DNA of 64,000 nucleotides from Capsulimonadaceae bacterium. GTDB taxonomy: Bacteria > Armatimonadota > Armatimonadia > Armatimonadales > Capsulimonadaceae. The stretch spans positions 8,903 through 72,902 of the forward strand of contig JARLGU010000058.1 in NCBI GenBank assembly GCA_031292625.1, given 5' to 3'. Shown one piece after another: positions 1 to 64,000 of this stretch (position 1 is the first letter of the stretch; each line of letters starts with the position of its first letter). The position numbers and the translations under genes were made by a program. A model generated the notes under the pieces. It was not told the DNA's origin and made no database searches. It saw nothing but the letters and a program-made list of their open reading frames with translations.

Positions 1-958
1 GGGTGGCGATGCGTCCGCGCGATGTGCGGGCGATCAGGCCTTCCTTCAGGAGGAACGGTTCGTAGACATCCTCGATCGTGTCCACTTCCTCGTTCAACGT
101 AGCGCAAAGCGCGTTAACCCCGGCCGGCCCGCCGTCGTACTTCTCGATCAGCGTCCGCAGAAACCGGCGGTCGGCATCGTCAAGACCGATCTGGTCGACG
201 CCGAGCATCTTGAGCGCCTCGTCGGCAACCGTTGCCGTAATCAGGCCATCCGCGCGCACCTGGGCATAGTCGCGAACACGCCGCAGCAGGCGGTTGGCAA
301 CGCGCGGGGTGCCCCGTGACCTGCGCGCAATCTCGCTTGCGCCGCGAGGATCGATCTCCGCATCCAGGATTTCGGCCGAACGGACCACAATCTTGCAAAG
401 ATCGTCAGCCTCGTAGAAATCGAAATTGAGCGGGATTCCGAACCGGTCTCTCAGCGGGGCTGAAAGCAATCCGACGCGGGTTGTCGCGGCGACGAGCGTA
501 AAGCGAGGTACGGGCAGCTTAATCGAACGGGCAGCCGGTCCCGACCCGATAACGACATCCACCTCGAGATCCTCCATCGCCGGGTAAAGGATCTCCTCCA
601 CCATTCGATTCAGGCGATGAATCTCGTCGATAAACAGAACGCTGCCCTCTTCGAGGTTCGTTAAAATCGCGACGAGATCGCCTGCTTTCTCAAGGGCAGG
701 CCCCGATGTGCCGCGCATCGAGACGCCCATTTCGTTGGCGATGATGTGCGCGGTGCTGGTCTTGCCCAACCCCGGAGGACCGTGCAGAAGCACGTGGTCA
801 AGCGGCTCATCCCGTCCCCTCGCAGCGGCAATAAAGAGCGACAAGTTCTCCTTAAGCCGCGCCTGACCGATAAACTCGCGCAAGAAACGCGGGCGCAAGC
901 TATACTCGGCGGGGTCTTCACTGGGGTCGTAAGACGATGAGAGCAAATGTTCGTCCAT
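1..958 (-). CDS. ruvB: Holliday junction branch migration helicase RuvB (3' part runs off the left edge)
   Basis: Absent from the ORF track because there is no stop in the window. My translation from ATG (958-956): [79 protein letters not shown]...[24 protein letters not shown]. It has the Walker A GPPGLGKT and the FIDEIHRL box typical of RuvB. Confidence 0.9.
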
Positions 959-965
959 GCCGATT

Positions 966-971
966 ATTATA
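966..971 (-). promoter_or_regulatory. Candidate -10 box (TATAAT) 7 nt upstream of the ruvB ATG; possible leaderless transcript
   Basis: Minus strand reads ggtgggTATAATaatcggcATG. No Shine-Dalgarno fits between the box and the start. Confidence 0.35.
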
Positions 972-1367
972 CCCACCGAGCCATGACGGTTTATAGCCGC
1001 GGCAATCGATCCGCAAGGAGCGCACCGCGTTGGAATGGATTGCCCCCTTTGCCGCCTGTATAGCAAGGGTTACAAACGAGTTTATTTTGCGTGAGTCGAA
1101 CGTTAAATGCGGCATCGATAATATTCTTTGCCGTAATTGGTTTAAGACTCGCTCCACCGTGGTATTGGGATTACGGATGGTTATCGCTTGACAGCTTCAA
1201 TCCGTAGGGAACTCTGACACGTTTTTTTTGTGTTTTAGAGGCAGGTCCGTTCCTCCCGAAACGGGAGGAGGATCGGAGTTCGGGACGGTCACTCCGAGAG
1301 TCTCGCCGCAGCGGGAAGAAGATGCCCCCTCCTGGGGAAGAGGGGTGTTCTTAGAGGGTTTGCAAAA

Positions 1368-1589
1368 AATCGAAAGGTCTTGTAAGACGGCTTTGCGGAC
1401 GCCGTGGCCGTTTTTGAAAACGGCCGTCACAGCGCTTTCACTGCTCACGATGTGCGCTGGGATCGGACGATGGCGGAAAAAAGCCGTACGCGTGTTGACG
1501 AGGCAACGTAAATCACCGCCGTGAACAAGGCGCGGGCAAAAAATTGCCCCGGCAGCACGAGCCGTCCCGAATATTTCTCGCAATACGCC
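1368..1589 (-). repeat. Copy 1 of a 222-bp diverged non-coding repeat (partner at 57045-57266 on the + strand)
   Basis: Hand alignment of the reverse complement of 1368-1589 with 57045-57266 gives about 70-75% identity with two small compensating indels. There is an 18-nt perfect core, cgtcaacacgcgtacggc, at 1483-1500 (rc) and 57132-57149. Confidence 0.7.
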
Positions 1590-1651
1590 AGTCTATTACA
1601 CACACTCTTACAGACCTCTAACTGGATTCAAATACTGTACCGGAGGCATTC

Positions 1652-2572
1652 ATGCTGGCCTACTCGATTTTGTTGCATACGGATATACCTCAGTTTGAGG
1701 TTCTATTCCGGAACATCTATGACGCTGAGAATATCTATGCAATACATCTTGATGCGGATGCAAGCCACTCCGACCGGAAGAGAGTGGAGGATTTCGTTCA
1801 TCCCTATCATAACGTGCATCTTGTGCCCCCGCTTCGTTGCATATGGGCCGGCTGGTCGCTGGTCGCCGCCGAACTCAGAGCAATACGGCTTCTGACATCG
1901 ATCGACCCCAGCTGGCGTTTCTACGTCAACCTGAGCGGCCAGGACATGCCGCTGGCAAGTCAGGCCACAATCCGTCGTACGCTCAGCGCCCACGACGGCA
2001 GCAACTTCATTGAGATTGCGGATCCTACTACGCATTTCTGGGTTCCAAAGCGCTATGAGTTCCTTTACGTCGAGCAGTTTCTATTCGGAAAATCTCAAAT
2101 CCGCATTCCGCGCTATCATCGCCCATTCTTGAAAGGGGTTCGCTGGTATAGCGGGTCGCACTTTAAGATTCTGAGCCGCGACTTCTGCGATTTTCTGGCG
2201 GATAAGAAGAATATTGCAAAATACGAGAACTTCTTCCGATTCTCGCACATGGCGGATGAGCAGTTCTATCAGACCGTAATCATGGACACCGAATTCGCGC
2301 ACACCGTGATCAACGACAACAAGCGTTATCTTCTCCATGCCGACAACACAGCCCACCCTAAATGGCTGACGATCGAAGACTTTGATGTGCTCCGGGACAG
2401 CAAGAAATTGTACGCACGCAAGTTTGCGACCGGAATTAGCAGTGAGCTCATTCGACGCATCGAATCCGACCTCTTGAACAAACAAGGCGACGAACCGGTC
2501 GCCTCGAACGCTCAGTCTGTCGCTCCTCCTTCCGCGCTCCAAGGGACACGCGTTCTGGACAGCGCACTCTGA
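1652..2572 (+). CDS. Glycosyltransferase family 14-like (core-2/I-branching 'Branch' domain) protein
   Basis: 306 aa. LAYSILLHTD...IYAIHLDADAS...WAGWSLVAAELRAIRLL...YVNLSGQDMPLAS...GSNFIE matches the bacterial Branch/GT14 motif order. GGAGG lies 7 nt upstream of the ATG. Confidence 0.75.
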   Translation: MLAYSILLHTDIPQFEVLFRNIYDAENIYAIHLDADASHSDRKRVEDFVHPYHNVHLVPPLRCIWAGWSLVAAELRAIRLLTSIDPSWRFYVNLSGQDMPLASQATIRRTLSAHDGSNFIEIADPTTHFWVPKRYEFLYVEQFLFGKSQIRIPRYHRPFLKGVRWYSGSHFKILSRDFCDFLADKKNIAKYENFFRFSHMADEQFYQTVIMDTEFAHTVINDNKRYLLHADNTAHPKWLTIEDFDVLRDSKKLYARKFATGISSELIRRIESDLLNKQGDEPVASNAQSVAPPSALQGTRVLDSAL

Positions 2573-2721
2573 ACGAACGGCGGCAGGATCGCGCCCCGAT
2601 GGTCCAGAATTGCCCGGTTAGCAACCACGCCTTCAATTGGTTGCCCTAGCAGCGGAGCGAACGGTACGCGCACTGCTTCCCCAGTGGTACAATAGGATGA
2701 CCAGGGGGATCTGCGTCGTCC

Positions 2722-3990
2722 ATGCCCGAAAGCCAAACAGATAGCACCAGCGGCGCATTAGGCGCCGATACCTCGGGGGCCCATGATCCGGCGCCGAGCT
2801 TCTATATTCGCGTCGGCTTCTTTACAAGCCTCGGAGTGGTTTTTCTCGCGATCTGCGCGCTCGCGGCTTACAAACTGCTTGCAGCGTTCGCGGATGTCGC
2901 AACTCCATTCGTCGTTGGAACGTTCCTCGCGCTACTGCTTGATCCGGTCGCGCACCGCCTCGAACGCACGGGTCTGCATCGAACATGGGCGATAATCGCG
3001 GTCGTTTCGAGCACGGTGCTCATTCTGGTCGGCCTCGCCGCTCTCGTTATCCCCCGCTTCGTAGAACAGGTTAACAACCTCGCGACCAATGGTCCCGGCT
3101 ATATCATTCACCTGCAGACAGTGATCGATTCATGGCTGAAGCACGATCATAGGATCGGACCGATTGCAATGCCGCTGCCGCACAGCACGCACGACGTATC
3201 GGTAAAAGTGTCGGCGCAAATCGCAGCGACACTGCAAGGTTCAGCCGGCAACTTGATTGGTATCTTGAGCGGTTCCGCAACCACGATTCTGCAGATGGTC
3301 GTCAGTCTGCTGGTCATGTTTTACGTGTTGGCGGACACCGAACAACTGATGGGACGTGCGCTATTTCTTGTGCCAAGCCGATACAGGGCCAACATCCAGG
3401 TCTACAGCCGGGACATCGGCAAGGTCTTCTCTGACTATCTTCGCGGCATGCTGATCGTCTGCTCGTTCTACGGGATCACGGTCATCGCCGTGCTCTATGC
3501 GCTCTCGATCTGGACGCGCAGCCTCGCCGGATATGCTCTGCTGGTCGGGGTATTTGGAGGCGTGCTCTATTCCATCCCATACGTCGGCGCGTGCACGATC
3601 GCGCTGATGACGTTCGTGATCGGCTTCACCGCTGGAGGGCTTCCAGGCGGCATGGCCACGATGCTTTGCGTCCTGGCGGTCAACTGGACCTACGACAATC
3701 TGATTACGCCTCGCATCGTCGGAGGAGGCGTCGGTCTCCACCCGGTCGCCGCGATCATGGCGTTGGCGCTCGGCGGACGATTGGCAGGCTTCTGGGGACT
3801 ATTGCTCTCGGTGCCTGTCGCGGCAAGCATCCAGGCCGTCCTCTTCCGAATATTCCCCAGGCTCACGAACCCCACCCCGGACGCATTGCTGCGCAGCGCT
3901 CACACGGTCGAAGCCGCCGACGCTGCAACGCCTCCCCGTTCCCGTCGCAGACGGCAGCCCAAGCAGCCCGCGACACCGGGCGAGAGTTGA
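2722..3990 (+). CDS. AI-2E family (PerM/UPF0118) membrane transporter
   Basis: 422 aa with multiple hydrophobic helices. Overall layout (FVVGTFLALLLDPVAHRLERTGLHRTWAIIAV ... VPVAASIQAVLFRIF) is typical of AI-2E family permeases. Confidence 0.75.
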   Translation: MPESQTDSTSGALGADTSGAHDPAPSFYIRVGFFTSLGVVFLAICALAAYKLLAAFADVATPFVVGTFLALLLDPVAHRLERTGLHRTWAIIAVVSSTVLILVGLAALVIPRFVEQVNNLATNGPGYIIHLQTVIDSWLKHDHRIGPIAMPLPHSTHDVSVKVSAQIAATLQGSAGNLIGILSGSATTILQMVVSLLVMFYVLADTEQLMGRALFLVPSRYRANIQVYSRDIGKVFSDYLRGMLIVCSFYGITVIAVLYALSIWTRSLAGYALLVGVFGGVLYSIPYVGACTIALMTFVIGFTAGGLPGGMATMLCVLAVNWTYDNLITPRIVGGGVGLHPVAAIMALALGGRLAGFWGLLLSVPVAASIQAVLFRIFPRLTNPTPDALLRSAHTVEAADAATPPRSRRRRQPKQPATPGES

Positions 3991-4030
3991 GAAGAGAATC
4001 GGGTGAAGCTAATCGCAGCGACGGGCACGC

Positions 4031-4531
4031 CTAGCGATTTCGCACACCGAGGGCGCCGAGCTTGGCGGAATGCGCGTGGCAAATCGCGATCGCGAGCGCG
4101 TCGGCCGTATCGTCAGGTTTAGGGGCCGCTTTCAGCCCGAGCAGACGCGTCACCATCCACTGTATCTGCTTCTTGTCAGCCGATCCCGTCCCCGTCACAG
4201 CTTGCTTCACCTGCATCGGGGTATATTCGGTCCAGGGAAGATTGTGCTGCGCGATGGCCAGAAGAATGACGCCGATCGCGCGGCCGACGGAGATTGCGGT
4301 TGTTTCGTTCTTGCTGAAGAAGAGCCGTTCGGTAGCGACGGCGTCGGGGGAGTGTTTGTCAATCAAAAGATTGACGGCATCGTAGATTTGTGACAATCGC
4401 TCGATGACCGGGGTTTCCGGAAAGGTAAGGATTGCCCCGAAATCGATTGGAATCAGCTTGCCGGATGTATCCTGGCGAACGATCCCGTAGCCGGTTGTCG
4501 CGGTTCCGGGATCGATGCCAAGGATAATCAC
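4031..4531 (-). CDS. ruvC: Crossover junction endodeoxyribonuclease RuvC
   Basis: VIILGIDPGTATTGYGIV...ERLFFSKNETTAISVGRAIGV...TGSADKKQIQWMV...DTADALAIAICH. I place the start at GTG 4531, which forms a GTGA overlap with the stop of the upstream gene. The Arg-rich 51-aa N-terminal extension in the ORF track looks spurious. Confidence 0.9.
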   Translation of the reverse strand: MIILGIDPGTATTGYGIVRQDTSGKLIPIDFGAILTFPETPVIERLSQIYDAVNLLIDKHSPDAVATERLFFSKNETTAISVGRAIGVILLAIAQHNLPWTEYTPMQVKQAVTGTGSADKKQIQWMVTRLLGLKAAPKPDDTADALAIAICHAHSAKLGALGVRNR

Positions 4532-5646
4532 AGCGTCACCGTCTTCCCCGTTCGGGCAGATTCGTAAACGGCGCAGACGACTTCTACCGCGTGGAGACCG
4601 GCAACGCCATCGACTGCGGGGGCGCGCTTGTCGCGAACGGCGGTTACGAATTCGGCGAGCTGCGCCTGATGCGCGTCGCCCCACTCCGTAGACTGCGTCT
4701 CGCCCTCCGCGGAAGCGTCTTCCTCCGCCTTAAGCGTCTCCGCTGTCTTCGTGCCGCCCTGAGCCACCTGCAGGGCGTGGTGTGCAATCACCTGACCGCC
4801 CGTGACGTCAACCCGCGTCTTCGTGGCAACCGTATCCAGCACATCGCCGGAAATAACGACGCTGCCTGCCTCGCCGTGCAAACTGAGGGTCGCCGGAAAG
4901 CCTGGATAGGCGGCCGTGGACGCCACAAGATTGCCGATCGCTCCATTGGCGAACGTCAGTGTCGCGCAAACCACATCCTCGACCTCGATCCGCTTATGAG
5001 CAGCGGTGCGGGCAACGGCGTAGACCGAAACCACCGGGCCACAAAGCCACCGCATCAGGTCAACCGTGTGCACGCCCTGGTTCATCAACGCTCCGCCGCC
5101 ATCGAGCGCCCAGGTGCCTCTCCAATCGCCGCTGTCGTAATACTCCTGCGTCCTGTGCCATTTGATCTGCGCCTCAACGAGCACGATACGGCCCAATGCG
5201 CCGTGATCGACCAGCCCCCGGGCCTGAATGGACGCGGCGTCAAAGCGGTGCTGAGAAATTACGCCAAGGGGGAGGCCCGTTCTCCGCTGAACATCGTTAA
5301 GGGCGTTGCAAGCGGCGACGCTGATGTCCATCGGCTTCTCAACGATTGTCGGCCGGCCAGATAATAGCGCCTCAATGCCGATTTGAGCGTGCATCCCGCT
5401 CGGCGTGCAGACCGAGACGACATCTACGGCCGTATCTTTAAGAAACGTGTTCAGACTGACGTGCGTATGCTCGGGCGAGATGGAATGCGCCTTCGCGAAC
5501 TGCTCTGCGCGCTCGGGAACAACGTCGCAGCAAGCGGCAAGATGCGCCGCGGTCAATCCTTCTATCGCCCCAGCGTGCGTCGCTGAAATCGTGCCGCAGC
5601 CCACGATACCAAAGCCGACGCCGTTGCGGCTGTCAATATTACTCAC
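4528..5646 (-). CDS. Gfo/Idh/MocA family NAD(P)-dependent oxidoreductase
   Basis: 372 aa. N-terminal Rossmann motif GFGIVGCGTISATHA and family-typical length. ATGA overlap with the upstream gene at 5643-5646. Confidence 0.85.
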   Translation of the reverse strand: MSNIDSRNGVGFGIVGCGTISATHAGAIEGLTAAHLAACCDVVPERAEQFAKAHSISPEHTHVSLNTFLKDTAVDVVSVCTPSGMHAQIGIEALLSGRPTIVEKPMDISVAACNALNDVQRRTGLPLGVISQHRFDAASIQARGLVDHGALGRIVLVEAQIKWHRTQEYYDSGDWRGTWALDGGGALMNQGVHTVDLMRWLCGPVVSVYAVARTAAHKRIEVEDVVCATLTFANGAIGNLVASTAAYPGFPATLSLHGEAGSVVISGDVLDTVATKTRVDVTGGQVIAHHALQVAQGGTKTAETLKAEEDASAEGETQSTEWGDAHQAQLAEFVTAVRDKRAPAVDGVAGLHAVEVVCAVYESARTGKTVTL

Positions 5647-6773
5647 GGATTCGAGGTTCCTTTCTCGACTTCGGCCAGCGATGCCTCCAAATCAAGCATC
5701 TGCGTGCCATTTAGATATTCCTTGGATGCCGCCCGGCGTACCTTCGTCAGCATATCGATGACGGTCTGCGCCTGTTGAGCCGCTTCGAGAATGTAATCCA
5801 ACCGGGTGAAAACTTTGCTATCGACGCCTCGCAGGCTCCTGCGCAACGCTTCAGCGCTTGTGACGATCACCGTGAGCGGCGTATTAAGCTCCTCGTTGAT
5901 GGTAACCGCCGTTTCAATGACCGCCGAGAGTCGCTCAGCGCCGAGCCGCTCGTGGCGTACATCGTGCAAGGGGGTGAGATCGCGAACCGAATATTGCAGT
6001 AAGCTGCCTGCCATCGAGTGCACGGAGTTCACCTTGATCAGCACCGGCACAGGAACTCCGCGGCACACAAACTCAGTCTGAAGGACTCCCGCATCCCTGC
6101 TCCGAGGCGCTGCAGGACAAAGCTCCCAAAACGACCGTCCCTCAAGCTCAGGGCGCGAGATGCCGGTCAACTCAAAAGCCGCCTGATTGCTATCCCGAAC
6201 GGCGCCTGACGCGGCATCGACCACAAACATCGCGTCAAAAGAATCATTGAAAAGCGATTGATAGCGTGCCACCGCATCCTTGGCCGAGGAATAGGCGGCC
6301 TGCATTTCCTGGCTGCTCTCAACGAGGGTATGGCACAATCGCCTGGAACGCAGATGCGTGCGGATCACCGCAACAAGCTCTGGCGGATCCACGGGCGCCG
6401 CCAACACGCAGTCCGCTCCCGCATCGTAAAGGCCCGTCCTAAAAGCGGAGTTCGCGTTTCCGGCAACGACAATGAGCAGAAGGTCGCGCGCAGAATGAGC
6501 GCATTTAAGCTCGCGAATGGATTCAGGCGTCAGATTGGCATCGGACGGAGGGAAGATAACAGCGACGTCGGGCTGGTCACTGGCAACGAGGCCAGCGTAG
6601 TTCGCGCCAGTCTTTGCGGCGATTACGTCGTAGCCGACGCGGGCTAAGTGCACGCGTGAACGGTCTTTACCGTCCGGCTCTCCGCCTACATAGAGTACGC
6701 GGGCCGGTTGATCTTCTATCTGCAACAGAGACTTATCGAGCATCCCGATAAAATTGTACCCCTGCTCCGCCAC
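5643..6773 (-). CDS. Signal-transduction protein: receiver-like domain + PAS + DHp/HisKA-like helix, no ATPase domain
   Basis: 376 aa. The REC-like N-terminus lacks the acidic pocket (LYVGGEPD; PDVAVIFPPSD where the phospho-Asp is expected). PAS-like FDAMFVVDAASGAVRDSNQAAFELTGISRPELEGRSFWEL. H-box-like INEELNTPLT has Glu where His is expected. Confidence 0.55.
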   Translation of the reverse strand: MAEQGYNFIGMLDKSLLQIEDQPARVLYVGGEPDGKDRSRVHLARVGYDVIAAKTGANYAGLVASDQPDVAVIFPPSDANLTPESIRELKCAHSARDLLLIVVAGNANSAFRTGLYDAGADCVLAAPVDPPELVAVIRTHLRSRRLCHTLVESSQEMQAAYSSAKDAVARYQSLFNDSFDAMFVVDAASGAVRDSNQAAFELTGISRPELEGRSFWELCPAAPRSRDAGVLQTEFVCRGVPVPVLIKVNSVHSMAGSLLQYSVRDLTPLHDVRHERLGAERLSAVIETAVTINEELNTPLTVIVTSAEALRRSLRGVDSKVFTRLDYILEAAQQAQTVIDMLTKVRRAASKEYLNGTQMLDLEASLAEVEKGTSNP

Positions 6774-6791
6774 GGATTGCCAGGTTGCCCG

Positions 6792-7745
6792 CTATTGATG
6801 CGTCGCAACTTTTGCGTCCGGAGGATCAGGCGGCGCGAGCTGTCCATTGGCATTCCCCGGCTCGCGATCGCCGCCGCGGTCGCGAGAAGCTTCGCTCCCG
6901 CCCACGGGGGTAACCGAAATCGACGACGGCTGCGCGCTGGCATCCGGCGATGAGTTGCCGGATTGAAACTCCGCGTTGCTCGGAATGGCCGGCGGCAAGA
7001 TCGGCGCAAGCGGACCTGGCGACGAAGGCTGCGACTGAGGCGAGGGCTGCGGGGGCGGCGTTTGACGCGACGCGGCGACCGACGCGAGAGATGGCTCGGC
7101 GCCCCGGGAAACCGGCGGCGGGGCCACTGCCCGTTCAGGCAAGGAGGTTGGACGCGGACTCGCCAGTCGTACGATTGACGCTGGCGGGGCCGACGGAATA
7201 ACCGGCGACGCATCGGGTTTGGTCGTCTCTAGCAAGCGAGGCGCAATAGGGGCCTTGAAAGGATCGTTTGCCGCCGGAAACGGAGCAGGCGCAACCACGT
7301 GCGCAGGCGCAGCGACTTCGCGCGGCGTCAGAAACGTCGTAGCGATCCACTCGCGAGCCGCCGACTGCGGATCGGCGATCGCAATGAGGCCTACAGCGAC
7401 GATTGCGATCCCAGCAAAAGATGCCACGCCCGGCGCCCAACGGCTATTTGGAAGAAAGCGATCTTCGGGTTCGATACGGGATAGCACACGCCGAACCACC
7501 TCGGAAGACGCACGCGACCGCTCGATCCAGCTGCCTTGCGAGAGAGCCGGCGATGCCGCACCGCCACCCGCCTGACGGCGTAACGCCTTATCGAACTCGC
7601 GCAAATCTTCTAAGCGACGGCGGCAAGAAGCACAACTTTCGAGATGCCGCGCAACCCCAGCGGCCCGATCAGGATCACATTCGCTCAGCGTCCCGGCATC
7701 GTAGGGCAGTAGCCATTTCTCGTAAATACGGCAAATTAAGTTCAT
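6792..7745 (-). CDS. Anti-sigma factor (zf-HC2-like) with one TM segment and a Pro-rich C-terminal region
   Basis: From ATG 7745 (ATGA overlap with the sigma-factor stop): MNLICRIYEKWLLPYDAGTLSECDPDRAAGVARHLESCASCRRRLEDL (H-x3-C-x2-C). TM segment GVASFAGIAIVAVGLIAIA. Long P/A/S-rich tail. Confidence 0.65.
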   Translation of the reverse strand: MNLICRIYEKWLLPYDAGTLSECDPDRAAGVARHLESCASCRRRLEDLREFDKALRRQAGGGAASPALSQGSWIERSRASSEVVRRVLSRIEPEDRFLPNSRWAPGVASFAGIAIVAVGLIAIADPQSAAREWIATTFLTPREVAAPAHVVAPAPFPAANDPFKAPIAPRLLETTKPDASPVIPSAPPASIVRLASPRPTSLPERAVAPPPVSRGAEPSLASVAASRQTPPPQPSPQSQPSSPGPLAPILPPAIPSNAEFQSGNSSPDASAQPSSISVTPVGGSEASRDRGGDREPGNANGQLAPPDPPDAKVATHQ

Positions 7746-8437
7746 AATGGCGAAATCTCGGAACCGTCCAGCCACCCGAGGCTGTCGCGCAGCCGCTTGA
7801 CTCCGTAATGCAGGCGCGACCAGACTGTCCCTACCGAGCATTCCTGCAAGGCGGCGATCTCCTCGCAAGAATAGTCCTCATAATAGTGAAGAAGAATAAC
7901 GGTCCGGTGCTTATCGGACAAGGCATTGATCGCGGCGCGCAACGCGCCGTCACGAAAACGGATATCAAGAGCGTGTTGGGGAGTTTCCGTGCCAGACGAA
8001 AGACCTGGCGAGGATGCGTCAATATCCGTATGGTCTTCGATCGGAGTCTCATGCATGCGCGCGCTTTGAGTGCGCATCCTGCGCCACTCCTTCAACGCCC
8101 GGTTTGTCGCAATCCGGTAAAGCCATGTCGAGAATCGGGCATCGCCCCGGAATCTTGGCAACGCGCGCCAGGCCTGAACGAACACATCCTGGACAATGTC
8201 TTCGACGTCTGCCGCCTGCCCGTGGCCGCTGTCCCCGCCGCCGCCCAAGATCCGCGCGACGATCGCGTGGACGCGGCGCTCATGACGGGCGACGAGCACT
8301 CCGTACGCATCCCGGTCCCCGCCACGGCAGCGGCGAATCAGCGCGTCATCTTCGTCACGCAATCCAACGGACGGACGCGGGGCGATGAGACCGCCGAAGA
8401 GACCGCTATGCTTTTCCGGCTGAGGAAAAAACGCCAT
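7742..8437 (-). CDS. ECF-type RNA polymerase sigma-70 family factor
   Basis: Region 2 DIVQDVFVQAWRALPRFRGDARFSTWLYRIATNRAL. Region 4 LSDKHRTVILLHYYEDYSCEEIAALQECSVGTVWSRLHYGVKRL. Start chosen at ATG 8437 (MAFFPQPEK...); the longer ORF (to 8785) is probably an overextension. Confidence 0.85.
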   Translation of the reverse strand: MAFFPQPEKHSGLFGGLIAPRPSVGLRDEDDALIRRCRGGDRDAYGVLVARHERRVHAIVARILGGGGDSGHGQAADVEDIVQDVFVQAWRALPRFRGDARFSTWLYRIATNRALKEWRRMRTQSARMHETPIEDHTDIDASSPGLSSGTETPQHALDIRFRDGALRAAINALSDKHRTVILLHYYEDYSCEEIAALQECSVGTVWSRLHYGVKRLRDSLGWLDGSEISPL

Positions 8438-8821
8438 GGCGCCCAACGGACTGATTAGCGCGTCGCCCACCGTAGCAATCGCATCGCTAACCGATGTCCC
8501 CGACCTTATTTCCTTCGAACTCGTGTGAATCGCTTCCACGCGGCCAAGTCCTTTTCCTCGGAATGCCGAAACCAGGCAACGATCGCCTGCTTTCTGCTGA
8601 CTTGGACTCCCGCGCCGCGTCCCGGCTTCAATCGCCGGGCCATCAAGATTCCACGAGATTTCGACGAGCGAAATCGAATTTATGTTCCAGCAAGTATATT
8701 GTACCGCGCGCAGAAGGCTGGGATCATGAAGAGGACATGAATGTAACGAGGGTGCTCGGCGACAGCGCGACCTCAGCGCCGGCAAACACGCCGGATCCGC
8801 GCCAAGCTTGAGAAGCTAACA

Positions 8822-8864
8822 TGAAGAGAGAAGGGCATCACGGCAGAACGCTCGCGATGCCCTC
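8822..8864 (-). terminator. Candidate intrinsic terminator after the aldo/keto reductase gene
   Basis: Minus strand: GAGGGCATCGCG-agcgttctgc-CGTGATGCCCTT followed by ctctcttc (pyrimidine/T-rich). Confidence 0.45.
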
Positions 8865-8878
8865 ACTCGACGCGCACT

Positions 8879-9841
8879 CTATAGGCTGTCTTCGCGAAGC
8901 TCCAGCCACGCGATCTCCTTGGCCGAAAGCTTGACGTCGAGAGCCTTCGTGTTGTCCGCGATCTCGTCAGGAGTTTCGGGCGCAATCAGCGTCGCGAGAC
9001 GAGCGGATTGGCTCAGGACATAAGCGAGAGCCACCTGCGGGATCGACAAGCCGCGGCTGGCGGCGAGTTCTCGCGCACGGTCGAGTCGCTTGAAGTTGTC
9101 CTCGCTGTAGTAGCAACGCTTGATCATGGCCGCCCGACCTTCCGGCAGTTCGCTCTTGTCGCGCGTCACTTTTCCGGACAGAAATCCGCCAGCAAGCGTC
9201 GACCACGTGAAGAGCGTAATGTCCGCCGTCGCGTAATACTCCCGCGCCTTGCGTCCCTGCTCGCCGCCGATGCTAACGCATTCCGCCCAGGGCTCATCGA
9301 TCATGTCGACGAGGTTGAAGTTGGGGTTGCTGATCGCGAACGGCGTCAGGCCGTGCTCCTTGGCATAAGCATTTACCTCGGCGATCCTTGCGTGAGTCCA
9401 GTTGGACCCGCCGAAAACGCCGATCCGCCCCGCCTTGTGATGCTCGTTGAGCGTCTCGACGATCGGGCCAACCGGAAAGCTGGGATCGTCGCGGTGAAGG
9501 ATGTAGATATCGATGTAATCGACCTTGAGGCGGCCGAGCGAGTCGTAGATGTCCGCCGTAATGTCCCAGGGCGTCACCCTCCGGCGAACGTCGTTGTGGT
9601 GCGCGCCCTTCGTCAGGATGTTCACCCGATCGCGCACGCCGCGATCGGCGATCCACTTGCCAAGAGCCGGCTCATTGCCATATACTTGCGCGGTGTCGAA
9701 GGTATTGATGCCGTTTTCGAGGGCGGCATCGAACAGGTCGAAGACCTTATCGCCAAGCGGTCCGGTCATCGTCGTACCCTGGATCAGCCGCGAGACGGGC
9801 TTCTTTGCGCCAGGAATTTGTAGGTATTGCATCTGTGTCAT
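8879..9841 (-). CDS. Aldo/keto reductase
   Basis: 320 aa. INTFDTAQVYGNEPALGKWI...ILTKGAHH...DIYILHRDDP...IGVFGGSNW are AKR-family signatures. Confidence 0.9.
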   Translation of the reverse strand: MTQMQYLQIPGAKKPVSRLIQGTTMTGPLGDKVFDLFDAALENGINTFDTAQVYGNEPALGKWIADRGVRDRVNILTKGAHHNDVRRRVTPWDITADIYDSLGRLKVDYIDIYILHRDDPSFPVGPIVETLNEHHKAGRIGVFGGSNWTHARIAEVNAYAKEHGLTPFAISNPNFNLVDMIDEPWAECVSIGGEQGRKAREYYATADITLFTWSTLAGGFLSGKVTRDKSELPEGRAAMIKRCYYSEDNFKRLDRARELAASRGLSIPQVALAYVLSQSARLATLIAPETPDEIADNTKALDVKLSAKEIAWLELREDSL

Positions 9842-9844
9842 AAC

Positions 9845-10831
9845 TTAATCCTCTACCGGGTACTTGAGGCCCCACTGAGACCGTATGCGGTCGCAAGTGC
9901 GAATGATGCTGACCGTTTCGGAATGCGGCAGCGATTCCGATTCGATTCGGCCCGCGCGAACGTTGGCAGCCACTTCAAGAGCCTCGAACTCGTAGCCGTT
10001 GCCTGCGACCTGGATCTCGATAATCTCTTCCTTGCCGCCCGCGTTGATGACCAATTTGCGCGGATTCCAAAACTTTGCAGGAAGGCGAATATTGCCTTCC
10101 GTCCCGAGCACAACCGCTTCCTGCAGCGTGTTGATGCGAACGCCGGTGGAGATGAGCGAAATCTGGCCGCCCTTATGACCGAGCACCACCCCCGCCTGCT
10201 CGTCGACCCCGGTCGAACCAATATCCGCAATCGACGCCACCTGCGCTGGCTCGCCGAAGATCATCGACGAAAACGACAGGGGGTATACGCCGACGTCCAG
10301 CAGACCGCCGCCGGCGAGGGCGAGGTTAAACAGACGTCCCTCCGGATTAAGTCCCGCCCGAAAACCGAAGTCGGCCTGGATCATTCGCGGCTCGCCAATC
10401 CGTCCCTCCGCCACAAGCTTGCGAAGCAGGACCGTGATCGGAATAAAGCGGCTCCACATGGCCTCCATGACGAAGACCTTGGCCTCTCGCGCGGCGTCGA
10501 TAACTTCGCGCGACTGCCGCTCGTTCACCGCAAACGGTTTCTCGACGAGCACCGGCTTGCCGGCGCGAATGCACAGCAGCGCGTCCTCGCTGTGGAATGT
10601 GTGCGGCCGGGACGCATAGATGGCGTCGACATTCGGGTCGGCGACAAGCGCTTCATAGCTGTCGTACGTCTTGGTCGCGCCATACTGTGCGGCGAATGCG
10701 TCCGCGCGTTCCTTTGAGCGGGAACCGATCGCATACAGCTCGTGCTCCGGCAGCGCCGCGAGGCCGGTGGCGAACGAACGCGCGATTGAGCCGGGTCCTA
10801 AAATACCCCATCGAAATTTTTGATTCGGCAT
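9845..10831 (-). CDS. Gfo/Idh/MocA family oxidoreductase
   Basis: MPNQKFRWGILGPGSIARSF...EKPFAVN. Start set at ATG 10831, preceded by AGGAGGG. The track ORF starts 24 nt earlier. Confidence 0.85.
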   Translation of the reverse strand: MPNQKFRWGILGPGSIARSFATGLAALPEHELYAIGSRSKERADAFAAQYGATKTYDSYEALVADPNVDAIYASRPHTFHSEDALLCIRAGKPVLVEKPFAVNERQSREVIDAAREAKVFVMEAMWSRFIPITVLLRKLVAEGRIGEPRMIQADFGFRAGLNPEGRLFNLALAGGGLLDVGVYPLSFSSMIFGEPAQVASIADIGSTGVDEQAGVVLGHKGGQISLISTGVRINTLQEAVVLGTEGNIRLPAKFWNPRKLVINAGGKEEIIEIQVAGNGYEFEALEVAANVRAGRIESESLPHSETVSIIRTCDRIRSQWGLKYPVED

Positions 10832-10890
10832 ATAAATGCCCTCCTGACCGAGCAAGTGGCCGCCATGAAATTTTGGCCACGGTGGCTTGG

Positions 10891-10926
10891 CAAAAATTAA
10901 GCGGCAGGTCCCGTGAGACCTGCCGC
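10891..10926 (-). terminator. Intrinsic terminator downstream of the ANTAR regulator gene
   Basis: Perfect 10-bp stem GCGGCAGGTC/GACCTGCCGC (10901-10926) followed on the minus strand by TTAATTTTTG. Confidence 0.65.
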
Positions 10927-10959
10927 AATTCTAAAATATACGAAAAAGTTTTGAGTTAG

Positions 10960-11535
10960 CTAAACGCTGTGCGCCAGAATGATCGCCTCGGCAATTTCGC
11001 GCATGCTCTTGCGGGTGTTCATACTCTGCACCTGGATGCGGCGGAACGCTTCCTGCTCCTTCAAACCGTACTGGTCCATCAGGATCCCTTTGGCTCGGTC
11101 AACGGCCTTGCGCGTCTCCAGCTTGTTTTCAAGATCGGAGACTTCGTTCTCAAGGTCCATGAACTCTTCATACCGCGAGATCGCGATTTCGATCGCGGGA
11201 ACGAGATCGGCCTCTTTGAACGGCTTCACAAGGTAAGCGAAGACGCCGGCATCTTTTGCGCGGTCGACAAGATCCTTTTGCGAATACGCCGTGAGCAGCA
11301 GGACCGGCGCGATGCCCTCGGTGGTGATTACCTTTGCAGCGTCAATGCCATCGAGTTCAGGCATCTTGATGTCGAGAATGATGATATCAGGCTTAACCTG
11401 TCGAGCAATCTCGACGGCCTTTGCGCCGTCGCCCGCTTCTCCAACCACCTGATGCCCCATATTCTCGAGGGTCTTTTTCAAATCCAGACGAATAATCGGC
11501 TCATCGTCCGCGATCACTATTTTCAACGAATCCAT
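10960..11535 (-). CDS. Response regulator with ANTAR RNA-binding output domain (AmiR/NasR/PdtaR-like)
   Basis: REC domain KIVIADDEPIIRLDL...DIIILDIKMPELDG. ANTAR domain RKAVDRAKGILMDQYGLKEQEAFRRIQVQSMNTRKSMREIAEAII. Confidence 0.9.
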   Translation of the reverse strand: MDSLKIVIADDEPIIRLDLKKTLENMGHQVVGEAGDGAKAVEIARQVKPDIIILDIKMPELDGIDAAKVITTEGIAPVLLLTAYSQKDLVDRAKDAGVFAYLVKPFKEADLVPAIEIAISRYEEFMDLENEVSDLENKLETRKAVDRAKGILMDQYGLKEQEAFRRIQVQSMNTRKSMREIAEAIILAHSV

Positions 11536-11837
11536 AATCTTTGTCGGCTACCCTTTCCTGGAGGCGCTCGTCGAAGGAACGCCATTGCCTGACCTGCCGC
11601 GGCACTCTCCGTCTGGTTGCGCCCATACCGGAAATCTGCTATAATGCACTGCATGCCGTCGTGAGACTGGCTCGGATGTAGATTGCCGGGCCCGTACCGC
11701 AGCGTGATGACCTCAATTATAACATATTTTGCCCCCCGCTCGATGCTCAACGCGGTTGACGACCCAAAATGCAGGCGTCCGCGCGGGTCCTTAATCGAAA
11801 TATCACTTCAAGTACCGGGTTAGGAGCACACTACACG

Positions 11838-12758
11838 TTGAAGCACATCGTGAGCGTCAGCCTCGGATCATCGCTGCGCAATAAATCCGTCACTGAAACC
11901 ATTTTCGGGGAAGAATTTCTGATCGAGCGTTTTGGCGTCGATGGCGACATGGATGCCTACCGAAAGAAGCTGATCGAACTCGACGGCCGCGTCGACGTCT
12001 TTGGTCTGGGCGGCACGGACCTTTACGTTTACGCGGGCGAACGCCGGTATACGTTTAAAGACATTCGCAAGATGGTCGAACCCGTCCGGCAAACACCCAT
12101 TGTTGACGGCAGCGGCCTCAAAAACACCCTCGAACGCGAAACGATCGTTTACCTGCAGAACAACGGCCTCGTTGACTTTCGTTCGCTTAAGACGCTGCTC
12201 GTTTCCGGCGTGGACCGCTTTGGCATGGCGGAGGCGCTCGCCGAGCAAGGCGGCCCGGTTATCTACGGCGACTTGATGTTCGCCATGGGCGTCGATTGCC
12301 CGGTCAAATCGATTGGCGCCCTGAAATCCTTGGCCTACGTAATCATGCCGATTATCGTAAACCTTCCATTCACGTGGTTCTATCCTACCGGCGACAAACA
12401 GAACTCGATCGAGCCTAAATGGCAAAAGTATTACAAGTGGGCGGACGTCATTGCGGGCGACTTCCTGCTGATCCGCAAATATATGCCGGACGATCTGACG
12501 GGTAAGATAATTCTGACAAACACGACAACGGCGGAAGATCGCGTCGAACTCCGCAAGCGAGGGGTGAAGTCGCTAATCACGACGACTCCTGAGTTCGACG
12601 GGCGGACATTCGGCACCAACGTCATGGAAGCTGTTCTCGTCGCGTCATCGGGCAAGCAGCCGCATGAATTGACGCCGCAGGACTATCTTGATCGCCTGCG
12701 CGAACTCGGCTGGCAGCCCGGCGTCAAGTCGCTGAGCGGTTCGGACGACGCCGTTTAA
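11838..12758 (+). CDS. Uncharacterised protein of the family commonly annotated 'quinate 5-dehydrogenase'
   Basis: KHIVSVSLGSSLRNKSV..EFLIERFGVDGDMDAYRKKLIELDGRVDVFGLGGTDLY..VDGSGLKNTLER. I prefer the in-frame TTG 11838, preceded by AGGAG (11822-11826), over the track start 11769. Family assignment is from memory of homologues. Confidence 0.55.
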   Translation: MKHIVSVSLGSSLRNKSVTETIFGEEFLIERFGVDGDMDAYRKKLIELDGRVDVFGLGGTDLYVYAGERRYTFKDIRKMVEPVRQTPIVDGSGLKNTLERETIVYLQNNGLVDFRSLKTLLVSGVDRFGMAEALAEQGGPVIYGDLMFAMGVDCPVKSIGALKSLAYVIMPIIVNLPFTWFYPTGDKQNSIEPKWQKYYKWADVIAGDFLLIRKYMPDDLTGKIILTNTTTAEDRVELRKRGVKSLITTTPEFDGRTFGTNVMEAVLVASSGKQPHELTPQDYLDRLRELGWQPGVKSLSGSDDAV

Positions 12759-12792
12759 TCGAGTACGAACCGAGAAAGCTGAAAGACCTTAC

Positions 12793-13926
12793 GTGGAAAA
12801 GTTTGCGTTCATCATCCATCCGATCGATCCCAGGCGAGACATGGCGCGCCATCCCAAGTATTGGTACGCCAAATACATGCCCGAATCCGTGATCGAGCGG
12901 TTCATGAAGAAAAAGGAACCGCTCATCGCCTCGCATATCACTGGCATACGCAGCGCGACGGGGGTCGAGGCGGAGGGATGGTTCGTCGCTTGCCCGCTTT
13001 CCCCACGTCTCTTCATGAGCGAGCCTGAAGATTTCATCTACCACCGGCTAATCCAGTGCGGAAAGATCGCACAGGATCTCGGGGCGAAGATTATCGGCCT
13101 CGGCGCTTTCACGTCCGTCGTCGGCGACGGCGGCGTGACTGTCGCCAAAAATCTCAATATCGCGGTCACGACCGGCAACTCGTATACCGTGGCAACGGCA
13201 ATCGAGGCCGCGGTGGACGGCGCAAGGCGGATGGGGATCGAATTGCCCAACGCCACGGTCGCCGTGGTCGGCGCAACGGGTTCCATCGGCAAAACCTGCG
13301 CGAGCATCCTGAGCCACCAGGCCGGCGCCGTCGTCCTGATCGGCCGCGATCCGGAAAAGCTAGACGCGACGAAAGCCGAAATGCCCGCCCCAAACGCCGG
13401 CAAGATCTCCACGAGCACCGACATCGCTTTCGGTCTTCGTGACGCAGACATTGTTGTGACCGTGACGTCGGCGGTCGACGTTGTCGTGCAGCCGGAGCAT
13501 CTCAAAATCGGCGCAGTCGTTTGCGATGTGGCCCGACCGCGCGATGTCTCAGTTCGCGTGGCGCGCGAGCGCAACGACGTGCTCGTCGTTGAAGGCGGCG
13601 TGGTTGCGGTTCCCGGACCGGATGTGAATTTTGGGATGTCGTTCGGCTTTCCGCCCAAGACTGCGTACGCCTGCATGTCCGAAACGATGATGCTCGCACT
13701 CGAAGGCCGGTACGAGTCTTTCACGCTCGGAAAATCGGTAAGCGTCGCTCAGGTCGAACAAACCACCATGCTCGCGAAAAAGCACGGGTTTCATCTGGCG
13801 GGTTACCGATCGTTTGAGAAGGCTGTCTCGGAAGAAGCGATCGGCGCTATCCGCGCAAACGCCGATCGAAAACGCGCTGCTGGCTTACCCTCTGCCGCGC
13901 GCTCGCCGCAACCGGCAGCGCGTTAG
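12793..13926 (+). CDS. Acyl-ACP reductase (AAR) family / shikimate-quinate dehydrogenase-like NAD(P) oxidoreductase
   Basis: Collinear with cyanobacterial AAR as I recall it: FAFIIHP.., LGAFTSV, TTGNSYTVA, ATVAVVGATGSIGK, YACMSETMMLALEG (Cys at the AAR catalytic-Cys position), KKHGF. Confidence 0.65.
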   Translation: MEKFAFIIHPIDPRRDMARHPKYWYAKYMPESVIERFMKKKEPLIASHITGIRSATGVEAEGWFVACPLSPRLFMSEPEDFIYHRLIQCGKIAQDLGAKIIGLGAFTSVVGDGGVTVAKNLNIAVTTGNSYTVATAIEAAVDGARRMGIELPNATVAVVGATGSIGKTCASILSHQAGAVVLIGRDPEKLDATKAEMPAPNAGKISTSTDIAFGLRDADIVVTVTSAVDVVVQPEHLKIGAVVCDVARPRDVSVRVARERNDVLVVEGGVVAVPGPDVNFGMSFGFPPKTAYACMSETMMLALEGRYESFTLGKSVSVAQVEQTTMLAKKHGFHLAGYRSFEKAVSEEAIGAIRANADRKRAAGLPSAARSPQPAAR

Positions 13927-13997
13927 GCGAGAAGTTCCATCCGAAATCGGCGTGGGGCATGCCGCGTTGCGAGAGTCGAGAAAACCGGCGATAACCG

Positions 13998-14249
13998 CTA
14001 TACCGCGCTGTCTCTCTCTACGGCATCGACAATCTTGTCACGGTTTTCGCGGAGTTTCTGAGCGGCCCGGCGAAGAAGATCGGGTCCACTCGCCTCGCCT
14101 GCGGGGTTGCCGGCGATTGGCGCCTGCTCGGCGCGAACAAGCTGGACGAGATACGCCGCAAGCGCGCCGGCGATCACTCCGAGGGCAAGGATCGTGAACG
14201 CACCGCCTCCCTCATTTCCATTCCCGTTTGAACTTTTCACGCGAGCCAT
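13998..14249 (-). CDS. Small membrane-anchored hypothetical protein
   Basis: 83 aa with one hydrophobic helix, AFTILALGVIAGALAAYLV. No family recognised. Confidence 0.35.
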   Translation of the reverse strand: MARVKSSNGNGNEGGGAFTILALGVIAGALAAYLVQLVRAEQAPIAGNPAGEASGPDLLRRAAQKLRENRDKIVDAVERDSAV

Positions 14250-14268
14250 CCCTTGCGGCGACGCCGCG

Positions 14269-14496
14269 CTACTCGTTGCCAGCCGCCGCGATTAGCTCGT
14301 GCAGTCGCGCCATGTATTGCGCGCGAGCATAAATCGCCTCGGTAATCGTTTCACCCTTTTGGATGAGTGGAAACCCATAGTAGCCAGCGACGTCCTTGAC
14401 GACGGTTCGGCCAACGACCGGCGCGACAAAGCCCGCCGCCGCGCGCTGCGATGCGATCGGAACCGTGCGCGTCGACGACGATTCGTTAACTGCCAT
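14269..14496 (-). CDS. Hypothetical small protein
   Basis: 75-aa ORF in line with the neighbouring minus-strand genes. No family recognised. Confidence 0.35.
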   Translation of the reverse strand: MAVNESSSTRTVPIASQRAAAGFVAPVVGRTVVKDVAGYYGFPLIQKGETITEAIYARAQYMARLHELIAAAGNE

Positions 14497-14540
14497 GATT
14501 GCCCCTACCCTCTCGATGAATCGTTCAATCCGCCCAAGGC

Positions 14541-14921
14541 CTATTCGGCGCTCGTCTCGGATTCCACCGCGTCATGGGCCGGGATTTCCTCCAGACCGTA
14601 GACGAGACGCATGATCGTGTCGAAACGCACCAAGCGCAAGACACGCTCCGGCTGCCGGCCAGGACTGAGAATGAGCACCAGCGAACGCGAGTCCGCGGCT
14701 AGACGCTTTCTCGCCTCGACTAGCAGAGCCAGCCCGGCGCTGTCGATAAACTCGACGCGCGACACATCGATAATCAAATTTCTATTCTGGTTGTTCGCGG
14801 CTTGCACCATTAGCGGATCGCGCAACATGGCAACCGTCGTAAGGTCCAACTCGCCGGACACATCTAGAATCGGCCCCTTGTCCGATTCCTTCTCCTCCAC
14901 AACTAGCTCGGCTACTCTCAT
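14541..14921 (-). CDS. STAS-domain anti-sigma-factor antagonist (SpoIIAA-like)
   Basis: From ATG 14921: MRVAELVVEEKESDKGPILDVSGELDLTTVAMLRD...LIIDVSRVEFIDSAGLALLVEARKRL, the typical STAS pattern including the DSAG Ser. Confidence 0.75.
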   Translation of the reverse strand: MRVAELVVEEKESDKGPILDVSGELDLTTVAMLRDPLMVQAANNQNRNLIIDVSRVEFIDSAGLALLVEARKRLAADSRSLVLILSPGRQPERVLRLVRFDTIMRLVYGLEEIPAHDAVESETSAE

Positions 14922-15062
14922 GGAATTGCACCCAATCTTCCTATGCGGATCGTCGCATTGATCGATTGCGAACGACCGGGCATACATCCACTAACAGATA
15001 TAAATTATAGGATATTAGCGGTCATCCGTCAAGACGTAACCGCACTCAATCGTATCATACCG

Positions 15063-16271
15063 TTAATTTATAAGCGAACAAAGCACTTCTTTCCCATTTT
15101 CGCGCCATTGCAAGGGAGGCGACTGCATTGCGCCGGGACAACACGTGTACGATACTCCCATCTTCGCGAGGAGCTTGCCAACCTCATTCATATCCGATTC
15201 ACGTCCCGATGCGACACCTGCTCCTTGTAGCTTACCACAGGCTGAGCCAAGCAGCAACTCCAGTTCATCGCGAACAAAAGGATGAACGTAAACAACGCCG
15301 TATGTTGGCGAAAATCGAAATCCTCCAGAATGAATGCACGCGACGGTCCAGCGAAGCCGCTCGTCCTCCCACAAGCGCGCCCCCTCCTCAAACCGCGCCA
15401 TCTCACGCGCCTCGCGAACGCGCGCCGCCCGCCGGGCCGTTCGTAGGTCCCTCACCAACGGCATATCCGACGCTCCTAAGGATTTCCCAAGCGCGTCGCA
15501 GAAGTCGCAGGCGTCGTCGAAGCGCCCCTCAACGAAAATGGTGTGCGGCGAAAGACACCCTCCCTGATCGTACATCAAGATGTCGCGCGCAAACCCGCGC
15601 GCGGCCCGGCCGCGTTCCGCGCCTCGAAGCACGACTCCCAGCGACGCCATGTGGCCGTACCCGACAAGTTTGTCAGGGTCACAAAACGATGCATACGCCT
15701 CCAGAGTCGTGTCGCTTCCGTAGACAACCAGCTTATCCGTCGAGCACGCTAACGTCCGATCCAGACGCGCGTTCCCGCCGGTCCAAGAGAGCATGTCGAT
15801 CAATCCGGCGATCTCGGGAGCGACCTCATTCAGGCTCCTCGCCAAGAGGCGCAGCCACGCCGCTTCCGCGCTCGACGGCAACTTGACCAGCGACGCGCTT
15901 CCGACCAGCAGCGCCCGCAACGTCGTCGTCCAGCCCAGTAACGGCGTGTTCGACGCGAGCACGTGTCCGATCACCTCCGGAGCGCGAGCGAGGTCAGGGC
16001 TCTCCTCCCGAACCAATGCGCGGAGCTTCTGCGCCGTCAGCGACGGCAGAAGTCCCTGGAGCGAAACGTCGACCATCTCGATTGGAAACGCACCGGAATC
16101 CCTTGCCGCCGCCCCGCGTCCCGCGTAGCCTGGATCGCGCCAGAGGGCCGCAACTTCGTCGATGGCATCGATCGCGCGCATCTGCAGTCCCATAAGCCCA
16201 TAAACCGCCGCCAGGTCCCTTCTTCGCGCACGAAGCCCGGCCGCCGCATTGTCGATTACGGACGGTTCCAC
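15063..16271 (-). CDS. LuxC-family acyl-CoA (fatty acyl) reductase-like protein
   Basis: IGHVLASNTPLLGWTTTLRALLVGSASLVKLPS and the overall length resemble LuxC. Start is uncertain: GTG 16271 is chosen, the track start 16394 overlaps the upstream gene by 139 nt, and ATG 16193 is also possible. Confidence 0.6.
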   Translation of the reverse strand: MEPSVIDNAAAGLRARRRDLAAVYGLMGLQMRAIDAIDEVAALWRDPGYAGRGAAARDSGAFPIEMVDVSLQGLLPSLTAQKLRALVREESPDLARAPEVIGHVLASNTPLLGWTTTLRALLVGSASLVKLPSSAEAAWLRLLARSLNEVAPEIAGLIDMLSWTGGNARLDRTLACSTDKLVVYGSDTTLEAYASFCDPDKLVGYGHMASLGVVLRGAERGRAARGFARDILMYDQGGCLSPHTIFVEGRFDDACDFCDALGKSLGASDMPLVRDLRTARRAARVREAREMARFEEGARLWEDERLRWTVACIHSGGFRFSPTYGVVYVHPFVRDELELLLGSACGKLQGAGVASGRESDMNEVGKLLAKMGVSYTCCPGAMQSPPLQWRENGKEVLCSLIN

Positions 16272-17386
16272 AGCGCCTCCACTGTCAACGAACAGCCTCG
16301 CACCTCGGCATCGGGCGCACGGCCAAGCAAATGAAATCCATCCCCCTCCGCAATGGCGAGGTCCTGCGTCTGGATTGCCAGAACGCTGTTCCAATTCGCA
16401 AGATCGTAATGACGCAGCAGCCCGGCGGTTCCCTCGGCCGCGTCGGCGCCAGTCTCCGGATCGATGATCCGCGTTCTCGTCCAGTGCGGCCCTTTATACG
16501 GCCCGACCTCGCCCTGGTTGTAGAACTGCGACGCCATTTCGCTCATGCCGTATTCGCCAAGACAACCCTTATCGTCAATCGTGAACCGCTCCCGTAGCAT
16601 TGCGTAGAATTCGTCTTGCGCCACCTCGCGCGTGCGTCCCTTAAAGCCGCCCGTGTTGACCACCAGGCTCCCCGGCGGCAGCGGCCAGCGGGCATCGGGA
16701 TAGTTATCGAAAAGCGCAACGAACGCGAAACCGGTTCCGAAGAGCGTAACCGGCTCCCGGGCTTCGGCAAGCGCGCCGGCAAGGCTGGACCAATCGTCCC
16801 AGAACCACCGGGACGCGCCAAGAGTTGCCAGCATGTGGCTGAGCGATGAATGAGGGGCTTCGTTCGGCGATGGCATCATCGCCCAGAGAGGCTGCCCGGA
16901 CGCCCCTGGAATGGCGTCCTCGAAGCCCCGCGTTAGACTGCGATCGTATAGCTCCACCGCCGCACGGTCCATGTAATGCTTCGACGCCCTTGCCTCCGTC
17001 GTTCCGGAGGAGTGGAACACCCGTGACGATGATTCGATCGGCGAGCACGTCAGGTCGTACGCCTTGAAGGCAACGGACGGCGCCGCTGGGATCTCCCGCC
17101 ATGACGTAACGTTCTCGGACTGAATGCCGGAGGCGGCGACGTACCGCCGGTACGCCTGGTTGCACATGACCTGACGGCTGAACAGCTGAAGCGCCAGCGA
17201 ATTGAAATCGCCCGCCCCAGGATCATCAATAAACGCCGAAAGAGATTCGAATAGGCAATGATCCACGAATGAATTGTACCTTGCGACGCAGAGACGATTC
17301 CGCAACGAGTTATGCAATTCACTCCGGCTTCTCGCAACGAGGCCACGAGCCGTGCGCGCCACGCTTCTTTGAAAATCATCAGGCAT
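16256..17386 (-). CDS. LuxE-family acyl-protein synthetase / adenylate-forming enzyme-like protein
   Basis: 376 aa. VFHSSGTTEARASKHYMD is an adenylation-type SSGTT motif. It lies immediately upstream of the LuxC-like gene and overlaps it. Confidence 0.6.
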   Translation of the reverse strand: MPDDFQRSVARTARGLVARSRSELHNSLRNRLCVARYNSFVDHCLFESLSAFIDDPGAGDFNSLALQLFSRQVMCNQAYRRYVAASGIQSENVTSWREIPAAPSVAFKAYDLTCSPIESSSRVFHSSGTTEARASKHYMDRAAVELYDRSLTRGFEDAIPGASGQPLWAMMPSPNEAPHSSLSHMLATLGASRWFWDDWSSLAGALAEAREPVTLFGTGFAFVALFDNYPDARWPLPPGSLVVNTGGFKGRTREVAQDEFYAMLRERFTIDDKGCLGEYGMSEMASQFYNQGEVGPYKGPHWTRTRIIDPETGADAAEGTAGLLRHYDLANWNSVLAIQTQDLAIAEGDGFHLLGRAPDAEVRGCSLTVEALWNRP

Positions 17387-17419
17387 TTAAATTTGCAATC
17401 CGCCGTCGAAAATTTCCCC

Positions 17420-17471
17420 TTGCCAACGCTGCCGCATGGTAGTATAATAGGGGCAGGGTGAAGCGGTACAC
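17420..17471 (+). promoter_or_regulatory. Sigma-70-type promoter (TTGCCA-17-TATAAT) plus imperfect palindrome GTGAAGCGGTACAC (candidate LacI operator)
   Basis: TTGCCA 17420-17425, TATAAT 17443-17448. The 14-bp palindrome 17458-17471 (5 of 7 pairs) sits between the -10 box and ATG 17477. Confidence 0.4.
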
Positions 17472-17476
17472 CAAAT

Positions 17477-18487
17477 ATGACAACAATCGACGACATTGCA
17501 AGTGAGTGTAGGGTTTCAAGAACGGCCGTCTCGCAGGTCCTGAATGGAAAGGACCGCAAACTGAGCGCCGCGACTCGCGAGCGCATTCGCGATACCATGC
17601 GGCGCCTCAACTACCGGCCAAGCGCCAAAGGGCGAGCGCTTTCAACCGGCCGTTCCAACACGATCGGCGTCGTCACCAAAATGCAGTCGCATCTATTGGC
17701 AATGCCATACTTTGCCGATATCGTTAGCGCCGTACTCGACGGTGCGACCGAGGCAGAGATGACGATGGCGCTTTTCAACGGCAGCGTCTGGTCGAAAAGC
17801 GATCCTCAGCGACTGCTATTCGCTGACGGCCGGTGCGACGGGCTGATCGTAATCGGCGCATGGCAACTCGAAGGGTTGGTTGACGGGCTGATTCGCGCCG
17901 GTATCCCGTTTGTGGCCGTCAATAGCGGCGAACTGCCTGACGGATGCGCGTCTATCGATATCGACAACGTCGAAGCGGGCCGGGCCGCGACGCGCCATCT
18001 TGTCAGCCTGGGGCGCAAACGGATTGCTTATTGCCATGACGAAGAGGACAGTGCGTTTAGCCGTCAGCGATGCGACGGGTATGCGCAGGCTCTTCATGAG
18101 GCACACATCCCGGTTGAGGACAATCTCATTATTGGATGCCTGCCCGGCGTAAATAGCTACGGAAAAGGATTGCTTGCCGCCTCGATCAATCCGCCAATCG
18201 ATGCCGTGTTTTGCGCAGGCGATCAAGTTGCTTTAAGCGTGATGCAGGCCATTCGCGATTCGGGGATGTTAGTGCCCGATGATGTGGCGGTGGTTGGGGT
18301 AAACGGTGAATCGTGCGGAGCGGTGTCCGTGCCGTCCCTTACGACCGTGAGCCAGCGTCTCTTCGATCTCGGGACGGAAGCGGTGCGTATGCTGCTTGCA
18401 ATGATTGAAAACCCTAGCGCTGGAAAGCAACTCGTGTGGCCAACGGAATTAATAATTAGAAGTTCAACAACGAAAGAGGGGTCATGA
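17477..18487 (+). CDS. LacI family transcriptional regulator (cassette A)
   Basis: [27 protein letters not shown] plus a periplasmic-binding-fold effector domain. Confidence 0.9.
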
Positions 18488-19389
18488 AAATGAGACAAAC
18501 GAAGGCTTTTACCCTTATCGAATTACTTATAGTAATCGCTATCATTGCGATACTTGCTGCGATTCTTTTCCCGGTATTTGCGACCGCGCGGGAGAAGGCC
18601 CGGCAATCTTCCTGTTCGTCGAACCTCAAGCAGCTTGGTCTTGCAATTACCCAGTATGAGCAAGACTACGATGAGATGACGATTCATGGAACGAATAACT
18701 GGGGCGGCGGCGTCGGCTGGGGCGGCTCGATTTACCCGTACGTAAAGAGCAAACAGGTATTCGTTTGCCCAAGCGATGTATCAAAAGGGACGATCATCTC
18801 GTCTTACGGTTACAACGGCAACTTTGAGGGATGGACATCGAGTGGGATGCCGCAGCCGATATCGACGACCAAGATGAACGCGCCTTCGCGGACGGTGATG
18901 CTGTTCGAGGTGCAAGGCAACATCGCGTCTGGCTATTGCGCCGGTTACGATGTGTCAAACGAAACGCAGAACCAAAAGCAATGCTCACCCGCGGGTGAGG
19001 GCACATCCGACGGCTCCTCCAACTTGAATGGCGCGGGCGTAGTCTCCGGCGGAGGCAGTCTAATGTATGCGTTCGGCTATCCCTATATGCCATCTGGAAC
19101 GACGATCACCCTTGGCCTCTATGCTTCACCGACCGGGAGACACTCCAATGGCGCCAACTTTCTGATGGCCGACGGTCACGTAAAGTGGTTGCTGGGCACG
19201 CAAGTGGGCGTCGGTTACGATGTCGATCCGGCCATGCAGGCACAGGAGAACCCTTCCTGGATAACCAACGCCGAGTTCCCGGTTCCCGGCTATTGCGGCG
19301 GCTCGTACATGAATCCTCCCTGGTGGGAGACGGCGCCGGCGACGAGCTGCAATGTGCCGTCGCTTGCGGCGACTGTGGCCTATCATTAG
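18484..19389 (+). CDS. Prepilin-type N-terminal cleavage/methylation domain protein, DUF1559-like with H-X9-DG motif (cassette A)
   Basis: [60 protein letters not shown]...[15 protein letters not shown]...[23 protein letters not shown] overlap with the LacI gene. Confidence 0.85.
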
Positions 19390-19433
19390 ACCTTCGATCA
19401 CGACGGTTGGATTTTGACGAGGAGTTTTCGATT

Positions 19434-22076
19434 TTGCACTATCCTTTAAGAACCCTCATTGCGGGTACAGCGGCTCTCGTTGTTTTCTCCGGCCCGAGCA
19501 TGGCCCAGTCCGGATCAAGCCAGATGTTTTCCTTCGTAGCAAATTGGGATCAGGCTGTGCCATCGAGCGCGGTCGACATGTCTGGCTTGAATGCTAAGCC
19601 CGCCGGAACGAACGGACGAATCGTCGTCAAAGACGGACACTTCGTCGAGTCGAAGTCTGGCCACAGGGTGAAATTTCTCGGCGTTAATTTCACGACGGCG
19701 GCGGACTTTCCCAACCATCGGGACGCCGAAGTCATCGCCGTGCGGCTGGCGCGCATGGGCATCAACATTGTGCGCATCCATCATGAGGATGCCCGTTCCA
19801 CGCGCTGGCCGTGGTCGCCTCTGTGGGTTCATTCCACCACGCAGCCTGCCGCGTTTTCCGCCGATGGACAGGATCGACTCGACTATCTTATCGCTCAGCT
19901 CAAGAAGAACGGAGTTTACGTCAACTTGAACCTGCACGTCAGCAATACTTATTATCCATGCGACGGCTTCCCGGCTTCGGTGCTCGATATCCCAACCGAA
20001 TTCGACAAGAGAGTGGACGAGTACGATCGCCGCATGATCGAGTTGCAAAAGCAATTCGCGCGCGATTACTTGCGCCACGTCAATCCGTACACGGGGCTCG
20101 CCTATACGGATGATCCATGTGTCGCGGTCGTCGAGATAAACAACGAGAATTCGCTGACCGGGTGGCCGAGCATTGGAGACGAATGGTGGTGGGAGCGAGT
20201 CGAGTCGTTCACCGCGCTGCCTGAGCCGTTTCGCGGCGAACTGTTGACTATGTGGAACAAGTGGCTCGCCAGGAAATACACATCGGATACCGCACTCCGG
20301 AGTTCGTGGATTTCGAACGAGCAACTGGGCACGCCGGTTACAGCCGAAAATTTGCTCGCGCGCGGCGGCGGCATTCGGTGGGAACTTGAAGATCAAACGC
20401 ACGCCGCGAAGCTCGAGCCGGACGGCGATTCAGGGACTATCCGAGTGGACGCCCCAACGCTGCCCGACGCCGCTTGGAAGGTTCAAGCGCTCGCAAAAGG
20501 CGTCGACCTTTCGGAGGGCGCCTCATACGTGCTGACTTTTCGCGCAAAGTCGACCGAAAACCGTCCTATTGCGGCGTACGGGAGCATCGATATCGCGGAT
20601 TGGCACGGCATCGGATTTCATGATAAGCTCACGATCACTCCGGAATGGCAGGAGTACCGAATCCCTTTTTGGGCGGACAGCCTTATACCCGGGCATAACC
20701 GGATCGCTTTCGAGATTGGCGGCGCGACTTCCCCGGTTTGGCTGAGCAATGTTGTCCTCCGGCGCGCGTCCCGAGACGAGGTTTTGCCGGAAGGGCAATC
20801 CCTGGCGAACGGCACGGTCGGTCTTCCGTCGAGAGGAGCCAAGCAGGCTTGCGCCGACTGGATCCAATTCCTGGCCGACACAGAGCGTTCCTACGCCGAT
20901 GAAATGCGAGCCTTCCTTCACCACGATCTTGGCGTAAAATCGTGCATCATCGAATCCCAGGTCAATTACGGCGGCCTTTCAGGAATGGCGCGCGAGGCGG
21001 ACAGCGATTTTACCGACGCGCATGCGTACTGGCAGCATCCGGAGTTCCCTGGAACATCGTGGGACCCCGACAATTGGTTCGTAAAGGGCACGCCAATGGT
21101 ACAGGCTCTTGCAGATGGCCAGTGGTCCACGCTTGAGACCCTCGCATGCAACCGTGTCGCAGGCAAGCCGTTTACCGTCTCGGAATATAGCGAGCCGGCG
21201 CCGAACGACTATCAGGCTGAGATGATGCCAATTATTGCGAGCTATGCCGCTCTCCAGGACTGGGACATGATCTACCTGTTTGAGTATGGAGGGTATAGCG
21301 CCAAGCAGCCGCAAGACCGAATTCAAGGCTTCTTCTCGGTTGCCCAGAACCCCGCGAAGGAGACATTTTTCCCATCCGCCGCGCTGATTTTCCGGAGCAA
21401 TGGAATGCCGCCCCTTGCTTCAACGACGACTTTGAGCGTCGCGCCAAAAAGTATCGACAGGGCTGGCGATGCTCTGAATGAATGGTCGGTCGCGAACGGC
21501 GGAAGACCAGAAGATCTCTTCGCCGCCCGGCTGCAGACGCGGGTCGCCAGTAAGGCCGCACTCAGCTCCATTGCGCGGACAAAATTCTCGGACGCCAACC
21601 ATTCGTCGGTTCGTATCCAGCGCGGCGGCAATGGCGCGATCTATGTGTCGTCGAGCGATAAGGCGATTTCCGCTGCCGGCTTCTTTGGCGGGCAGACGAT
21701 CGAACTTGGCCCGGCAGCTTTCGCATTCCCATCATTCGGCAATAACTTCGGAGCGTTCACCCTTGTCACGCTCGATGGCAAACCGATCGCCTCTTCGAAC
21801 CACGAGCTTCTGACAATCACCGGCAAGGCTGAAAATCTGGACATGGGCTGGAACGCTAACCGCACGAGCGTAGGAAGCCGCTGGGGCCGCGGACCGGTCC
21901 AGGCCGAAGGGATTCCCGTCATGCTCACCTTGCCCCGTCCAGGGCTTCGCGTGTGGGCCCTGTCAACCACTGGCGAACGAACAAGCGAGGTTCCAATCGT
22001 GCAGACGGATGGCAAGGCAGTTGCCACGCTTGGACCGCAATACCGCACAGTCTGGTACGATATTGGGGTGAACTAG
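19434..22076 (+). CDS. Secreted clan GH-A (GH5-like TIM-barrel) glycoside hydrolase with a CBM4/9-like module
   Basis: Start reassigned to TTG 19434 (GAGGAG 9 nt upstream), giving the signal peptide MHYPLRTLIAGTAALVVFSGPSMAQ. VKFLGVNFT...GINIVRIHH...VAVVEINNENSL (NE acid/base motif). CBM-like segment WKVQALAKGVDLSEGASYVLTFRAKS..EWQEYRIPF. Confidence 0.65.
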   Translation: MHYPLRTLIAGTAALVVFSGPSMAQSGSSQMFSFVANWDQAVPSSAVDMSGLNAKPAGTNGRIVVKDGHFVESKSGHRVKFLGVNFTTAADFPNHRDAEVIAVRLARMGINIVRIHHEDARSTRWPWSPLWVHSTTQPAAFSADGQDRLDYLIAQLKKNGVYVNLNLHVSNTYYPCDGFPASVLDIPTEFDKRVDEYDRRMIELQKQFARDYLRHVNPYTGLAYTDDPCVAVVEINNENSLTGWPSIGDEWWWERVESFTALPEPFRGELLTMWNKWLARKYTSDTALRSSWISNEQLGTPVTAENLLARGGGIRWELEDQTHAAKLEPDGDSGTIRVDAPTLPDAAWKVQALAKGVDLSEGASYVLTFRAKSTENRPIAAYGSIDIADWHGIGFHDKLTITPEWQEYRIPFWADSLIPGHNRIAFEIGGATSPVWLSNVVLRRASRDEVLPEGQSLANGTVGLPSRGAKQACADWIQFLADTERSYADEMRAFLHHDLGVKSCIIESQVNYGGLSGMAREADSDFTDAHAYWQHPEFPGTSWDPDNWFVKGTPMVQALADGQWSTLETLACNRVAGKPFTVSEYSEPAPNDYQAEMMPIIASYAALQDWDMIYLFEYGGYSAKQPQDRIQGFFSVAQNPAKETFFPSAALIFRSNGMPPLASTTTLSVAPKSIDRAGDALNEWSVANGGRPEDLFAARLQTRVASKAALSSIARTKFSDANHSSVRIQRGGNGAIYVSSSDKAISAAGFFGGQTIELGPAAFAFPSFGNNFGAFTLVTLDGKPIASSNHELLTITGKAENLDMGWNANRTSVGSRWGRGPVQAEGIPVMLTLPRPGLRVWALSTTGERTSEVPIVQTDGKAVATLGPQYRTVWYDIGVN

Positions 22077-22190
22077 TAAGTCCACTAGACACAAGCGCGT
22101 GCCGATGCCTCTTTCCTGGCCCGATGATGGTCATGGAGGCGTCTGTCTGTGACGACCGTCTTTTGACACGATTTCAAGGAGATACGGATC

Positions 22191-23195
22191 ATGAAAAATC
22201 CATTTGGATTTTGTACTCTGATTGCTGCTGTTGTCTGCGCCGCATGCCTCGCTTCGTCCGAGGCGAATGCGCAAACCCCGATTCTAAGCTTTTCATCGTC
22301 CGGAGGTGGTTGGGGGACGTGGGTCGCCGACGATGCAAAAGCCACCGTAGCGCCCGACAACCCGGCGCCGGAGTCGGTAACCAACTTGCTCCAACCCGCC
22401 AATATACCCGGGGCATGGAACATCAGCTTCGCGTTCCCCGATCAATCAAAGGCGTCCATTGATGGCGATTCGCTTTGCATCCATCAGGATAAAGTCGGGG
22501 CGGACCCGTGGCTCGCAAGCATCAGTCAGACGGATCTTCCGATAAAGGAGGGGCAGGCTTACGTTCTTAGCTTTAACGCGAAGGCCGACAAAACGAGACC
22601 AATATTCGTGACCATGCAGAACTTTGGCTTCTCATCCGGGGATTGGCATGACCTGGGCCTTGCGCAAGACGTGCAACTGTCCTCAGAGTGGCAATCCTAC
22701 TCATACTCCTTTACCGCATCGAAGCTCACCCAGGACGGATCCGCACTATTCATCCACGTCGGCCAACAGACAGGCGCCGTATGGGTTTCCGGCTTCAGTC
22801 TTAAGCCAGCTTCTGGAACTCTAACACTCCCGGTTCCTTCCAAAGCGGTTAAGGTCTCGCTTGAAAAGCCGAGCGACACCGATTGGCATGTCCAGTACAT
22901 TTCTGACCCGTTCGACCTGATAGATGGGCACAAGTACGCACTTAGCTACATGATTAAATCGGATGTGCCTCGCAAGATTAGCTGCATGGCCCGTCTTAAC
23001 TGTCCGGACTGGCATGCAGTCAGCGACGCAGACTGGTCGGTCTCAGCGGCGCCCGCGTGGCGATCTCATCGAATCGTGTTTACCGCGAAACACTCGATGC
23101 CCGGTCACAACGTCGTCGTATTCAATCTAGGCGGTTCAGGCAGCGGCTCTTTCGTATCGATTGGCGACGTGAAGATGGTCGACCTGGGCAACTAG
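22191..23195 (+). CDS. Secreted protein with two CBM4/9-like carbohydrate-binding modules
   Basis: Signal peptide MKNPFGFCTLIAAVVCAACLASSEANA. Two repeats of the pattern ...DPW...Q..L.I.EGQAYVLSFNAKADK / ...DLIDGHKYALSYMIKSD... AAGGAG lies upstream. Confidence 0.55.
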   Translation: MKNPFGFCTLIAAVVCAACLASSEANAQTPILSFSSSGGGWGTWVADDAKATVAPDNPAPESVTNLLQPANIPGAWNISFAFPDQSKASIDGDSLCIHQDKVGADPWLASISQTDLPIKEGQAYVLSFNAKADKTRPIFVTMQNFGFSSGDWHDLGLAQDVQLSSEWQSYSYSFTASKLTQDGSALFIHVGQQTGAVWVSGFSLKPASGTLTLPVPSKAVKVSLEKPSDTDWHVQYISDPFDLIDGHKYALSYMIKSDVPRKISCMARLNCPDWHAVSDADWSVSAAPAWRSHRIVFTAKHSMPGHNVVVFNLGGSGSGSFVSIGDVKMVDLGN

Positions 23196-23687
23196 CCAGG
23201 CAAGCCGTTTAATTGCGCCTCGGTGGAAAAGGGGCGGCGCGATGTCCTAACCAATCGCGTCGCCTCGCGACCCTATCGAATCTTGGCATCGATCCGGCGA
23301 CGGTCATCTGGCTGGCCAACTGCGCCGATGTCAAGCTGACCTGGAACACCGTCCAGAACATGGGAAACTACGGCAAATCTTTCAGGACTTTCGCTTGCTG
23401 TGCGTTAAGCGAGTGGTTATGCTAAATTGGTCAGGACGTAGGAATGCTCCGTGGCCGCTGGGCCATTTTTCAAGCGCTTCGCGTGCGGCTTGCCAACAGG
23501 CTGCGTGTTAAGCGGCTAGAGAAAAATGGCCAGCCCGGCCAGACAGGGCATCTTAATCCTCATCTTCTCTTACAAAGCGAAAGTCCTATCTTTTATCGTC
23601 ACAGCGCCGACTGCGTAGAACACCACGAGGCACCGTTTCAGGGTTGCTATTGTCAAGTGGCGATCCTGGAACGCCCCCACCCTCCTG

Positions 23688-24128
23688 TTACAGGACAACG
23701 TAGACACTCCCGTCGTCGACCTCGACCGGATAGGTCGCAACCCGGCTCTTCGCGTCGTAGAGCGCCTTGCCGGTTACGACATCGAACTCCCATCCGTGCC
23801 ACGGACACCGGAGCACGCGACCTACCAGGCCGGGATGAAACTCGCGCGTCTCGCCGGGCTCGTGACTCGCATGCAAAGTGCCCCGGCACAACGGGGCGCC
23901 ATTGTGCGGACAAACGTTCTTGATCGCACGCAGCGAGCCGTCGATACGAAATACGCCAACGGACAGCCCGGGCCGCGGCTCGACGATCAGCCTCGCTCCC
24001 TCGGCGATATCCACGTCGCGCGCGACGAGCACACGAATGCCCTCGCGAGCCTTCGCAGGTCCAGCGCGGCGAATGATATCGAAGGCTTGGTCGAGCGGCG
24101 CTGGGCTCGTCGTAGTCTTATAGCTCAT
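23688..24128 (-). CDS. Rieske [2Fe-2S] domain protein
   Basis: CPHNGAPLCRG ... LRCPWHGWEF (CxH...CxxH). Confidence 0.85.
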   Translation of the reverse strand: MSYKTTTSPAPLDQAFDIIRRAGPAKAREGIRVLVARDVDIAEGARLIVEPRPGLSVGVFRIDGSLRAIKNVCPHNGAPLCRGTLHASHEPGETREFHPGLVGRVLRCPWHGWEFDVVTGKALYDAKSRVATYPVEVDDGSVYVVL

Positions 24129-25189
24129 TTCGCTTCCTCCGAAATCCGTCCCTCCCGATTTGCCGGCGGGAGTCCGTATAGATCAGCGGCGTTGTCATAG
24201 AAGATACGCTGCGCTAAGTCCGACGGCATCCGAGACGGCAGCGCCTTACGTGGATCATCGAAGTCCCAGTGGGGATAATCGCTGGAATAGCACAGAATCG
24301 TCTCCGCGTGAAGCATGCCGAAAAGTTGCAAAAGCTTTTCGCTGTCCGGTGGCTCCTCGATAGGCTGCGTAGTCAACCGGATATGCTCAAGTGCGTATTC
24401 GGATGGGAGACGCCGGAGCCACGGCACGGTCGAACGCAAGGCTTTAAAGTTCTTGTCCATCCGCCACAACAGCGACGGCAACCAGCCAATGCCGCCTTCG
24501 ACGAGCAAAACATTGAGCGATGGGAAGCGCTCGAACGTCCCCTCCGCGATGAGGCTGACGCAATGCGCCTGGAATGTCAACGGCAAAGTCGTGTGCCATT
24601 CGAAATAGGACGATGGCATACCGACGGGCGTCGACGGCGTCCTCGCGCCTTCCGCGCCTGGATGAAGCGCAAACACGAGGCCCATTTCGCAACAGGCCTC
24701 GTAGACCTCGTCGTAGGCCCGATGACCGTACAGGTGCGTGCTCTCTCCGGTAACAAGGACCTGAACGAGTTGCTTGTGGGACCCAACCCTGCGGATTTCG
24801 CGGGCGGCCGCCTTGGGATCGTTCATATTGACGCTTATTGAGCCCAGGAATCGCGGGTCGGCGTCGAGAAACGTCGCCGTTTGCCAATCGTTCCAGGCCC
24901 GCGCCATCCCGTTCGCGACATCGATATTGTGCGTAAGCCCAGCGTAGATTCCTTGTGGCTGCAGGACGGCAAAGCGAACGTTGTAGGGATCGAGATAGTC
25001 GCGGCCGGCAGCGACCGGATCCACGCATGTCGCATCGCGGCGGATGACGCCGAATGGGTTGGCATACCCTGCGCCCGGCATGCTTGCCATGCCTTGCTTA
25101 ACGGCCTCGCGAATGTCGTTTGGCACGAATGGCTGCAATGGGTGCTCCGGCGATTCGAGCGGGTGTACGTCGCAATCGATGATCTCCAT
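24125..25189 (-). CDS. Amidohydrolase-2 family (ACMSD-like metal-dependent hydrolase/decarboxylase)
   Basis: From ATG 25189 (AGGAGG upstream): MEIIDCDVHPLESPEH...; later HPG.., SDYPHWD. ATGA overlap with the Rieske gene. The 67-aa N-terminal extension in the track was rejected. Confidence 0.8.
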   Translation of the reverse strand: MEIIDCDVHPLESPEHPLQPFVPNDIREAVKQGMASMPGAGYANPFGVIRRDATCVDPVAAGRDYLDPYNVRFAVLQPQGIYAGLTHNIDVANGMARAWNDWQTATFLDADPRFLGSISVNMNDPKAAAREIRRVGSHKQLVQVLVTGESTHLYGHRAYDEVYEACCEMGLVFALHPGAEGARTPSTPVGMPSSYFEWHTTLPLTFQAHCVSLIAEGTFERFPSLNVLLVEGGIGWLPSLLWRMDKNFKALRSTVPWLRRLPSEYALEHIRLTTQPIEEPPDSEKLLQLFGMLHAETILCYSSDYPHWDFDDPRKALPSRMPSDLAQRIFYDNAADLYGLPPANREGRISEEAK

Positions 25190-25362
25190 GGGTTGGCCTC
25201 CTGTTTGAGAAAGAATAACATCGAGAACCGTTCTCCACAACATAAATCTTGTGCTTTCGTGAACATTTCTTGCCAACGATCTCGCCAAGCGAGCTTGGTG
25301 ATCACAGATCAAAAAACGCAAAGACAATTTATGGATAGTCCGCAAAAGGACACAAAAGCCGC

Positions 25363-25419
25363 TTGACAGCCGTTCGGGTATGCTGTACAATGAGCTTGTT
25401 ATATTCTGTTATTTTACAG
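25363..25419 (+). promoter_or_regulatory. Promoter TTGACA-17-TACAAT with TGTACA-containing inverted repeat (candidate operator of the chimeric GntR/LacI regulator)
   Basis: TTGACA 25363-25368, TACAAT 25386-25391. Inverted repeat CTGTACAAT (25383-25391) / ATTTTACAG (25411-25419). Confidence 0.4.
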
Positions 25420-25432
25420 AAGGATTTCCAGT

Positions 25433-26563
25433 ATGGCGCAACGGAAGACAACGGGGGAGCGAAGACGATCGCTCGCAGACAGCCTCAGACGCGCAGCGCG
25501 CGATGGCAGCCTGCCGGTCGGGACAATGCTTCCCACGGTGCGGGAGCTGTCGGCCGAGTATCAGCTTTCCGTTTTCGCGGTTTCCAAGGAGCTTCAGGTC
25601 CTTGTCGACGAAGGCATTCTCTACACGTCCCCACGCGTCGGGACATTCGTCGGCCAATCCTTAGAGCACATTTCGCGGTGCTTCTTGCTTACGACGGCAT
25701 CCGCGCCGTTCATCCCGTTCATCAAGCTCGGCTTTGAAGAACGCATCGCGCAACTTGGCGCGTCCAGCCTCGTATTGCCCGTCGACGAGGCAGTCGGAAA
25801 CCTTCACGCGGGGACGCTGCCCGAACTCTCGGGCGTGTTCGACTTTGCGACAAGCGAACGATCTCCGGTCGCCTGGCCGTCCAGCGACGATGTCCCGCTC
25901 GTTCGCTTTGCCGACCGCGACGTGGTCGAGCCATCTGACCCGCACCACCACGCAGACCGAATCTACTTTGATGAAGCGGGAGGCGGCCGGCAGGCTACGT
26001 CGTATCTTCAACGATTAGGACACACGCGCATCGCTTATGTTGCCCTGCATACATCCGAGGATCATGCCTACTATCTCTGGTCGGCCAAGCGTATGCACGG
26101 TTGGCGAGACGCCATGGACAGGGCCGGACAGGATGTCTCCGACCTGATCTTCCTCCCTGCTGAGGAACCTAGCGATCTGTACGACGAAACCGCGACGGCA
26201 GCGAAAGCTGCTCGAGCAATGATCGGGCGCGCCGATATCACGGCTGTCGTCGGCGCCAACGACAACGCCATTGCCGGCTTAATCCAAGCGTTGCGCGAGA
26301 GCCATGTACCGGAATCGCGGTGGCCTGCGATGGTCGGCTTCGACAATCAGGCGGAGGTCAATCGTCACGTCCTCACATCGCTGCGTCTGCCCTGGGAAGA
26401 CGTCGGACGCGCCGCGGCTCAGCTCCTCTGGGACCGCTCATCCGGTCAATTGACGGGCCCGCCGGAGTTTGTATCCATTGCCATGCGTATGATTGCGAGG
26501 CCGGGCACAAACCACGGCGTCCTTGGCAGCGGGCGCAGCGCGAAAGCGTTGGCGGTAACGTGA
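25433..26563 (+). CDS. AraR-like chimeric regulator: GntR-type wHTH + LacI/GalR-type sugar-binding domain (cassette B)
   Basis: [44 protein letters not shown] (GntR HTH), followed by a LacI-type periplasmic-binding-fold region (RIAYVAL..., [18 protein letters not shown]). Confidence 0.8.
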
Positions 26564-26609
26564 GATTGCACGTAATCGCGACGATTTGGATTTTGAAAAG
26601 GGGAAGAAT

Positions 26610-27449
26610 ATGAAGACAAAGGTAAGCAAGAATCATCGAATAGCGTTTACTCTTATAGAGCTTCTCGTAGTTATTGCCATCATTGCAATTCTTGCAGCAA
26701 TCCTATTTCCGGTATTCGCGACGGCGCGGGAGAAGGCGAGGCAGTCGAACTGCACAAGCAACATGAAGCAACTTGGAATGGCGTTTGTACAGTATACGCA
26801 GGACTATGACGAAACCGTGCCCTGCGGACCTTACGTCTACGAGTTCGGCGTCGGTTGGGCGTCGCAGCTTTATCCCTACGTGAAGTCGACGGGAGTATTC
26901 CGATGTCCCGACGATATGACGCCTGATGGAAACGGCCATGTAACGTCCTATGCCTATAACCAAAACTTTGGAACCAACGTCTGGGGCGTTAGCAATAAGG
27001 GCGATTCTCTCGCGCAGTTTGCGGCGCCTGCGAAGACCGTCGTCTTGTCCGAGATCAGTGGAGATGCAAGCGACGACGTCACAAAGCTCGCGAATGCTGC
27101 ATCTCCCGTCGGCTACGGTCTCGTCGCCTGGTACGATCCATACAGCCAAACGGCCAGCGTCTCGAACACGTGCACGAGCACGCCGGTCTTACAATACGCG
27201 ACGGGATATATCGGCGGCCGCGCCGGCGACTGTCACTACAATGCGCCTCTTGGACGCCACAACAACGGCGCCATCTACCTGCTTGCTGACGGACACGCGA
27301 AATGGCTGTTGGGCAGCTCCGTAAGCGGCGGCACAAACGCGGGATCGTCGAGTTGGGGACAGGCGACGGCGACGGGTTTCGTCAACGCGGCCGGCACGAG
27401 CGGGACCGTGAGCGGCGTCCCGGTCACCGCGACGTTCAGCATTATGTGA
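26610..27449 (+). CDS. Prepilin-type H-X9-DG (DUF1559-like) protein (cassette B)
   Basis: [99 protein letters not shown]. Confidence 0.85.
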
Positions 27450-27495
27450 AAGCGCACACGCAATCAATCGCCCCCCCTGAAAGGTAATTACGATC

Positions 27496-29682
27496 TTGTT
27501 TCAACGGCTATCGGCTCGAATGCGCCTCGTGTTTCATACCGTTCTAGTGTGCATAATCGGCACTCACTGCGCCGTCGGAGGCGCAAACGTGCTGAGTTGG
27601 CGACCGCTGTGCGAGCCGGGTAACGGAGGATGGATTACCAGCATTTCCGTGAGCCCGTTCGACTCGAAGCGCGTACTCGCAGGCGGCGATATGCTTGGCG
27701 TCGCGTTCAGCGAAGATCAGGGCGAAAGCTGGAAACGAGCATCAGGTTTCAAGAGTTGGGAAATCGCCGACTTCACTTGGAATCCTTCCATTCCCAACGA
27801 CGTGTGGGTCGGCACGATGAGCGGCCCTTACGAAAGCGTGGACGGCGGGCGAACCTGGACGGAACGGCGGGCGGGCTTTCCGCAGATCAACGCTGGAGCG
27901 TATAGCGCCCCGATTCAAAAGATATTGTTCGATCCAAACGACCACCGGCATCTGCTCGCGTTTGGCGGATCGCACAGGATCTGGAACTCGCCTCCCGGGG
28001 CGCTTTGGGGAGCCGTGTGGGAAAGCCGTAATGGCGGTATATCGTGGTCTCGAATCTCGACCATCCCGTCGGCCGATTCGCCCGGCGGAAACATTGTAGC
28101 GGCTAGCTTCGCGGCAAAATCGTCGGCGATAGTGTACGTTGCCGTCGCTAAACTTGGCGTATTCGTTAGCGGGGATGGCGGAAGATCATGGACCGCCCGA
28201 AACCAGGGTTTGCCGCACACGGATGCCGGCGCTCTCGCCGCTAGCCCGGCTCACCCAAAAACACTTTGGGTAGCGCTCAACAGCTGTAAGCCAGCCGGTC
28301 AAGATGCCTGCATTCCCGGCGGTATCTACAAAAGTGTCGATGGAGGATTAACGTGGCGCCAAGCTCAAGGCCCAAGCAGCGTGGCGACGACGAACGTCAA
28401 CACGACGGCGCGCTACAAAGCGATCGCCGTCGCTCCCAGCGCTCCCAATATTCTGGTAACGGCCGACTATCGATGGGGGACGAAGGGGATTTACATAAGC
28501 GCTGACGGCGGACAAAGCTGGCGAGTCGCGGCTAACAAAAATGAAGTCGATACGCCGTGGACATCTGGACTGGGCATGACGACCGTCGCGTTCGATCCGC
28601 AAAACGCAAATGTCGCCTTCGCCGGAGGCGCTGAATCGATACTAAGAACGCTGGATGGCGGCAAGACGTGGACTGACGCGACGTCCATCCGAACCGGCGC
28701 CGGATGGCGGGGACGCGGATTTGAAGGATTCGTATGCGAGAGCGTCGCGTTCGACCAACATGATTCCCTGCACGTGGCTATCTCCGGATGTGATCACGGC
28801 AACTTCTGGCAAAGCTTCGACGGCATGCAATCTTGGATATGGGGCGGAAGCGGCATGCCGGATTGGGGAGGAAGCGCCAGTATCTCGTTTTCGGTTGAAG
28901 GCACGACCTACGTCGGTCTCGGGCAAGACGGGCGTTTCAATGGAATTGGACGGACATCTGACAACGGAAAAACATGGGAAATAGAGGCGGGTCCCCAATA
29001 CGGGTTGCCCGTCCCCGAGAAGGATACGAAATCGTCAGCAGTCGCCGTATACGCTATGCAGAACGACGCGAACACGGCTTGGGCAACGATTGGAGGTCAG
29101 CTTTACAAAACCGCAGACGGCAAAAACTGGAAAATCGTCTGCGAAGGACCGGGACTGAATTCGTTTGCGACCAGCCCGCGCGAGCCGCTCCAATTCTTCG
29201 TGTCGGGAACAGACGGCATATACGAAACCGATGACGGCCAGACGTTTTCGCTGATCGCTGGCAGTCCCCGCCACGTCACCCGCATCGCGGTGGACTCGCG
29301 AGGATGCGTCTATGCAACCACATGGCGCGCTCATCCCGAACCTGCTGGGCTGTGGCGACTAAAGAACGGGACATGGACCCTCGTAAGAAACGATCCCTAC
29401 ATATACAGCGTCGCCATCGATCCTTCGGATCCGGACAGAATCGCCGTGATCACCAACGACGATCCGTACCACGATCATAGCTTTGCGAGCGGCGTTTGGA
29501 TTTCTGAGGACGGGGGCGTAAACTGGTCACAGGAAAATGACGGTCTCGCCGTCGCTCGCGGACGCTGCGTTGCTTTTGACCCACACAATCCAGAAACTCT
29601 TATTGCCGGAACCGGCGGCGGCGGTTTCTACATCGCCCGCTGGCCGAGGAAGCAGAGGGCGATCACAATGCCAGACAAATAG
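27496..29682 (+). CDS. Secreted BNR/Asp-box repeat beta-propeller protein (GH74/sialidase-superfamily-like)
   Basis: At least nine S-x-D-x-G-x-(T/S)-W boxes (SEDQGESW, SVDGGRTW, SRNGGISW, SGDGGRSW, SVDGGLTW, SADGGQSW, TLDGGKTW, TSDNGKTW, SEDGGVNW). Start is TTG 27496 or ATG 27520. Confidence 0.7.
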   Translation: MFQRLSARMRLVFHTVLVCIIGTHCAVGGANVLSWRPLCEPGNGGWITSISVSPFDSKRVLAGGDMLGVAFSEDQGESWKRASGFKSWEIADFTWNPSIPNDVWVGTMSGPYESVDGGRTWTERRAGFPQINAGAYSAPIQKILFDPNDHRHLLAFGGSHRIWNSPPGALWGAVWESRNGGISWSRISTIPSADSPGGNIVAASFAAKSSAIVYVAVAKLGVFVSGDGGRSWTARNQGLPHTDAGALAASPAHPKTLWVALNSCKPAGQDACIPGGIYKSVDGGLTWRQAQGPSSVATTNVNTTARYKAIAVAPSAPNILVTADYRWGTKGIYISADGGQSWRVAANKNEVDTPWTSGLGMTTVAFDPQNANVAFAGGAESILRTLDGGKTWTDATSIRTGAGWRGRGFEGFVCESVAFDQHDSLHVAISGCDHGNFWQSFDGMQSWIWGGSGMPDWGGSASISFSVEGTTYVGLGQDGRFNGIGRTSDNGKTWEIEAGPQYGLPVPEKDTKSSAVAVYAMQNDANTAWATIGGQLYKTADGKNWKIVCEGPGLNSFATSPREPLQFFVSGTDGIYETDDGQTFSLIAGSPRHVTRIAVDSRGCVYATTWRAHPEPAGLWRLKNGTWTLVRNDPYIYSVAIDPSDPDRIAVITNDDPYHDHSFASGVWISEDGGVNWSQENDGLAVARGRCVAFDPHNPETLIAGTGGGGFYIARWPRKQRAITMPDK

Positions 29683-29697
29683 TCCCCCGCACGCCCG

Positions 29698-30477
29698 CTA
29701 CAGGCCCTGCCTGCGACGCCATTGGCCGGGGGAGAGACCGTGCACTTTGCGGAAGAGGCGGCAAAAGTAGTTCAGGTCGTCGTATCCCGCCTGCGCGGCG
29801 CACTCCGCGAGCGTCGCGTATGGGTTGCGCAGCGTGCGACTGGCGATCTCCATGCGCAGCTTCTGCTGGTAGTGCGCGGGCCCCATTCCGAGATGCTGGC
29901 GGAACAGCGTCGAGAGGTGACGGCAGCTCACGTCAGACAGCGCCGCGAGCGCCTCGTTTGATATGGGATCGACCGGATGCTCGTGCAGATGCCGCAGTGC
30001 CCGAACAAGCGCTGGGTGACGCTCGCTCTCGACGGCCGAACGGCGAAGCGCCTGGCGAGCCGCGCCGAGGATGGCGCTGAGCAACCCGCGACAGACGCCA
30101 TCGCCTTCGGTCTGCTCCTCGGGCGGGGCGTGAAGACGGCTGTCCCACTCAAGCAGGTCCTCAATCCACCGGCGCATCTGATAATCGCCGCGCAAGTCTA
30201 CCAGGCGCGGCGAACTACCGGAGACGCAATCCGGATCGTCGTAGTGAATGCAGGTCGTCCGCCACTCGCACGCCGCCGTTTGATCATGCGGGACATTGGG
30301 CGGAATAATGTGCAGCATCCCCGGACTGCTGTCGAACACAATTCCGCCCGCGACCGTCCGAAGGCGCCCGTTGACCACGTAGATGATCTCGGAGCAGGCA
30401 TGAGTATGCATCCCGACCTGGAATACCCCCTCGTGAACGTGTGCGCCATGAAATCGCAGCAACGGATGCATTGTCAC
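29698..30477 (-). CDS. AraC family transcriptional regulator (cupin + HTH)
   Basis: N-terminal cupin-like region (HTHACSEIIYVVNG) and C-terminal AraC HTH (LRNPYATLAECAAQAGYDDLNYFCRLFRKVHGLSPGQWR). Confidence 0.85.
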   Translation of the reverse strand: MTMHPLLRFHGAHVHEGVFQVGMHTHACSEIIYVVNGRLRTVAGGIVFDSSPGMLHIIPPNVPHDQTAACEWRTTCIHYDDPDCVSGSSPRLVDLRGDYQMRRWIEDLLEWDSRLHAPPEEQTEGDGVCRGLLSAILGAARQALRRSAVESERHPALVRALRHLHEHPVDPISNEALAALSDVSCRHLSTLFRQHLGMGPAHYQQKLRMEIASRTLRNPYATLAECAAQAGYDDLNYFCRLFRKVHGLSPGQWRRRQGL

Positions 30478-30502
30478 TCCGGCTTTCCATGATACCGGCG
30501 CA

Positions 30503-31414
30503 TCAGCTCTTTAGGATGCTGCCGAAGAAGAACTCGATCGCGCGATTCCTGTCTACGCCGCATGCCACCCGGTGCGGTCCGGATGGGTCCGCGTGAAACG
30601 TCGTAAATCCGTATGTAGCGTCTCCTTGCAACTCGACCTTGATTCGCCCTTGACGCCAACGCAAAATGTCCGGTTCGATTAGCGCGACGATCGTCAGCGG
30701 ATCGTAGAGCGACGGCATCTGCTCGCTGCGACCACCCTGCCAGAGCTTGATCGCGTGCGAAAGATTTTTCGCGAGAGGCTGAGGTCCAGCCGCAAGGCGG
30801 GCAATGTCCGCTGGCGTAAACTGTACAAGATGCCCCATTTCCCATGTGATCACGTCCATCGGAATGCCGCTATTGAACACAATCGCGGCCGCCTCGGGAT
30901 CGCAGCGTATGTTCCACTCCGCCATATAGATCGCAGGCTCGGCGGCCATCGTGACGATTTTCGGGATCTTAGCGATGATCCGCGGCTCCTTCACCAGCGC
31001 CATTGCGATGTTGGTCATCGCGCCGATCGGCACGGGAATGATGTCGCCGTTTCCGGCGAGAATTGTCTCGATCAAGAAATCGACGCCATGACGAGGATCA
31101 GGACGCGGAAGCGACGCTTCCGGCAAACAGGATGCGTCCTGATTGGGGAGCACATCCTTGAGGTAGTCGTGCCAGTTATGCAGCGGCCGCGAAGCGAGGC
31201 TCGCCCCGCAACCGGCCGCCACCGGCGTCGAGGCATACGCTCCCCCGGCCGTCGCAAGCACGGTGCGCGCCTGACGCGAACGCGCGTGGACGTTGCCGAA
31301 CACGGTCGTAACCCCAATAAGATCGAGTTCCGGCCTCGAACAAATCAGGCCGAGCGCAAGCGCGTCGTCAATGTCGTCGCCAATATCGGTATCGAGAATA
31401 ATTCGTTGTTTCAT
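30503..31414 (-). CDS. Nucleoside hydrolase (inosine/uridine-preferring family)
   Basis: MKQRIILDTDIGDDIDDALALGL is the DxDxxxDD signature. Confidence 0.85.
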   Translation of the reverse strand: MKQRIILDTDIGDDIDDALALGLICSRPELDLIGVTTVFGNVHARSRQARTVLATAGGAYASTPVAAGCGASLASRPLHNWHDYLKDVLPNQDASCLPEASLPRPDPRHGVDFLIETILAGNGDIIPVPIGAMTNIAMALVKEPRIIAKIPKIVTMAAEPAIYMAEWNIRCDPEAAAIVFNSGIPMDVITWEMGHLVQFTPADIARLAAGPQPLAKNLSHAIKLWQGGRSEQMPSLYDPLTIVALIEPDILRWRQGRIKVELQGDATYGFTTFHADPSGPHRVACGVDRNRAIEFFFGSILKS

Positions 31415-31544
31415 GCCTTATTGTGGCCCCGCGATGAGCATTCGGCAAGAGATACTATAGATCATTTATAGCACAATACGGCTATCGAGAAAATACTGGG
31501 ACGTCACGGACAGTTCTCGGCGAGAGATTTCCTTCGATCCGCGA

Positions 31545-31596
31545 TTGACAAGCGCGACGAAAGGTGATACCATACCTGTACACCATACTGTATACA
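31545..31596 (+). promoter_or_regulatory. Promoter TTGACA-17-TACCAT followed by tandem TGTACA / TGTATACA palindromes (candidate operator)
   Basis: TTGACA 31545-31550, TACCAT 31568-31573, TGTACA 31577-31582, TGTATACA 31589-31596. The same TGTACA core occurs at the cassette B promoter. Confidence 0.4.
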
Positions 31597-31605
31597 TCAA
31601 GAACA

Positions 31606-32808
31606 ATGCCAAGATCCAAGTCGACAACCGATCCGCTGCCAGTTTACAAGCGCATTGAAAACGATATACGCGTCAAAATACGGCGCGGAACCTGGTCGGC
31701 GGGAGCTCTTCTGCCGAGCCGGAACACGCTGGCATCGGATTATAATGTATCTGTTGGAACCGTCGAGCGCGCCATCTCAAAGTTGCTGGCCGAGGGGACA
31801 CTGCAGGCGACGGATCGCTCGGGGACGTTCGTCAGCCTGAGCGCCAACCTCGAGACTTCTTCGTCAGCCGGTCAGGCAGCGCCGAAGCCCCGCAAAGAGG
31901 TGCTTGGCATCGCCATTGCGTTCCAAGAGGCAACGTTCGGCGTCTCGGACAGCCTGTTCCTATGGTCGCGCACGATCACGACATCGCTCGAACGCACCTT
32001 CGTGGCGCGCGGCGGCGGCGTCCGCGTCTGCAATGCGTATCACCCTGAAGGCTTATCCCGGAACGCCCTTCGCGAGACAATCGACCAGTTGATCGCCGAG
32101 GGCGCGACGGCAATTGTCGTGGAAAACATCCACGATGGCTTCGGAGAGCGGTCGATATCAGACCTGGACGCACTCGTAAAGGATGGCAGCGTCCCTATTG
32201 TATGCACCGTGCCGCGCGAGTTCCACGGCAGCGTCCCTCAGGTGTACTGCAACCTCGCGCAGACCGGGTTTCTCGCGGTTGAGCATCTCATGAGCCTGGG
32301 CGAGCAGCACGTAACCGTGATCGCTCCGGACAATCGCGACTGGATCGAAGAGCGCATCGCGGGAGCCCGGCGAGCAATCCAGTACTTGGAACTGCCGCAT
32401 TCCGCGCTCGATGTCGTCAACGCCGGCGCCCATTTAACGCTGCAAGGGGCGGTCGGCGCGCACTTTACCGATATCGCATACGATTTGACAAAGCAAATGA
32501 TTGCGGACGGTCGACTGACGAACGGCATCTTCGCGGTAAACGACGCCGTCGCGTACGGAGTGCTGAAGGCCGCGAAGGAAGCCGGGCTGCAAGCAGGCCG
32601 GGATTTTAGCCTGGTGGGCGTGGACGACGCGCCTTTGTCCCAAGTGCATGGGTTGACCAGCTTCCGGCCGCCCATGGAGGACGTTGCGGCGGAAACAATG
32701 CACCTGCTTGAGCGAGTGAAACAGAACGCGAAATCGGATTTGCGCGTCAATTTGAGACCGCAGCTTCTCGTCAGGGCATCTTCAAGGCGCCTCGATAGCA
32801 AGGAATAG
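31606..32808 (+). CDS. AraR-like chimeric GntR-HTH / LacI-type sugar-binding regulator (cassette C)
   Basis: MPRSKSTTDPLPVYKRIENDIRVKIRRGTWSAGALLPSRNTLASDYNVSVGTVERAISKLLAEGTL plus a periplasmic-binding fold. ATG 31606 is preferred because the track start 31564 lies at or before the predicted -10 box. Confidence 0.8.
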   Translation: MPRSKSTTDPLPVYKRIENDIRVKIRRGTWSAGALLPSRNTLASDYNVSVGTVERAISKLLAEGTLQATDRSGTFVSLSANLETSSSAGQAAPKPRKEVLGIAIAFQEATFGVSDSLFLWSRTITTSLERTFVARGGGVRVCNAYHPEGLSRNALRETIDQLIAEGATAIVVENIHDGFGERSISDLDALVKDGSVPIVCTVPREFHGSVPQVYCNLAQTGFLAVEHLMSLGEQHVTVIAPDNRDWIEERIAGARRAIQYLELPHSALDVVNAGAHLTLQGAVGAHFTDIAYDLTKQMIADGRLTNGIFAVNDAVAYGVLKAAKEAGLQAGRDFSLVGVDDAPLSQVHGLTSFRPPMEDVAAETMHLLERVKQNAKSDLRVNLRPQLLVRASSRRLDSKE

Positions 32809-32850
32809 ATTTGCGCCTCAAGGTAGCCTGTAAAGGATAAGGACAAGATC

Positions 32851-33672
32851 ATGAAAATACATCGAAACGCCGGGCTATTCGCAGCATTCACGTTAATCGA
32901 ATTACTAGTTGTTATCGCTATTATAGCGATTCTCGCGGCTATCCTATTCCCCGTGTTCTCCACGGCGAGGGAGAAAGCCAGGCAGACCAGTTGTTTGAGC
33001 AACCTCAAGCAGATTGGACTTGGATACGTCCAATACACGCAGGACTACGACGAGATGTCGCCCTATACTTGTTATACGGGTTCCATTTCGACCACATGCG
33101 GAGGATCCAACGACGGCGGCGGCACATCGCTCGGCTTCGACTTGAATCCCTATATCAAGGCGGCCAACGTTTGGCGCTGTCCGAGCGACACGGTCCATTC
33201 CGCGCCTGTCAGCGCGATCGCATCGACATCACAGGGCGGCCTCGGGTACGGCGGGTTTGCAAACCCGAGCTACGCATACAATATGTACTTCATGGAGCAG
33301 ATCGGCGTCGGGACATCGACGGATGCGACGCCAAAGCCGCTGCAGATGTCCCAATTGCAAACTCCCGCCAACGACGCGGTAATCATGGGTTCGTGGGGCA
33401 CGCCCGGCAGTCTGAATTATTCGTGGCTGTTGGACGGAGCATTTCAGTTCGACACGCGAACGGAAGGCTGCACCGGCTATATCCCAAACGACTTCGACTA
33501 CCGAACCTATATCACGCAACCCCTCATGACGGGGCACAACAACGGAGGAAACGCCGCTTACGCTGACGGCCACGCGAAGTGGTACTCTACCGGCTATCTT
33601 GTCGCACAGACCGCGAAGGAAGTGCCTCCGACGGCAACCGCGCAGGTTCGGCCCAATATGATTCACGAATAG
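32851..33672 (+). CDS. Prepilin-type H-X9-DG (DUF1559-like) protein (cassette C)
   Basis: ..[87 protein letters not shown]. Confidence 0.85.
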
Positions 33673-33879
33673 TGGGCCCTTGCGGTCGCAGCCGCACAAC
33701 GGTACGCGAGCCGCCACGCCTCCGTCGTCACAAGCGTAAAGACTGTCGTTACCGCCCTGGCTTTCGCATCGTCCGCCAATCCATGCCCGTGGATACGTCC
33801 GCGGACGATGCGTCCGGCTACAAGCTCCCGCCCCTCCCTTGTTCCAATAGATCTTCGTGACAAGATCTTAGCGACCCTA

Positions 33880-33929
33880 TTGACAATCTTATTCCCTCGT
33901 GTTAGAATATCGTCAGAGTAACCGGTTTC
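33880..33929 (+). promoter_or_regulatory. Promoter TTGACA-17-TAGAAT plus AACCGGTT-centred palindrome (candidate LacI operator)
   Basis: TTGACA 33880-33885, TAGAAT 33903-33908. GTAACCGGTTTC 33918-33929 contains the perfect 8-bp palindrome AACCGGTT, just upstream of ATG 33937. Confidence 0.45.
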
Positions 33930-33936
33930 CCTAACC

Positions 33937-34977
33937 ATGACAACGATCACTGACATCGCTAAAGCCTGCGGAACATCGAAGGCGACGGTATCCAAGATCA
34001 TGAACGGCAACGATCTCAAGATCAGCGCCGGGACTCGCAAGCGGGTCATGGAGGCGGTTCGACGTCTGGACTATCAGCCAAGCGCAATGGCGCGCGGATT
34101 ATCGATGAAGCGGGCCAACACGATTGGCATCGTGACGCCCAATGTATGGCACATCTTGAGTTTGACATACTACGCCACCCTGATCGGCGCAATTCTCGAC
34201 GAAGCCCGCAACAACGAGCAAACCGTGAGCGTATTCAACTCGAAAGTTTGGGCCAAGGACGCGCCCGATCACCTCGTATTCGCGGATGGACGATGCGACG
34301 GATTGGTTCTCGTTGGCGTCTGGGATGAGCGCTTGATGCCTGCCTTGCAGAAGGCTCGCATCCCCTTTGTCCTCCTTAACGGCGGCGCGGGCCCGGAAGG
34401 CGCTTACTCCATCGATATCGACAACTTCGATACGGCGGCTGAAATCACGCGTTACCTGATCGCACAGGGCCACAAGCGGATCGCCTATTTCGATTGCGGC
34501 GAGGCGAGGGATTTTGCGCACCGGCGATTTGCCGGCTATCGCAGCGCACTGGCGGAAGCGGGAATTCGTTACGAGCCAATGCTTGTCTTTGACGGTCCCC
34601 CACTCTACGAATCGGCCTACGATCGCGGACGGCAGGTCGCTTCACGCACCGGCCTGGGCATCACGGCGCTGTTTTGCGCGAGCGATCTCATCGCCCTCGC
34701 GGCGATGCGCGGTCTACAGGATTCCGGGTTGCGCGTCCCCGACGATGTTTCCGTTGTCGGCATCAACGGCATCATCGACGGCGATCGCTCATCGCCGCGC
34801 TTGACGACCGTAACTCAATCGCTCGACACGCTTGGCGCGGAGGCCGTGCGGCTACTGCTCGACGTCATCGAAGGCCGGGACGCCGCGCCAAGGCACGTCG
34901 TATGGCCGACAATGTTGATTGAGCGGGATTCCGTGGCGGCTCCGGCCGGCGCATCGATCGAATTAGCCTGCAAGTAG
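33937..34977 (+). CDS. LacI family transcriptional regulator (cassette D)
   Basis: MTTITDIAKACGTSKATVSKIMNG. A clear paralogue of the 17477-18487 product (same domain order and many shared blocks). Confidence 0.9.
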   Translation: MTTITDIAKACGTSKATVSKIMNGNDLKISAGTRKRVMEAVRRLDYQPSAMARGLSMKRANTIGIVTPNVWHILSLTYYATLIGAILDEARNNEQTVSVFNSKVWAKDAPDHLVFADGRCDGLVLVGVWDERLMPALQKARIPFVLLNGGAGPEGAYSIDIDNFDTAAEITRYLIAQGHKRIAYFDCGEARDFAHRRFAGYRSALAEAGIRYEPMLVFDGPPLYESAYDRGRQVASRTGLGITALFCASDLIALAAMRGLQDSGLRVPDDVSVVGINGIIDGDRSSPRLTTVTQSLDTLGAEAVRLLLDVIEGRDAAPRHVVWPTMLIERDSVAAPAGASIELACK

Positions 34978-35007
34978 CAGACAGTCTCAGAGGCAAAGGA
35001 AACTCAT

Positions 35008-35889
35008 ATGAGAAACTGCAAGGGATTTACGCTTATCGAACTACTCGTTGTGATCGCTATCATTGCCATCCTGGCCGCGATTCTATTCCCGGTGTTTGCC
35101 GCAGCGCGGGAAAAGGCGCGCGGCGCGGCATGTCTATCGAACCTCAAACAGCTGGGGTTGGCGTATTCGCAGTATGAGCAAGACTATGACGAGACGGTTC
35201 CTTCCGGCACGAACCCCTACGGAGGGGGGAACGGCTGGGCGGGACAGGTCTATCCCTACGTCAAGAGCCTCAATGTCTTTCTGTGTCCGGATGACACGAC
35301 GCAAGACGACGTAATCTCATACGCGACCAACGCCAACATGGTCGGCTACACGGCGGCGATTACGCCGATCCCGGCTACGATTGCAGTCCTGACGAGCCCA
35401 TCGTTAACGGTACAGCTATTAGAAGTGGTGAACTGTTCCGGTTTTATCGTTTCCACGAGCGATGTCCAGCACTCGCCCTGCGCGCTAGGGATCTCCATAT
35501 TGAGTTCAAACACGCTCAACGGCGGAAACTCAGGGAACGGGACAACAACGTTGACGTCGCTCAAATATGCGACCGGCTTGTTTGCCAATGCTTATGCCGT
35601 TGGAGATACACAAGACCCAAATCCAGCCGATATCACCGGAACGAATTCCTACTTCACGTCGCCGGATGGCCGCCACCAAACGGGGTCAAACTTTTTGATG
35701 GCTGACAACCATGCCAAGTGGCTCAAGGCAGCTACCGTCGGAGCTGGCAGGGACAAAGTCATCAATGGGGTTAATTATCCCGCATCTTGTCCGCCCAGCC
35801 GCCTGAATGGCATCGCGCCGACGACGACCTGTATGCAAAGCACCACGGGCGCTGCATTCCAGTACAGCGCGACATTCGCGCTGCATTAG
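35008..35889 (+). CDS. Prepilin-type H-X9-DG (DUF1559-like) protein (cassette D)
   Basis: [93 protein letters not shown]. Confidence 0.85.
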
Positions 35890-36144
35890 GCTTTGCCGCG
35901 ATGACGGAAGCGCTAATCCAAACGCGACGGCGAGTGACATTGCGGCGCAGTTCCCGGACCATCCGATAGCGACCATCGCACAGGCGTACCAGGATATTCA
36001 TGGGGCGACGCAGCCAGTAAGTGCCAGCGTGAACGCGGAGGAACCTAGCCCTATTCCAGAAGGTCCGGCGCCGCAGTATGGAACCCTACGGCAGCGCACG
36101 AGATAAACGCGCAGCCTCCGCAGACAACGCCATCGCCAACTGAA

Positions 36145-38775
36145 ATGCCGCGCGAACCTGCGCAGCCCGAACAAGCGCCCGTGCGCACCACGCAGGATAT
36201 CGCAGAGGCAATGGTCGCGAACCACCCGGAGATGAACACACCTGAGCATGTCGCCGGGATTAAAACGTTGCTCGATACGCAGGCGGCGCAGCGGGCGAAG
36301 GACAACAGCAGACCAGCGAGCGAGTTCCCGGATGCGGTTTACCATGACGTGACGGGGGAGAGTGCGCCTGGCGCGGAGTCGCCCGACGTGCTGTCTCAGC
36401 ACGGACAGGACATTCAGCCCATTGGGCATGGATCATTTGGCCCAATCTACGATCAGTTCAAAGGCGATGACCATGGGGCAGTTCAGCATCTCATGCGCGT
36501 CAAGGCAGGAGAGGCGGTTGCGGCGCTGCATCATCCTGAAATCGGCGATATTGATTTGCCCTGGGGGAAAACAGATCAGGTTAAGCCCAACGGAAGAACG
36601 CCCAAGGGTGGCAACGGACTGTCGCACATTATCTACGACCGACCGGACGGAACGGAGATTGCCAACAACCTTCAGAGAGACCTGAACGATATGAAGCTGG
36701 TTTCCCGGAACGCCTATCGTGCGGTTCTAGAATCCGACGGCCATTGCTCGATTGTAAGTCTTACACATGGGCGCGACCAAAAGACGTGGCTGTTGTCGGA
36801 GTTTTCGAGGAATGATAAGCCTGCCGCCGAGCGGTCGATTGGCGTCCCCGGCAATCCTGCCGAAGGCAGGACGGCTGAACATCCTTCAACCGCAGGCTCT
36901 AATTCCAATATACCCGAGCCTGCCGAAAATGACACACTGTTCCAGTCCGCCAAAGGCAAAGCTAAGTTGCCGCCAACTTATTACTCTCCTGATGACATCG
37001 TTCTGACCGAGCGCGATCAGGACATGCATAAGGTCGCCGATATTGCCAAGCGATATAAAAATCATGGCGAGCCTGCCCCTTCCATAATCACTAAAAGCGA
37101 TGGGGAGAATCAGGTTATGGACGGTCATCATCGAGCGTTGGCGCTTGAGCAACTTGGACGAAATGTTCCCACTATTGGGATCAGGAAGGATGTCTTTGAC
37201 AGTCTGAAAGAACAAGGACATGATCCTATTGATATTCTCGCCGCAGTTTACAAGTCAGCAGGGTATGGACGCGAGGTTTCTTACCTTCAGTTCAAAGGGG
37301 ATGACCACGGGGCAGTTCAGCATTTAATGCGCGTCCAGACAGGGGAGGCGTTAGCTGCGTTGCATCATACTGACGTTGGTGATATTGATTTGCCATGGGG
37401 CGACGCAGACGGCACCAACGGAAAAGGCGGTCATGGTCTTGCACACATTATATACGATCATCCGGATGTAGATCCATACAAATTGCAAGAGATGATTGAC
37501 GGGATGGAGGTTGTGAAAAAAAGTCCGAACCGGATTATATTACAGCCTCCAGATGCTACTTCTGTTGGTGTAATCGCTCTAGAAAGAAGAGGAACTGCAA
37601 AAAATTGGCTATTAACTGCATATAACAAGCCTGCAGCCGAGGGGAGTAGTGGCGTCCCCGACAATCCTGCCGAAGGCAGGACGGTTGAACATCCTTCAAC
37701 CGCAGGCTCTAATTCCAATATACCCGAGCCTACCAAAAATGACACACTTTTTCAGCACGGCCACAACCCGCAGCTAGACACGCCGGAGTTCAAGCAGTGG
37801 TTCGGTGACAGTGATTCGGTTAATAAAGATGGATCTCCGCAGGTTATGTACCACGGGACAAGGGACTTCAAAGGCCACACGTTCGATCAGAACAAGCACG
37901 GGGGGCTGTTTTCATTTACTGACAGTCCAGACGTAGCCGAACGATACGCCGAAGGCAACGGCGGATACCGATCATATACAGGGACGCTCGTTAAGGTTTA
38001 CAGTCCCAATGGTGGCGGGGCTGAAATATACTCGCCCGTATCTGACGGTAGCCACCTTGGCGTTAATTACGTAGGTGAAGTCAGCGGGAAGATCCTTACC
38101 CCGTCTGACGTTAACGCAATGGTTGAAAGTGGTACTGCTGAAACGACAAAAACGGGCGCATCAGTAATGCCTGTTTACATTAAGACCCATGCGCTAGATT
38201 TAACATCAGCCGAAGGTCGATCAGTGCTTGGTAAGCTAGACGCTCAGCACAATACAATTGCATCAAGAATCATAAATAATGCGAAGTCGGGGTATTTTAA
38301 TTGGTCTGAAACGCAGCACGAGCCTGCATGGAAAACATTCCAAAAGGTGATAAACCCGCAGCTAAAACAGCTTGGTTACGATGCTATCAAATATAATGAC
38401 TGCGGTCACACGACTACGGCTGTTTTCGATCCGAAGCAAATCAAGTCCGCTATCGGCAACCGTGGCACGTTCGACCCCAACGACGCGAACATACTGCACC
38501 AGTCCGCCAAAGGCTCCGTGACCTTCCGCCCTGAGGATGGTAAAGCCGTCGTGCGCATGCTGCAATCCGCTGACATATCGACGGCGGTTCATGAGATTGC
38601 GCACGTGTGGCGCAGAACGCTCTCTGACGAGATGCGCGCCGTTCGAGACTCACTATGGCATCAAGGGTCGATGCGTCCCGCGCCCACCCTACTCGTCGAC
38701 CAACTCGCGCAACGGGACTGCTCCGGCGGATCAGCAAGATGCGATCACCCTGCTGATCCGCCGGACGGCGCTTGA
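36145..38775 (+). CDS. Truncated polyvalent protein of phage/conjugative-element type: duplicated nuclease-like module, ParB-like domain, ART-like module, HExxH metallopeptidase motif
   Basis: 876 aa. Two copies of GSFGPIYDQFKGDDHGAVQHLMRV..GEA.AALHH..(I/V)GDIDLPWG...G(N/H)GL(S/A)HIIYD, a module I recall from polyvalent proteins (PBECR/LPD-type). MDGHHRALALEQLG (ParB/Srx DGxHR). VMYHGTRDFKGHTFD...GLFSFTDSPDVAERYA (ART-PolyVal-like). AVHEIAHVW (HExxH). The last ~45 aa are GC-rich and non-homologous-looking, so the 3' end is probably broken. GC visibly drops across about 36.9-38.5 kb. Confidence 0.6.
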   Translation: MPREPAQPEQAPVRTTQDIAEAMVANHPEMNTPEHVAGIKTLLDTQAAQRAKDNSRPASEFPDAVYHDVTGESAPGAESPDVLSQHGQDIQPIGHGSFGPIYDQFKGDDHGAVQHLMRVKAGEAVAALHHPEIGDIDLPWGKTDQVKPNGRTPKGGNGLSHIIYDRPDGTEIANNLQRDLNDMKLVSRNAYRAVLESDGHCSIVSLTHGRDQKTWLLSEFSRNDKPAAERSIGVPGNPAEGRTAEHPSTAGSNSNIPEPAENDTLFQSAKGKAKLPPTYYSPDDIVLTERDQDMHKVADIAKRYKNHGEPAPSIITKSDGENQVMDGHHRALALEQLGRNVPTIGIRKDVFDSLKEQGHDPIDILAAVYKSAGYGREVSYLQFKGDDHGAVQHLMRVQTGEALAALHHTDVGDIDLPWGDADGTNGKGGHGLAHIIYDHPDVDPYKLQEMIDGMEVVKKSPNRIILQPPDATSVGVIALERRGTAKNWLLTAYNKPAAEGSSGVPDNPAEGRTVEHPSTAGSNSNIPEPTKNDTLFQHGHNPQLDTPEFKQWFGDSDSVNKDGSPQVMYHGTRDFKGHTFDQNKHGGLFSFTDSPDVAERYAEGNGGYRSYTGTLVKVYSPNGGGAEIYSPVSDGSHLGVNYVGEVSGKILTPSDVNAMVESGTAETTKTGASVMPVYIKTHALDLTSAEGRSVLGKLDAQHNTIASRIINNAKSGYFNWSETQHEPAWKTFQKVINPQLKQLGYDAIKYNDCGHTTTAVFDPKQIKSAIGNRGTFDPNDANILHQSAKGSVTFRPEDGKAVVRMLQSADISTAVHEIAHVWRRTLSDEMRAVRDSLWHQGSMRPAPTLLVDQLAQRDCSGGSARCDHPADPPDGA
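36841..36945 (+). repeat. 105-bp direct repeat, copy 1 (within the polyvalent gene)
   Basis: ggcgtccccggcaatcctgccgaaggcaggacggctgaacatccttcaaccgcaggctctaattccaatatacccgagcctgccgaaaatgacacactgttccag. Near-identical to 37651-37755 (a handful of mismatches). Confidence 0.9.
37651..37755 (+). repeat. 105-bp direct repeat, copy 2 (within the polyvalent gene)
   Basis: In-frame duplicate encoding GVP(G/D)NPAEGRT(A/V)EHPSTAGSNSNIPEP(AE/TK)NDTLFQ. It is part of a larger ~0.5-kb domain duplication (36427-36945 vs 37288-37755). Confidence 0.9.
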
Positions 38776-38801
38776 CACGACATGGGATTCCTGTGTAGAA
38801 T
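38772..38801 (+). promoter_or_regulatory. Candidate tRNA-Ser promoter TTGACA-18-TAGAAT
   Basis: TTGACA 38772-38777, TAGAAT 38796-38801. The tRNA 5' end is at 38824. Confidence 0.5.
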
Positions 38802-38823
38802 AGAACGGTTTCCAGAGACGCGT

Positions 38824-38915
38824 GGAACGGTGTCCGAGTTGGTCGAAGGAGCACGACTGGAAATCGTGTAACGGGTTTCCCCCGTTCGTGGGTTCGAATC
38901 CCACCCGTTCCGCCA
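38824..38915 (+). tRNA. tRNA-Ser (anticodon GGA), encoded CCA
   Basis: GGAACGG acceptor pairs with CCGTTCC. Anticodon stem CACGA/TCGTG with loop CTGGAAA. Long variable arm ACGGG-TTTCC-CCCGT. T arm GTGGG-TTCGAAT-CCCAC. Discriminator G plus CCA. A hairpin CCCGCCG-ctaa-CGGCGGG follows. Confidence 0.9.
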
Positions 38916-39038
38916 TTTCCTGCCGCGCCCGCCGCTAACGGCGGGTCGGGGCTGGATGCATGCGCAGGTGAGCATTCATCAACGGCCGCGTGCTCCAACG
39001 ATGCCGCGACTTTCGACGCCTTGAGAGAACGGTCATTG

Positions 39039-40595
39039 ATGCCCGGAACCCGGCTTAGCATGAATTCACGTCCAACCTCATCTCCCCAACTCGCCAAGCG
39101 AAAAACCTGGACGAGATCCTTGCGCCTAGCCGTCGTGTTGTCCGTTATCATCGTTGCCGCCTTCATGCTCGTGAGCGCCTATTGCATATACGCAGGCAAC
39201 CGGGCGGCCGACAGTTCCCGAATGGCCGTTATCCAACCGGCGATGACCGGCCGGTCGATCGTTGTAGTTTCACCGCACCCCGACGATGAAGTGCTGGGTA
39301 CCTCCGGGCTCTTACAGCAGGCGCACAAGCGCGGCGTCCCCGCCCACGTTGTTTTCGTAACGAGCGGCGACGGATTTAAGTTCGGGGTCTCACGCTACTA
39401 CAATAAAGTCGCGCCAACTCCTGCCGATTTTAAGAGCTATGGCGAAATGCGCATGCATGAGTCCCAGCAGGCTGTTCAGGCATTGGGTTTAAGCGCAAGC
39501 GACGCCACCTTTCTCGGCTACCCGGATCGCGGAACGATGGCAATGTGGCGCGATCACTGGAACACCGACGATCCTTTCGTTTCGCCGTACTCGCGCTCAG
39601 ACAAAGTGGTCTATGAGAATGCCTACGATCCCGGCGCGCCATTCTGCGGACATTCGCTTCTATTCGATCTGCTCGGCGTTCTCCGCAAGGATCGGCCGAC
39701 GGACATCTACGTGACGCATCCCAAGGACGATCACGACGACCATTCAGCCGTGTCGGCGTTTACGACCCTCGCATTCACCATTTTAAAACAGTCCGCAGAG
39801 CCCTGGGCTCGCGATCTGAAGATCCATTACTACCTCGTCCACCGCGGAGACTGGCCCGTCCCCCAGGGATACCATCCCCGTGAGCAACTCGCGCCTCCTG
39901 CGCAAATGCTCGCGTGCGATACCCAGTGGAACCGTCTTCCGTTGACCGAGCGCGAGGAGAACGTTAAGCGAGCGGCCATCGAAAGCTACAAAAGCCAGCA
40001 AGAGATGATGAGTCGCTTCCTCGAAAGTTTCGTTCGCAAAGACGAAATTTATGGCGACATCCCGGCGCAAGAGGCGATCATGGACAGCCAGAAGCCTGGC
40101 CCATACGCAATGGCCTCGGGGCGCAACGCGTGGAAAGGCGAGACTCCCGCCGCCATCGATCCGGTCGGCGACACCATCCTGCTCAAGCTTCCCACGGGGC
40201 TGGATATTTCGCGAATCTACGAGCGCCACGACGACGCCAACCTTTATGTTCGCCTAGACGCGAATTCGCGCCTTATTCCGGAAGCCCATTACGACCTTCA
40301 CATTCGCGCCGCCGATCTCGCAGGCGTCTCTCCATCCGAGGAAACGATCGTATCCGTCACTCCGAAGTCGATCAAAGAATGGGGAACCGTAAGACTGCGC
40401 TCAGGTGAAATGGTCAAGTGGCACGATCGAACCCTCGAGGTCACGATCCCCTTAGCGGAACTCGACGTCCCGCGCGACGGCATCGTGTTCATCGAGGCAA
40501 TCACCCGCTTGTCCAAAATGATCTGCGACCGCACCGGCCCTCGCTCGATCCGCGTCCACATCGACCCCACCCCGCCGTCCAGCCCGCTTTCTTAG
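39039..40595 (+). CDS. PIG-L/LmbE family deacetylase with N-terminal TM anchor and a large uncharacterised C-terminal region
   Basis: TM segment LAVVLSVIIVAAFMLVSAYCIY. IVVVSPHPDDEVLGTSGLL and HPKDDHDDH are LmbE-type zinc motifs. About 250 C-terminal aa have no family I recognise. Start is ATG 39039 or TTG 39021. Confidence 0.7.
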   Translation: MPGTRLSMNSRPTSSPQLAKRKTWTRSLRLAVVLSVIIVAAFMLVSAYCIYAGNRAADSSRMAVIQPAMTGRSIVVVSPHPDDEVLGTSGLLQQAHKRGVPAHVVFVTSGDGFKFGVSRYYNKVAPTPADFKSYGEMRMHESQQAVQALGLSASDATFLGYPDRGTMAMWRDHWNTDDPFVSPYSRSDKVVYENAYDPGAPFCGHSLLFDLLGVLRKDRPTDIYVTHPKDDHDDHSAVSAFTTLAFTILKQSAEPWARDLKIHYYLVHRGDWPVPQGYHPREQLAPPAQMLACDTQWNRLPLTEREENVKRAAIESYKSQQEMMSRFLESFVRKDEIYGDIPAQEAIMDSQKPGPYAMASGRNAWKGETPAAIDPVGDTILLKLPTGLDISRIYERHDDANLYVRLDANSRLIPEAHYDLHIRAADLAGVSPSEETIVSVTPKSIKEWGTVRLRSGEMVKWHDRTLEVTIPLAELDVPRDGIVFIEAITRLSKMICDRTGPRSIRVHIDPTPPSSPLS

Positions 40596-40688
40596 GCGGC
40601 AGGTCTCCTACTTGCCGCTGCTTGCCACACATGCGGGCACGACAATGGGGCTAGAGCCAACAGTACTCCAGAGCGTCGGACGAATAGC

Positions 40689-43600
40689 CTATCGTAGCTC
40701 GATCAGTCTCGGCTGCATGGGCGCCAGGGTAATAGCATTCAAATCCACGGTCTCGCCGGACAGGAGATCCTTCACTCGCCCGAAGCGGCCGACGGGTGAT
40801 TTTACAGTGACAGTGGATTTCATCAGGTTAATCGCGGACACGTACGTCTTTCCCTGGTCGCTCACGACACGGTATTCGATTCCGAATATCGGCTGCCCCG
40901 ATTGCGCGTCATGCAACTCTCCTGGGGCGCCCACGTTACGGGCAATTTGAGCAAGCTGCTCAAAGACCACATGATCGTCATCGCTGAATGGAAGCGGCGC
41001 CGGCTTGAGGGAGGCGGGGAGGCTACGCTCCCGATTATAGATATCGCGGCGCAAGTTGCCGTCGCCCAGCGCGATGAGCGTTCCGCCGCCTTTCACGAAG
41101 CGCGCGAGGGCATCGATGGTGCGATCGTCGACATTTGCCGCCTGCGGCAAGAGGATCGCCTTGACAGCCGGTGCGGTCCCTTCAGCCAGTTCCTTTTCGG
41201 TCACGAACGTCACCGGCTCGCCAAGGAAGGTCAGCGCCGTGTACGCCGCGCGAAGCGACGAGGCGTAATTCTTCTGCCAAAACAGCGATGTGCGCGTGTA
41301 CAAGATTGCAATGTGCGGCTGGGCGCGGATGATCGCCGCTGCCTGGCTTGCGCAGCGACGGGCATCCAGCCACGCGCGGCCCGCGCCATAGACATCGGCC
41401 GGGCGGAAGTAGATGCTGCCATAGAGGGAACTCTTCGGATCGGTCTCCTCGGCCCATACCCAGATAGCCGACGCTCCCACTCCGTGGATTGCACCTTGCC
41501 ACATTGCGGAGCGGACATAGTCCGCCGGGACAGCCTCCGTGCTCTGATCGGGAATGATGTGATTTTCGGAGTTGAACACCGGTTGATGGCGAAATGAGCG
41601 CAGGAGATCGTACGTGAGTTCAGCCTCGCGCCAACCATACGCATACTCCGATGATGTTGGGATTGGCGCCGCACTCGAACCCGGCATGCTCGTGTAGTCG
41701 TCGTTCCCGGCTATATCGGTGATGTCACAGAATTGCTCGGGGTCCACGCCTTGATAGAAGTATTCACGTTGAAGAGCGTAGAACACCATGATCTTGTCGT
41801 GCGTGAGCACATTCGGCGCCGCCGCTTTCACCAGGCCGTTCATCCATCGATGCCAATCGGCGAAATGCTTTTCGTTAAATTCTGCCCAGTCGTAATAAGC
41901 CCGCAGCTTCTCGACCGGCGCGGCTAGATCGGGAGGCGTGGACACGGGGACCGGAACATCGTCGAAACTGGCGTACGACGTGCTGTAAAGCGCGTTGAGC
42001 GTTTCGATGTTGCCATGGCGCTTCTTAAGATATTCGATCCACAGTAACCTTGAGTACGCATCGCGGCCACTCACCTGGTAGACCGGCTCGTTGGAAAGGT
42101 TTACCGAAAGAAGCGACGGTTCATTCTTAACTGCAGAAACCGCCCGCGAAACCCACTGCGCGATCGCCTGCCTAGCGACGGGATGATCGATGTTGAACCT
42201 GATAAAGCCTTCGTTGCCCTTAGCGGCCACATCTGAGCTCTTATTCATCGCCCAAGCCGGAAAATTATGAGGCGAGAGCATAAGGTCGTACTTTTCGTTC
42301 GATTCGTTCGCTCGCTTGAACCGGGAAATCAGGCTCTCAATCGCCCCCGAATCGCTTCCATCCGGTCCCAGCGCGTCAGCGCCCATTTCGTTTTCAATAA
42401 TCGACGCGCCTATCCCGGTGAAATTCGGTATGTCCGCAATCACTTGCTTCCAGCCATTATAACCGCCGAAAAAAGTGGGCTGGCCAGAGGCCGTCACGAA
42501 CACGCCGCGCTCTATCCTCACGGGACCGGCAGTAAGAGGCGGAATACTCGGAATAGGTGCGCGCATTATGCGCCCGGTCTCATTAAGAACCGAAGTAGTA
42601 TCTTGAAGCTGCAAACAGCTCCAGTAGTCGCTCTGAATCGATTTTCGATTGTGTGACTGAACCCTTTCCAGATATCGCTGAACAACGTTGAACCCCAGCC
42701 GAATATACGAGTTGTTTTCCAATCCGCGCGAGGCTACCTCAGCACGCATTTTAGCCAACCTCTCCGTCGTCTTCAAGATCCTATCTGAAAGGATCTCCGC
42801 AGCATCGCGCCTGCGTATGTTGGTCCGAGCAATTGGAGCCTTAACCCCGTCCAAACACCCGGTAATCGTATCGGTCCCCTTCGGGAACAGCGCCGCCGAG
42901 ATCGAAAACGACAGGCTTGCGACGGTGCATTCACGAACAGATTCGATCGGTATGCGCCCCAGAACACTTTCCGGCCTGGCACGGCATCGCGATATGATCA
43001 CGACATTCCCGCCGCGATATCCAGCCGGAACCGTGAACGTCAGCGTCCCGTTAACATCTTCCGAAGCATCGTAGCTATCCGGCTCGAACGCGCCTGGCGT
43101 AACCACGAAGCGGCCGGGCGCGAGGGCCGCGGCAGGCCGCAGCCTGGCGGGGTATATCCATGTGTGGCGCTGCCCGGCTTCCGCGACGGCAACATCATCG
43201 ACAAGCAGCTCCTTGGTCGGTCCGTCCGTGTTGATAATCACTAGCCACGTCGTTGCGTCCTTTGCCGTCTTGAATGGAAGCGCGACGCGTTGCCAGTCCG
43301 GAGTGTCCGACGGAATCCTTTGCCGAATTGCCCATCCAGGGCCGCCACCAAACCAACAGTCTTGCGCGCTCTTGGACTTGACCCAGAGGCTAAGCTCATA
43401 ATCCGTATCCGGCCTTAGCCCCGAAATAACCTGCTGGAGCCCGGCGCCGACGTTAGGTCCAAATGCCGACCGATTGGTCATCCGAAACGCTCTGAGTCCC
43501 GAATGGGCGTCAGCCTGAATGACGCAGCCATCAGCATCCGCCATCGAAACATGCCAATCCCAGCCGCTCACTCCCTGCTCAAAACCTGGGTTGACGACTT

Positions 43601-43751
43601 TCAATGCGGCCAAAGGAACCGCTGCTTGCGAAACGCCGCCTAGGTAGACGACGGACATTCCCGCAAGAAATATGTTACGGAGCAATCGGAAACAGTTCAT
43701 ATATTGTTGTCTCGTGATCGATAGCATTGCGCTTTCCGCATGACGTTGCAT
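40689..43751 (-). CDS. Secreted GH42-like (clan GH-A) beta-galactosidase-family protein with N-terminal CBM4/9-like module (cassette E)
   Basis: CBM-like NPGFEQGVSGWDWHV...LRAFRMTN...YELSLWVKSKS. TIM-barrel region with NLSNEPVY (NEP acid/base). C-terminal ILLPQAANVDDRTIDALARFVKGGGTLIALG resembles the GH42 trimerisation domain. Start is uncertain (43751, 43727 or 43700; the signal peptide is clearest from 43700, MNCFRLLRNIFLAGMSVVYLGGVSQA). Confidence 0.65.
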   Translation of the reverse strand: MQRHAESAMLSITRQQYMNCFRLLRNIFLAGMSVVYLGGVSQAAVPLAALKVVNPGFEQGVSGWDWHVSMADADGCVIQADAHSGLRAFRMTNRSAFGPNVGAGLQQVISGLRPDTDYELSLWVKSKSAQDCWFGGGPGWAIRQRIPSDTPDWQRVALPFKTAKDATTWLVIINTDGPTKELLVDDVAVAEAGQRHTWIYPARLRPAAALAPGRFVVTPGAFEPDSYDASEDVNGTLTFTVPAGYRGGNVVIISRCRARPESVLGRIPIESVRECTVASLSFSISAALFPKGTDTITGCLDGVKAPIARTNIRRRDAAEILSDRILKTTERLAKMRAEVASRGLENNSYIRLGFNVVQRYLERVQSHNRKSIQSDYWSCLQLQDTTSVLNETGRIMRAPIPSIPPLTAGPVRIERGVFVTASGQPTFFGGYNGWKQVIADIPNFTGIGASIIENEMGADALGPDGSDSGAIESLISRFKRANESNEKYDLMLSPHNFPAWAMNKSSDVAAKGNEGFIRFNIDHPVARQAIAQWVSRAVSAVKNEPSLLSVNLSNEPVYQVSGRDAYSRLLWIEYLKKRHGNIETLNALYSTSYASFDDVPVPVSTPPDLAAPVEKLRAYYDWAEFNEKHFADWHRWMNGLVKAAAPNVLTHDKIMVFYALQREYFYQGVDPEQFCDITDIAGNDDYTSMPGSSAAPIPTSSEYAYGWREAELTYDLLRSFRHQPVFNSENHIIPDQSTEAVPADYVRSAMWQGAIHGVGASAIWVWAEETDPKSSLYGSIYFRPADVYGAGRAWLDARRCASQAAAIIRAQPHIAILYTRTSLFWQKNYASSLRAAYTALTFLGEPVTFVTEKELAEGTAPAVKAILLPQAANVDDRTIDALARFVKGGGTLIALGDGNLRRDIYNRERSLPASLKPAPLPFSDDDHVVFEQLAQIARNVGAPGELHDAQSGQPIFGIEYRVVSDQGKTYVSAINLMKSTVTVKSPVGRFGRVKDLLSGETVDLNAITLAPMQPRLIELR

Positions 43752-43769
43752 GCGAATCGCGCGCTGCGC

Positions 43770-44516
43770 CTAGTTATACAAGAATGGCGTGCCGCTAGCG
43801 GTGCTCCGTCCCCACAGCGCGACGCAAGCGCTGCTGGGCGAGCCGCCTAGAGCTTCGGGCAGATACTTCACGTGGGCATCGCAAAACAGATAGTTTGCCC
43901 CGTCGTTGTGTGGAAATCCCTGCCGCTCACAGTTCCAGCTTGTCCAAGCGCACGAGGAGGTCGAAGGCGTCTGCCAAACGTTGTTCCATGTGTCGTTTAC
44001 GACAGCAACGGCGAAAGCATTCGTGGTATTCTCCGCAACCGCAATTATCGAGCTCGGCTGCGGGATCTTCGCATCGTTGAGCGGTTGAGTCGTCGAATTG
44101 TAACTCAGGATGTACGCGTTGATCGTGTAGTCGCTGATGTTCGTCGCAGACCCGCCTGGCGTGATGGGCCAAAGCGCATATGAACCCGGTGCGTTTGACG
44201 ATGATGGACACATCCAGACATTCGTACTCTTGATGTAAGGATATGTTACAGTCTCGAACGTGACGACGCCGTAAGGAACCCATGACGAACCGTTCCAATA
44301 GGTCAGCGGATAGCATTCGTCGTAGTCCTGTTTGTACATCGTCATACCGATCCCAATCTGCTTTTCGTTGCTCGCACAGGTCGCCTGACGCGCCTTATCC
44401 CGCGCCGTCGCAAATACAGGGAACAATATTGCGGCAAGTATCGCAATAATGGCTATAACAACTAATAGTTCTATTAGGGTAAAGCCTCGTCGCTTCATAT
44501 ATCGTACAGGTTTCAT
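43770..44516 (-). CDS. Prepilin-type H-X9-DG (DUF1559-like) protein (cassette E)
   Basis: [97 protein letters not shown]. Start set at ATG 44516 because GGAGGAG lies within the 4 upstream codons of the track ORF. Confidence 0.85.
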
Positions 44517-44529
44517 ATTCTCCTCCAAT

Positions 44530-45666
44530 TTAGTCGTAGACGACTGTTGACGACCGGACGATCAGGTTGGATTGCAAACAGATTTGCTTTCGGGCCTTGG
44601 GGTCTTGGCAAAGCAGTAAAATGAGTGATGCCGCCTCGCGCCCCATCGCTTCGCGCGGCGCGCTCAAGGTCGTCAACCCGCGATGTCTCGCTTCGGGTAT
44701 ATCATCGAAGCCGATCACCGCAAACTCACCGGGAGCGTTCGAGCGTTCCGCAACGGCATCCAAAAAGGCAAGCGCAACGCAGTCGTTAGCGGCGATAACG
44801 GCGCAAGCCGCCTCGTTCGCGTCCAGCATCGCAGTAGCCGCATGAAGTGCTTCATCGTAAGCCAACGGCGCGGGGTTTTCGGACGATCCAAATTCGAGCG
44901 GCCGGCGAAATTGCGGAAAGACACGGATCACATCCTCCCCAAACCCATAATGACGAGCCGCATCCCTTGCACCTTTGATCCGGCTATCGCTCCAGTCTAC
45001 ACTAACGGGCGAAAGAAACGTGATTTCGCGGTGCCCTAAACTGAAGAGGTGAGCCGCAGCCATAAACCCTGCCACTTGATTATCGTAACAAACATGCGAC
45101 GCGGGCACGCTGAGCGGAGAGGTGCATATCGTTACGACCGGCAATCCCAGTGTTTCGAGGTCGAGCGCATATTGCTCCACGTTTGTCGCCGGACGTTGGT
45201 CGATAAGAACGAGTGCATCGACGCCCTTGCGGACGAGGTCACGGCCAGCATCCACCACCTCGATCTGAGGCCCGTCAGTCCGGTTTCGATTATAGAAGGT
45301 CGCGCGAGCCTGGCCGCTCCAAGCAATTTCCGCCTCCAGAGCCGTTTCGATATCATGAGACCATGGGTTAGGATCGCTCTGCGGTTTCGAATACATCGCT
45401 CCAAAATACGTGATTATTCCGATGTGGAGCAGCTTCGTTCGCGTCGGCCGCTCAGGGAAAGCTACGTTGCCAGCATCCGCCCGAGGCGGGCGTGGTTCAT
45501 ACCCCATTGTCCGCGCCGCCTCACGGATTCGCTCCTGGGTGACTGCGGGGATACTAATGCCGTTCGTAAGCGCCGACAATACCGTCGATGCAGCGGAGAT
45601 AGAGACTCCGGCGGATTCCGCAACCTGTTTCAGCGTGACTCGCTTAGCCATGGATCGGGTGGGCAT
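44530..45666 (-). CDS. LacI family transcriptional regulator (cassette E)
   Basis: [25 protein letters not shown] plus a periplasmic-binding-fold domain. Confidence 0.9.
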
Positions 45667-45672
45667 AAGCCA

Positions 45673-45701
45673 ATTATAGGCGATACAATAAAACTTGTCA
45701 A
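45673..45701 (-). promoter_or_regulatory. Consensus promoter TTGACA-17-TATAAT placed so that transcription would start at or next to the LacI ATG (leaderless)
   Basis: Minus strand: TTGACA (45701-45696), 17 nt, TATAAT (45678-45673), tggctt, ATG (45666). Confidence 0.5.
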
Positions 45702-45822
45702 TGTTTTATTAAATTTTATTATTGCGTTCAGTGAACACTTGCGCCGCGGCGTCCCTCATCTAAGGAGCGTTCGCGGCGCAAGGAAATCAACGTGGTCGTA
45801 TGGCGGCGTCACGCTGCATCCC

Positions 45823-47388
45823 CTACCAGGAGCGCAGCACGCCCTGGTTGTCGAGAAGCGACGCGAAATCGCCGAACAGCGCCTTGTCCTCGCGCACCTG
45901 ATGCGGGGTCACGCCGCGTTTCGTGCAGAATGCCGCAAGCAGGCCCGCCGATTCGCCGATATTCCACTCCACGGGATGGAGCCTGTAGCAACCGTTCGTG
46001 ATATGCGTCACGCCCAGGTTCTTGCACGCGGGCAGCAGGTTCTTCATGCGAACGGGCAGCAGCGAGCCGAGCGGGATCTGGAAATGGCGCGAATCGACGT
46101 CGATATAGTTGTCGTGGCCCGTGCTGGGATGCAGGTCGATTCGATAGTAACCGGTTCCGACGCTGTCATCGAACTTCACTGCCTTATCCCGTCCAGCCAG
46201 CTTAAGCATATCCGCCCCGACATGCTCTTCCTTCACCGTGAACACGGCCCGTATCCGGCGGCTCTCGCGGATATACGGGGCCATCGCCAGCCCATGGTCG
46301 GTCCCGGTCATGTCGCCGCGCAAATAGAGCCCCGGATTGCCAACGCCGCCATCCTGACGCGGCGCTTCCGTCTGCATCCAATACATCAGGCTGAGCGACA
46401 ACTCGCGCGCCTCCCTCAGCGCTTTCTCGACGACATCATCCGGCTTGTCGATGATATTGGTTAGCAAATAGTCGTTTTGAGGCCAGTTCACCAAAGTGAC
46501 GTCGTGCACATTCGCCGCGTCGGAGAAAATCGTGTTGCTGACGACCTGACGATACTTGAAGAGGCTTGCGTAATGCGGCGGCGGCATGAGAACACGGTCG
46601 TAGGGCTTGAGATCGATGGGGCCGATGGCGACCCAGCTGATCAGCTTTCCCGACCACGGGACAGGATGAAGGTCGGGCACGTAGTCGCGCCAGAACTCGT
46701 ACATCGCGGGCTTGTCGATGACGTGCTCGCCATCCGGATCGTAGCCCATGGCGAAGCACCAGGTGAGCGCCTGGACATTGTCCGGCTCATACTCATCGGC
46801 CGCGTGAAGTTCGCCGGTCTCGGACTTGGCCTCGGCGCCGGAGACGTATTCGACGCCGGCCAGCGGCAAGAGGTCGCCAAGTTCGGTCGCATCGAGAATA
46901 TACGGCGCCTCCAACGTTTCGACCGACCCGGTCTCCAAGTTGCGCACGTGAACCGCCGTGATGCGATCCCCCGCGACATCAGCCCCAACGGGTTTGCGGC
47001 GATAGAAGACCTGCAGCGCGCCGGTGAGCCGCGCAAAGGCGGTCATCTCATCGATCACGGCAACCGATACGCGCGGGTCGTGGCATAGCGCGGAGACATA
47101 TCCCGCTCCGGGGTTGAGCATCGGGTTTTCCCGCGCTTCTTGCGTGAGCGGAAAGTTGTTCCGGTAATAGGCGCGAACACGGTCGCGATAGGTCCGGTAG
47201 CGACGCGTCCGGCCGATGCTCTCGACCTGCCCGTGCTCGTCCGGCGGCACGGCCTGGCTGGTAAGCTGACCGCCAAGCCAGGTGGTCTCCTCGGTCATCG
47301 CGACACGAAGGCCAAGACTCGTTGCCGCGATCGCCGCAGCGCAACCACCGACGCCGCCGCCGACGATGACGATATCGTATTTCTTCAT
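45823..47388 (-). CDS. FAD-dependent oxidoreductase
   Basis: MKKYDIVIVGGGVGGCAAAIAA is a dinucleotide-binding GxGxxG motif. 521 aa. Confidence 0.8.
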   Translation of the reverse strand: MKKYDIVIVGGGVGGCAAAIAATSLGLRVAMTEETTWLGGQLTSQAVPPDEHGQVESIGRTRRYRTYRDRVRAYYRNNFPLTQEARENPMLNPGAGYVSALCHDPRVSVAVIDEMTAFARLTGALQVFYRRKPVGADVAGDRITAVHVRNLETGSVETLEAPYILDATELGDLLPLAGVEYVSGAEAKSETGELHAADEYEPDNVQALTWCFAMGYDPDGEHVIDKPAMYEFWRDYVPDLHPVPWSGKLISWVAIGPIDLKPYDRVLMPPPHYASLFKYRQVVSNTIFSDAANVHDVTLVNWPQNDYLLTNIIDKPDDVVEKALREARELSLSLMYWMQTEAPRQDGGVGNPGLYLRGDMTGTDHGLAMAPYIRESRRIRAVFTVKEEHVGADMLKLAGRDKAVKFDDSVGTGYYRIDLHPSTGHDNYIDVDSRHFQIPLGSLLPVRMKNLLPACKNLGVTHITNGCYRLHPVEWNIGESAGLLAAFCTKRGVTPHQVREDKALFGDFASLLDNQGVLRSW

Positions 47389-47669
47389 TCAGCACTCCAG
47401 AAATTGGAATTGATACGAACAAAGGGTTAGCGTAGAGGAAGCTAAAATCCTGCAGCAAGCGCTCAGGAAAGGTAGATGAGGCAAAACAGCCAGCCGGTTT
47501 AACGCTCAACCCTACCATCGCAGGGTCCGTCACTCCGTGCCGAAACGTTGGAGGCGACATCAACAGGAGAGCCGACTGGCTGTGACTCCATTTTACCATA
47601 GGTGGTAGAAATGGTCCAATCGCACGCAGTCGCGCAAAAATCCCATAAATGCGAAGAGCATTGCGGCCG

Positions 47670-48341
47670 CTACAAGGAATATCCGACGCCCGCTGCCGCG
47701 ATCGTAATCGTACTCGCGTTGTCGATCGCAAGGCGCGTGACGGACATATTCAAGCTCCATATGGAACTCACGGGCCAGGCGAGCGAGCCTGCAACCGAGT
47801 ATGCGTTATTCTCCCCGCTGTCCTGGTGACGATCGGTCGCAATCGACAACCCAGCAACCGGTCCACGATGCGTCCTGCCTGACCTGCTGAGCGGCACAGA
47901 CGTAACGAGGCCCACTTCGGTCCAATTGCCGCGATTGACTAGGGACGCGTCCTCCAGGCGTACCGATAGAACGCCAAGCATAACGCCGAAATTGACGCTG
48001 GGATTCATAACGGGAAGATCCGTCGCGTGCAGTTCGTACCAGGTCGATTCCAGATGGCTTGATGCCTGCTTCTGCCGATCCGATGCAAACCACCCTCCCG
48101 CGAAAATTTTGTCGGTTACCGGTGCATCGACCGCGAAGATTGGGCTGACCTGGGCGAACTTCAGATCGCTCAGGCCTGCGCGCGCAAACTGGAAATATCC
48201 GCCTTGCAGCGTCATTTCAGGCTGCGCGACGGCTGCCGAAGCGGCGTTCGACGGAGCCCGCAACGGCAACGGCTCAAACCCCTGCGCAAGGACAGGATGC
48301 GCAAACGCAAAGCAAAGAAGGGCAACGATCACAATTCTCAT
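47670..48341 (-). CDS. Secreted hypothetical protein, possibly a small beta-barrel
   Basis: From ATG 48341: signal peptide MRIVIVALLCFAFAHPVLAQ. Alternating hydrophobic pattern toward the C-terminus. The 55-aa N-terminal extension in the track was rejected. Confidence 0.4.
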   Translation of the reverse strand: MRIVIVALLCFAFAHPVLAQGFEPLPLRAPSNAASAAVAQPEMTLQGGYFQFARAGLSDLKFAQVSPIFAVDAPVTDKIFAGGWFASDRQKQASSHLESTWYELHATDLPVMNPSVNFGVMLGVLSVRLEDASLVNRGNWTEVGLVTSVPLSRSGRTHRGPVAGLSIATDRHQDSGENNAYSVAGSLAWPVSSIWSLNMSVTRLAIDNASTITIAAAGVGYSL

Positions 48342-48393
48342 AGGCGGACATCCTTGTTCTTTGACCACCGATGAGCAAAAGCCTTCAATTTGA

Positions 48394-49644
48394 TCAAGGG
48401 TCGCGCTTGCTGCCAGTGGCGAAGTAGAGCAGCGATAGGATCGGCAGCGCACATCCGATAGAGGATGCCGCAGGCCAACCGCCGCGCGCAAAGGCAAAGC
48501 CGCCAAGCGCCGAACCGATCGCGCCTCCGCCGAAAAAGATCGCCATATACAGCCCGGTCAGCCTGCCGCGATGTTCGGCGCCCAGAGCATAAATGGCCCG
48601 TTGACCAAGCACCAGGTTTGCGGTAACGCCAAAATCGAGGAGCACCGCAGCCAGCACGAATATGGCAAGAGACAAGGGAGATCCGGCTCGGCCAATGTGG
48701 GTCATCGAAAATGCGACAACCACGACCAACATCGCGAGCACCGTCGCTGGGCGGCTCAATCCGCGATCCGCGCCCCGACCTGCAATCGGAGCGGAAATTG
48801 CCCCCGCAACGCCCGCGAGCGCGAACCAACCTATTCCGGCCTGCGACAGATGGAACGCAGGTCCCGCCAGCAGAAGAGGCGTCGTCGTCCAAAACAGACT
48901 GAACGCCCCGAAGAGAAATGCGTGGTAAATCGACCGACGCTGCAGAATAGGCGTCGTCGTCAGAAGTTCCCCCATCGACATCAGAAGATCCCGGTAGCGC
49001 AACTGGGAAACAGGCATCCGCGCGGGCATTGCGCGGCCGATCAGGAGGATGAGTAGGACCATCACGATCGCGGAGAAAATGAATACGACGCGCCAGGATG
49101 ACACATGGGCAATAAAGCTAGCAGTCGGTCGCGCCAGCATTATTCCGAGCATTAGCCCGCTCATGACGTTGCCAACCACTCGCCCGCGCGTGGCATCCGG
49201 CGCAAGATGCGCCGCATAGGGAACAATGATTTGCACGGCCACCGAGGAAAAACCGATCAGCAGCGCCGCAGCCAGGAACTGCGACGGCGATCTGGCGAGC
49301 GCGCCCACGATCAACGCGACAGCGCAGGCCCCTGTTACAGTCAAAATTAACCGACGGTTTTCAATGAGATCGCCGAGTGGGACGATCAACAGCAATCCGA
49401 TGCCGTAGCCTAGCTGAGTCATTGTCACGATCAGCCCAGCGGCCACGGGGGAAAGACCAAGCGCACGGCTAATCGGACCGGCAAGCGGCTGAGCGTAATA
49501 AAGGTTGGCAACGATCAAGCCGCATGCCGTCGCCAGGAGAAGCGTCAACCAACGCGGGATGCCTTGTCGTGCAACCGAAAGCGCCCCACAAACCGCCGAT
49601 TCGTCCGCCATTTCGCCCGCGTCGACTTCTAACTTCGCACTCAT
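48394..49644 (-). CDS. MFS transporter
   Basis: 416 aa with about 12 hydrophobic segments. [21 protein letters not shown] resembles the MFS loop 2-3 motif. ATGA overlap with folE (49641-49644). Confidence 0.8.
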
Positions 49645-50309
49645 GCCTGCACGTTTGCGCCCTTCACGATCGCCATGAACTCAGAGCGCGTGCGGCGGTC
49701 TTCGCGGAACTCGCCCATTACGTGGCTGGTTACCATGGACGCATTTTGCTTCTGGACCCCGCGCATCATCATGCACATATGCATCCCCTCGACGACGACC
49801 GCGACGCCGCGAGGACTGAGCGCCGTCTCCAGCGCCTCCGCGATCTCCTTGGTCAGACGCTCCTGCACCTGGAGGCGACGCGCAAACATGTCCACCAGAC
49901 GCGGGATCTTGGAAAGGCCGACGATCTTGCCTTTGGGGATATAGCCAACGTGCACCTTGCCGAAAAACGGAAGCAGGTGGTGTTCGCACAGGCTGTAAAA
50001 CTCGATGTCTCGTACGACGACCATGTCGTCGTACGTCTCGTCGAACACCGCGCCGTTGAGCAAGGTTTGCACATTCTGGTCGTAGCCGCCAGTCAAAAAC
50101 TTCATCGCATTTGCTGCCCGATGCGGCGTTTTCAGGAGGCCTTCGCGACCGGGATTTTCGCCCACGGCCGTAAGAATATCCCGGTAGCGGCTTTCAAGAT
50201 CGACACCGGCGGGGGAAATTTGACGAACCAAACCCTCCATGACGTCTTCGTCTTCATTTAGGAAACCGTCGATAACCCCATGTCCATTGTGTGAATGAGC
50301 CACTGTCAT
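49641..50309 (-). CDS. folE: GTP cyclohydrolase I
   Basis: [18 protein letters not shown]...[50 protein letters not shown]. Confidence 0.9.
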
Positions 50310-50367
50310 ACCTGCTTTCCGGCCGCCGCCTCGCGTCCCGCGAATCTTTCATGCTTCAGCATGGCCA

Positions 50368-51219
50368 TCAAATTTCCTCGCCGCGATATTCAAAGGAGTT
50401 CCGCGCCGTTTCCCGCACCAGCACCTTCGATAAACGCGGATTCCCCGAGACCGAAATTCGCCTGGCCAGCCTTTCCCAGATCACGACCGTCAGCACCTCG
50501 CTGGTCGGGTTCCGATCCGCGAAATCCGGGACGTCCAGGTTCAAATGCTTGTGGTCAAATGGAAGCAGCACCTCTTCCTCGACAACCTGGTCCAGGGCTT
50601 CCAGCGAATATAACATTCCGGTGCGCTCGTCCGGTTCCCCGGATATCGTAACCTCAACCTCATAATTGTGTCCGTGGCCATTGGGGTTGTTACACTTGCC
50701 GAAAATCTCCCGGTTCTCATCGTCGGTGAGCTTCTTGCTGTGCAACCGGTGAGATGCCGAAAAATCGTAGGCGCGCGTCAAGCTGACCGACATAGTCTCT
50801 CCTCGTTTCGTTCGATCCGCCCACAGATCCGTAGTCTCCCAAACCCGAACGCCAGTAAGCGCAACGCCCGTGGGCAGCCTCGGCGACGTACGCTCGAAGA
50901 CAAAGGCGCTGATGTTCTCGAGCGTCGCGGGACGGGTCAAAAAGTATTCGACTTCTTTGTTCAGGAAACGGCCATCGAGAACGGCAACAACTTCCGATTT
51001 CAGGATGTGATCGATTTCGGCGATATTAACGACCATCCCCGTTCGTTCATCCAACCCGCCAGACGCGGTCACTTCAACAAGATAGTTGTGACCATGTCCC
51101 TCAGCCCTCGCATAAGCCCCGAACAGCGATTCGTTCTGTTCTAGGCTCAATCCGTTTATCCAGTAATTGTGCGCTGCCGAAAACCGGACACGCCGTTTAA
51201 GATCCACAATCATCATCAT
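50368..51219 (-). CDS. Tandem two-domain 6-pyruvoyl-tetrahydropterin synthase / QueD-family (T-fold) protein
   Basis: Domain 1: VRFSAAHNYW...FGAYARAEGHGHNYLVEVT, with no Cys before the GHGH. Domain 2: YDFSASHRLHS...FGKCNNPNGHGHNYEVEVT, the PTPS-II type CNNPNGHGHNY motif. Start is one of three consecutive ATGs (51219, 51216, 51213); the track start is 51276. Confidence 0.8.
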   Translation of the reverse strand: MMMIVDLKRRVRFSAAHNYWINGLSLEQNESLFGAYARAEGHGHNYLVEVTASGGLDERTGMVVNIAEIDHILKSEVVAVLDGRFLNKEVEYFLTRPATLENISAFVFERTSPRLPTGVALTGVRVWETTDLWADRTKRGETMSVSLTRAYDFSASHRLHSKKLTDDENREIFGKCNNPNGHGHNYEVEVTISGEPDERTGMLYSLEALDQVVEEEVLLPFDHKHLNLDVPDFADRNPTSEVLTVVIWERLARRISVSGNPRLSKVLVRETARNSFEYRGEEI

Positions 51220-51276
51220 TGCAACAAACCGGCCTCGGAGTTCGTTCCAAACCCAATCGCGTGGATTGTACCGCAA

Positions 51277-51945
51277 TCAATCGAATGGAATGTCAGGCGG
51301 CTTCAGGACAACGCCAGCGGCGGCGCACGCACGGAAATAGTTTGTGACCTGGTCCATATACAATGGGCGATAGGCAATTCCCGCATACGCGCGTGTCGGA
51401 CATGGCAGATGGATCGCGACGCCAAGCGACCGCATGAGCTCATCGACCAAAGCCCGTTCTTCCGGTGACGTAAAGACGATCTTCTTTAGTCCGTCGAGAT
51501 CCGCCGCGTATTTGACGAGCAATTCCCGGCTGGGAAGACGGCCATGCGCGAGCGGTTTTAGGTCGCCGGTCTCGCAGACCGGCGAGACATCGAAACACGA
51601 CTTGCTCCGCCATGCCTTTGTGTTCGTCGCGATTGAGCCGCTGCCGGCGAGACGCACCAGCGAGGCGGCATCGAACTCAAGCACAACGTGAGGGTAGCCC
51701 TTTCTCAGCTTATCGAGCAGCAGCGGACTTTCCAGCCGCAGTGCAAAGTGGATGTAGCAGCCCAGGCCAAGCATCCGGTCTCGACGCACGGCGGAAGAGC
51801 GCGGAAGAATCCCCCGTGAGATCATGACATCCTTGGCGTAAAGCGCGCCATCGGCGAGAATCGACGGAAGGTAGTGTAAAGGCGTCGCGTGGTACGCCGT
51901 TGACGGTTTGGCACAAGCTGGGATCGCCGTGGATGGACCAGACAT
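51277..51945 (-). CDS. DarT/DUF4433-like ADP-ribosyltransferase-fold protein (tentative) with a ~60-aa C-terminal extension
   Basis: AYHATPLHYLPSILADGALYAKD (cf. DarT YHxTHxxNLxSILxxGxL), RRDRMLGLGCYIHFAL (cf. YVPFYF), SRELLVKYAADLDGLKKIVF (cf. AEFLV...I.V). Candidate H-Y-E residues are H19, Y64 and E141. GGAGGA lies 7 nt upstream of the ATG. Assignment is by motif memory only. Confidence 0.45.
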   Translation of the reverse strand: MSGPSTAIPACAKPSTAYHATPLHYLPSILADGALYAKDVMISRGILPRSSAVRRDRMLGLGCYIHFALRLESPLLLDKLRKGYPHVVLEFDAASLVRLAGSGSIATNTKAWRSKSCFDVSPVCETGDLKPLAHGRLPSRELLVKYAADLDGLKKIVFTSPEERALVDELMRSLGVAIHLPCPTRAYAGIAYRPLYMDQVTNYFRACAAAGVVLKPPDIPFD

Positions 51946-52078
51946 GGTTTATCCTCCGAACAAGATACTCAGCAACGACGCCCTTTTCCGGCAACGTGCG
52001 CGCCGCGCAAATCGGGTCCGCTCGCATTGACGCAAGCGCGTCGCCACGCTATACTGAGTCAATCGGAGGATAACCGTC

Positions 52079-53104
52079 ATGATCGGCATCGTCAAACCCG
52101 TCGCCGGACAGGTTTTCCAGCGGCATGGGTTTTCGTCTGCTCGCGCGGCGCTCAACCATCCAGGCGGCGCGGATCTGGGCTATGGAGTCGTGTCCATCGT
52201 TCTAAGCGTTTGCGAAATCTCCGGGGGAACCTGGGAATACCGGGTCGACCCGATCGGCGAATGTGAATTGAACGTCCAGGATTGGCGTCCGCTCGACGTG
52301 ATGATCGCGGGAGAAACCGGCGTCGCCAATGCCCGCGTCCCGGCCGGCGGCTGGCGACAAATTACGATTCGCTGGGGCCGCAACGGCAACTGGCTCACGG
52401 AAACGACGACGCCTCCAATTGCAGCCGGCGAAATATTCCTGATTGCCGGCGACTCGGTCTCGCACGGTCAAACCCGGATGCCCGCGCCCCCGTGCGCGGC
52501 AAGCAACCGGATTTCGGTCATGGACCTCGCAAGCGGCAAATGGCATCAGGACGATGATCGGCAACCCTCCGCAACTTGGCCGGTCTGGCATCAGACCTTC
52601 GATAACCTGAGTACTCTCGCCCGCGTGCCGATCGGCGTCATCGATGTGTCGCGTCCGGCAACCCCGGCAGTCGCGTGGCGGCCGGGAACACAGCCGTACG
52701 CGAAGCTAAAGCGAGCAGGCGAATGCGCCGATCGGTTTCGCGCCGTCCTCTGGCAAACAGGACTTACCGACGTTGAATGCGCAATAGAGGCCGATGAATA
52801 CGTGCGGACCATGGTCACAATTCGGGACAGCGCGTTGAAAGATTGGGGATTTACCCCCAGTTGGCTGATCGGAACATGCACCTACGGCGCCGGCGCGGCG
52901 GACGTCACCGCCCAGACAGGGATTCGGCGAGCCGTACAGATGTTGTGCAAAACCCCGGGATTCGAATCGGGCGCTGATCTTGACCTCCTCGATCCTGAAT
53001 GCCGCTTACCCCCGGACGGCCTGGGCGGGCTCAATTCGCGCGGAGAAGATCTCGCATCGCTTGCGTGGTTCGCCGCAATCTGGCCTCTCATCGCAGGACG
53101 ATAA
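52079..53104 (+). CDS. Hypothetical protein, possible SGNH/GDSL-like (carbohydrate esterase-like) hydrolase
   Basis: 341 aa. IFLIAGDSVSHGQ resembles SGNH block I. Promoter-like TTGACG-17-TATACT and GGAGGA lie upstream. Weak assignment. Confidence 0.35.
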   Translation: MIGIVKPVAGQVFQRHGFSSARAALNHPGGADLGYGVVSIVLSVCEISGGTWEYRVDPIGECELNVQDWRPLDVMIAGETGVANARVPAGGWRQITIRWGRNGNWLTETTTPPIAAGEIFLIAGDSVSHGQTRMPAPPCAASNRISVMDLASGKWHQDDDRQPSATWPVWHQTFDNLSTLARVPIGVIDVSRPATPAVAWRPGTQPYAKLKRAGECADRFRAVLWQTGLTDVECAIEADEYVRTMVTIRDSALKDWGFTPSWLIGTCTYGAGAADVTAQTGIRRAVQMLCKTPGFESGADLDLLDPECRLPPDGLGGLNSRGEDLASLAWFAAIWPLIAGR

Positions 53105-53134
53105 CCTCGTGGCAATAATCCGTAAGAATACGGA

Positions 53135-53164
53135 TTGACATTTATAATTCAATAGTGTACTATT
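53135..53164 (+). promoter_or_regulatory. Promoter TTGACA-17-TACTAT overlapped by the perfect inverted repeat AATAGT-gt-ACTATT (candidate MarR auto-operator)
   Basis: TTGACA 53135-53140. Palindrome 53151-53164 covers the -10 box. ATG of the MarR gene is at 53170. Confidence 0.5.
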
Positions 53165-53169
53165 AACTC

Positions 53170-53601
53170 ATGAACGACTTTGAGCAATGCCCTACGGAAG
53201 GGGCGATCGGGCTTCTGTCTCTGCTCATCACGCGCGGACGCCTTGCTGAAGCGCGGCTTGACGGCTCCCTGGCCGCAGCGGGGCTTACGTTCGTCAAATG
53301 GCGGGCGCTCGACGCCCTTATTAAATCAGAGACCGCGACTGGCCTGACAGTGCTCGCCGACAAACTGAATTGCGTCAAGTCCAATGTCACCCAGCTTGTC
53401 GACAAATTGGAAGCGGAAGGCATTGTCCGCCGCGTCCCGGACCCAGGCGACCGGCGCGGCACATTGGTTGAGTTGACCGGCGCAGGGCGCGGTCTGCACA
53501 AAGCCGGTCGCGACGCGCTTGAAAACGCCACCCGTCAGCTCTTCGCGTCATTCGACGAAGACGCGATGGCCTCTCTTCGCCGTCTCCTCATCTTGCTTTA
53601 G
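53170..53601 (+). CDS. MarR family transcriptional regulator
   Basis: 143 aa. LTFVKWRALDALIKS...LTVLADKLNCVKSNVTQLVDKLEAEGIVRRVPDPGDRRGTLVELT is a winged HTH. Confidence 0.85.
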   Translation: MNDFEQCPTEGAIGLLSLLITRGRLAEARLDGSLAAAGLTFVKWRALDALIKSETATGLTVLADKLNCVKSNVTQLVDKLEAEGIVRRVPDPGDRRGTLVELTGAGRGLHKAGRDALENATRQLFASFDEDAMASLRRLLILL

Positions 53602-53637
53602 ACTGACAAATCAATCGTTTGCCTGGTAAGAGCCAAC

Positions 53638-53660
53638 GAGAACGAATGTTCGTGTATAAT
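53638..53660 (+). promoter_or_regulatory. LexA (Cheo-type) SOS box GAAC-N4-GTTC abutting a TATAAT -10 box upstream of dnaE2
   Basis: cgAGAACGAATGTTCGTGTATAAT: GAAC 53640-53643, GTTC 53648-53651, TATAAT 53655-53660. ATG is at 53699. Confidence 0.6.
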
Positions 53661-53698
53661 AGGAATCCAGCCCGTGCGCAACGGACGGATTTCTAACC

Positions 53699-56600
53699 AT
53701 GTATATCGAACTTCATTGCCATACCGCCTACAGCTTTCTCGATGGCGCATCGGATGTCGATGACCTCGTCCACGAGGCGGCGCGCATCGGAATGCCGGCG
53801 CTGGCGATGACCGATCACAACTCCCTCACCGCCGCGATCAAGTTCCGCGACGCCTGCAGGAGCTACCACGTCGCTCCAATCTTCGGCGCCGAATTGACGA
53901 TGGACGACGGCACTCATCTCACCCTGCTCGCCAAGAGCGCGACCGGGTACGCCCATATCGGTCAGGCCCTCTCCCTCGCGTATACGCTTGGGGGGCGCCT
54001 CTCGCCAGCCCTGCCCTGGGAACGTCTCCCGGAGTTCGCGGAGGATGTCATCTGCCTGAGCGGCTGTACGCGCGGCAAAATTCGCAAGCTCGTACACGAA
54101 CATCGGTTCGCTGATGCGTTGGCAGCCGCGCGCCGCCTCAAGGATTGGTTCGGCGGCGATCTCTATGTTGAGTTGCAGGATGATCTCAGCCCGCATGCGA
54201 GCTCCATCTGCCGCCTCCTCGCCCATCTCGCCCGGCGAATCGATGCACCTTGCGTCGCCACGAACGATGTCCACTACGCGGCGGCGGACGGCATGATCGT
54301 CCACGATATCAAGCGCTGCATCGCCGCGGGCATCACGATCGCGGAGCCGCACCCCACCCGTCCCCTCAACGCCGAGCGGCGGATCAAATCGACTCTCGAG
54401 ATGAGCGCGCTCTTCGATTGGATCCCCGAGGCCATCGACAACACTGAGCGGATCGCGGCCCTCTGCGCGAGAGGCGACATCCTGCCGCAAGGCGAGCTAA
54501 TCACGCCCGCGTACCCGCTTCCGGACGGCATTACGTCCTCGCAACACCTGCGCGAGATCGCATATCTGGGCGCAGCGCGACGGCATGGGCGGATCACGCC
54601 GCCGGTTCGGGAGCGGCTCGAGGATGAACTGATGCTGCTGTCGAACCTGGGTTACAGCGATTTCGTCCTCCACGCCGCCCGCATCGTGGACTGGGCGCGC
54701 AGCCAGGGGATCCGGGTCACCGGACGCGGCAGCGGAGCGGACAGCGAGGTCTGCTACTGCCTCGGGCTGACCGATATCGATGTAATCGAACGCAACCTGC
54801 CCCTCGCCCGCTGGGTCGCCCCCGGCAAGAAACCCGATATCGATATCGATTTCGATGCGCGCCGCCGCGACGATGTCTTTCGCTGGGTTTCATCGACCTA
54901 TGGCGCGGACAAGGTCGCCCTCTGCTGCACCTACGCCACCTACTGGGCTAAAGGGGCGATCCGCGATATCGGGAAAACCCTCGCGCTGCCGCCCAAGGCG
55001 TTGGCCTGGTTCTCGAAGCATGTCACCGGCTTCACCAGCGCCGGCGATCTCAGCGCCGCATTTCTAAAAAACGCCGAGTTGAAGGAGTACGGCGCGGTGG
55101 CCGATCGGTTCGAGGCGCTCTTCGATCTTTGCCGGCGTATCGCGGGCCATCCCAGGCATCTGGGTTCGCACAGCTCCGGTCTGGTGATCAGCGGCGCGCC
55201 GCTCTGGACGGTAGGCGTCCTCACTCCTTCCGCGCGCGGCGTCCTCCCAATCGTAATGCTGGACAAAGACGATGTTGAGGAGGCAGGGGCGGTCAAGCTG
55301 GATATCCTCTCGCTGCCGATCCTCTCGGTGGTCGGCGATGCCGCGAATAATATCCGCGAGAGCGATCCTGATTTCGATTACGACGCCATCCCGCGCGAAG
55401 ACAAAAACGTTTACCGCATGCTCTGGACCGGCGCGAACATGGGGTTGTTTCAGCTCGGATCGCCCGCACAGGCGAACCTGGCGACGATGCTGCATCCGCG
55501 CGACTTCGAGGATCTGGTCGCATCGATCGGACTGATCCGTCCCGGTCCCATCAAGGCGCGCGCGGTGCAGAAGTATGTCTCCGCGCGCAATGGGTACCGG
55601 CGTATCGAATACCCGCATCCGGCCCTGGTCCCAATTCTCGAACGCACGTACGGAGTCGTTTGCTTCCAGGAACAGGTAACGCTCATTATTGGCGCGATGA
55701 TGGGGATGAGCGACGCCGAGGCCGAGGTATGGCGCAAACGGCTCGCCAAGCACGCTCGCGCCGGAACCATGGCCCAGGCACGCGACGAATTTGTCGCCCG
55801 CGCCTGCCGTCGCCATCGTGATCTCTCGCCCAAAACAGCCCATCTGATGATGGATGAATTGGAGGGCTGGTCCAGCCTGGGATTCGTCGAAGGACATAGC
55901 GCAAGCTTTGCGCTCACCGGACAGAAGTCGGCGCACCTGGCATACTACCACCCCGCCGAATACTACGCCGCGATTCTCTCCAACCAGCCGTGCGGATTTT
56001 ATCCGCCGCAGAGCATCGGCGCGGAGGCACGGCGGCGCGGCATCCCGTTGCGTCCGGTGGACATCAACGAGAGCGTCGTCGCATCGGTCGCCTGCGACGA
56101 TGAGTACGGCGGACAATCGATACGCCTCGGTTTCAGCCTGGTCGCCGGGATGCGCGAACCGGACATGCGGACCCTCCTCGATACGCGCGCCGAGCGTCCG
56201 TTCCGCTCGCTGCTCGACTTCTGCCTGCGCGTCACGATTCCGCGCGACGCCATCGAAAATCTGATCCTCTGCGGCGCGTTCGACCAGCTCCACGAACATC
56301 GGCGAGGGCTTCTCTGGCGGCTCAACGAGACTCTCGCCAAGGCGGGCGCGCTGCGAGCCGAACAGGCGAATACGGGACGGCGTCTCGATCTCCGATTCGT
56401 GGGCGAACAGGACACGCCGGTCGCGTGGGAGATCGCGGACCTCTCGGACTGGGAAAAGATGATGGGCGAATGGCGGGTCACCGGGGTTACATCGAGCTGC
56501 CATCCATTCGCTCACCTGCGCAGCGCCCTCGAACGCCAGGGGATCATCACGGCGTACGAAGCGATGCAGCGAAAAGCGGGAGCGCAGGTTCGCGTCGCCG

Positions 56601-56899
56601 GCCTCAACATCCGCCCGCACCGTCCCCCGGCCAAATCGGGCGGACGGCACCTCTTCACGACCATTGAGGACGAAAGCGCCTACCTGCAAGTTGCGTTCTA
56701 CAACGCCGCGATCGAAACGAATATGGCGACGATCCTGCTCTCGCCCATTGTGGTGCTGACCGGGACGATCCGCCGCCGCGGTATGGGCGCGTCCCTCGAA
56801 GCCCGCACCGCCGCTCCGCTCCCGATGTCGCGCACCGCCCGCCTCGCCGCCGGGGACCTGCTCACCGAACCGCCGCGCCGCACGTCAGCCGCGCGGTGA
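53699..56899 (+). CDS. dnaE2: Error-prone DNA polymerase III alpha-like subunit (DnaE2-type)
   Basis: 1066 aa. PHP domain MYIELHCHTAYSFLDGASDVDDLVHEAARIGMPALAMTDHNSL. Shorter than the adjacent DnaE. The SOS box upstream is consistent with DnaE2. Confidence 0.8.
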   Translation: MYIELHCHTAYSFLDGASDVDDLVHEAARIGMPALAMTDHNSLTAAIKFRDACRSYHVAPIFGAELTMDDGTHLTLLAKSATGYAHIGQALSLAYTLGGRLSPALPWERLPEFAEDVICLSGCTRGKIRKLVHEHRFADALAAARRLKDWFGGDLYVELQDDLSPHASSICRLLAHLARRIDAPCVATNDVHYAAADGMIVHDIKRCIAAGITIAEPHPTRPLNAERRIKSTLEMSALFDWIPEAIDNTERIAALCARGDILPQGELITPAYPLPDGITSSQHLREIAYLGAARRHGRITPPVRERLEDELMLLSNLGYSDFVLHAARIVDWARSQGIRVTGRGSGADSEVCYCLGLTDIDVIERNLPLARWVAPGKKPDIDIDFDARRRDDVFRWVSSTYGADKVALCCTYATYWAKGAIRDIGKTLALPPKALAWFSKHVTGFTSAGDLSAAFLKNAELKEYGAVADRFEALFDLCRRIAGHPRHLGSHSSGLVISGAPLWTVGVLTPSARGVLPIVMLDKDDVEEAGAVKLDILSLPILSVVGDAANNIRESDPDFDYDAIPREDKNVYRMLWTGANMGLFQLGSPAQANLATMLHPRDFEDLVASIGLIRPGPIKARAVQKYVSARNGYRRIEYPHPALVPILERTYGVVCFQEQVTLIIGAMMGMSDAEAEVWRKRLAKHARAGTMAQARDEFVARACRRHRDLSPKTAHLMMDELEGWSSLGFVEGHSASFALTGQKSAHLAYYHPAEYYAAILSNQPCGFYPPQSIGAEARRRGIPLRPVDINESVVASVACDDEYGGQSIRLGFSLVAGMREPDMRTLLDTRAERPFRSLLDFCLRVTIPRDAIENLILCGAFDQLHEHRRGLLWRLNETLAKAGALRAEQANTGRRLDLRFVGEQDTPVAWEIADLSDWEKMMGEWRVTGVTSSCHPFAHLRSALERQGIITAYEAMQRKAGAQVRVAGLNIRPHRPPAKSGGRHLFTTIEDESAYLQVAFYNAAIETNMATILLSPIVVLTGTIRRRGMGASLEARTAAPLPMSRTARLAAGDLLTEPPRRTSAAR

Positions 56900-57044
56900 C
56901 GGAGGGAGGAGATAGCTACCAATAATCCCATACCCTCCCGTCACACTCCACCAAAGGCTCCGTCTTCGACCAGAGAAGCCGTTTGCATCTGGTGAGTAGG
57001 AGCGCCCTTTGCGAGTCCACGAACATCCTAAAGCGAATTGACGG

Positions 57045-57266
57045 GGCGCCGCGAGTATGCTTCCAGACGGCTCAAGCCGCCGATGCATTGTTTCGCTCGC
57101 GCCTCGTTCACGGCGGCGATCGACAAGGTTTCGTCAACACGCGTACGGCGTTTTGCCGCCAACGTCCGACTGCGGCGCGTATCGCGAACCTATGAAATCG
57201 ACGCGCCGGCCCTTTTCCAAGAACGGCCACGACGGCCGAGGAGCCGACTTACAAGGCATCTCGACT
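57045..57266 (+). repeat. Copy 2 of the 222-bp diverged non-coding repeat (partner 1368-1589, inverted)
   Basis: See copy 1. It lies in the 655-bp dnaE2-dnaE spacer, and no frame is conserved between the copies. Confidence 0.7.
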
Positions 57267-57554
57267 ATCACACGCCCTCATACAAGCGGGCACGAAGCCC
57301 TTGCCAATCCACGCGACAACGCCTCCGATCCCGGCGAACCATTCGACAGGCGAGGAGCCGAGACTGCGCTGGGCGTACGTCGCGCCAAAACTCCCTCGCC
57401 GCGCCCTTGCGTCCCTCGCTTCCGAAGTGATACAATACGCCATAACTGCACTACTGGTTGAGCAAATATCCCCGCTCATGGCCAAGATGTAGTATCATGC
57501 AACACCGGCGAATATCGCCGGCAGTCATCGACGACGAACACTTAGAAGGAAGAT

Positions 57555-60500
57555 ATGCCGACCGAGAAAGACTTTGTGCACCTCCACTTGCATTCGGAGT
57601 ATTCGCTTCTGGATGGAGCCTGCCGCATCGACGACCTGATTAAGAAGGCCGAGGAACTCGAAATGCCCGCGATCGGGCTCACCGACCACGGCGTGATGTA
57701 CGGCGCGATGGAGTTCTATCAGAAATGCAAGAAACACAAGATCAAGCCGATTGTCGGCTGCGAGGTCTATGTCGCCAACCGCAGCCGCAAACAGCGCGAA
57801 AACAAAAATCTCGACGGCTCCAATCACCTCGTTCTGCTCGCACAAAATGAAACGGGCTACAAGAACCTAATAAAGCTTGTTTCGATCGCCTCGATCGACG
57901 GATTCTATTATAAGCCGCGCGTCGACAAGGAGTTGCTCCACCAGTATTCCGAAGGCCTGATCTGCCTCTCCGCTTGCCTGGGCGGCGAAGTGCCCGAGCA
58001 CTGCCTGGCGAACGCCCTCGACAAGGCGCGCTATGCGGCATCGGAATACCGAGAGATTTTCGGCAAGGACAACTACTACCTCGAGATCCAGGATCATACT
58101 CTCGAGCCGCAAAGGATCGTCAACGAACAGCTACGGCAGCTTTCCACTGACCTGAGTCTTCCGCTGGTCGCGACCAACGATGTTCACTACCTGAATGCCG
58201 AGGATGCCGACCCGCATCAGGTTCTGTTGTGCATCCAGACAAGCACAACCCTCGCCGACCCCAAGAAGATGAATTACGGGGCGAAGGAGTTTTTCCTCAA
58301 GAGCCAGGAGGAGATGCTGCGCGTCTTCCGCGACTTCCCGGACGCACTCGCGCGCACCGCTGAGATCGCATCGCGCTGCGATCTTAAACTCGACCTTGGC
58401 CGTCTCGCGATGCCGTCCCCCGGCGATGTGCCGTCGGACATGAACGCGCAGGCATACATGACCAAGTTGTGCTTCGCAGGAATGCGGGAGCGCTACGCGG
58501 TCGTCACCGAATCCCATGAAGAGCGCCTGCGCTACGAGCTCGACGTCATCGAAAAGACCGGCTTCGCGATGTACTTCCTGATCGTCCGCGACATCGCCCA
58601 GCACGCCCGTAAATCCGGCGTCTATTTCGGCGTGCGCGGATCCGCCGCCGGATCGATGGCGTCGTACTGCCTCGGGATCACCGACCTCGATCCGCTGACT
58701 TACGGCCTGACCTTCGAGCGCTTCCTGAACCCGGAGCGCATCTCCATGCCTGATATCGACATGGACTTCGAGGATCGCCGCCGCCAGGAGATGATCGAGT
58801 ATGTCGTCAACAAATATGGCCGCGAACACGTCGCCCAGATCGTGACGTTCGGCACCCTCGCCGCGCGCGCCGCCGTTCGCGACTCCGCCCGCGCGATGGG
58901 CGAAATGCAGATGTCCGAGGTGGACAAGCTGTGCAAGATGATTCCGGCGACGCCCAAAATGACGATCAAGAAGGCATTTGGCGAAAACCCGGAGTTCAAG
59001 GCCGCCTATGACAGCAACGCTCAAGCGAGAAAACTGATCGACACCGCCCAGCGCCTCGAAGGCCTAACCCGCCACGACAGCGTCCACGCCGCCGGCGTGG
59101 TCATCGCCGCCGATCCGCTGATGGAGAACGTGCCGCTGCAAAAGGCAGACGACGGCGTCGGCTATGTCGCGCAGTACGAGGCCGCCTGGCTCGAAAAAAT
59201 CGGCCTGCTCAAGATGGACTTCCTGGGCCTTGCCAACTTGACGATCCTTGCCCGCGCAGTCGAGAACGTCAAAAACACAACCGGCGACATCATCGATGTG
59301 TGGGATCTCCCCCTCGATGACCGCGAGACCTACGATCTGCTCGGACGAGGCGACTGCACGGGCATCTTTCAATTGGAATCGCCCCAGATGCGCCGCTATA
59401 TCGCCGAGCTCCATCCGAACACCGTCGGCGAGGTCGCGGCCATGGTCGCCCTTTATCGTCCCGGCCCGATGGCGCACATTCCGCGCTACATTCGCTGCAA
59501 ACACGGTCTCGACCCGATCACCTATCCCCACCCCGCGCTCGAGCCGATCCTGGGCGAAACCTACGGAGTGATCGTCTACCAGGATCAAGTTCTTCTGATC
59601 GTCCGCGCGATCGCCGGCTTTTCCCTCGGACAAGCGGATATTCTGCGTAAGGCGATGGGTAAGAAGGACGAAAAGGAGATGCTCGCCCAGCGCCAGAAAT
59701 TTATTGACGGCGCGATCGAGCGCGACACGCCGCGGGAAAAGGCCGAAGAGATCTTCAACCTGATCGAGCCGTTCGCAGGCTACGCATTCAATAAGGCGCA
59801 CGCCGCCTGCTACGCCATGGTTGCATACCAGACGGCGTACCTCAAGGCGCACTACCCGGTGCAATACTTCGCCGCGCTGATGGCGACCCAAGCGGGCGAT
59901 ACCGACAAGCTCGTAAACTTTATCGAAGATGCGCGCCACCAGAAGATCGACGTGCTCGCCCCCGACGTAAACTCCAGCGACGCCGATTTCACGGTCGAAG
60001 GACAAGCGATCCGCTTCGGACTGAGCGCGATCAAGAACGTCGGTCATGCTCCAATCGATCTCATCCTCGCAGCGCGCGCCAAAGGCGGCAAGTTCAAATC
60101 GCTTTACGACTTCTGCGTCCGCGTCCAGGGCGAGTCGATGACCTCCAAATCCGCCGTTGAAACGCTGATTAAAGCTGGCGCGCTCGAATCGATCGATGAA
60201 GACCGGGGGCTTTTGCTCGCGGGCCTCGAACCCGCGTGGACCGCGGCGGTCAAGGCGGCGCAGGATCTGAAGGCGGGACAGGTCTCGATGTTCGGCGATT
60301 CGGCGGACGCGACCGAACCCGCTGGACCGGCGCTGCCAACCACGTATACGCCAATGACGCGCCAAGAACAGATGGCCGCTGAGAAGGAACTGCTCGGAGT
60401 CTATCTTTCCGACCACCCGCTGGACCAATTCGCGGACCGGCTCAAAACCGTCACAACCCATACAATAGACGAAGTGCGTTCCGTTCCGGACAAAACGCCC

Positions 60501-61067
60501 GTCAAGCTTGCTGGCGTTCTGAGCGCCGTCCGCGTCTACTATACGCGCGGCAAGAACGAGCAGATGTACTTCCTAACGCTGGAAGACAAGACGGGCTCGA
60601 TTGCCGTGACGCTTTTCCCGCGCGGCGCGGTCGAATACGGCGTGCAGTGCGTCAAGGACAGCGTCGTCGTAATCGACGGCAAGGTCTCGTACCGCGACCG
60701 AATCAACACGAAGGCTCCGGCCGACGGCGAAAGCGGCGGCGCGGGATCGGCGGAGATCGTCGCGGACAGCATCGTGCCATTCGCAAGCGCCCAGGACCTG
60801 CTCGGCGCGCCCTCGACGGGGGCGGAGGACGAGGTTCCAGACTTCGAGACCATGCATATCCGCCTCTCCGCAAGCGATCGAAACCGGCTGCGGACACTGA
60901 ACGACGTGTTCAATAACAATCAGGGAAGCGCGGCCGTCCGGCTGCACTTTCTCGATAACGGCAAACCGGTGACGTTCGAGCCCAAGACGCGGATCTCGTC
61001 GGAGTCGCGCATGGTCGAATACATTCGCAGCCTGATGGGCAGCCCCGAGGCCGTCTGGACTGAGTAG
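57555..61067 (+). CDS. dnaE: DNA polymerase III alpha subunit (replicative)
   Basis: 1170 aa. FVHLHLHSEYSLLDGACRIDDLIKKAEELEMPAIGLTDHGVMYGAMEFY, polymerase core, and a C-terminal OB region. AGGAAG lies upstream. Confidence 0.95.
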   Translation: MPTEKDFVHLHLHSEYSLLDGACRIDDLIKKAEELEMPAIGLTDHGVMYGAMEFYQKCKKHKIKPIVGCEVYVANRSRKQRENKNLDGSNHLVLLAQNETGYKNLIKLVSIASIDGFYYKPRVDKELLHQYSEGLICLSACLGGEVPEHCLANALDKARYAASEYREIFGKDNYYLEIQDHTLEPQRIVNEQLRQLSTDLSLPLVATNDVHYLNAEDADPHQVLLCIQTSTTLADPKKMNYGAKEFFLKSQEEMLRVFRDFPDALARTAEIASRCDLKLDLGRLAMPSPGDVPSDMNAQAYMTKLCFAGMRERYAVVTESHEERLRYELDVIEKTGFAMYFLIVRDIAQHARKSGVYFGVRGSAAGSMASYCLGITDLDPLTYGLTFERFLNPERISMPDIDMDFEDRRRQEMIEYVVNKYGREHVAQIVTFGTLAARAAVRDSARAMGEMQMSEVDKLCKMIPATPKMTIKKAFGENPEFKAAYDSNAQARKLIDTAQRLEGLTRHDSVHAAGVVIAADPLMENVPLQKADDGVGYVAQYEAAWLEKIGLLKMDFLGLANLTILARAVENVKNTTGDIIDVWDLPLDDRETYDLLGRGDCTGIFQLESPQMRRYIAELHPNTVGEVAAMVALYRPGPMAHIPRYIRCKHGLDPITYPHPALEPILGETYGVIVYQDQVLLIVRAIAGFSLGQADILRKAMGKKDEKEMLAQRQKFIDGAIERDTPREKAEEIFNLIEPFAGYAFNKAHAACYAMVAYQTAYLKAHYPVQYFAALMATQAGDTDKLVNFIEDARHQKIDVLAPDVNSSDADFTVEGQAIRFGLSAIKNVGHAPIDLILAARAKGGKFKSLYDFCVRVQGESMTSKSAVETLIKAGALESIDEDRGLLLAGLEPAWTAAVKAAQDLKAGQVSMFGDSADATEPAGPALPTTYTPMTRQEQMAAEKELLGVYLSDHPLDQFADRLKTVTTHTIDEVRSVPDKTPVKLAGVLSAVRVYYTRGKNEQMYFLTLEDKTGSIAVTLFPRGAVEYGVQCVKDSVVVIDGKVSYRDRINTKAPADGESGGAGSAEIVADSIVPFASAQDLLGAPSTGAEDEVPDFETMHIRLSASDRNRLRTLNDVFNNNQGSAAVRLHFLDNGKPVTFEPKTRISSESRMVEYIRSLMGSPEAVWTE

Positions 61068-61097
61068 GCGCGGCGCGCCGATACATAGGACAAACCA

Positions 61098-62003
61098 ATG
61101 CAACCCAAAGCGCTCTCCTCCCTCCTAATTGCCGTCATTTCGACGCTCGCTCTCGTCGCCTGCAGCTGCAACGCGCAAACGCCTAACGCCGGGCTTGCCG
61201 ATGTACACACCGATGTCCAGTACACGCAGAACAGCCCGGCGCAGTTCATGGATCTCTATGTGCCCCAAGGCGTCGCGGCCGCGCTTCCCGCGATTGTCGC
61301 CATTCATGGCGGCGGCTGGCGCGGCGGATCGCGGACGGGGTACCGCAATGCCGCGTCGCATTTCGTGAGCCACGGATACGTCTTCTGCACGATCGACTAC
61401 CGGCTTGACGACACCGCCATATACCCGGCCCAAATCGAGGATTGCAAATGTGCGATCCGGTATCTGAGGGCGCACGCGAACCTGTACCACATCGATCCAT
61501 CACGCATAGGCGTCTGGGGCGAATCAGCGGGAGGGCACCTCGCCGCGATGCTGGGAACATCCGCCGGAGTGAAACGGCTCGAAGGAACGGGTGGCTGGGA
61601 AGATCAGTCGAGCGCCGTTCAAGCCGTGCTCGATCTATATGGGCCTAGCGATTTGCGAGCTTACGGCAAAACCACGGCCGTAAGCCAAGCGGGCGCGGAT
61701 ATAGTGGTAAAGTTCCTCGGCGGCACGCCCATGGACAAACCGGACCTGGCCGCGGATGCCAGCCCGATCGTGTTCGTTAGCAAAAACTCGGCCCCGTTCC
61801 TCATCCTTCAAGGCGATAAAGATCCGCTGGTCTCGGTCGCCCAAAGCCAGGAGCTCTACGACACGCTCAAGGCAAGCGGCGTCGACGCGACGATTAAGAT
61901 CCTGCCGGGCGCAGGCCATGGCGGTCCGCAGTTTTTCGCCCCCGAGATCATCTCGATGGTCGACGACTTCTTCGCGCGCGAACTCAAACCGGCTGGACAG
62001 TAA
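61098..62003 (+). CDS. Alpha/beta-hydrolase fold esterase/lipase (lipoprotein signal)
   Basis: Signal/lipobox LALVACSC. HGGGW oxyanion motif. GESAGGH nucleophile elbow. Confidence 0.85.
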   Translation: MQPKALSSLLIAVISTLALVACSCNAQTPNAGLADVHTDVQYTQNSPAQFMDLYVPQGVAAALPAIVAIHGGGWRGGSRTGYRNAASHFVSHGYVFCTIDYRLDDTAIYPAQIEDCKCAIRYLRAHANLYHIDPSRIGVWGESAGGHLAAMLGTSAGVKRLEGTGGWEDQSSAVQAVLDLYGPSDLRAYGKTTAVSQAGADIVVKFLGGTPMDKPDLAADASPIVFVSKNSAPFLILQGDKDPLVSVAQSQELYDTLKASGVDATIKILPGAGHGGPQFFAPEIISMVDDFFARELKPAGQ

Positions 62004-62113
62004 CGACGGACTGCGTGTCTTGCTCTCTGCCTTGTGTCGCTGCCGCAATTCATATCGGGAACAACTGATCAGCCTGAAAAGCACGCACGGAAAACCCCGC
62101 GTACAGACTTGAC

Positions 62114-62947
62114 TCATTCGGCCATGAACGTCATCGTCTCAGTGCGCGGTCCCAGGTCGGGGACCGTGTTCAGCATGCTGGACTCATTGGGGTCGGCGGC
62201 GAATCCAACGCCGCCGATCTTTGGCGCGTGCGTATTGCGAATCATCGCGCGGTCGGCATTGATACGAGACGTATCGTAGATCAACACGGGCTCTTCACCT
62301 CTGGACTGCTGGCTGAACACCAACTCAAGATGCGCCTCGACGGGACGGGATGCCCCGGCCGGGATCGGACGAAACTCGACCGTATTACTCCCCGTGTGCA
62401 GGAAATCGGTAATCTCAATGTCGGCCCGGACACCGAACTTGCCGATCGGACGGCCATTCACGCGCACCGCGACCTCGCCATACTGGACGTGACCATGCAG
62501 CCAGTACCAGTTCTCCGGGCGATTCTTATCCGTCAGCGGATTCTTCAGCGCTTCAAGCGGATCCTTGGCAGGTTTCGCATCCGGAGATGTCGAGGGGCTC
62601 AAATATGGATCGTCATAATCGTTCGGCATATTCTTAAGCAGCGGGTCTTCCCGGACGATCGTGCGGCCAAGCTCGGGGCCGCCGGGATTCGGTTGATAGC
62701 CGCCGACACCCGACTTGTCCCATGTGGGCACCCATCCCGTATGAGCGGGATCGCGCACGATCCCATCCTTCGTAATGGTCATCGGAATCGGCTTCTCTTC
62801 CTCACAGCCTGCCAAAACGGCAAGAAGCAATATCGCGCATACGACCCTGAGGCATGCTGCGGCCATCCGTGTGGCGCCGCCTGACGCCGCGACCGCTGAC
62901 GATGGACGTTTGTCGCGCAATCTGTTTCCGATGCACTGCATTCTCAA
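62114..62947 (-). CDS. Hypothetical lipoprotein
   Basis: LLLAVLAGCEEE lipobox. ATGA overlap with the upstream UDG-family gene. The alternative start ATG 62866 (MAAACLRVV...) gives a more canonical signal peptide. Confidence 0.45.
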   Translation of the reverse strand: MRMQCIGNRLRDKRPSSAVAASGGATRMAAACLRVVCAILLLAVLAGCEEEKPIPMTITKDGIVRDPAHTGWVPTWDKSGVGGYQPNPGGPELGRTIVREDPLLKNMPNDYDDPYLSPSTSPDAKPAKDPLEALKNPLTDKNRPENWYWLHGHVQYGEVAVRVNGRPIGKFGVRADIEITDFLHTGSNTVEFRPIPAGASRPVEAHLELVFSQQSRGEEPVLIYDTSRINADRAMIRNTHAPKIGGVGFAADPNESSMLNTVPDLGPRTETMTFMAE

Positions 62948-63567
62948 ATCCGAGTCCTTTCCGCGCCGATCAACTCGATCGCGCGCGAGAGAAGGGCCTG
63001 GTTGCCCGGAGAGTTAAGCCACGTGCTGGCTCCCGATGAGTGAGGCAACGGAATATACACAACTTCGCCCTTGTCGAATCGCCTCCCGATACGCTCGCCA
63101 AGCGGAGCAGCCGGCCCTAGAAACGTATCGATCGCCATCTTCCCGAACGGGATCACAACGCGCGGCGAAAGAATCGCCAGTTCGCCATCCAACCATGACC
63201 GGCAGTTGCCGCGCTCTTTTTGCGATGGCGCGCGATCCGTCGACTTTCCCGGAAGCCGCCCGGGAAAGCACTTCGTCAACGCAGTCATATAGACGCGCGT
63301 CCCAATCTCAGTATCCGCGAACCCCGCATCCCGCAACCAACCCATCAGACGCTGAGCCGCCGGGCCTTGATACGTAAGGCGCACTCGCAAGTCGGTGAGG
63401 CTTGGAGCCTGACCGATCACTACAAACGGCGCGGGAACTTGCGGCTCGACAGCGCGATAGCGCACAAGAGGCGGCAGGACAATTGGATAGCCTTGATCCG
63501 CACACTTTCGGCATTCTCCGATCGCCGCCAAAATGGGTTCGATTGCCGGCTGAGTACACGCATTCAT
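62944..63567 (-). CDS. Uracil-DNA glycosylase superfamily protein
   Basis: 207 aa. FVVIGQAPS (motif A-like), FPGRLPGKS, IPLPHSSGASTWLN (motif B-like HSS). Confidence 0.7.
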   Translation of the reverse strand: MNACTQPAIEPILAAIGECRKCADQGYPIVLPPLVRYRAVEPQVPAPFVVIGQAPSLTDLRVRLTYQGPAAQRLMGWLRDAGFADTEIGTRVYMTALTKCFPGRLPGKSTDRAPSQKERGNCRSWLDGELAILSPRVVIPFGKMAIDTFLGPAAPLGERIGRRFDKGEVVYIPLPHSSGASTWLNSPGNQALLSRAIELIGAERTRI

Positions 63568-63857
63568 CGGTCTATTGTGCCACGTCCGAGGGTAATTTTC
63601 GGCGCGAGACTGACGAGAAACAAGCCATCAAGACTGGACTACCGCATTTATGGCTTGCTTCGCGGCGAGATCCCGCAGATTGCCCGCCCGCGCTTCGACA
63701 ATGCGGCGACGATCGCTCACGCGACGTTCCCCACCGGAAAATCACCACGGGAATATTGTTTCCGCTTGACAATCCCGGCCATGCGCAGTAACATGTATAC
63801 ACAAGTTACTTCTATTCATGACAGTCGACGTTTGCGCAGTCCATTGATGACACAACC

Positions 63858-64000
63858 ATGACAATCAGCCGACGGCAAGCTATTGCAGACACATTGCGCG
63901 AGGAGATCGCATCCGGCCTCTATCCGCCGCACGAGCCGTTGCCTGGCGAGCACGCGCTATGCGCCCGCTTCGGCGTAACGCGCGCCACCCTGCGGCTTGC
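63858..64000 (+). CDS. GntR family transcriptional regulator (5' part, runs off the right edge)
   Basis: My translation: MTISRRQAIADTLREEIASGLYPPHEPLPGEHALCARFGVTRATLRL, a typical GntR wHTH start. Not in the ORF track because there is no stop in the window. Confidence 0.7.
   Translation, partial: MTISRRQAIADTLREEIASGLYPPHEPLPGEHALCARFGVTRATLRL

Follow-up and report, generated by a model that had tools for sequence, protein, structure and literature searches.

Polysaccharide-utilisation loci (PULs), both those of the SusC/SusD type and those of Gram-positive bacteria, follow a common logic in which a substrate-responsive regulator is encoded with secreted CAZymes and CBM proteins in a small locus. 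Such loci exist in many paralogous copies per genome, and a single envelope component that recurs among them serves as marker. Type IV pilins have also been linked to secreted proteins and to glycans. In V. cholerae (TcpB–TcpF) and ETEC (CofB–CofJ), a cognate minor pilin is the adaptor for export through type IVb pili; pilin and secreted protein are encoded together, with one adaptor per pilus operon alongside the machinery. The xylan-induced pilin PilA of C. bescii binds xylan and cellulose (bioRxiv 10.1101/614800), whilst in the Planctomycetes pili of dedicated pilin-like proteins have been proposed to fish polysaccharides (Boedeker 2017, cited in PMC12078418). The DUF1559/H-X9-DG family (PF07596, TIGR04294) of Planctomycetota, Verrucomicrobiota, Lentisphaerota and Armatimonadota is marked by a REKAR..C.SNLKQLG helix and a C-terminal H..D(G)H. 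It is a very large one: all 8000 candidates that were scored matched, and published reports give 68–79 family paralogues per genome (79 PulG-like genes in PMC4072686).

The window analysed here, the whole 64 kb stretch of DNA, comes from a soil bacterium of the phylum Armatimonadota. Six-frame motif scanning identifies exactly five prepilin signals in it, and every DUF1559 prepilin gene is preceded by a regulator on the same strand (5/5). A regulator HMM scan detects zero LacI/GntR + Peripla_BP_3 regulators elsewhere in the window, so that the pairing is again 5/5. The features of the five cassettes, A to E, are as follows.

17420..17448, plus strand: cassette A promoter-like site, TTGCCA-17-TATAAT (11/12), 29 nt 5' of the regulator start
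17477..18487, plus strand: cassette A regulator, LacI family, 336 aa (LacI HTH 47 bits, Peripla_BP_3 118 bits; independent gene call agrees)
18484..19389, plus strand: cassette A DUF1559 prepilin-type protein, 301 aa (ATGA overlap with the regulator stop; AlphaFold pLDDT 87)
19434..22076, plus strand: cassette A secreted 880-aa protein, weak GH5-like N-terminal barrel and internal CBM_4_9-like region, 44 nt after the pilin stop
22191..23195, plus strand: cassette A secreted double CBM_4_9 protein, 334 aa (Pfam, gene caller, sequence comparison)
25363..25391, plus strand: cassette B promoter-like site, TTGACA-17-TACAAT (11/12)
25404..25421, plus strand: cassette B candidate operator, inverted repeat TTCTGTTATTTTACAGAA, between the -10 hexamer and the start codon
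25433..26563, plus strand: cassette B regulator, GntR HTH + Peripla_BP_3, AraR-type, 376 aa (Pfam)
26610..27449, plus strand: cassette B DUF1559 prepilin-type protein (Pfam/NCBIfam and motif)
27496..29682, plus strand: cassette B secreted BNR/Sortilin-type beta-propeller, 46 nt after the pilin stop (weak PDB match 6p2k, E 5e-10)
31545..31573, plus strand: cassette C promoter-like site, TTGACA-17-TACCAT (10/12), followed by TGTACA and TGTATACA boxes at 31576-31596
31606..32808, plus strand: cassette C regulator, GntR HTH + Peripla_BP_3, 400 aa (Pfam)
32851..33672, plus strand: cassette C DUF1559 prepilin-type protein (Pfam/NCBIfam and motif), enzyme gene absent 3'
33880..33908, plus strand: cassette D promoter-like site, TTGACA-17-TAGAAT (11/12), with a AACCGGTT box at 33918-33929
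33937..34977, plus strand: cassette D regulator, LacI family, 346 aa (Pfam; 49% identity to the A regulator)
35008..35889, plus strand: cassette D DUF1559 prepilin-type protein, closest paralogue of A, enzyme gene absent 3'
45673..45701, minus strand: cassette E promoter-like site, TTGACA-17-TATAAT, with a 24-nt palindrome at 45687-45710 overlapping the -35 hexamer
44530..45666, minus strand: cassette E regulator, LacI family, 378 aa (Pfam)
43770..44516, minus strand: cassette E DUF1559 prepilin-type protein, 248 aa, most divergent head
40689..43751, minus strand: cassette E secreted CBM_4_9 + GH42/GH167-like glycosidase, 1020 aa, 18 nt after the pilin stop (PDB 6ptm E 2e-42, 9whd 'GH167' E 5e-39)

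By their domains, all five regulators are predicted to be LacI/GalR or AraR-type sugar repressors. Those of cassettes A, D and E combine a LacI HTH with Peripla_BP_3 and those of B and C a GntR HTH with Peripla_BP_3 (the AraR architecture), in each case above Pfam cut-offs, which bears out the initial annotation of A and E as LacI and of B as AraR-like. Each regulator has a near-consensus sigma-70 promoter-like site upstream; in the 17–36.5 kb interval, the best promoter matches on the plus strand are precisely those in front of regulators A, B, C and D. A palindrome search of cassette A found no clear operator, and a terminator scan gave no informative sites at the gene boundaries.

The same gene order had been thought to recur five times. 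This is true of the step from regulator to pilin (5/5) but not of the step from pilin to enzyme, as secreted CAZyme-like genes continue cassettes A, B and E only; these begin 18–46 nt past the pilin stops and open with Sec-type signal peptides, as read from the sequence. Cassettes C and D comprise a regulator and a pilin only: the 3' neighbour of C is the cassette D regulator, and behind D lie a mobile-element-like gene and a tRNA. The gaps between regulator and pilin in A to E are -4 (the ATGA overlap), 46, 42, 30 and 13 nt. The tight coupling described earlier therefore holds for the overlap in A, whereas the remaining gaps are 13–46 nt and not 1–30 nt. Cassettes A and D, with regulators 49% and heads 46% identical, resemble a unit duplication. 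Independent gene calling on a Logan assembly of this locus reproduced the cassette A genes, with a different start chosen for pilin A.

Domain searches find two CBM_4_9 domains in the double-CBM protein of cassette A, a BNR/Sortilin match in the cassette B propeller (the weak PDB match to which, 6p2k, we take to be a GH74 enzyme) and CBM_4_9 plus a GH42/GH167-like domain in the cassette E protein. In the 880-aa protein of cassette A the CBM_4_9-like region is present, and the GH5 match is weak (E 0.004) and falls below the Pfam cut-off. Residues 256–482 of this protein are 27–28% identical to the cassette A CBM protein.

All five pilin-like proteins score above the Pfam thresholds for both N_methyl (PF07963) and DUF1559 (PF07596), the latter with whole-protein scores of 36.8–69.7 bits against a gathering cut-off of 23.3. 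They carry the family's REKAR..C.SNLKQLG helix and its C-terminal H..D(G)H motif. The class III signal predicted for them, with Gly or Ala before the cleavage site, is confirmed: the prepilin motif (PF07963/TIGR02532) is above cut-off in all five, residues F1, E5 and P22 of the mature protein are invariant and, at position -1 of the leader, D and E keep the canonical Gly where A, B and C have Ala. A shared C-terminal H-X9-DG motif is only partly borne out, as it is literal in A, B and C (3/5) but reads H-X9-DN in D and H-X9-DA in E, and TIGR04294 (cut-off 19 bits) recognises A (35.4), C (20.3) and E (25.3) but not B (17.7) or D (16.2). The cassette proteins also differ from the family at large in that four of them align over the first ~60 of its 268 positions only (model positions 2–64; 2–139 in D).

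With GspG/PulG, PilA and ComGC the five proteins share the class III leader, F1, E5, P22 and a long alpha-1 helix; NCBIfam groups this helix with GspG, PilA and ComGC, and the PDB profile matches are type IV pilins. The likeness ends at about residue 60, and scores fall far below the family cut-offs for GspG (TIGR01710: 29–39 bits vs 88.85, model positions 1–57 of 134 only), PilA (NF041775: 33–39 vs 400), ComGC (NF040999: 27–32 vs 75) and the Verru_Chthon families (TIGR02596/TIGR02599: 16–23 vs 70 and 256.5). The N-terminal helix is identical in the five paralogues, and synonymous differences are found in 21–30 of 43–48 codon pairs for the same amino acid. Such saturation of synonymous sites rules out gene conversion as the source of the identical N-termini and, together with the identity of the helix, indicates purifying selection beyond the needs of a membrane anchor. 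The shared helix suggests that the five proteins have one type IV filament machine in common. Pfam scans of the ORFs in the window found no T2SS/T4P machinery, no prepilin peptidase and no retraction ATPase; a related species encodes PilBCDQMT and PulDEF in addition to its 79 PulG-like genes (PMC4072686). Unlike GspG and PilA, the genes described here are scattered in sugar operons and do not lie in a machinery operon.

A Pfam census of related loci shows that the pairing does not arise by chance. In Armatimonadota-like loci, 20 of the 102 genes upstream of DUF1559 genes are Peripla_BP_3 (LacI/GntR) regulators and a further 8/102 are AraC regulators, whilst each regulator family makes up at most 1/110 of the background ORFs in the same loci (Fisher p = 2e-6 and 3e-8). 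Counted differently, a same-strand LacI/GntR-PBP gene ends less than 300 bp upstream of 20 out of 181 DUF1559 genes, and these 20 are drawn from just 41 such regulators in the 1.7 Mb of loci fetched. Pairing is not a trait of DUF1559 genes generally: in PVC-type (non-Armatimonadota) loci each sugar-regulator family accounts for at most 1/71 upstream neighbours, and in the genome set the regulator HMM finds a direct upstream same-strand regulator only in two Armatimonadota loci. The expected enrichment beside sugar regulators and CAZymes is thus seen, and the idea of a polysaccharide-utilisation module stands as a genomic association in Armatimonadota but not for DUF1559 genes at large. Regulator and pilin divergence are uncorrelated over 29 pairs (Mantel rho 0.07, reached by 270 of 2000 permutations), which argues against duplication of the two genes as a module outside the A/D case. 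That LacI, GntR and AraC regulators have all been recruited, combined with this lack of correlation, points to repeated selection and re-forming of the pair and not to a single inherited ancestral cassette.

What follows the pair is more variable. Recognisable CAZyme-like proteins are found downstream of 6/10 regulator–pilin pairs examined, and the downstream or neighbouring families include GH5, beta-helix, GtaA six-hairpin, GH20+CBM4_9, GH51-like, DUF4832, GH42 and BNR proteins; several downstream proteins (444–917 aa) lack any Pfam domain, and roughly one in four pairs outside the window is not followed by a secreted enzyme. The picture is the same where neighbourhoods of Capsulimonas corticalis and related MAGs were properly gene-called, the C. 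corticalis pilin genes lying among GH172, GH35, GH52, GH3, GH42, Spherulin4 and LacI genes. In C. corticalis, what follows the pilin gene is sometimes an ABC sugar transporter (an importer in one case) or a cytoplasmic oxidoreductase, which is easier to reconcile with membership of a glycan regulon than with a role as secretion helper.

How, then, might the cassettes work? The reading we favour, tentatively and with not quite an even chance of being right, is that they encode sugar-induced, interchangeable pilin or pseudopilin subunits that have been built into glycan-utilisation operons and help the co-induced enzymes in a T2SS-like way. Each cassette would be a sugar-controlled operon, its LacI- or AraR-type repressor transcribed from its own strong sigma-70 promoter with the DUF1559 gene almost gapless behind it. 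Binding of the cognate sugar would release the repressor, and the pilin-like protein and enzyme would be made together. Since the peptidase site and assembly helix are common to the five proteins and only the heads differ, they are most likely interchangeable subunits which, after processing, would feed one machine encoded outside the window, whether a T2SS pseudopilus or a type IV pilus. Their job would lie at the outer-membrane step of glycan use, where they might help enzymes to reach or stay at the cell surface.

The main alternative is that the filaments capture glycan directly, the heads binding the polysaccharide from whose breakdown the inducer arises and a retractile filament holding the cell to it or pulling the polymer into the periplasm, with the enzymes merely co-regulated. 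We consider this possible but unlikely. It would account for the minimal conserved unit of regulator and pilin without enzyme (C and D), for the adjacent ABC importer genes and for the strong variation of the heads (30–46% identity among the five paralogues) against a fixed helix, and it has precedents in C. bescii PilA and the planctomycete proposal. The lack of a retraction ATPase or other machinery in the window speaks against it, as does the structure of the head. At ~200 residues this is roughly twice the usual pilin or pseudopilin head, and two confident AlphaFold models (pLDDT 87–88) show a helix, a small sheet and long loops. Foldseek searches of the PDB with full-length and head-only models gave no match (best E 0.44, helix only, and 1.9) and a profile of the C-terminal half found nothing in the PDB at E <= 10. 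The proposal that the head is a substrate-specific glycan binder finds no support in these models, which match no CBM, lectin, solute-binding-protein or pseudopilin structure. A supposed likeness between the H-X9-DG region and the C-terminal calcium-binding loop of GspG was likewise rejected, as GspG models align helix alpha-1 only, the PDB profile is empty and Foldseek finds no pseudopilin head. With no solved structural relative of the head, the link to pseudopilins is limited to helix alpha-1.

Nor do the heads appear to be matched to particular enzymes. They do not group by neighbouring enzyme family, those beside GH5-type enzymes included, and the only tight pair (L110/L108) is one of orthologues. 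Pilin A has its closest homologue in L171 (60% identity), where the regulator shares only 31% identity with that of A and the gene downstream bears no relation to the A enzyme, although it too starts with CBM_4_9; synteny around pilin A is therefore not conserved. The ungrouped heads beside GH5-type enzymes and the L171 case also count against glycan capture. The sole homologue of the A enzyme (L087, 46% identity) adjoins a divergently oriented regulator and a pilin gene. Given also the uncorrelated regulators and the enzyme-less C and D, a head dedicated to the adjacent enzyme, as first envisaged, is not supported.

It is improbable that the proteins form no filament and act instead as periplasmic binding proteins or chaperones for oligosaccharides or the enzyme, with the N-terminal helix as their inner-membrane anchor. 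The gene right after LacI in sugar operons often encodes a solute-binding protein, a position that the DUF1559 genes share; the Pfam identifier of PF07596 is SBP_bac_10, an older paper labels the family likewise and conserved cysteines suggest an extracytoplasmic location. The two AlphaFold models nevertheless lack the two-lobed fold of periplasmic solute-binding proteins and match none in the PDB, and the invariance of F1, E5 and P22 in an identical helix exceeds what an anchor would require. In C. corticalis, moreover, one operon-like run contains both a pilin gene and a true SBP_bac_1 gene, so that the pilin does not stand in for the latter. It is more improbable still that there is no functional coupling at all, the DUF1559 genes being so numerous that they adjoin everything or one ancestral pair having multiplied: the size of the family and the apparent A/D duplication would suit this, but the near absence of such regulators from background ORFs, the placing of 20/41 regulators directly upstream of a pilin gene, the recruitment of three regulator families, the uncorrelated divergence and the tight gaps behind a single strong promoter upstream of each regulator all argue against it.

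Returning to the favoured reading, in which interchangeable subunits serve co-induced enzymes, how do the cassettes compare with described systems? The regulator–pilin–CAZyme context is found in Armatimonadota-like loci and is absent from the PVC sample, and our search of the literature on DUF1559, H-X9-DG and pseudopilins or prepilins with CAZymes or PULs found no description of such a cassette. What sets the cassettes apart from PULs is that a prepilin is the recurring component and that the operon begins with the regulator gene. No SusC-like transporter or SusD-like lipoprotein, as in a Bacteroidota-type PUL, is present among the window ORFs scanned with Pfam, and whilst A, B and E have the regulator and CAZyme of a Gram-positive PUL, none of the window cassettes has a transporter. 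By analogy, TcpB–TcpF and CofB–CofJ would come closest to a secretion-adaptor reading, but here dozens of stand-alone pilin genes lie under sugar repressors. C. bescii PilA and the proposed planctomycete pili offer a polysaccharide-induced pilin and a pilin–glycan interaction, but the former is one major pilin inside a Firmicute T4P locus, genes have not been assigned to the latter and neither has a LacI–pilin–CAZyme cassette.

DUF1559/H-X9-DG prepilins rank with the largest families of paralogues in Planctomycetota, Verrucomicrobiota and Armatimonadota, and their statistical link to sugar repressors and secreted glycosidases is a first testable clue to their role. The lineage in which this link occurs has members in culture, Capsulimonas corticalis and Chthonomonas calidirosea. 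Were the pilin a working part of glycan use, this would be a new architecture among polysaccharide-utilisation loci and a marker gene for CAZyme loci in soil Armatimonadota, and would bear on the unproven idea of planctomycete 'fishing-rod pili'. The broader proposition is doubtful at present: that Armatimonadota have a third design of polysaccharide-utilisation locus, in which the place of SusC/SusD or of an ABC binding protein is taken by an interchangeable, sugar-induced subunit of a single shared type IV filament, its variable head lending the filament a task specific to the locus, whether glycan capture or export and display of the enzyme. If true, it would provide the first function for DUF1559 proteins, which make up a very large family in the PVC superphylum.

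A six-frame prepilin-motif scan of the 64 kb window identified exactly five genes, one for each of cassettes A–E:

18484-19389, + strand, pilin A gene
26610-27449, + strand, pilin B gene
32851-33672, + strand, pilin C gene
35008-35889, + strand, pilin D gene
44516-43770, - strand, pilin E gene

N_methyl (PF07963) and DUF1559 (PF07596) both score above their Pfam cut-offs in all five encoded proteins, with alignment to the 268-position DUF1559 model being restricted to positions 2-64 in four of the five, whilst A, C and E exceed the cut-off for TIGR04294 (H-X9-DG) and B and D fall slightly under it. By curated models, pilins A–E are members of the DUF1559 prepilin family; the same kind of test ruled out GspG, PilA and Verru_Chthon cassette protein identities. 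The initial annotation saw the H-X9-DG motif in all five, but it is literal in A, B and C only, D having DN and E having DA. The conserved residues include an H..D-G-H, QDYDE, N and E cluster. The residue preceding the predicted prepilin cleavage site also varies, being the canonical Gly in D and E and Ala in the other three, in the following leader segments:

18484-18507, + strand, pilin A leader
26610-26645, + strand, pilin B leader
32851-32886, + strand, pilin C leader

Overall identity to pilin A is 40–51%, with approximately 100% identity across the first ~56 mature residues versus 30–46% in the head (the variable part after helix alpha-1). The identical N-terminal 56 codons nevertheless show synonymous differences at 21–30 of 43–48 same-amino-acid codon pairs. 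This excludes gene conversion as the source of the identical N-termini and points instead to purifying selection on old paralogues. Residues F1, E5 and P22 of the mature protein, hallmarks of assembled type IV pilins, are among those that are invariant, and such strict identity between paralogues would fit subunits that pack together in one filament and share a single peptidase and assembly platform. The invariant hydrophobic helix is encoded by 24 codons with a GC content of 33–47%, compared to 56–60% in the rest of each pilin gene; these codons are AT-rich (TTA, ATA, CTA) in ways that differ between paralogues. The low GC is explained in part by amino-acid composition; the stretch may also pause translation for membrane targeting. 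The segments concerned are:

18508-18579, + strand, pilin A
26646-26717, + strand, pilin B
32887-32958, + strand, pilin C
35026-35097, + strand, pilin D
within 43770-44516, - strand, the matching segment of pilin E

Each of the five pilin genes is directly preceded by a same-strand regulator, as the initial annotation had it. According to Pfam, these comprise LacI HTH and Peripla_BP_3 domains at A, D and E, and GntR HTH and Peripla_BP_3 domains (the AraR architecture) at B and C, and a regulator HMM search of the window found no unpaired regulator of either kind. The regulator–pilin gaps in A–E are -4, 46, 42, 30 and 13 nt. Between 17 and 36.5 kb, the top + strand sigma-70-like sites (10–11 of 12 matches) lie just 5' of regulators A, B, C and D, and cassette E has a promoter-like TTGACA-17-TATAAT at 45673-45701. 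Inverted repeats at or just past the promoters are candidate operators in B (25404-25421), C (31576-31596), D (33918-33929) and E (45687-45710); the same search revealed none in cassette A.

The position after the pilin gene is less regular. Recurrence of a single gene order five times stands for regulator and pilin, but a CAZyme occupies third place only in A, B and E, the three cassettes that show the full form. In A, an 880-aa secreted protein begins 44 nt past the pilin stop; its N-terminal region is weakly GH5-like (Pfam E 0.004; PDB GH5 mannanases E 2e-4), and it includes a CBM_4_9-like region internally. The next gene encodes a double CBM_4_9 protein, and an independent gene caller gave the same four genes for cassette A in a Logan assembly of this locus. 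A BNR/Sortilin-type propeller begins 46 nt past the stop in B and weakly matches PDB 6p2k, which we take to be a GH74 enzyme, whilst in E an enzyme with CBM_4_9 and a GH42/GH167-like domain begins 18 nt past the stop. Cassette C is followed directly by the promoter and regulator of D, and D by a low-GC polyvalent-protein fragment gene, a tRNA-Ser gene and a PIG-L deacetylase gene. CBM_4_9 recurs in proteins encoded after DUF1559 genes, with an internal copy in the A enzyme, two copies in the A CBM protein, an N-terminal copy in the E enzyme and further occurrences in two loci fetched from relatives (weakly in L106), one of which adjoins the closest homologue of pilin A:

19434-23195, window
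40689-43751, window
1986-3950, L106
5522-6142, L171

Several other genes in the window deserve mention. The stretch at 35890-38915, found in place of the expected cassette D enzyme gene, is lower in GC (0.538 versus about 0.58–0.60) and carries an 876-aa polyvalent-protein-like gene (ART-PolyVal and two PBECR1 repeats) that ends just past a HEIAH motif and is directly followed by tRNA-Ser(GGA) at 38824-38915; the stretch resembles what is left of a mobile element that integrated at this tRNA gene. At 39021-40595, separating the tRNA from the end of cassette E, is a gene for a 524-aa membrane-anchored PIG-L/LmbE-type deacetylase (Pfam PIG-L corresponds to CAZy family CE14), which may either have been displaced from cassette D or belong with the surroundings of E. 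Directly 5' of cassette A, and divergent from it, lie genes (14541-17386, - strand) for a LuxC-like acyl-CoA reductase and LuxE-like acyl-protein synthetase pair and a STAS-domain protein. The genes of a single run at 48394-51945 (- strand) specify an MFS transporter, GTP cyclohydrolase I, a protein in which the 6-pyruvoyl-tetrahydropterin synthase domain is doubled, and a 222-aa protein whose DarT-like match (E 3e-4) falls below threshold. At 53170-61067 (+ strand), a MarR regulator gene precedes a tandem pair of DNA polymerase III alpha-type genes (1066 and 1170 aa), each with PHP, DNA_pol3_alpha, finger, HHH_6 and OB domains. The first has the lower score and is possibly a DnaE2-like copy.

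The nearest pilin homologues are found in Capsulimonadaceae (Armatimonadota), including Capsulimonas corticalis, with several paralogues on single MAG contigs. For comparison, we used 80 loci from species-representative genomes and 80 from metagenomes, in which DUF1559 genes and LacI/GntR-PBP regulators were located with HMMs built on the window proteins. Upstream sequence of at least 1.1 kb was available for 181 DUF1559 genes, of which 20 had a same-strand regulator ending less than 300 bp upstream: 18/81 in the metagenome set, which holds the closest relatives, versus 2/100 in the genome set, where both were in Armatimonadota. These 20 regulators make up half of the 41 present in 1.7 Mb of loci. 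A Pfam census gave a similar picture.

Pfam census of regulators around DUF1559 genes
Upstream neighbours, Armatimonadota-like loci: Peripla_BP_3 20/102 (12 LacI, 7 GntR); AraC-type 8/102
Background ORFs in those loci, >3.5 kb from every DUF1559 gene: Peripla_BP_3 <=1/110; AraC-type <=1/110
Upstream neighbours, non-Armatimonadota (mostly PVC) loci: Peripla_BP_3 <=1/71; AraC-type <=1/71

The enrichment beside sugar regulators that the initial annotation proposed to test for is seen in Armatimonadota-like loci (Fisher's test: LacI/GntR type only, p = 2e-6; with AraC added, p = 3e-8). In relatives, AraC regulators rank second among upstream neighbours; the window itself has, at 29698-31414 (- strand) between cassettes B and C, genes for an AraC-family regulator (Cupin and HTH_18) and an inosine-uridine nucleoside hydrolase.

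Downstream of ten regulator–pilin pairs, the large ORFs encode GH5 (three, one weak), beta-helix, GtaA six-hairpin and GH20 (with weak CBM_4_9) proteins, and four have no Pfam domain. A wider census found GH5 (four), DUF4838, Beta_helix and Laminin_G_3 (three each), GH42 and BNR (two each). In gene-called, Pfam-labelled Capsulimonadaceae contigs, the orders include GntR-PBP, pilin, GH51-like; GntR-PBP, pilin, 853-aa protein; LacI, pilin, DUF4832; and pilin, 566-aa protein, GH5+GDSL. C. corticalis pilin genes lie among GH172, GH35, GH52, GH3, GH42, Spherulin4 and several LacI genes, with one pilin gene preceding an ABC sugar importer. Because HMM counts, Pfam censuses and gene-called neighbourhoods agree, the association of DUF1559 genes with sugar regulators and carbohydrate loci is real and lineage-specific, with variable exact gene order. 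Several of the large ORFs (444–917 aa) right after DUF1559 genes in six fetched loci (L082, L001, L108, L113, L166, L168) lack any Pfam domain and may be unclassified carbohydrate-active enzymes. In C. corticalis (L162, AP025739.1), ORFs of 71 and 80 aa (10940-11155 and 18021-18263), with no Pfam match, lie directly 3' of two different DUF1559 genes on the same strand and may represent a recurrent small partner gene.

AlphaFold2, with a 58-sequence alignment, confidently modelled the full-length pilin (pLDDT 87, pTM 0.86) as helix alpha-1 of 50 residues together with a small sheet and long loops, and the head alone with similar scores (pLDDT 88, pTM 0.89). Foldseek matches in the PDB were limited to helix alpha-1 of type IV pilins (E >=0.4), and the head found no relative there (best E 1.9, TM <0.15); sequence profiles reach helix alpha-1 of pilins and GspG only, with no match for a profile of the C-terminal half. 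Since both searches stop at helix alpha-1, the head cannot be recognised as a CBM, lectin, solute-binding or pseudopilin domain. Strict specificity of pilin for enzyme or regulator is contradicted by three results: regulator and pilin divergence do not correlate over 29 pairs, heads do not cluster by the family of the adjoining enzyme, and the closest homologue of pilin A has a dissimilar regulator and an unrelated downstream gene. The polysaccharide-utilisation reading first proposed is partly supported: membership of a glycan-utilisation module holds, but the substrate-specific head finds no backing in fold, enzyme family or regulator covariation.

The cassettes are compact, co-oriented units with one strong promoter 5' of a sugar-type repressor, the prepilin gene second and a secreted CAZyme gene often third. 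They would be autoregulated, sugar-inducible operons, and their prepilins would undergo processing and enter a type IV filament machine that is encoded elsewhere and common to all, there to serve the envelope-crossing step of glycan use. No T2SS, type IV pilus machinery or prepilin peptidase gene was found within the window; a related species encodes PilBCDQMT, PulDEF and 79 PulG-like genes (PMC4072686). We favour, tentatively and with the umbrella claim counted in, a role for the pilins in export or surface presentation of the co-induced enzymes. Type IVb pili secrete proteins by means of a cognate minor pilin and provide a mechanistic precedent. Second comes glycan capture by the pilins themselves, which we consider doubtful: the xylan-induced, glycan-binding pilin of C. 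bescii (bioRxiv 10.1101/614800) and, as cited in PMC12078418, the planctomycete 'fishing-rod' hypothesis (Boedeker 2017) are precedents, to be set beside the failure of the head to resemble a CBM or lectin. A periplasmic binding role outside any filament is improbable; the head resembles no solute-binding domain, and F1, E5 and P22 are retained. Least probable of all is that the pilins have no functional coupling to the regulators and enzymes, given the upstream enrichment.

The cassettes resemble PULs in logic but are without SusC/SusD and transporters. We found no description of LacI/GntR-DUF1559-CAZyme cassettes in the literature, where papers mentioning DUF1559 regard its function as unknown. 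The cassettes place this large orphan family in a context that can be tested in cultivable bacteria.

Follow-up and report, generated by a model that had tools for sequence, protein, structure and literature searches.

Polyvalent genes that reside in hosts outside mobile elements were recognized as a third context of these genes by Iyer, Burroughs, Anand, de Souza and Aravind in 2017, and a defensive use was suggested for them (PMC5512222). The DdrB/DarB proteins of phage P1 are packaged in the virion and injected; they have a ParB-like domain and a C-terminal metallopeptidase, which is thought to process the protein (PMC5512222). PBECR1-type modules occur in gp69 of Burkholderia phage BcepMigl ('DarB-like antirestriction protein', ~4658 aa) and in giant virion proteins of podoviruses (Pseudomonas phage Itty13, Bordetella phage BPP-1).

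Here we describe a 2.75-kb fragment in an Armatimonadota chromosome, which spans from ~35,890-35,915 to ~38,640 of the window, the 64,000-nucleotide stretch of DNA analysed. The surrounding genes code for a LacI regulator, a DUF1559 pilin-like protein, tRNA-Ser and a PIG-L-family protein, and the annotated neighbours agree with the position between the pilin-like gene and tRNA-Ser that had been given in the first-pass annotation, a short note made from the sequence. The source genome is metagenome-assembled (65 contigs), and the fragment is on a contig of 96 kb. Our results make it most likely that the fragment is a recent, silent and decaying internal piece of a phage-type polyvalent gene. 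The features of the locus are collected in Table 1.

Table 1. Features of the fragment and of its immediate surroundings (window coordinates)
Feature	Position	Strand	Remark
DUF1559 pilin-like gene, left neighbour	35008..35889	+	intact, native
Upstream piece of ancestral polyvalent gene	35891..36103	+	different frame, without own start codon
Zone open in both frames, 55 nt	36049..36103	+	from stop positions in the two frames
876-codon ORF, surviving open frame of the relic	36145..38775	+	876 aa
PBECR1 RNase module, copy 1	36430..36810	+	aa 96-222; Pfam
Linker block 1	36838..36945	+	94% DNA identity to block 2
Probable ParB/Srx-like segment, DGHHR motif	36961..37296	+	aa 273-384
PBECR1 RNase module, copy 2	37264..37629	+	aa 374-495; Pfam
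Linker block 2	37648..37755	+	near-identical repeat of block 1
ART-PolyVal ADP-ribosyltransferase domain	37777..38472	+	aa 545-776; Pfam
HExxH (zincin-like) module stub	38473..38640	+	aa 777-832
Read-through tail, 44 codons + stop	38641..38775	+	GC 0.64, host-like
Strong hairpin in tail, 20-nt arms	38722..38765	.	~-37 kcal/mol; just 5' of tRNA promoter
tRNA-Ser promoter TTGACA-18-TAGAAT	38772..38801	+	native
tRNA-Ser(GGA)	38824..38915	+	native; synteny with downstream PIG-L-family gene kept across family

Domains of the open reading frame

Pfam searches assigned two stretches of the predicted protein to PBECR1 (PF18809; 61.3 bits, cut-off 27.6). The two copies are 57% identical at the protein level. 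The active site of PBECR1 consists of a His and a C-terminal Thr/Ser (PMC5512222). Copy 2 retains His439 and Thr491 in columns conserved to 93% and 90%, which we infer to be the catalytic ones, and copy 1 has Arg166 (His in 93% of homologs) and Ser218 (Thr in 90%). The ART-PolyVal domain (PF18760, Tox-ART-HYD2 clade) was detected with 66.2 bits (cut-off 31.2), and with 71.4 bits when the excised segment was searched. Of 28 columns with a conservation of 80% or more, it has kept 27. Comparison with 80 homologous modules showed the His-Tyr-Asp configuration to be present: His570, Tyr678 and Asp746 occupy columns of 97%, 85% and 100% conservation, and their assignment to strands 1, 2 and 5 follows PMC5512222. 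The two RNase-type modules and the ART-like module had been recognized in the first-pass annotation, and both Pfam families were found well above their cut-offs. Its assignment of the ORF to the polyvalent class was upheld as well: with PBECR1 twice and ART-PolyVal, one polypeptide combines at least two effector domains that belong to the polyvalent repertoire and are unrelated to each other.

The segment between the RNase modules is probably ParB/Srx-like. It is 62% identical to residues 598-709 of P0043, the collinear relative described below, and the DGHHR motif with the conserved active-site Arg (DGxHR type) is unchanged between the two. Weak matches were obtained with profiles (phrog_1033 ParB-like, E 0.013; phrog_498, E 0.073; NCBIfam SerK, E 0.21) and, by tblastn (E 0.06-0.9), with phage genes that carry the annotation ParB-like nuclease domain or ParB-like partition protein. 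The segment had no Pfam match and no significant match in a PDB profile search, and its AlphaFold model, built from a two-row alignment, was unusable (pLDDT 48.5). Of the ParB/Srx domain claimed earlier the motif is present, but profile support is weak, so the assignment is probable, not proven.

The last module is cut. A profile HMM made from 24 homologous modules aligned with the stub at positions 2-56 out of 162; homology ends at nucleotide 38640, and the remainder of the module was not found in any of the six frames. The HEIAH motif (aa 816-820, nt 38590-38604), from which a metallopeptidase had been proposed, is real, and its His, Glu and His are invariant in 14 aligned modules. What surrounds it, however, is merely a stub that lacks the second helix (HE.FARGFE.YL motif), which should carry the third zinc ligand, a Glu. 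Neither the stub nor P0043 had a Pfam match, and the best PDB profile match of the module, the HExxH region of thimet oligopeptidase, was below significance (E 1.3).

A linker block of ~105 nt stands behind each PBECR1 module. Synonymous divergence between the two blocks is ~0.08, as compared to 0.62 in the N-terminal part of the modules and saturation in mid-module. In both copies, three hairpins form side by side (z-scores -3.0 to -4.7); on the antisense strand, a weak promoter-like motif occurs in each, and both stem substitutions are accommodated as G-U pairs on this strand only. There is an outside chance that in the donor phage the block may act at the nucleotide level, beyond serving as a peptide linker. 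A structured or antisense RNA associated with the RNase modules could be embedded in it, or it could provide a homology 'handle' for recombinational swapping of variable RNase cassettes; the alternative is local gene conversion. Near-identical internal blocks were not seen in four other polyvalent genes, and an exact-pattern scan of IMG/VR with the block sequence yielded no close donor. That the linker peptide is a motif used generally between domains was discarded, since it is absent in 170 relatives, and TPEFKxWFG proved to be just the beginning of ART modules.

Borders of the fragment and expression signals

Because the C-terminus of the pilin-like gene product aligns with at least 36 paralogs down to the final residue, the left junction was placed at 35890-35915. 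From there on, the DNA is related to the polyvalent gene: nucleotides 35915-36037 of the upstream piece are homologous to residues 367-407 of P0043 (46% identity, E 1e-6). The frame of the main ORF is already open from 36049 (908 codons in total). Since the upstream piece and the main ORF derive from one ancestral gene, the frameshift falls within the zone open in both frames; judging from the frames, a single indel linking the two must sit there. The ~70 first surviving codons are cut off from the remainder by this one frameshift, and the N-terminal loss relative to P0043 amounts to at least ~366 residues. The collinear homology of the out-of-frame piece substantiates the earlier view that the ORF lacks a native N-terminus.

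At the right end, the tail has no homology to the relatives. The TGA stop of the ORF (38773-38775) falls within the -35 hexamer TTGACA of the tRNA-Ser promoter, which is kept in a genome of the same genus. The last ~45 codons had been interpreted as read-through into host sequence, and this is what was found, with 44 codons past the end of homology and the stop in the tRNA promoter. The junction sequences are unique in the genome and have no flanking direct repeats. Rfam reported nothing but the tRNA above threshold.

Both a promoter-like site and a Shine-Dalgarno sequence are absent upstream of the first ATG (36145), in contrast to what was seen for three out of four pilin genes of the neighbourhood. 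The fragment lies directly 3' of the LacI-regulated pilin gene, and because no terminator-like site was found between this gene and the ORF, read-through transcription is possible. Expression had been proposed to be checked by RNA: none of the nine metatranscriptome pieces of a 16-kb span fell within 35000-38800, a thin data set in which chance alone would give ~1.6 pieces (P of zero ~0.2) and in which the pilin gene, controlled by a repressor, was silent as well. Searching with the PADLOC defence-system models gave no match.

Composition, authenticity and relatives

The core of the fragment (36799-38604) has a GC content of 0.503 and a GC3 of 0.50, as against GC3 values of 0.66-0.72 in neighbouring genes. 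Its GC content is within the lowest 0.8% of the 1.8-kb windows of the genome, and the only 1.5-kb windows with GC below 0.52 on the 96-kb contig are those of the core; the composition has not drifted towards that of the host. The fragment is single-copy, and neither other parts of P0043 nor parts of a related phage contig were detected elsewhere in the genome. An integrase and a partial tRNA duplicate (att) were not found on the contig, nor was any other phage gene related to the fragment found in the genome. The visible GC drop and the isolation from integrase, att duplicate and phage genes, both pointed out at first pass, were thus confirmed by scans and searches of contig and genome.

A search of 40 related genomes revealed no ortholog, despite the conserved tRNA-Ser/PIG-L neighbourhood, and an intact gene of the same length, proposed earlier to be looked for at the tRNA-Ser locus, is absent from all 40. 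In the genome of the same genus (~51% identity in a neighbouring protein) ankyrin and HNH_repeat genes lie 5' of the tRNA. None of the collections searched contained an empty-site genome. In a search for orthologs of the LacI gene, these were obscured by 153 paralogs.

Four metagenome assemblies, separate but from one study, contain both junctions and the frameshift zone with 0 differences, at a depth equal to that of the flanks. The assemblies span 35000-36905 and 37702-39500, their contigs breaking solely at the internal repeat. Because the genome has no Ku gene, capture by classical end-joining (NHEJ) is unsupported.

Searches for relatives consistently led to polyvalent proteins. Matches in PHROG were phage proteins of 1.6-4.8 thousand residues, and an exhaustive HMMER search of 1.84 billion representatives yielded 8206 relatives, all of which fit the polyvalent class; the best match is 44% identical, and the best ones are 1.7-5.8 thousand residues long. 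Proteins of the BcepMigl/Itty13/BPP-1 type are 28-41% identical in parts of aa 14-536, and the polyvalent-like ORF of one family member adjoins genes for podovirus internal-virion proteins. Word-indexed searching of 5.8 billion proteins did not bring up a close donor or ortholog, either with the whole query or with the ParB-like segment alone, and no close donor was found in IMG/VR (queries P0001 and P0043), JGI metagenomes or GTDB genomes. The sole collinear relative is P0043, a protein of 1069 aa from a 6-kb ENA metagenome contig, on which the context of its gene is uninformative. Its residues 466-576 correspond to the N-terminus of the ORF, 595-743 to the ParB-like segment and 729-776 to the HExxH module.

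Origin and present state of the fragment

The protein encoded by the donor would have had considerably more than 1,500 residues; it would be packaged in the virion and leave it along with the DNA. Host RNA, DNA and proteins would be the targets of its PBECR1 RNases, ParB-like nuclease/NTPase and H-Y-D ART, and the zincin-like peptidase module would cleave the polyprotein; this picture is taken from Iyer et al. 2017, whose model consists mostly of predictions (PMC5512222). The fragment may have arrived by deletion on both flanks of a former prophage or by direct illegitimate DNA capture. In the present genome the fragment stands without delivery machinery and without a partner gene.

The first-pass annotation had left the choice between a domesticated and a decaying fragment. 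Decay and silence are favoured, because the frame is shifted at the 5' end, promoter-like site and Shine-Dalgarno sequence are missing, the stop is provided by the tRNA promoter, none of the 40 relatives has an ortholog, the composition is undrifted and RNA pieces are lacking. Domestication would mean that the gene was captured and is still used, the host, or read-through from the pilin operon, expressing the 876-aa product as a free-standing multi-effector, for example against incoming phages or plasmids. The defensive role proposed for host-resident polyvalent genes (PMC5512222) and the missing terminator-like site would fit such a use, and with the 876-codon frame open, 27 of the 28 ART columns with the H-Y-D residues and the His/Thr of PBECR1 copy 2 kept, a functional protein is conceivable. 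Besides the evidence for decay, however, the peptidase is cut, the C-terminus is accidental, PADLOC found no match, and an immunity or partner gene is missing next to an RNase and ADP-ribosyltransferase that would target the cell itself. Taking into account that the RNA data are thin and catalytic residues are intact, domestication keeps some probability, but is rather unlikely; the long frame and the intact catalytic residues most likely reflect youth, not selection.

The fragment ends 130 nt 5' of the tRNA-Ser promoter, and tRNA genes are classic integration sites. The fragment might then be the last remnant of a prophage or integrative element targeted to tRNA-Ser(GGA), the rest of which was deleted, with the tRNA neighbourhood being causal. 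Integrases act at the 3' end of tRNA genes and the inserted element is left on the 3' side, whereas here the tRNA is intact, native and syntenic, and the fragment precedes its promoter. Since the contig also lacks an integrase and an att copy, and further phage genes related to the fragment were not found in the genome, this origin appears unlikely. With the fragment on the promoter side of the tRNA and not at its 3' end, the tRNA neighbourhood is probably coincidental. That the ORF is a complete, natively short polyvalent gene with ATG 36145 and the stop at 38775 as natural ends is very improbable: there are relatives of 450-1100 aa in the polyvalent class, and the NCBI annotation includes the 876-aa product, but out-of-frame upstream DNA matches P0043 collinearly, homology to the HExxH module does not go beyond position 56 of 162, and the tail, which resembles the host in GC, includes a hairpin and runs out in a promoter hexamer. 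An assembly or binning chimera, in which phage reads were wrongly joined to a bacterial contig, would suit a metagenome-assembled genome of 65 contigs and a composition unlike that of the host; its probability is negligible, since four separate assemblies (of one study) cross both junctions with 0 differences and at flank-level depth.

By itself a silent, decaying piece of this kind has little weight. It represents a clean and well-delimited case of an injected phage effector gene orphaned in a chromosome, in a poorly studied phylum, the Armatimonadota, and it means that phages with polyvalent proteins infect this lineage, or recently did. The 876-aa 'protein' of the databases is a truncated foreign gene plus 44 non-coding codons of the host, and deserves to be flagged as a pseudogene fragment. 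Its PBECR1 and ART-PolyVal modules, which look catalytically intact from their residues, could be used for expression and assay.

Compared to the polyvalent proteins of Iyer et al. 2017, the fragment has the same repertoire (PBECR1, H-Y-D ART, ParB-like, HExxH peptidase) in one polypeptide. With no virion or late genes and no T4SS locus around it, its setting matches their third, host-resident context. Host-resident copies are already known (PMC5512222). The fragment is an ordinary relic; in contrast to those genes it is demonstrably broken (5' loss, frameshift, cut peptidase, borrowed stop) and shows no sign of host use. The relation to DdrB/DarB of P1, which are functional in a phage, is via domain classes alone, a direct sequence match to them not having been obtained. 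With the genes of the BcepMigl gp69 type, which are full-length and stand by lysis or structural genes in complete phage genomes, the likeness is confined to single modules. P0043 shares the order of an N-terminal 'PNAT..AQAYQDIHG' unit, a helical unit, the ParB-like domain and the HExxH module; unlike the fragment, it has no PBECR1 and ART modules, and both its ends are complete, with 366 extra N-terminal and ~290 extra C-terminal residues.

Domain content of the 876-aa ORF

The ORF product (P0001) contains two PBECR1 RNase modules (PF18809, 61.3 bits against a Pfam cut-off of 27.6) and one ART-PolyVal ADP-ribosyltransferase domain (PF18760, 66.2 bits against 31.2). The polyvalent-domain HMM search proposed in the first-pass annotation placed both families above their cut-offs, in agreement with the repeated module (predicted RNase or LPD) and the ART-like module described there. 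PHROG matches were to phage proteins (1,664-4,846 profile positions). When 1.84 billion representatives were searched exhaustively with HMMER, 8206 relatives emerged at E <= 1e-3; the best of these span 1.7-5.8 thousand residues, with identities of no more than ~44-49%. The ORF product is thus a small and divergent polyvalent protein, a class named by Iyer et al. 2017 (PMC5512222). In 90%-identity clustering the protein was placed under a seemingly unrelated 56-aa representative (P0172), probably a clustering artefact that masks it from representative-based searches.

In the ART domain 27 of 28 conserved columns are retained, among them those of His570, Tyr678 and Asp746, which match the H-Y-D configuration of PMC5512222. 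PBECR1 copy 2 retains His439 and Thr491; copy 1 has Arg166 and Ser218 instead. Of the ParB/Srx domain claimed earlier, the 'DGHHR' motif and weak profile matches were recovered (phrog_1033 ParB-like, E 0.013; phrog_498, E 0.073; NCBIfam SerK, E 0.21), and these converge on a probable ParB/Srx superfamily assignment, but the segment had no Pfam match, a PDB profile search did not settle the fold and the AlphaFold model had a pLDDT of 48.5. Its tblastn matches (E 0.06-0.9) include ParB-like nuclease domain or ParB-like partition annotations in three unrelated phages, and it shares 62% identity with the corresponding segment of P0043, a 1069-aa protein encoded on a 6-kb metagenome contig.

The claimed HEIAHVW metallopeptidase motif is present, but its module is broken off: of a 162-position HMM built on 24 homologous modules, only positions 2-56 have a match in the window (aa 777-832, to nt 38640), and the other 106 positions are missing from all six frames. 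The module consensus is ..L.Q.AKGA..F..DG.A.I.LL..AD.ST..HE.GH...(variable)...W.....HE.FARGFE.YL.EG.AP...L..F..F..WL..IY. The module fits the polyvalent zincin peptidase, defined by an HExxH helix and a second helix that contributes a Glu ligand (Iyer et al., PMC5512222); Pfam and PDB profile searches gave no significant match to any curated or solved zincin.

Coordinates and properties of features of the relic (window positions unless stated)
Feature	Position	Strand	Remark
P0043 367-407	35915-36037	+	other reading frame; 46% identity, E 1e-6
P0043 466-576	36049-36375	+	frame of ORF
P0043 595-743	ParB-like segment	+	collinear match
P0043 729-776	beginning of HExxH module	+	collinear match
Polyvalent-type ORF, 876 aa	36145-38775	+	frame open from 36049
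'DGHHR' ParB/Srx-like segment	aa 273-384	+	weak profile matches and P0043 identity
HEIAH motif	aa 816-820, nt 38590-38604	+	start of module found in many relatives
Linker blocks after each PBECR1 module	36838-36945 and 37648-37755	+	near-identical repeat
PBECR1 N-terminal part, copy 1 vs 2			identity 80-84%; dS 0.62
PBECR1 middle, copy 1 vs 2			identity 33-40%; dS saturated
~105-nt linker block, copy 1 vs 2			identity 94-98%; dS 0.08
Hairpin, 20-bp arms, ~ -37 kcal/mol	38722-38765	.	inside read-through tail, directly upstream of tRNA-Ser -35 box

By regional nucleotide identity and dS the PBECR1 copies are a mosaic (Table). In the linker block dN ~ dS; it folds into three hairpins (z-scores -3.0 to -4.7), and both copies carry a weak promoter-like motif, GTGTCA-17-TATATT, on the minus strand. 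The block had no further occurrence in the collections searched, and four other polyvalent genes contained no comparable near-identical internal blocks. The near-identity is most simply read as local gene conversion in the donor; a functional element at the nucleotide level is of low probability.

Broken ends and frameshift

P0043 is collinear with the relic DNA, so the upstream out-of-frame piece is part of the same ancestral gene, as implied by the earlier claim that the ORF has no native N-terminus and is preceded by a fragment in another frame. A single indel within 36049-36103 splits the two frames, since only there are both open. In place of the 366 residues preceding the matching region of P0043, the window has an intact DUF1559 pilin-like gene (35008-35889), the final residue of whose product aligns with at least 36 paralogs. 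Because this gene is complete to its last residue, the left junction lies at 35890-35915. The pilin-like gene has 162 tblastn matches in its own genome (E up to 1e-10), which points to a DUF1559 family of very large size.

At the right end, the last 44 codons lie beyond the homology and are host-like (GC 0.64), in keeping with the ~45 codons of host read-through proposed before. The stop codon TGA is part of the TTGACA of the tRNA-Ser promoter (TTGACA-18-TAGAAT), which is alignable with its counterpart in a same-genus genome. Both truncation points, for which a BLAST-type search for relatives had been advised, are delimited by P0043 collinearity, the end of the pilin-like gene and the HExxH HMM. 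The hairpin in the tail is not followed by a T-run; it may once have served the upstream operon as a terminator or insulator. A minus-strand ORF of 238 codons (38450-39166), antisense to the relic 3' end, the tRNA and its promoter, is almost certainly a spurious, GC-rich open frame.

The regions 35000-36905 and 37702-39500 were found without differences and at flank depth in four metagenome assemblies of one bioreactor study, with contig breaks solely at the internal repeat. As the four assemblies agree, the frameshift and both junctions are not assembly errors.

Composition and genomic isolation

The GC drop noted at 36.9-38.5 kb was borne out by the suggested sliding-window check: GC of the core (36799-38604) is 0.503, which ranks it among the lowest 0.8% of the 6314 windows taken across the genome, and nowhere else on the 96-kb contig does a 1.5-kb window fall below 0.52. 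The core has a GC3 of 0.50, whereas neighbouring genes have 0.66-0.72.

The relic occurs once in the host genome (5.77 Mb, 96% complete). Consistent with the claimed lack of an integrase, att duplicate or other phage gene, neither a tyrosine integrase nor a partial tRNA-Ser copy was found on the contig, and nothing further in the genome is similar to P0043 or to the phage genes on a contig from a family member. In the proposed comparison with relatives, the tRNA-Ser(GGA)/PIG-L pair was conserved in nine of ten family loci examined (L007-L017), and an ortholog of the relic in none of 40 related genomes. The PIG-L/LmbE-family gene after the tRNA (38824-40595 with it) is membrane-anchored. DNA 5' of the tRNA varies in the family; the same-genus genome has ankyrin-repeat and HNH_repeat protein genes there.

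Probable fate and origin of the relic

The first-pass annotation had left open whether the fragment is domesticated or decaying. It is most likely a silent, decaying relic, and expression or use by the host appears quite unlikely. Such use would accord with the intact frame, with the residues kept in ART and PBECR1 copy 2, and with the lack of a terminator-like site between the pilin gene and the ORF; intact residues are, however, expected in a young relic anyway, since its composition has not drifted towards that of the host and orthologs are lacking. Against use stand the frameshift, the truncated peptidase and the accidental stop codon. Moreover, no promoter-like site was found 5' of the ATG, which also lacks the Shine-Dalgarno sequence present in three of four neighbouring pilin genes checked, and the ORF matches no defence-system model in PADLOC. 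Three small metatranscriptomes contained nine exact pieces within 30-46 kb and none within 35000-38800, which is weak evidence because only ~1.6 were expected.

A phage-type origin is more likely than a conjugative one, since the matches are giant podovirus proteins (BcepMigl gp69, 'DarB-like'; Itty13; BPP-1) and a family member's polyvalent-like 1299-aa ORF adjoins matches to internal virion protein families. The latter ORF, with a complete HExxH module, lies on a phage-like contig of a related Armatimonadota assembly (L022; G017 contig C714, 2075-15149) together with a 1001-aa ORF (internal virion protein families) and a 1207-aa ORF with a colicin-type DNase domain at its C-terminus. Integrases that target tRNA genes do not leave elements upstream of the tRNA promoter. 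As the tRNA here is intact and syntenic and the relic lies 5' of its promoter, we regard the tRNA-Ser(GGA) neighbourhood of the relic as coincidental. It may have arrived by two-sided prophage deletion or by direct illegitimate capture; genome G000, the host, contains no Ku gene (PF02735).

Polyvalent genes in hosts without mobile-element context have been described explicitly and explained as having been picked up from the remains of invasive elements (Iyer et al., PMC5512222). The relic, likewise without such context, is a further case of a host-resident polyvalent gene, here demonstrably broken.
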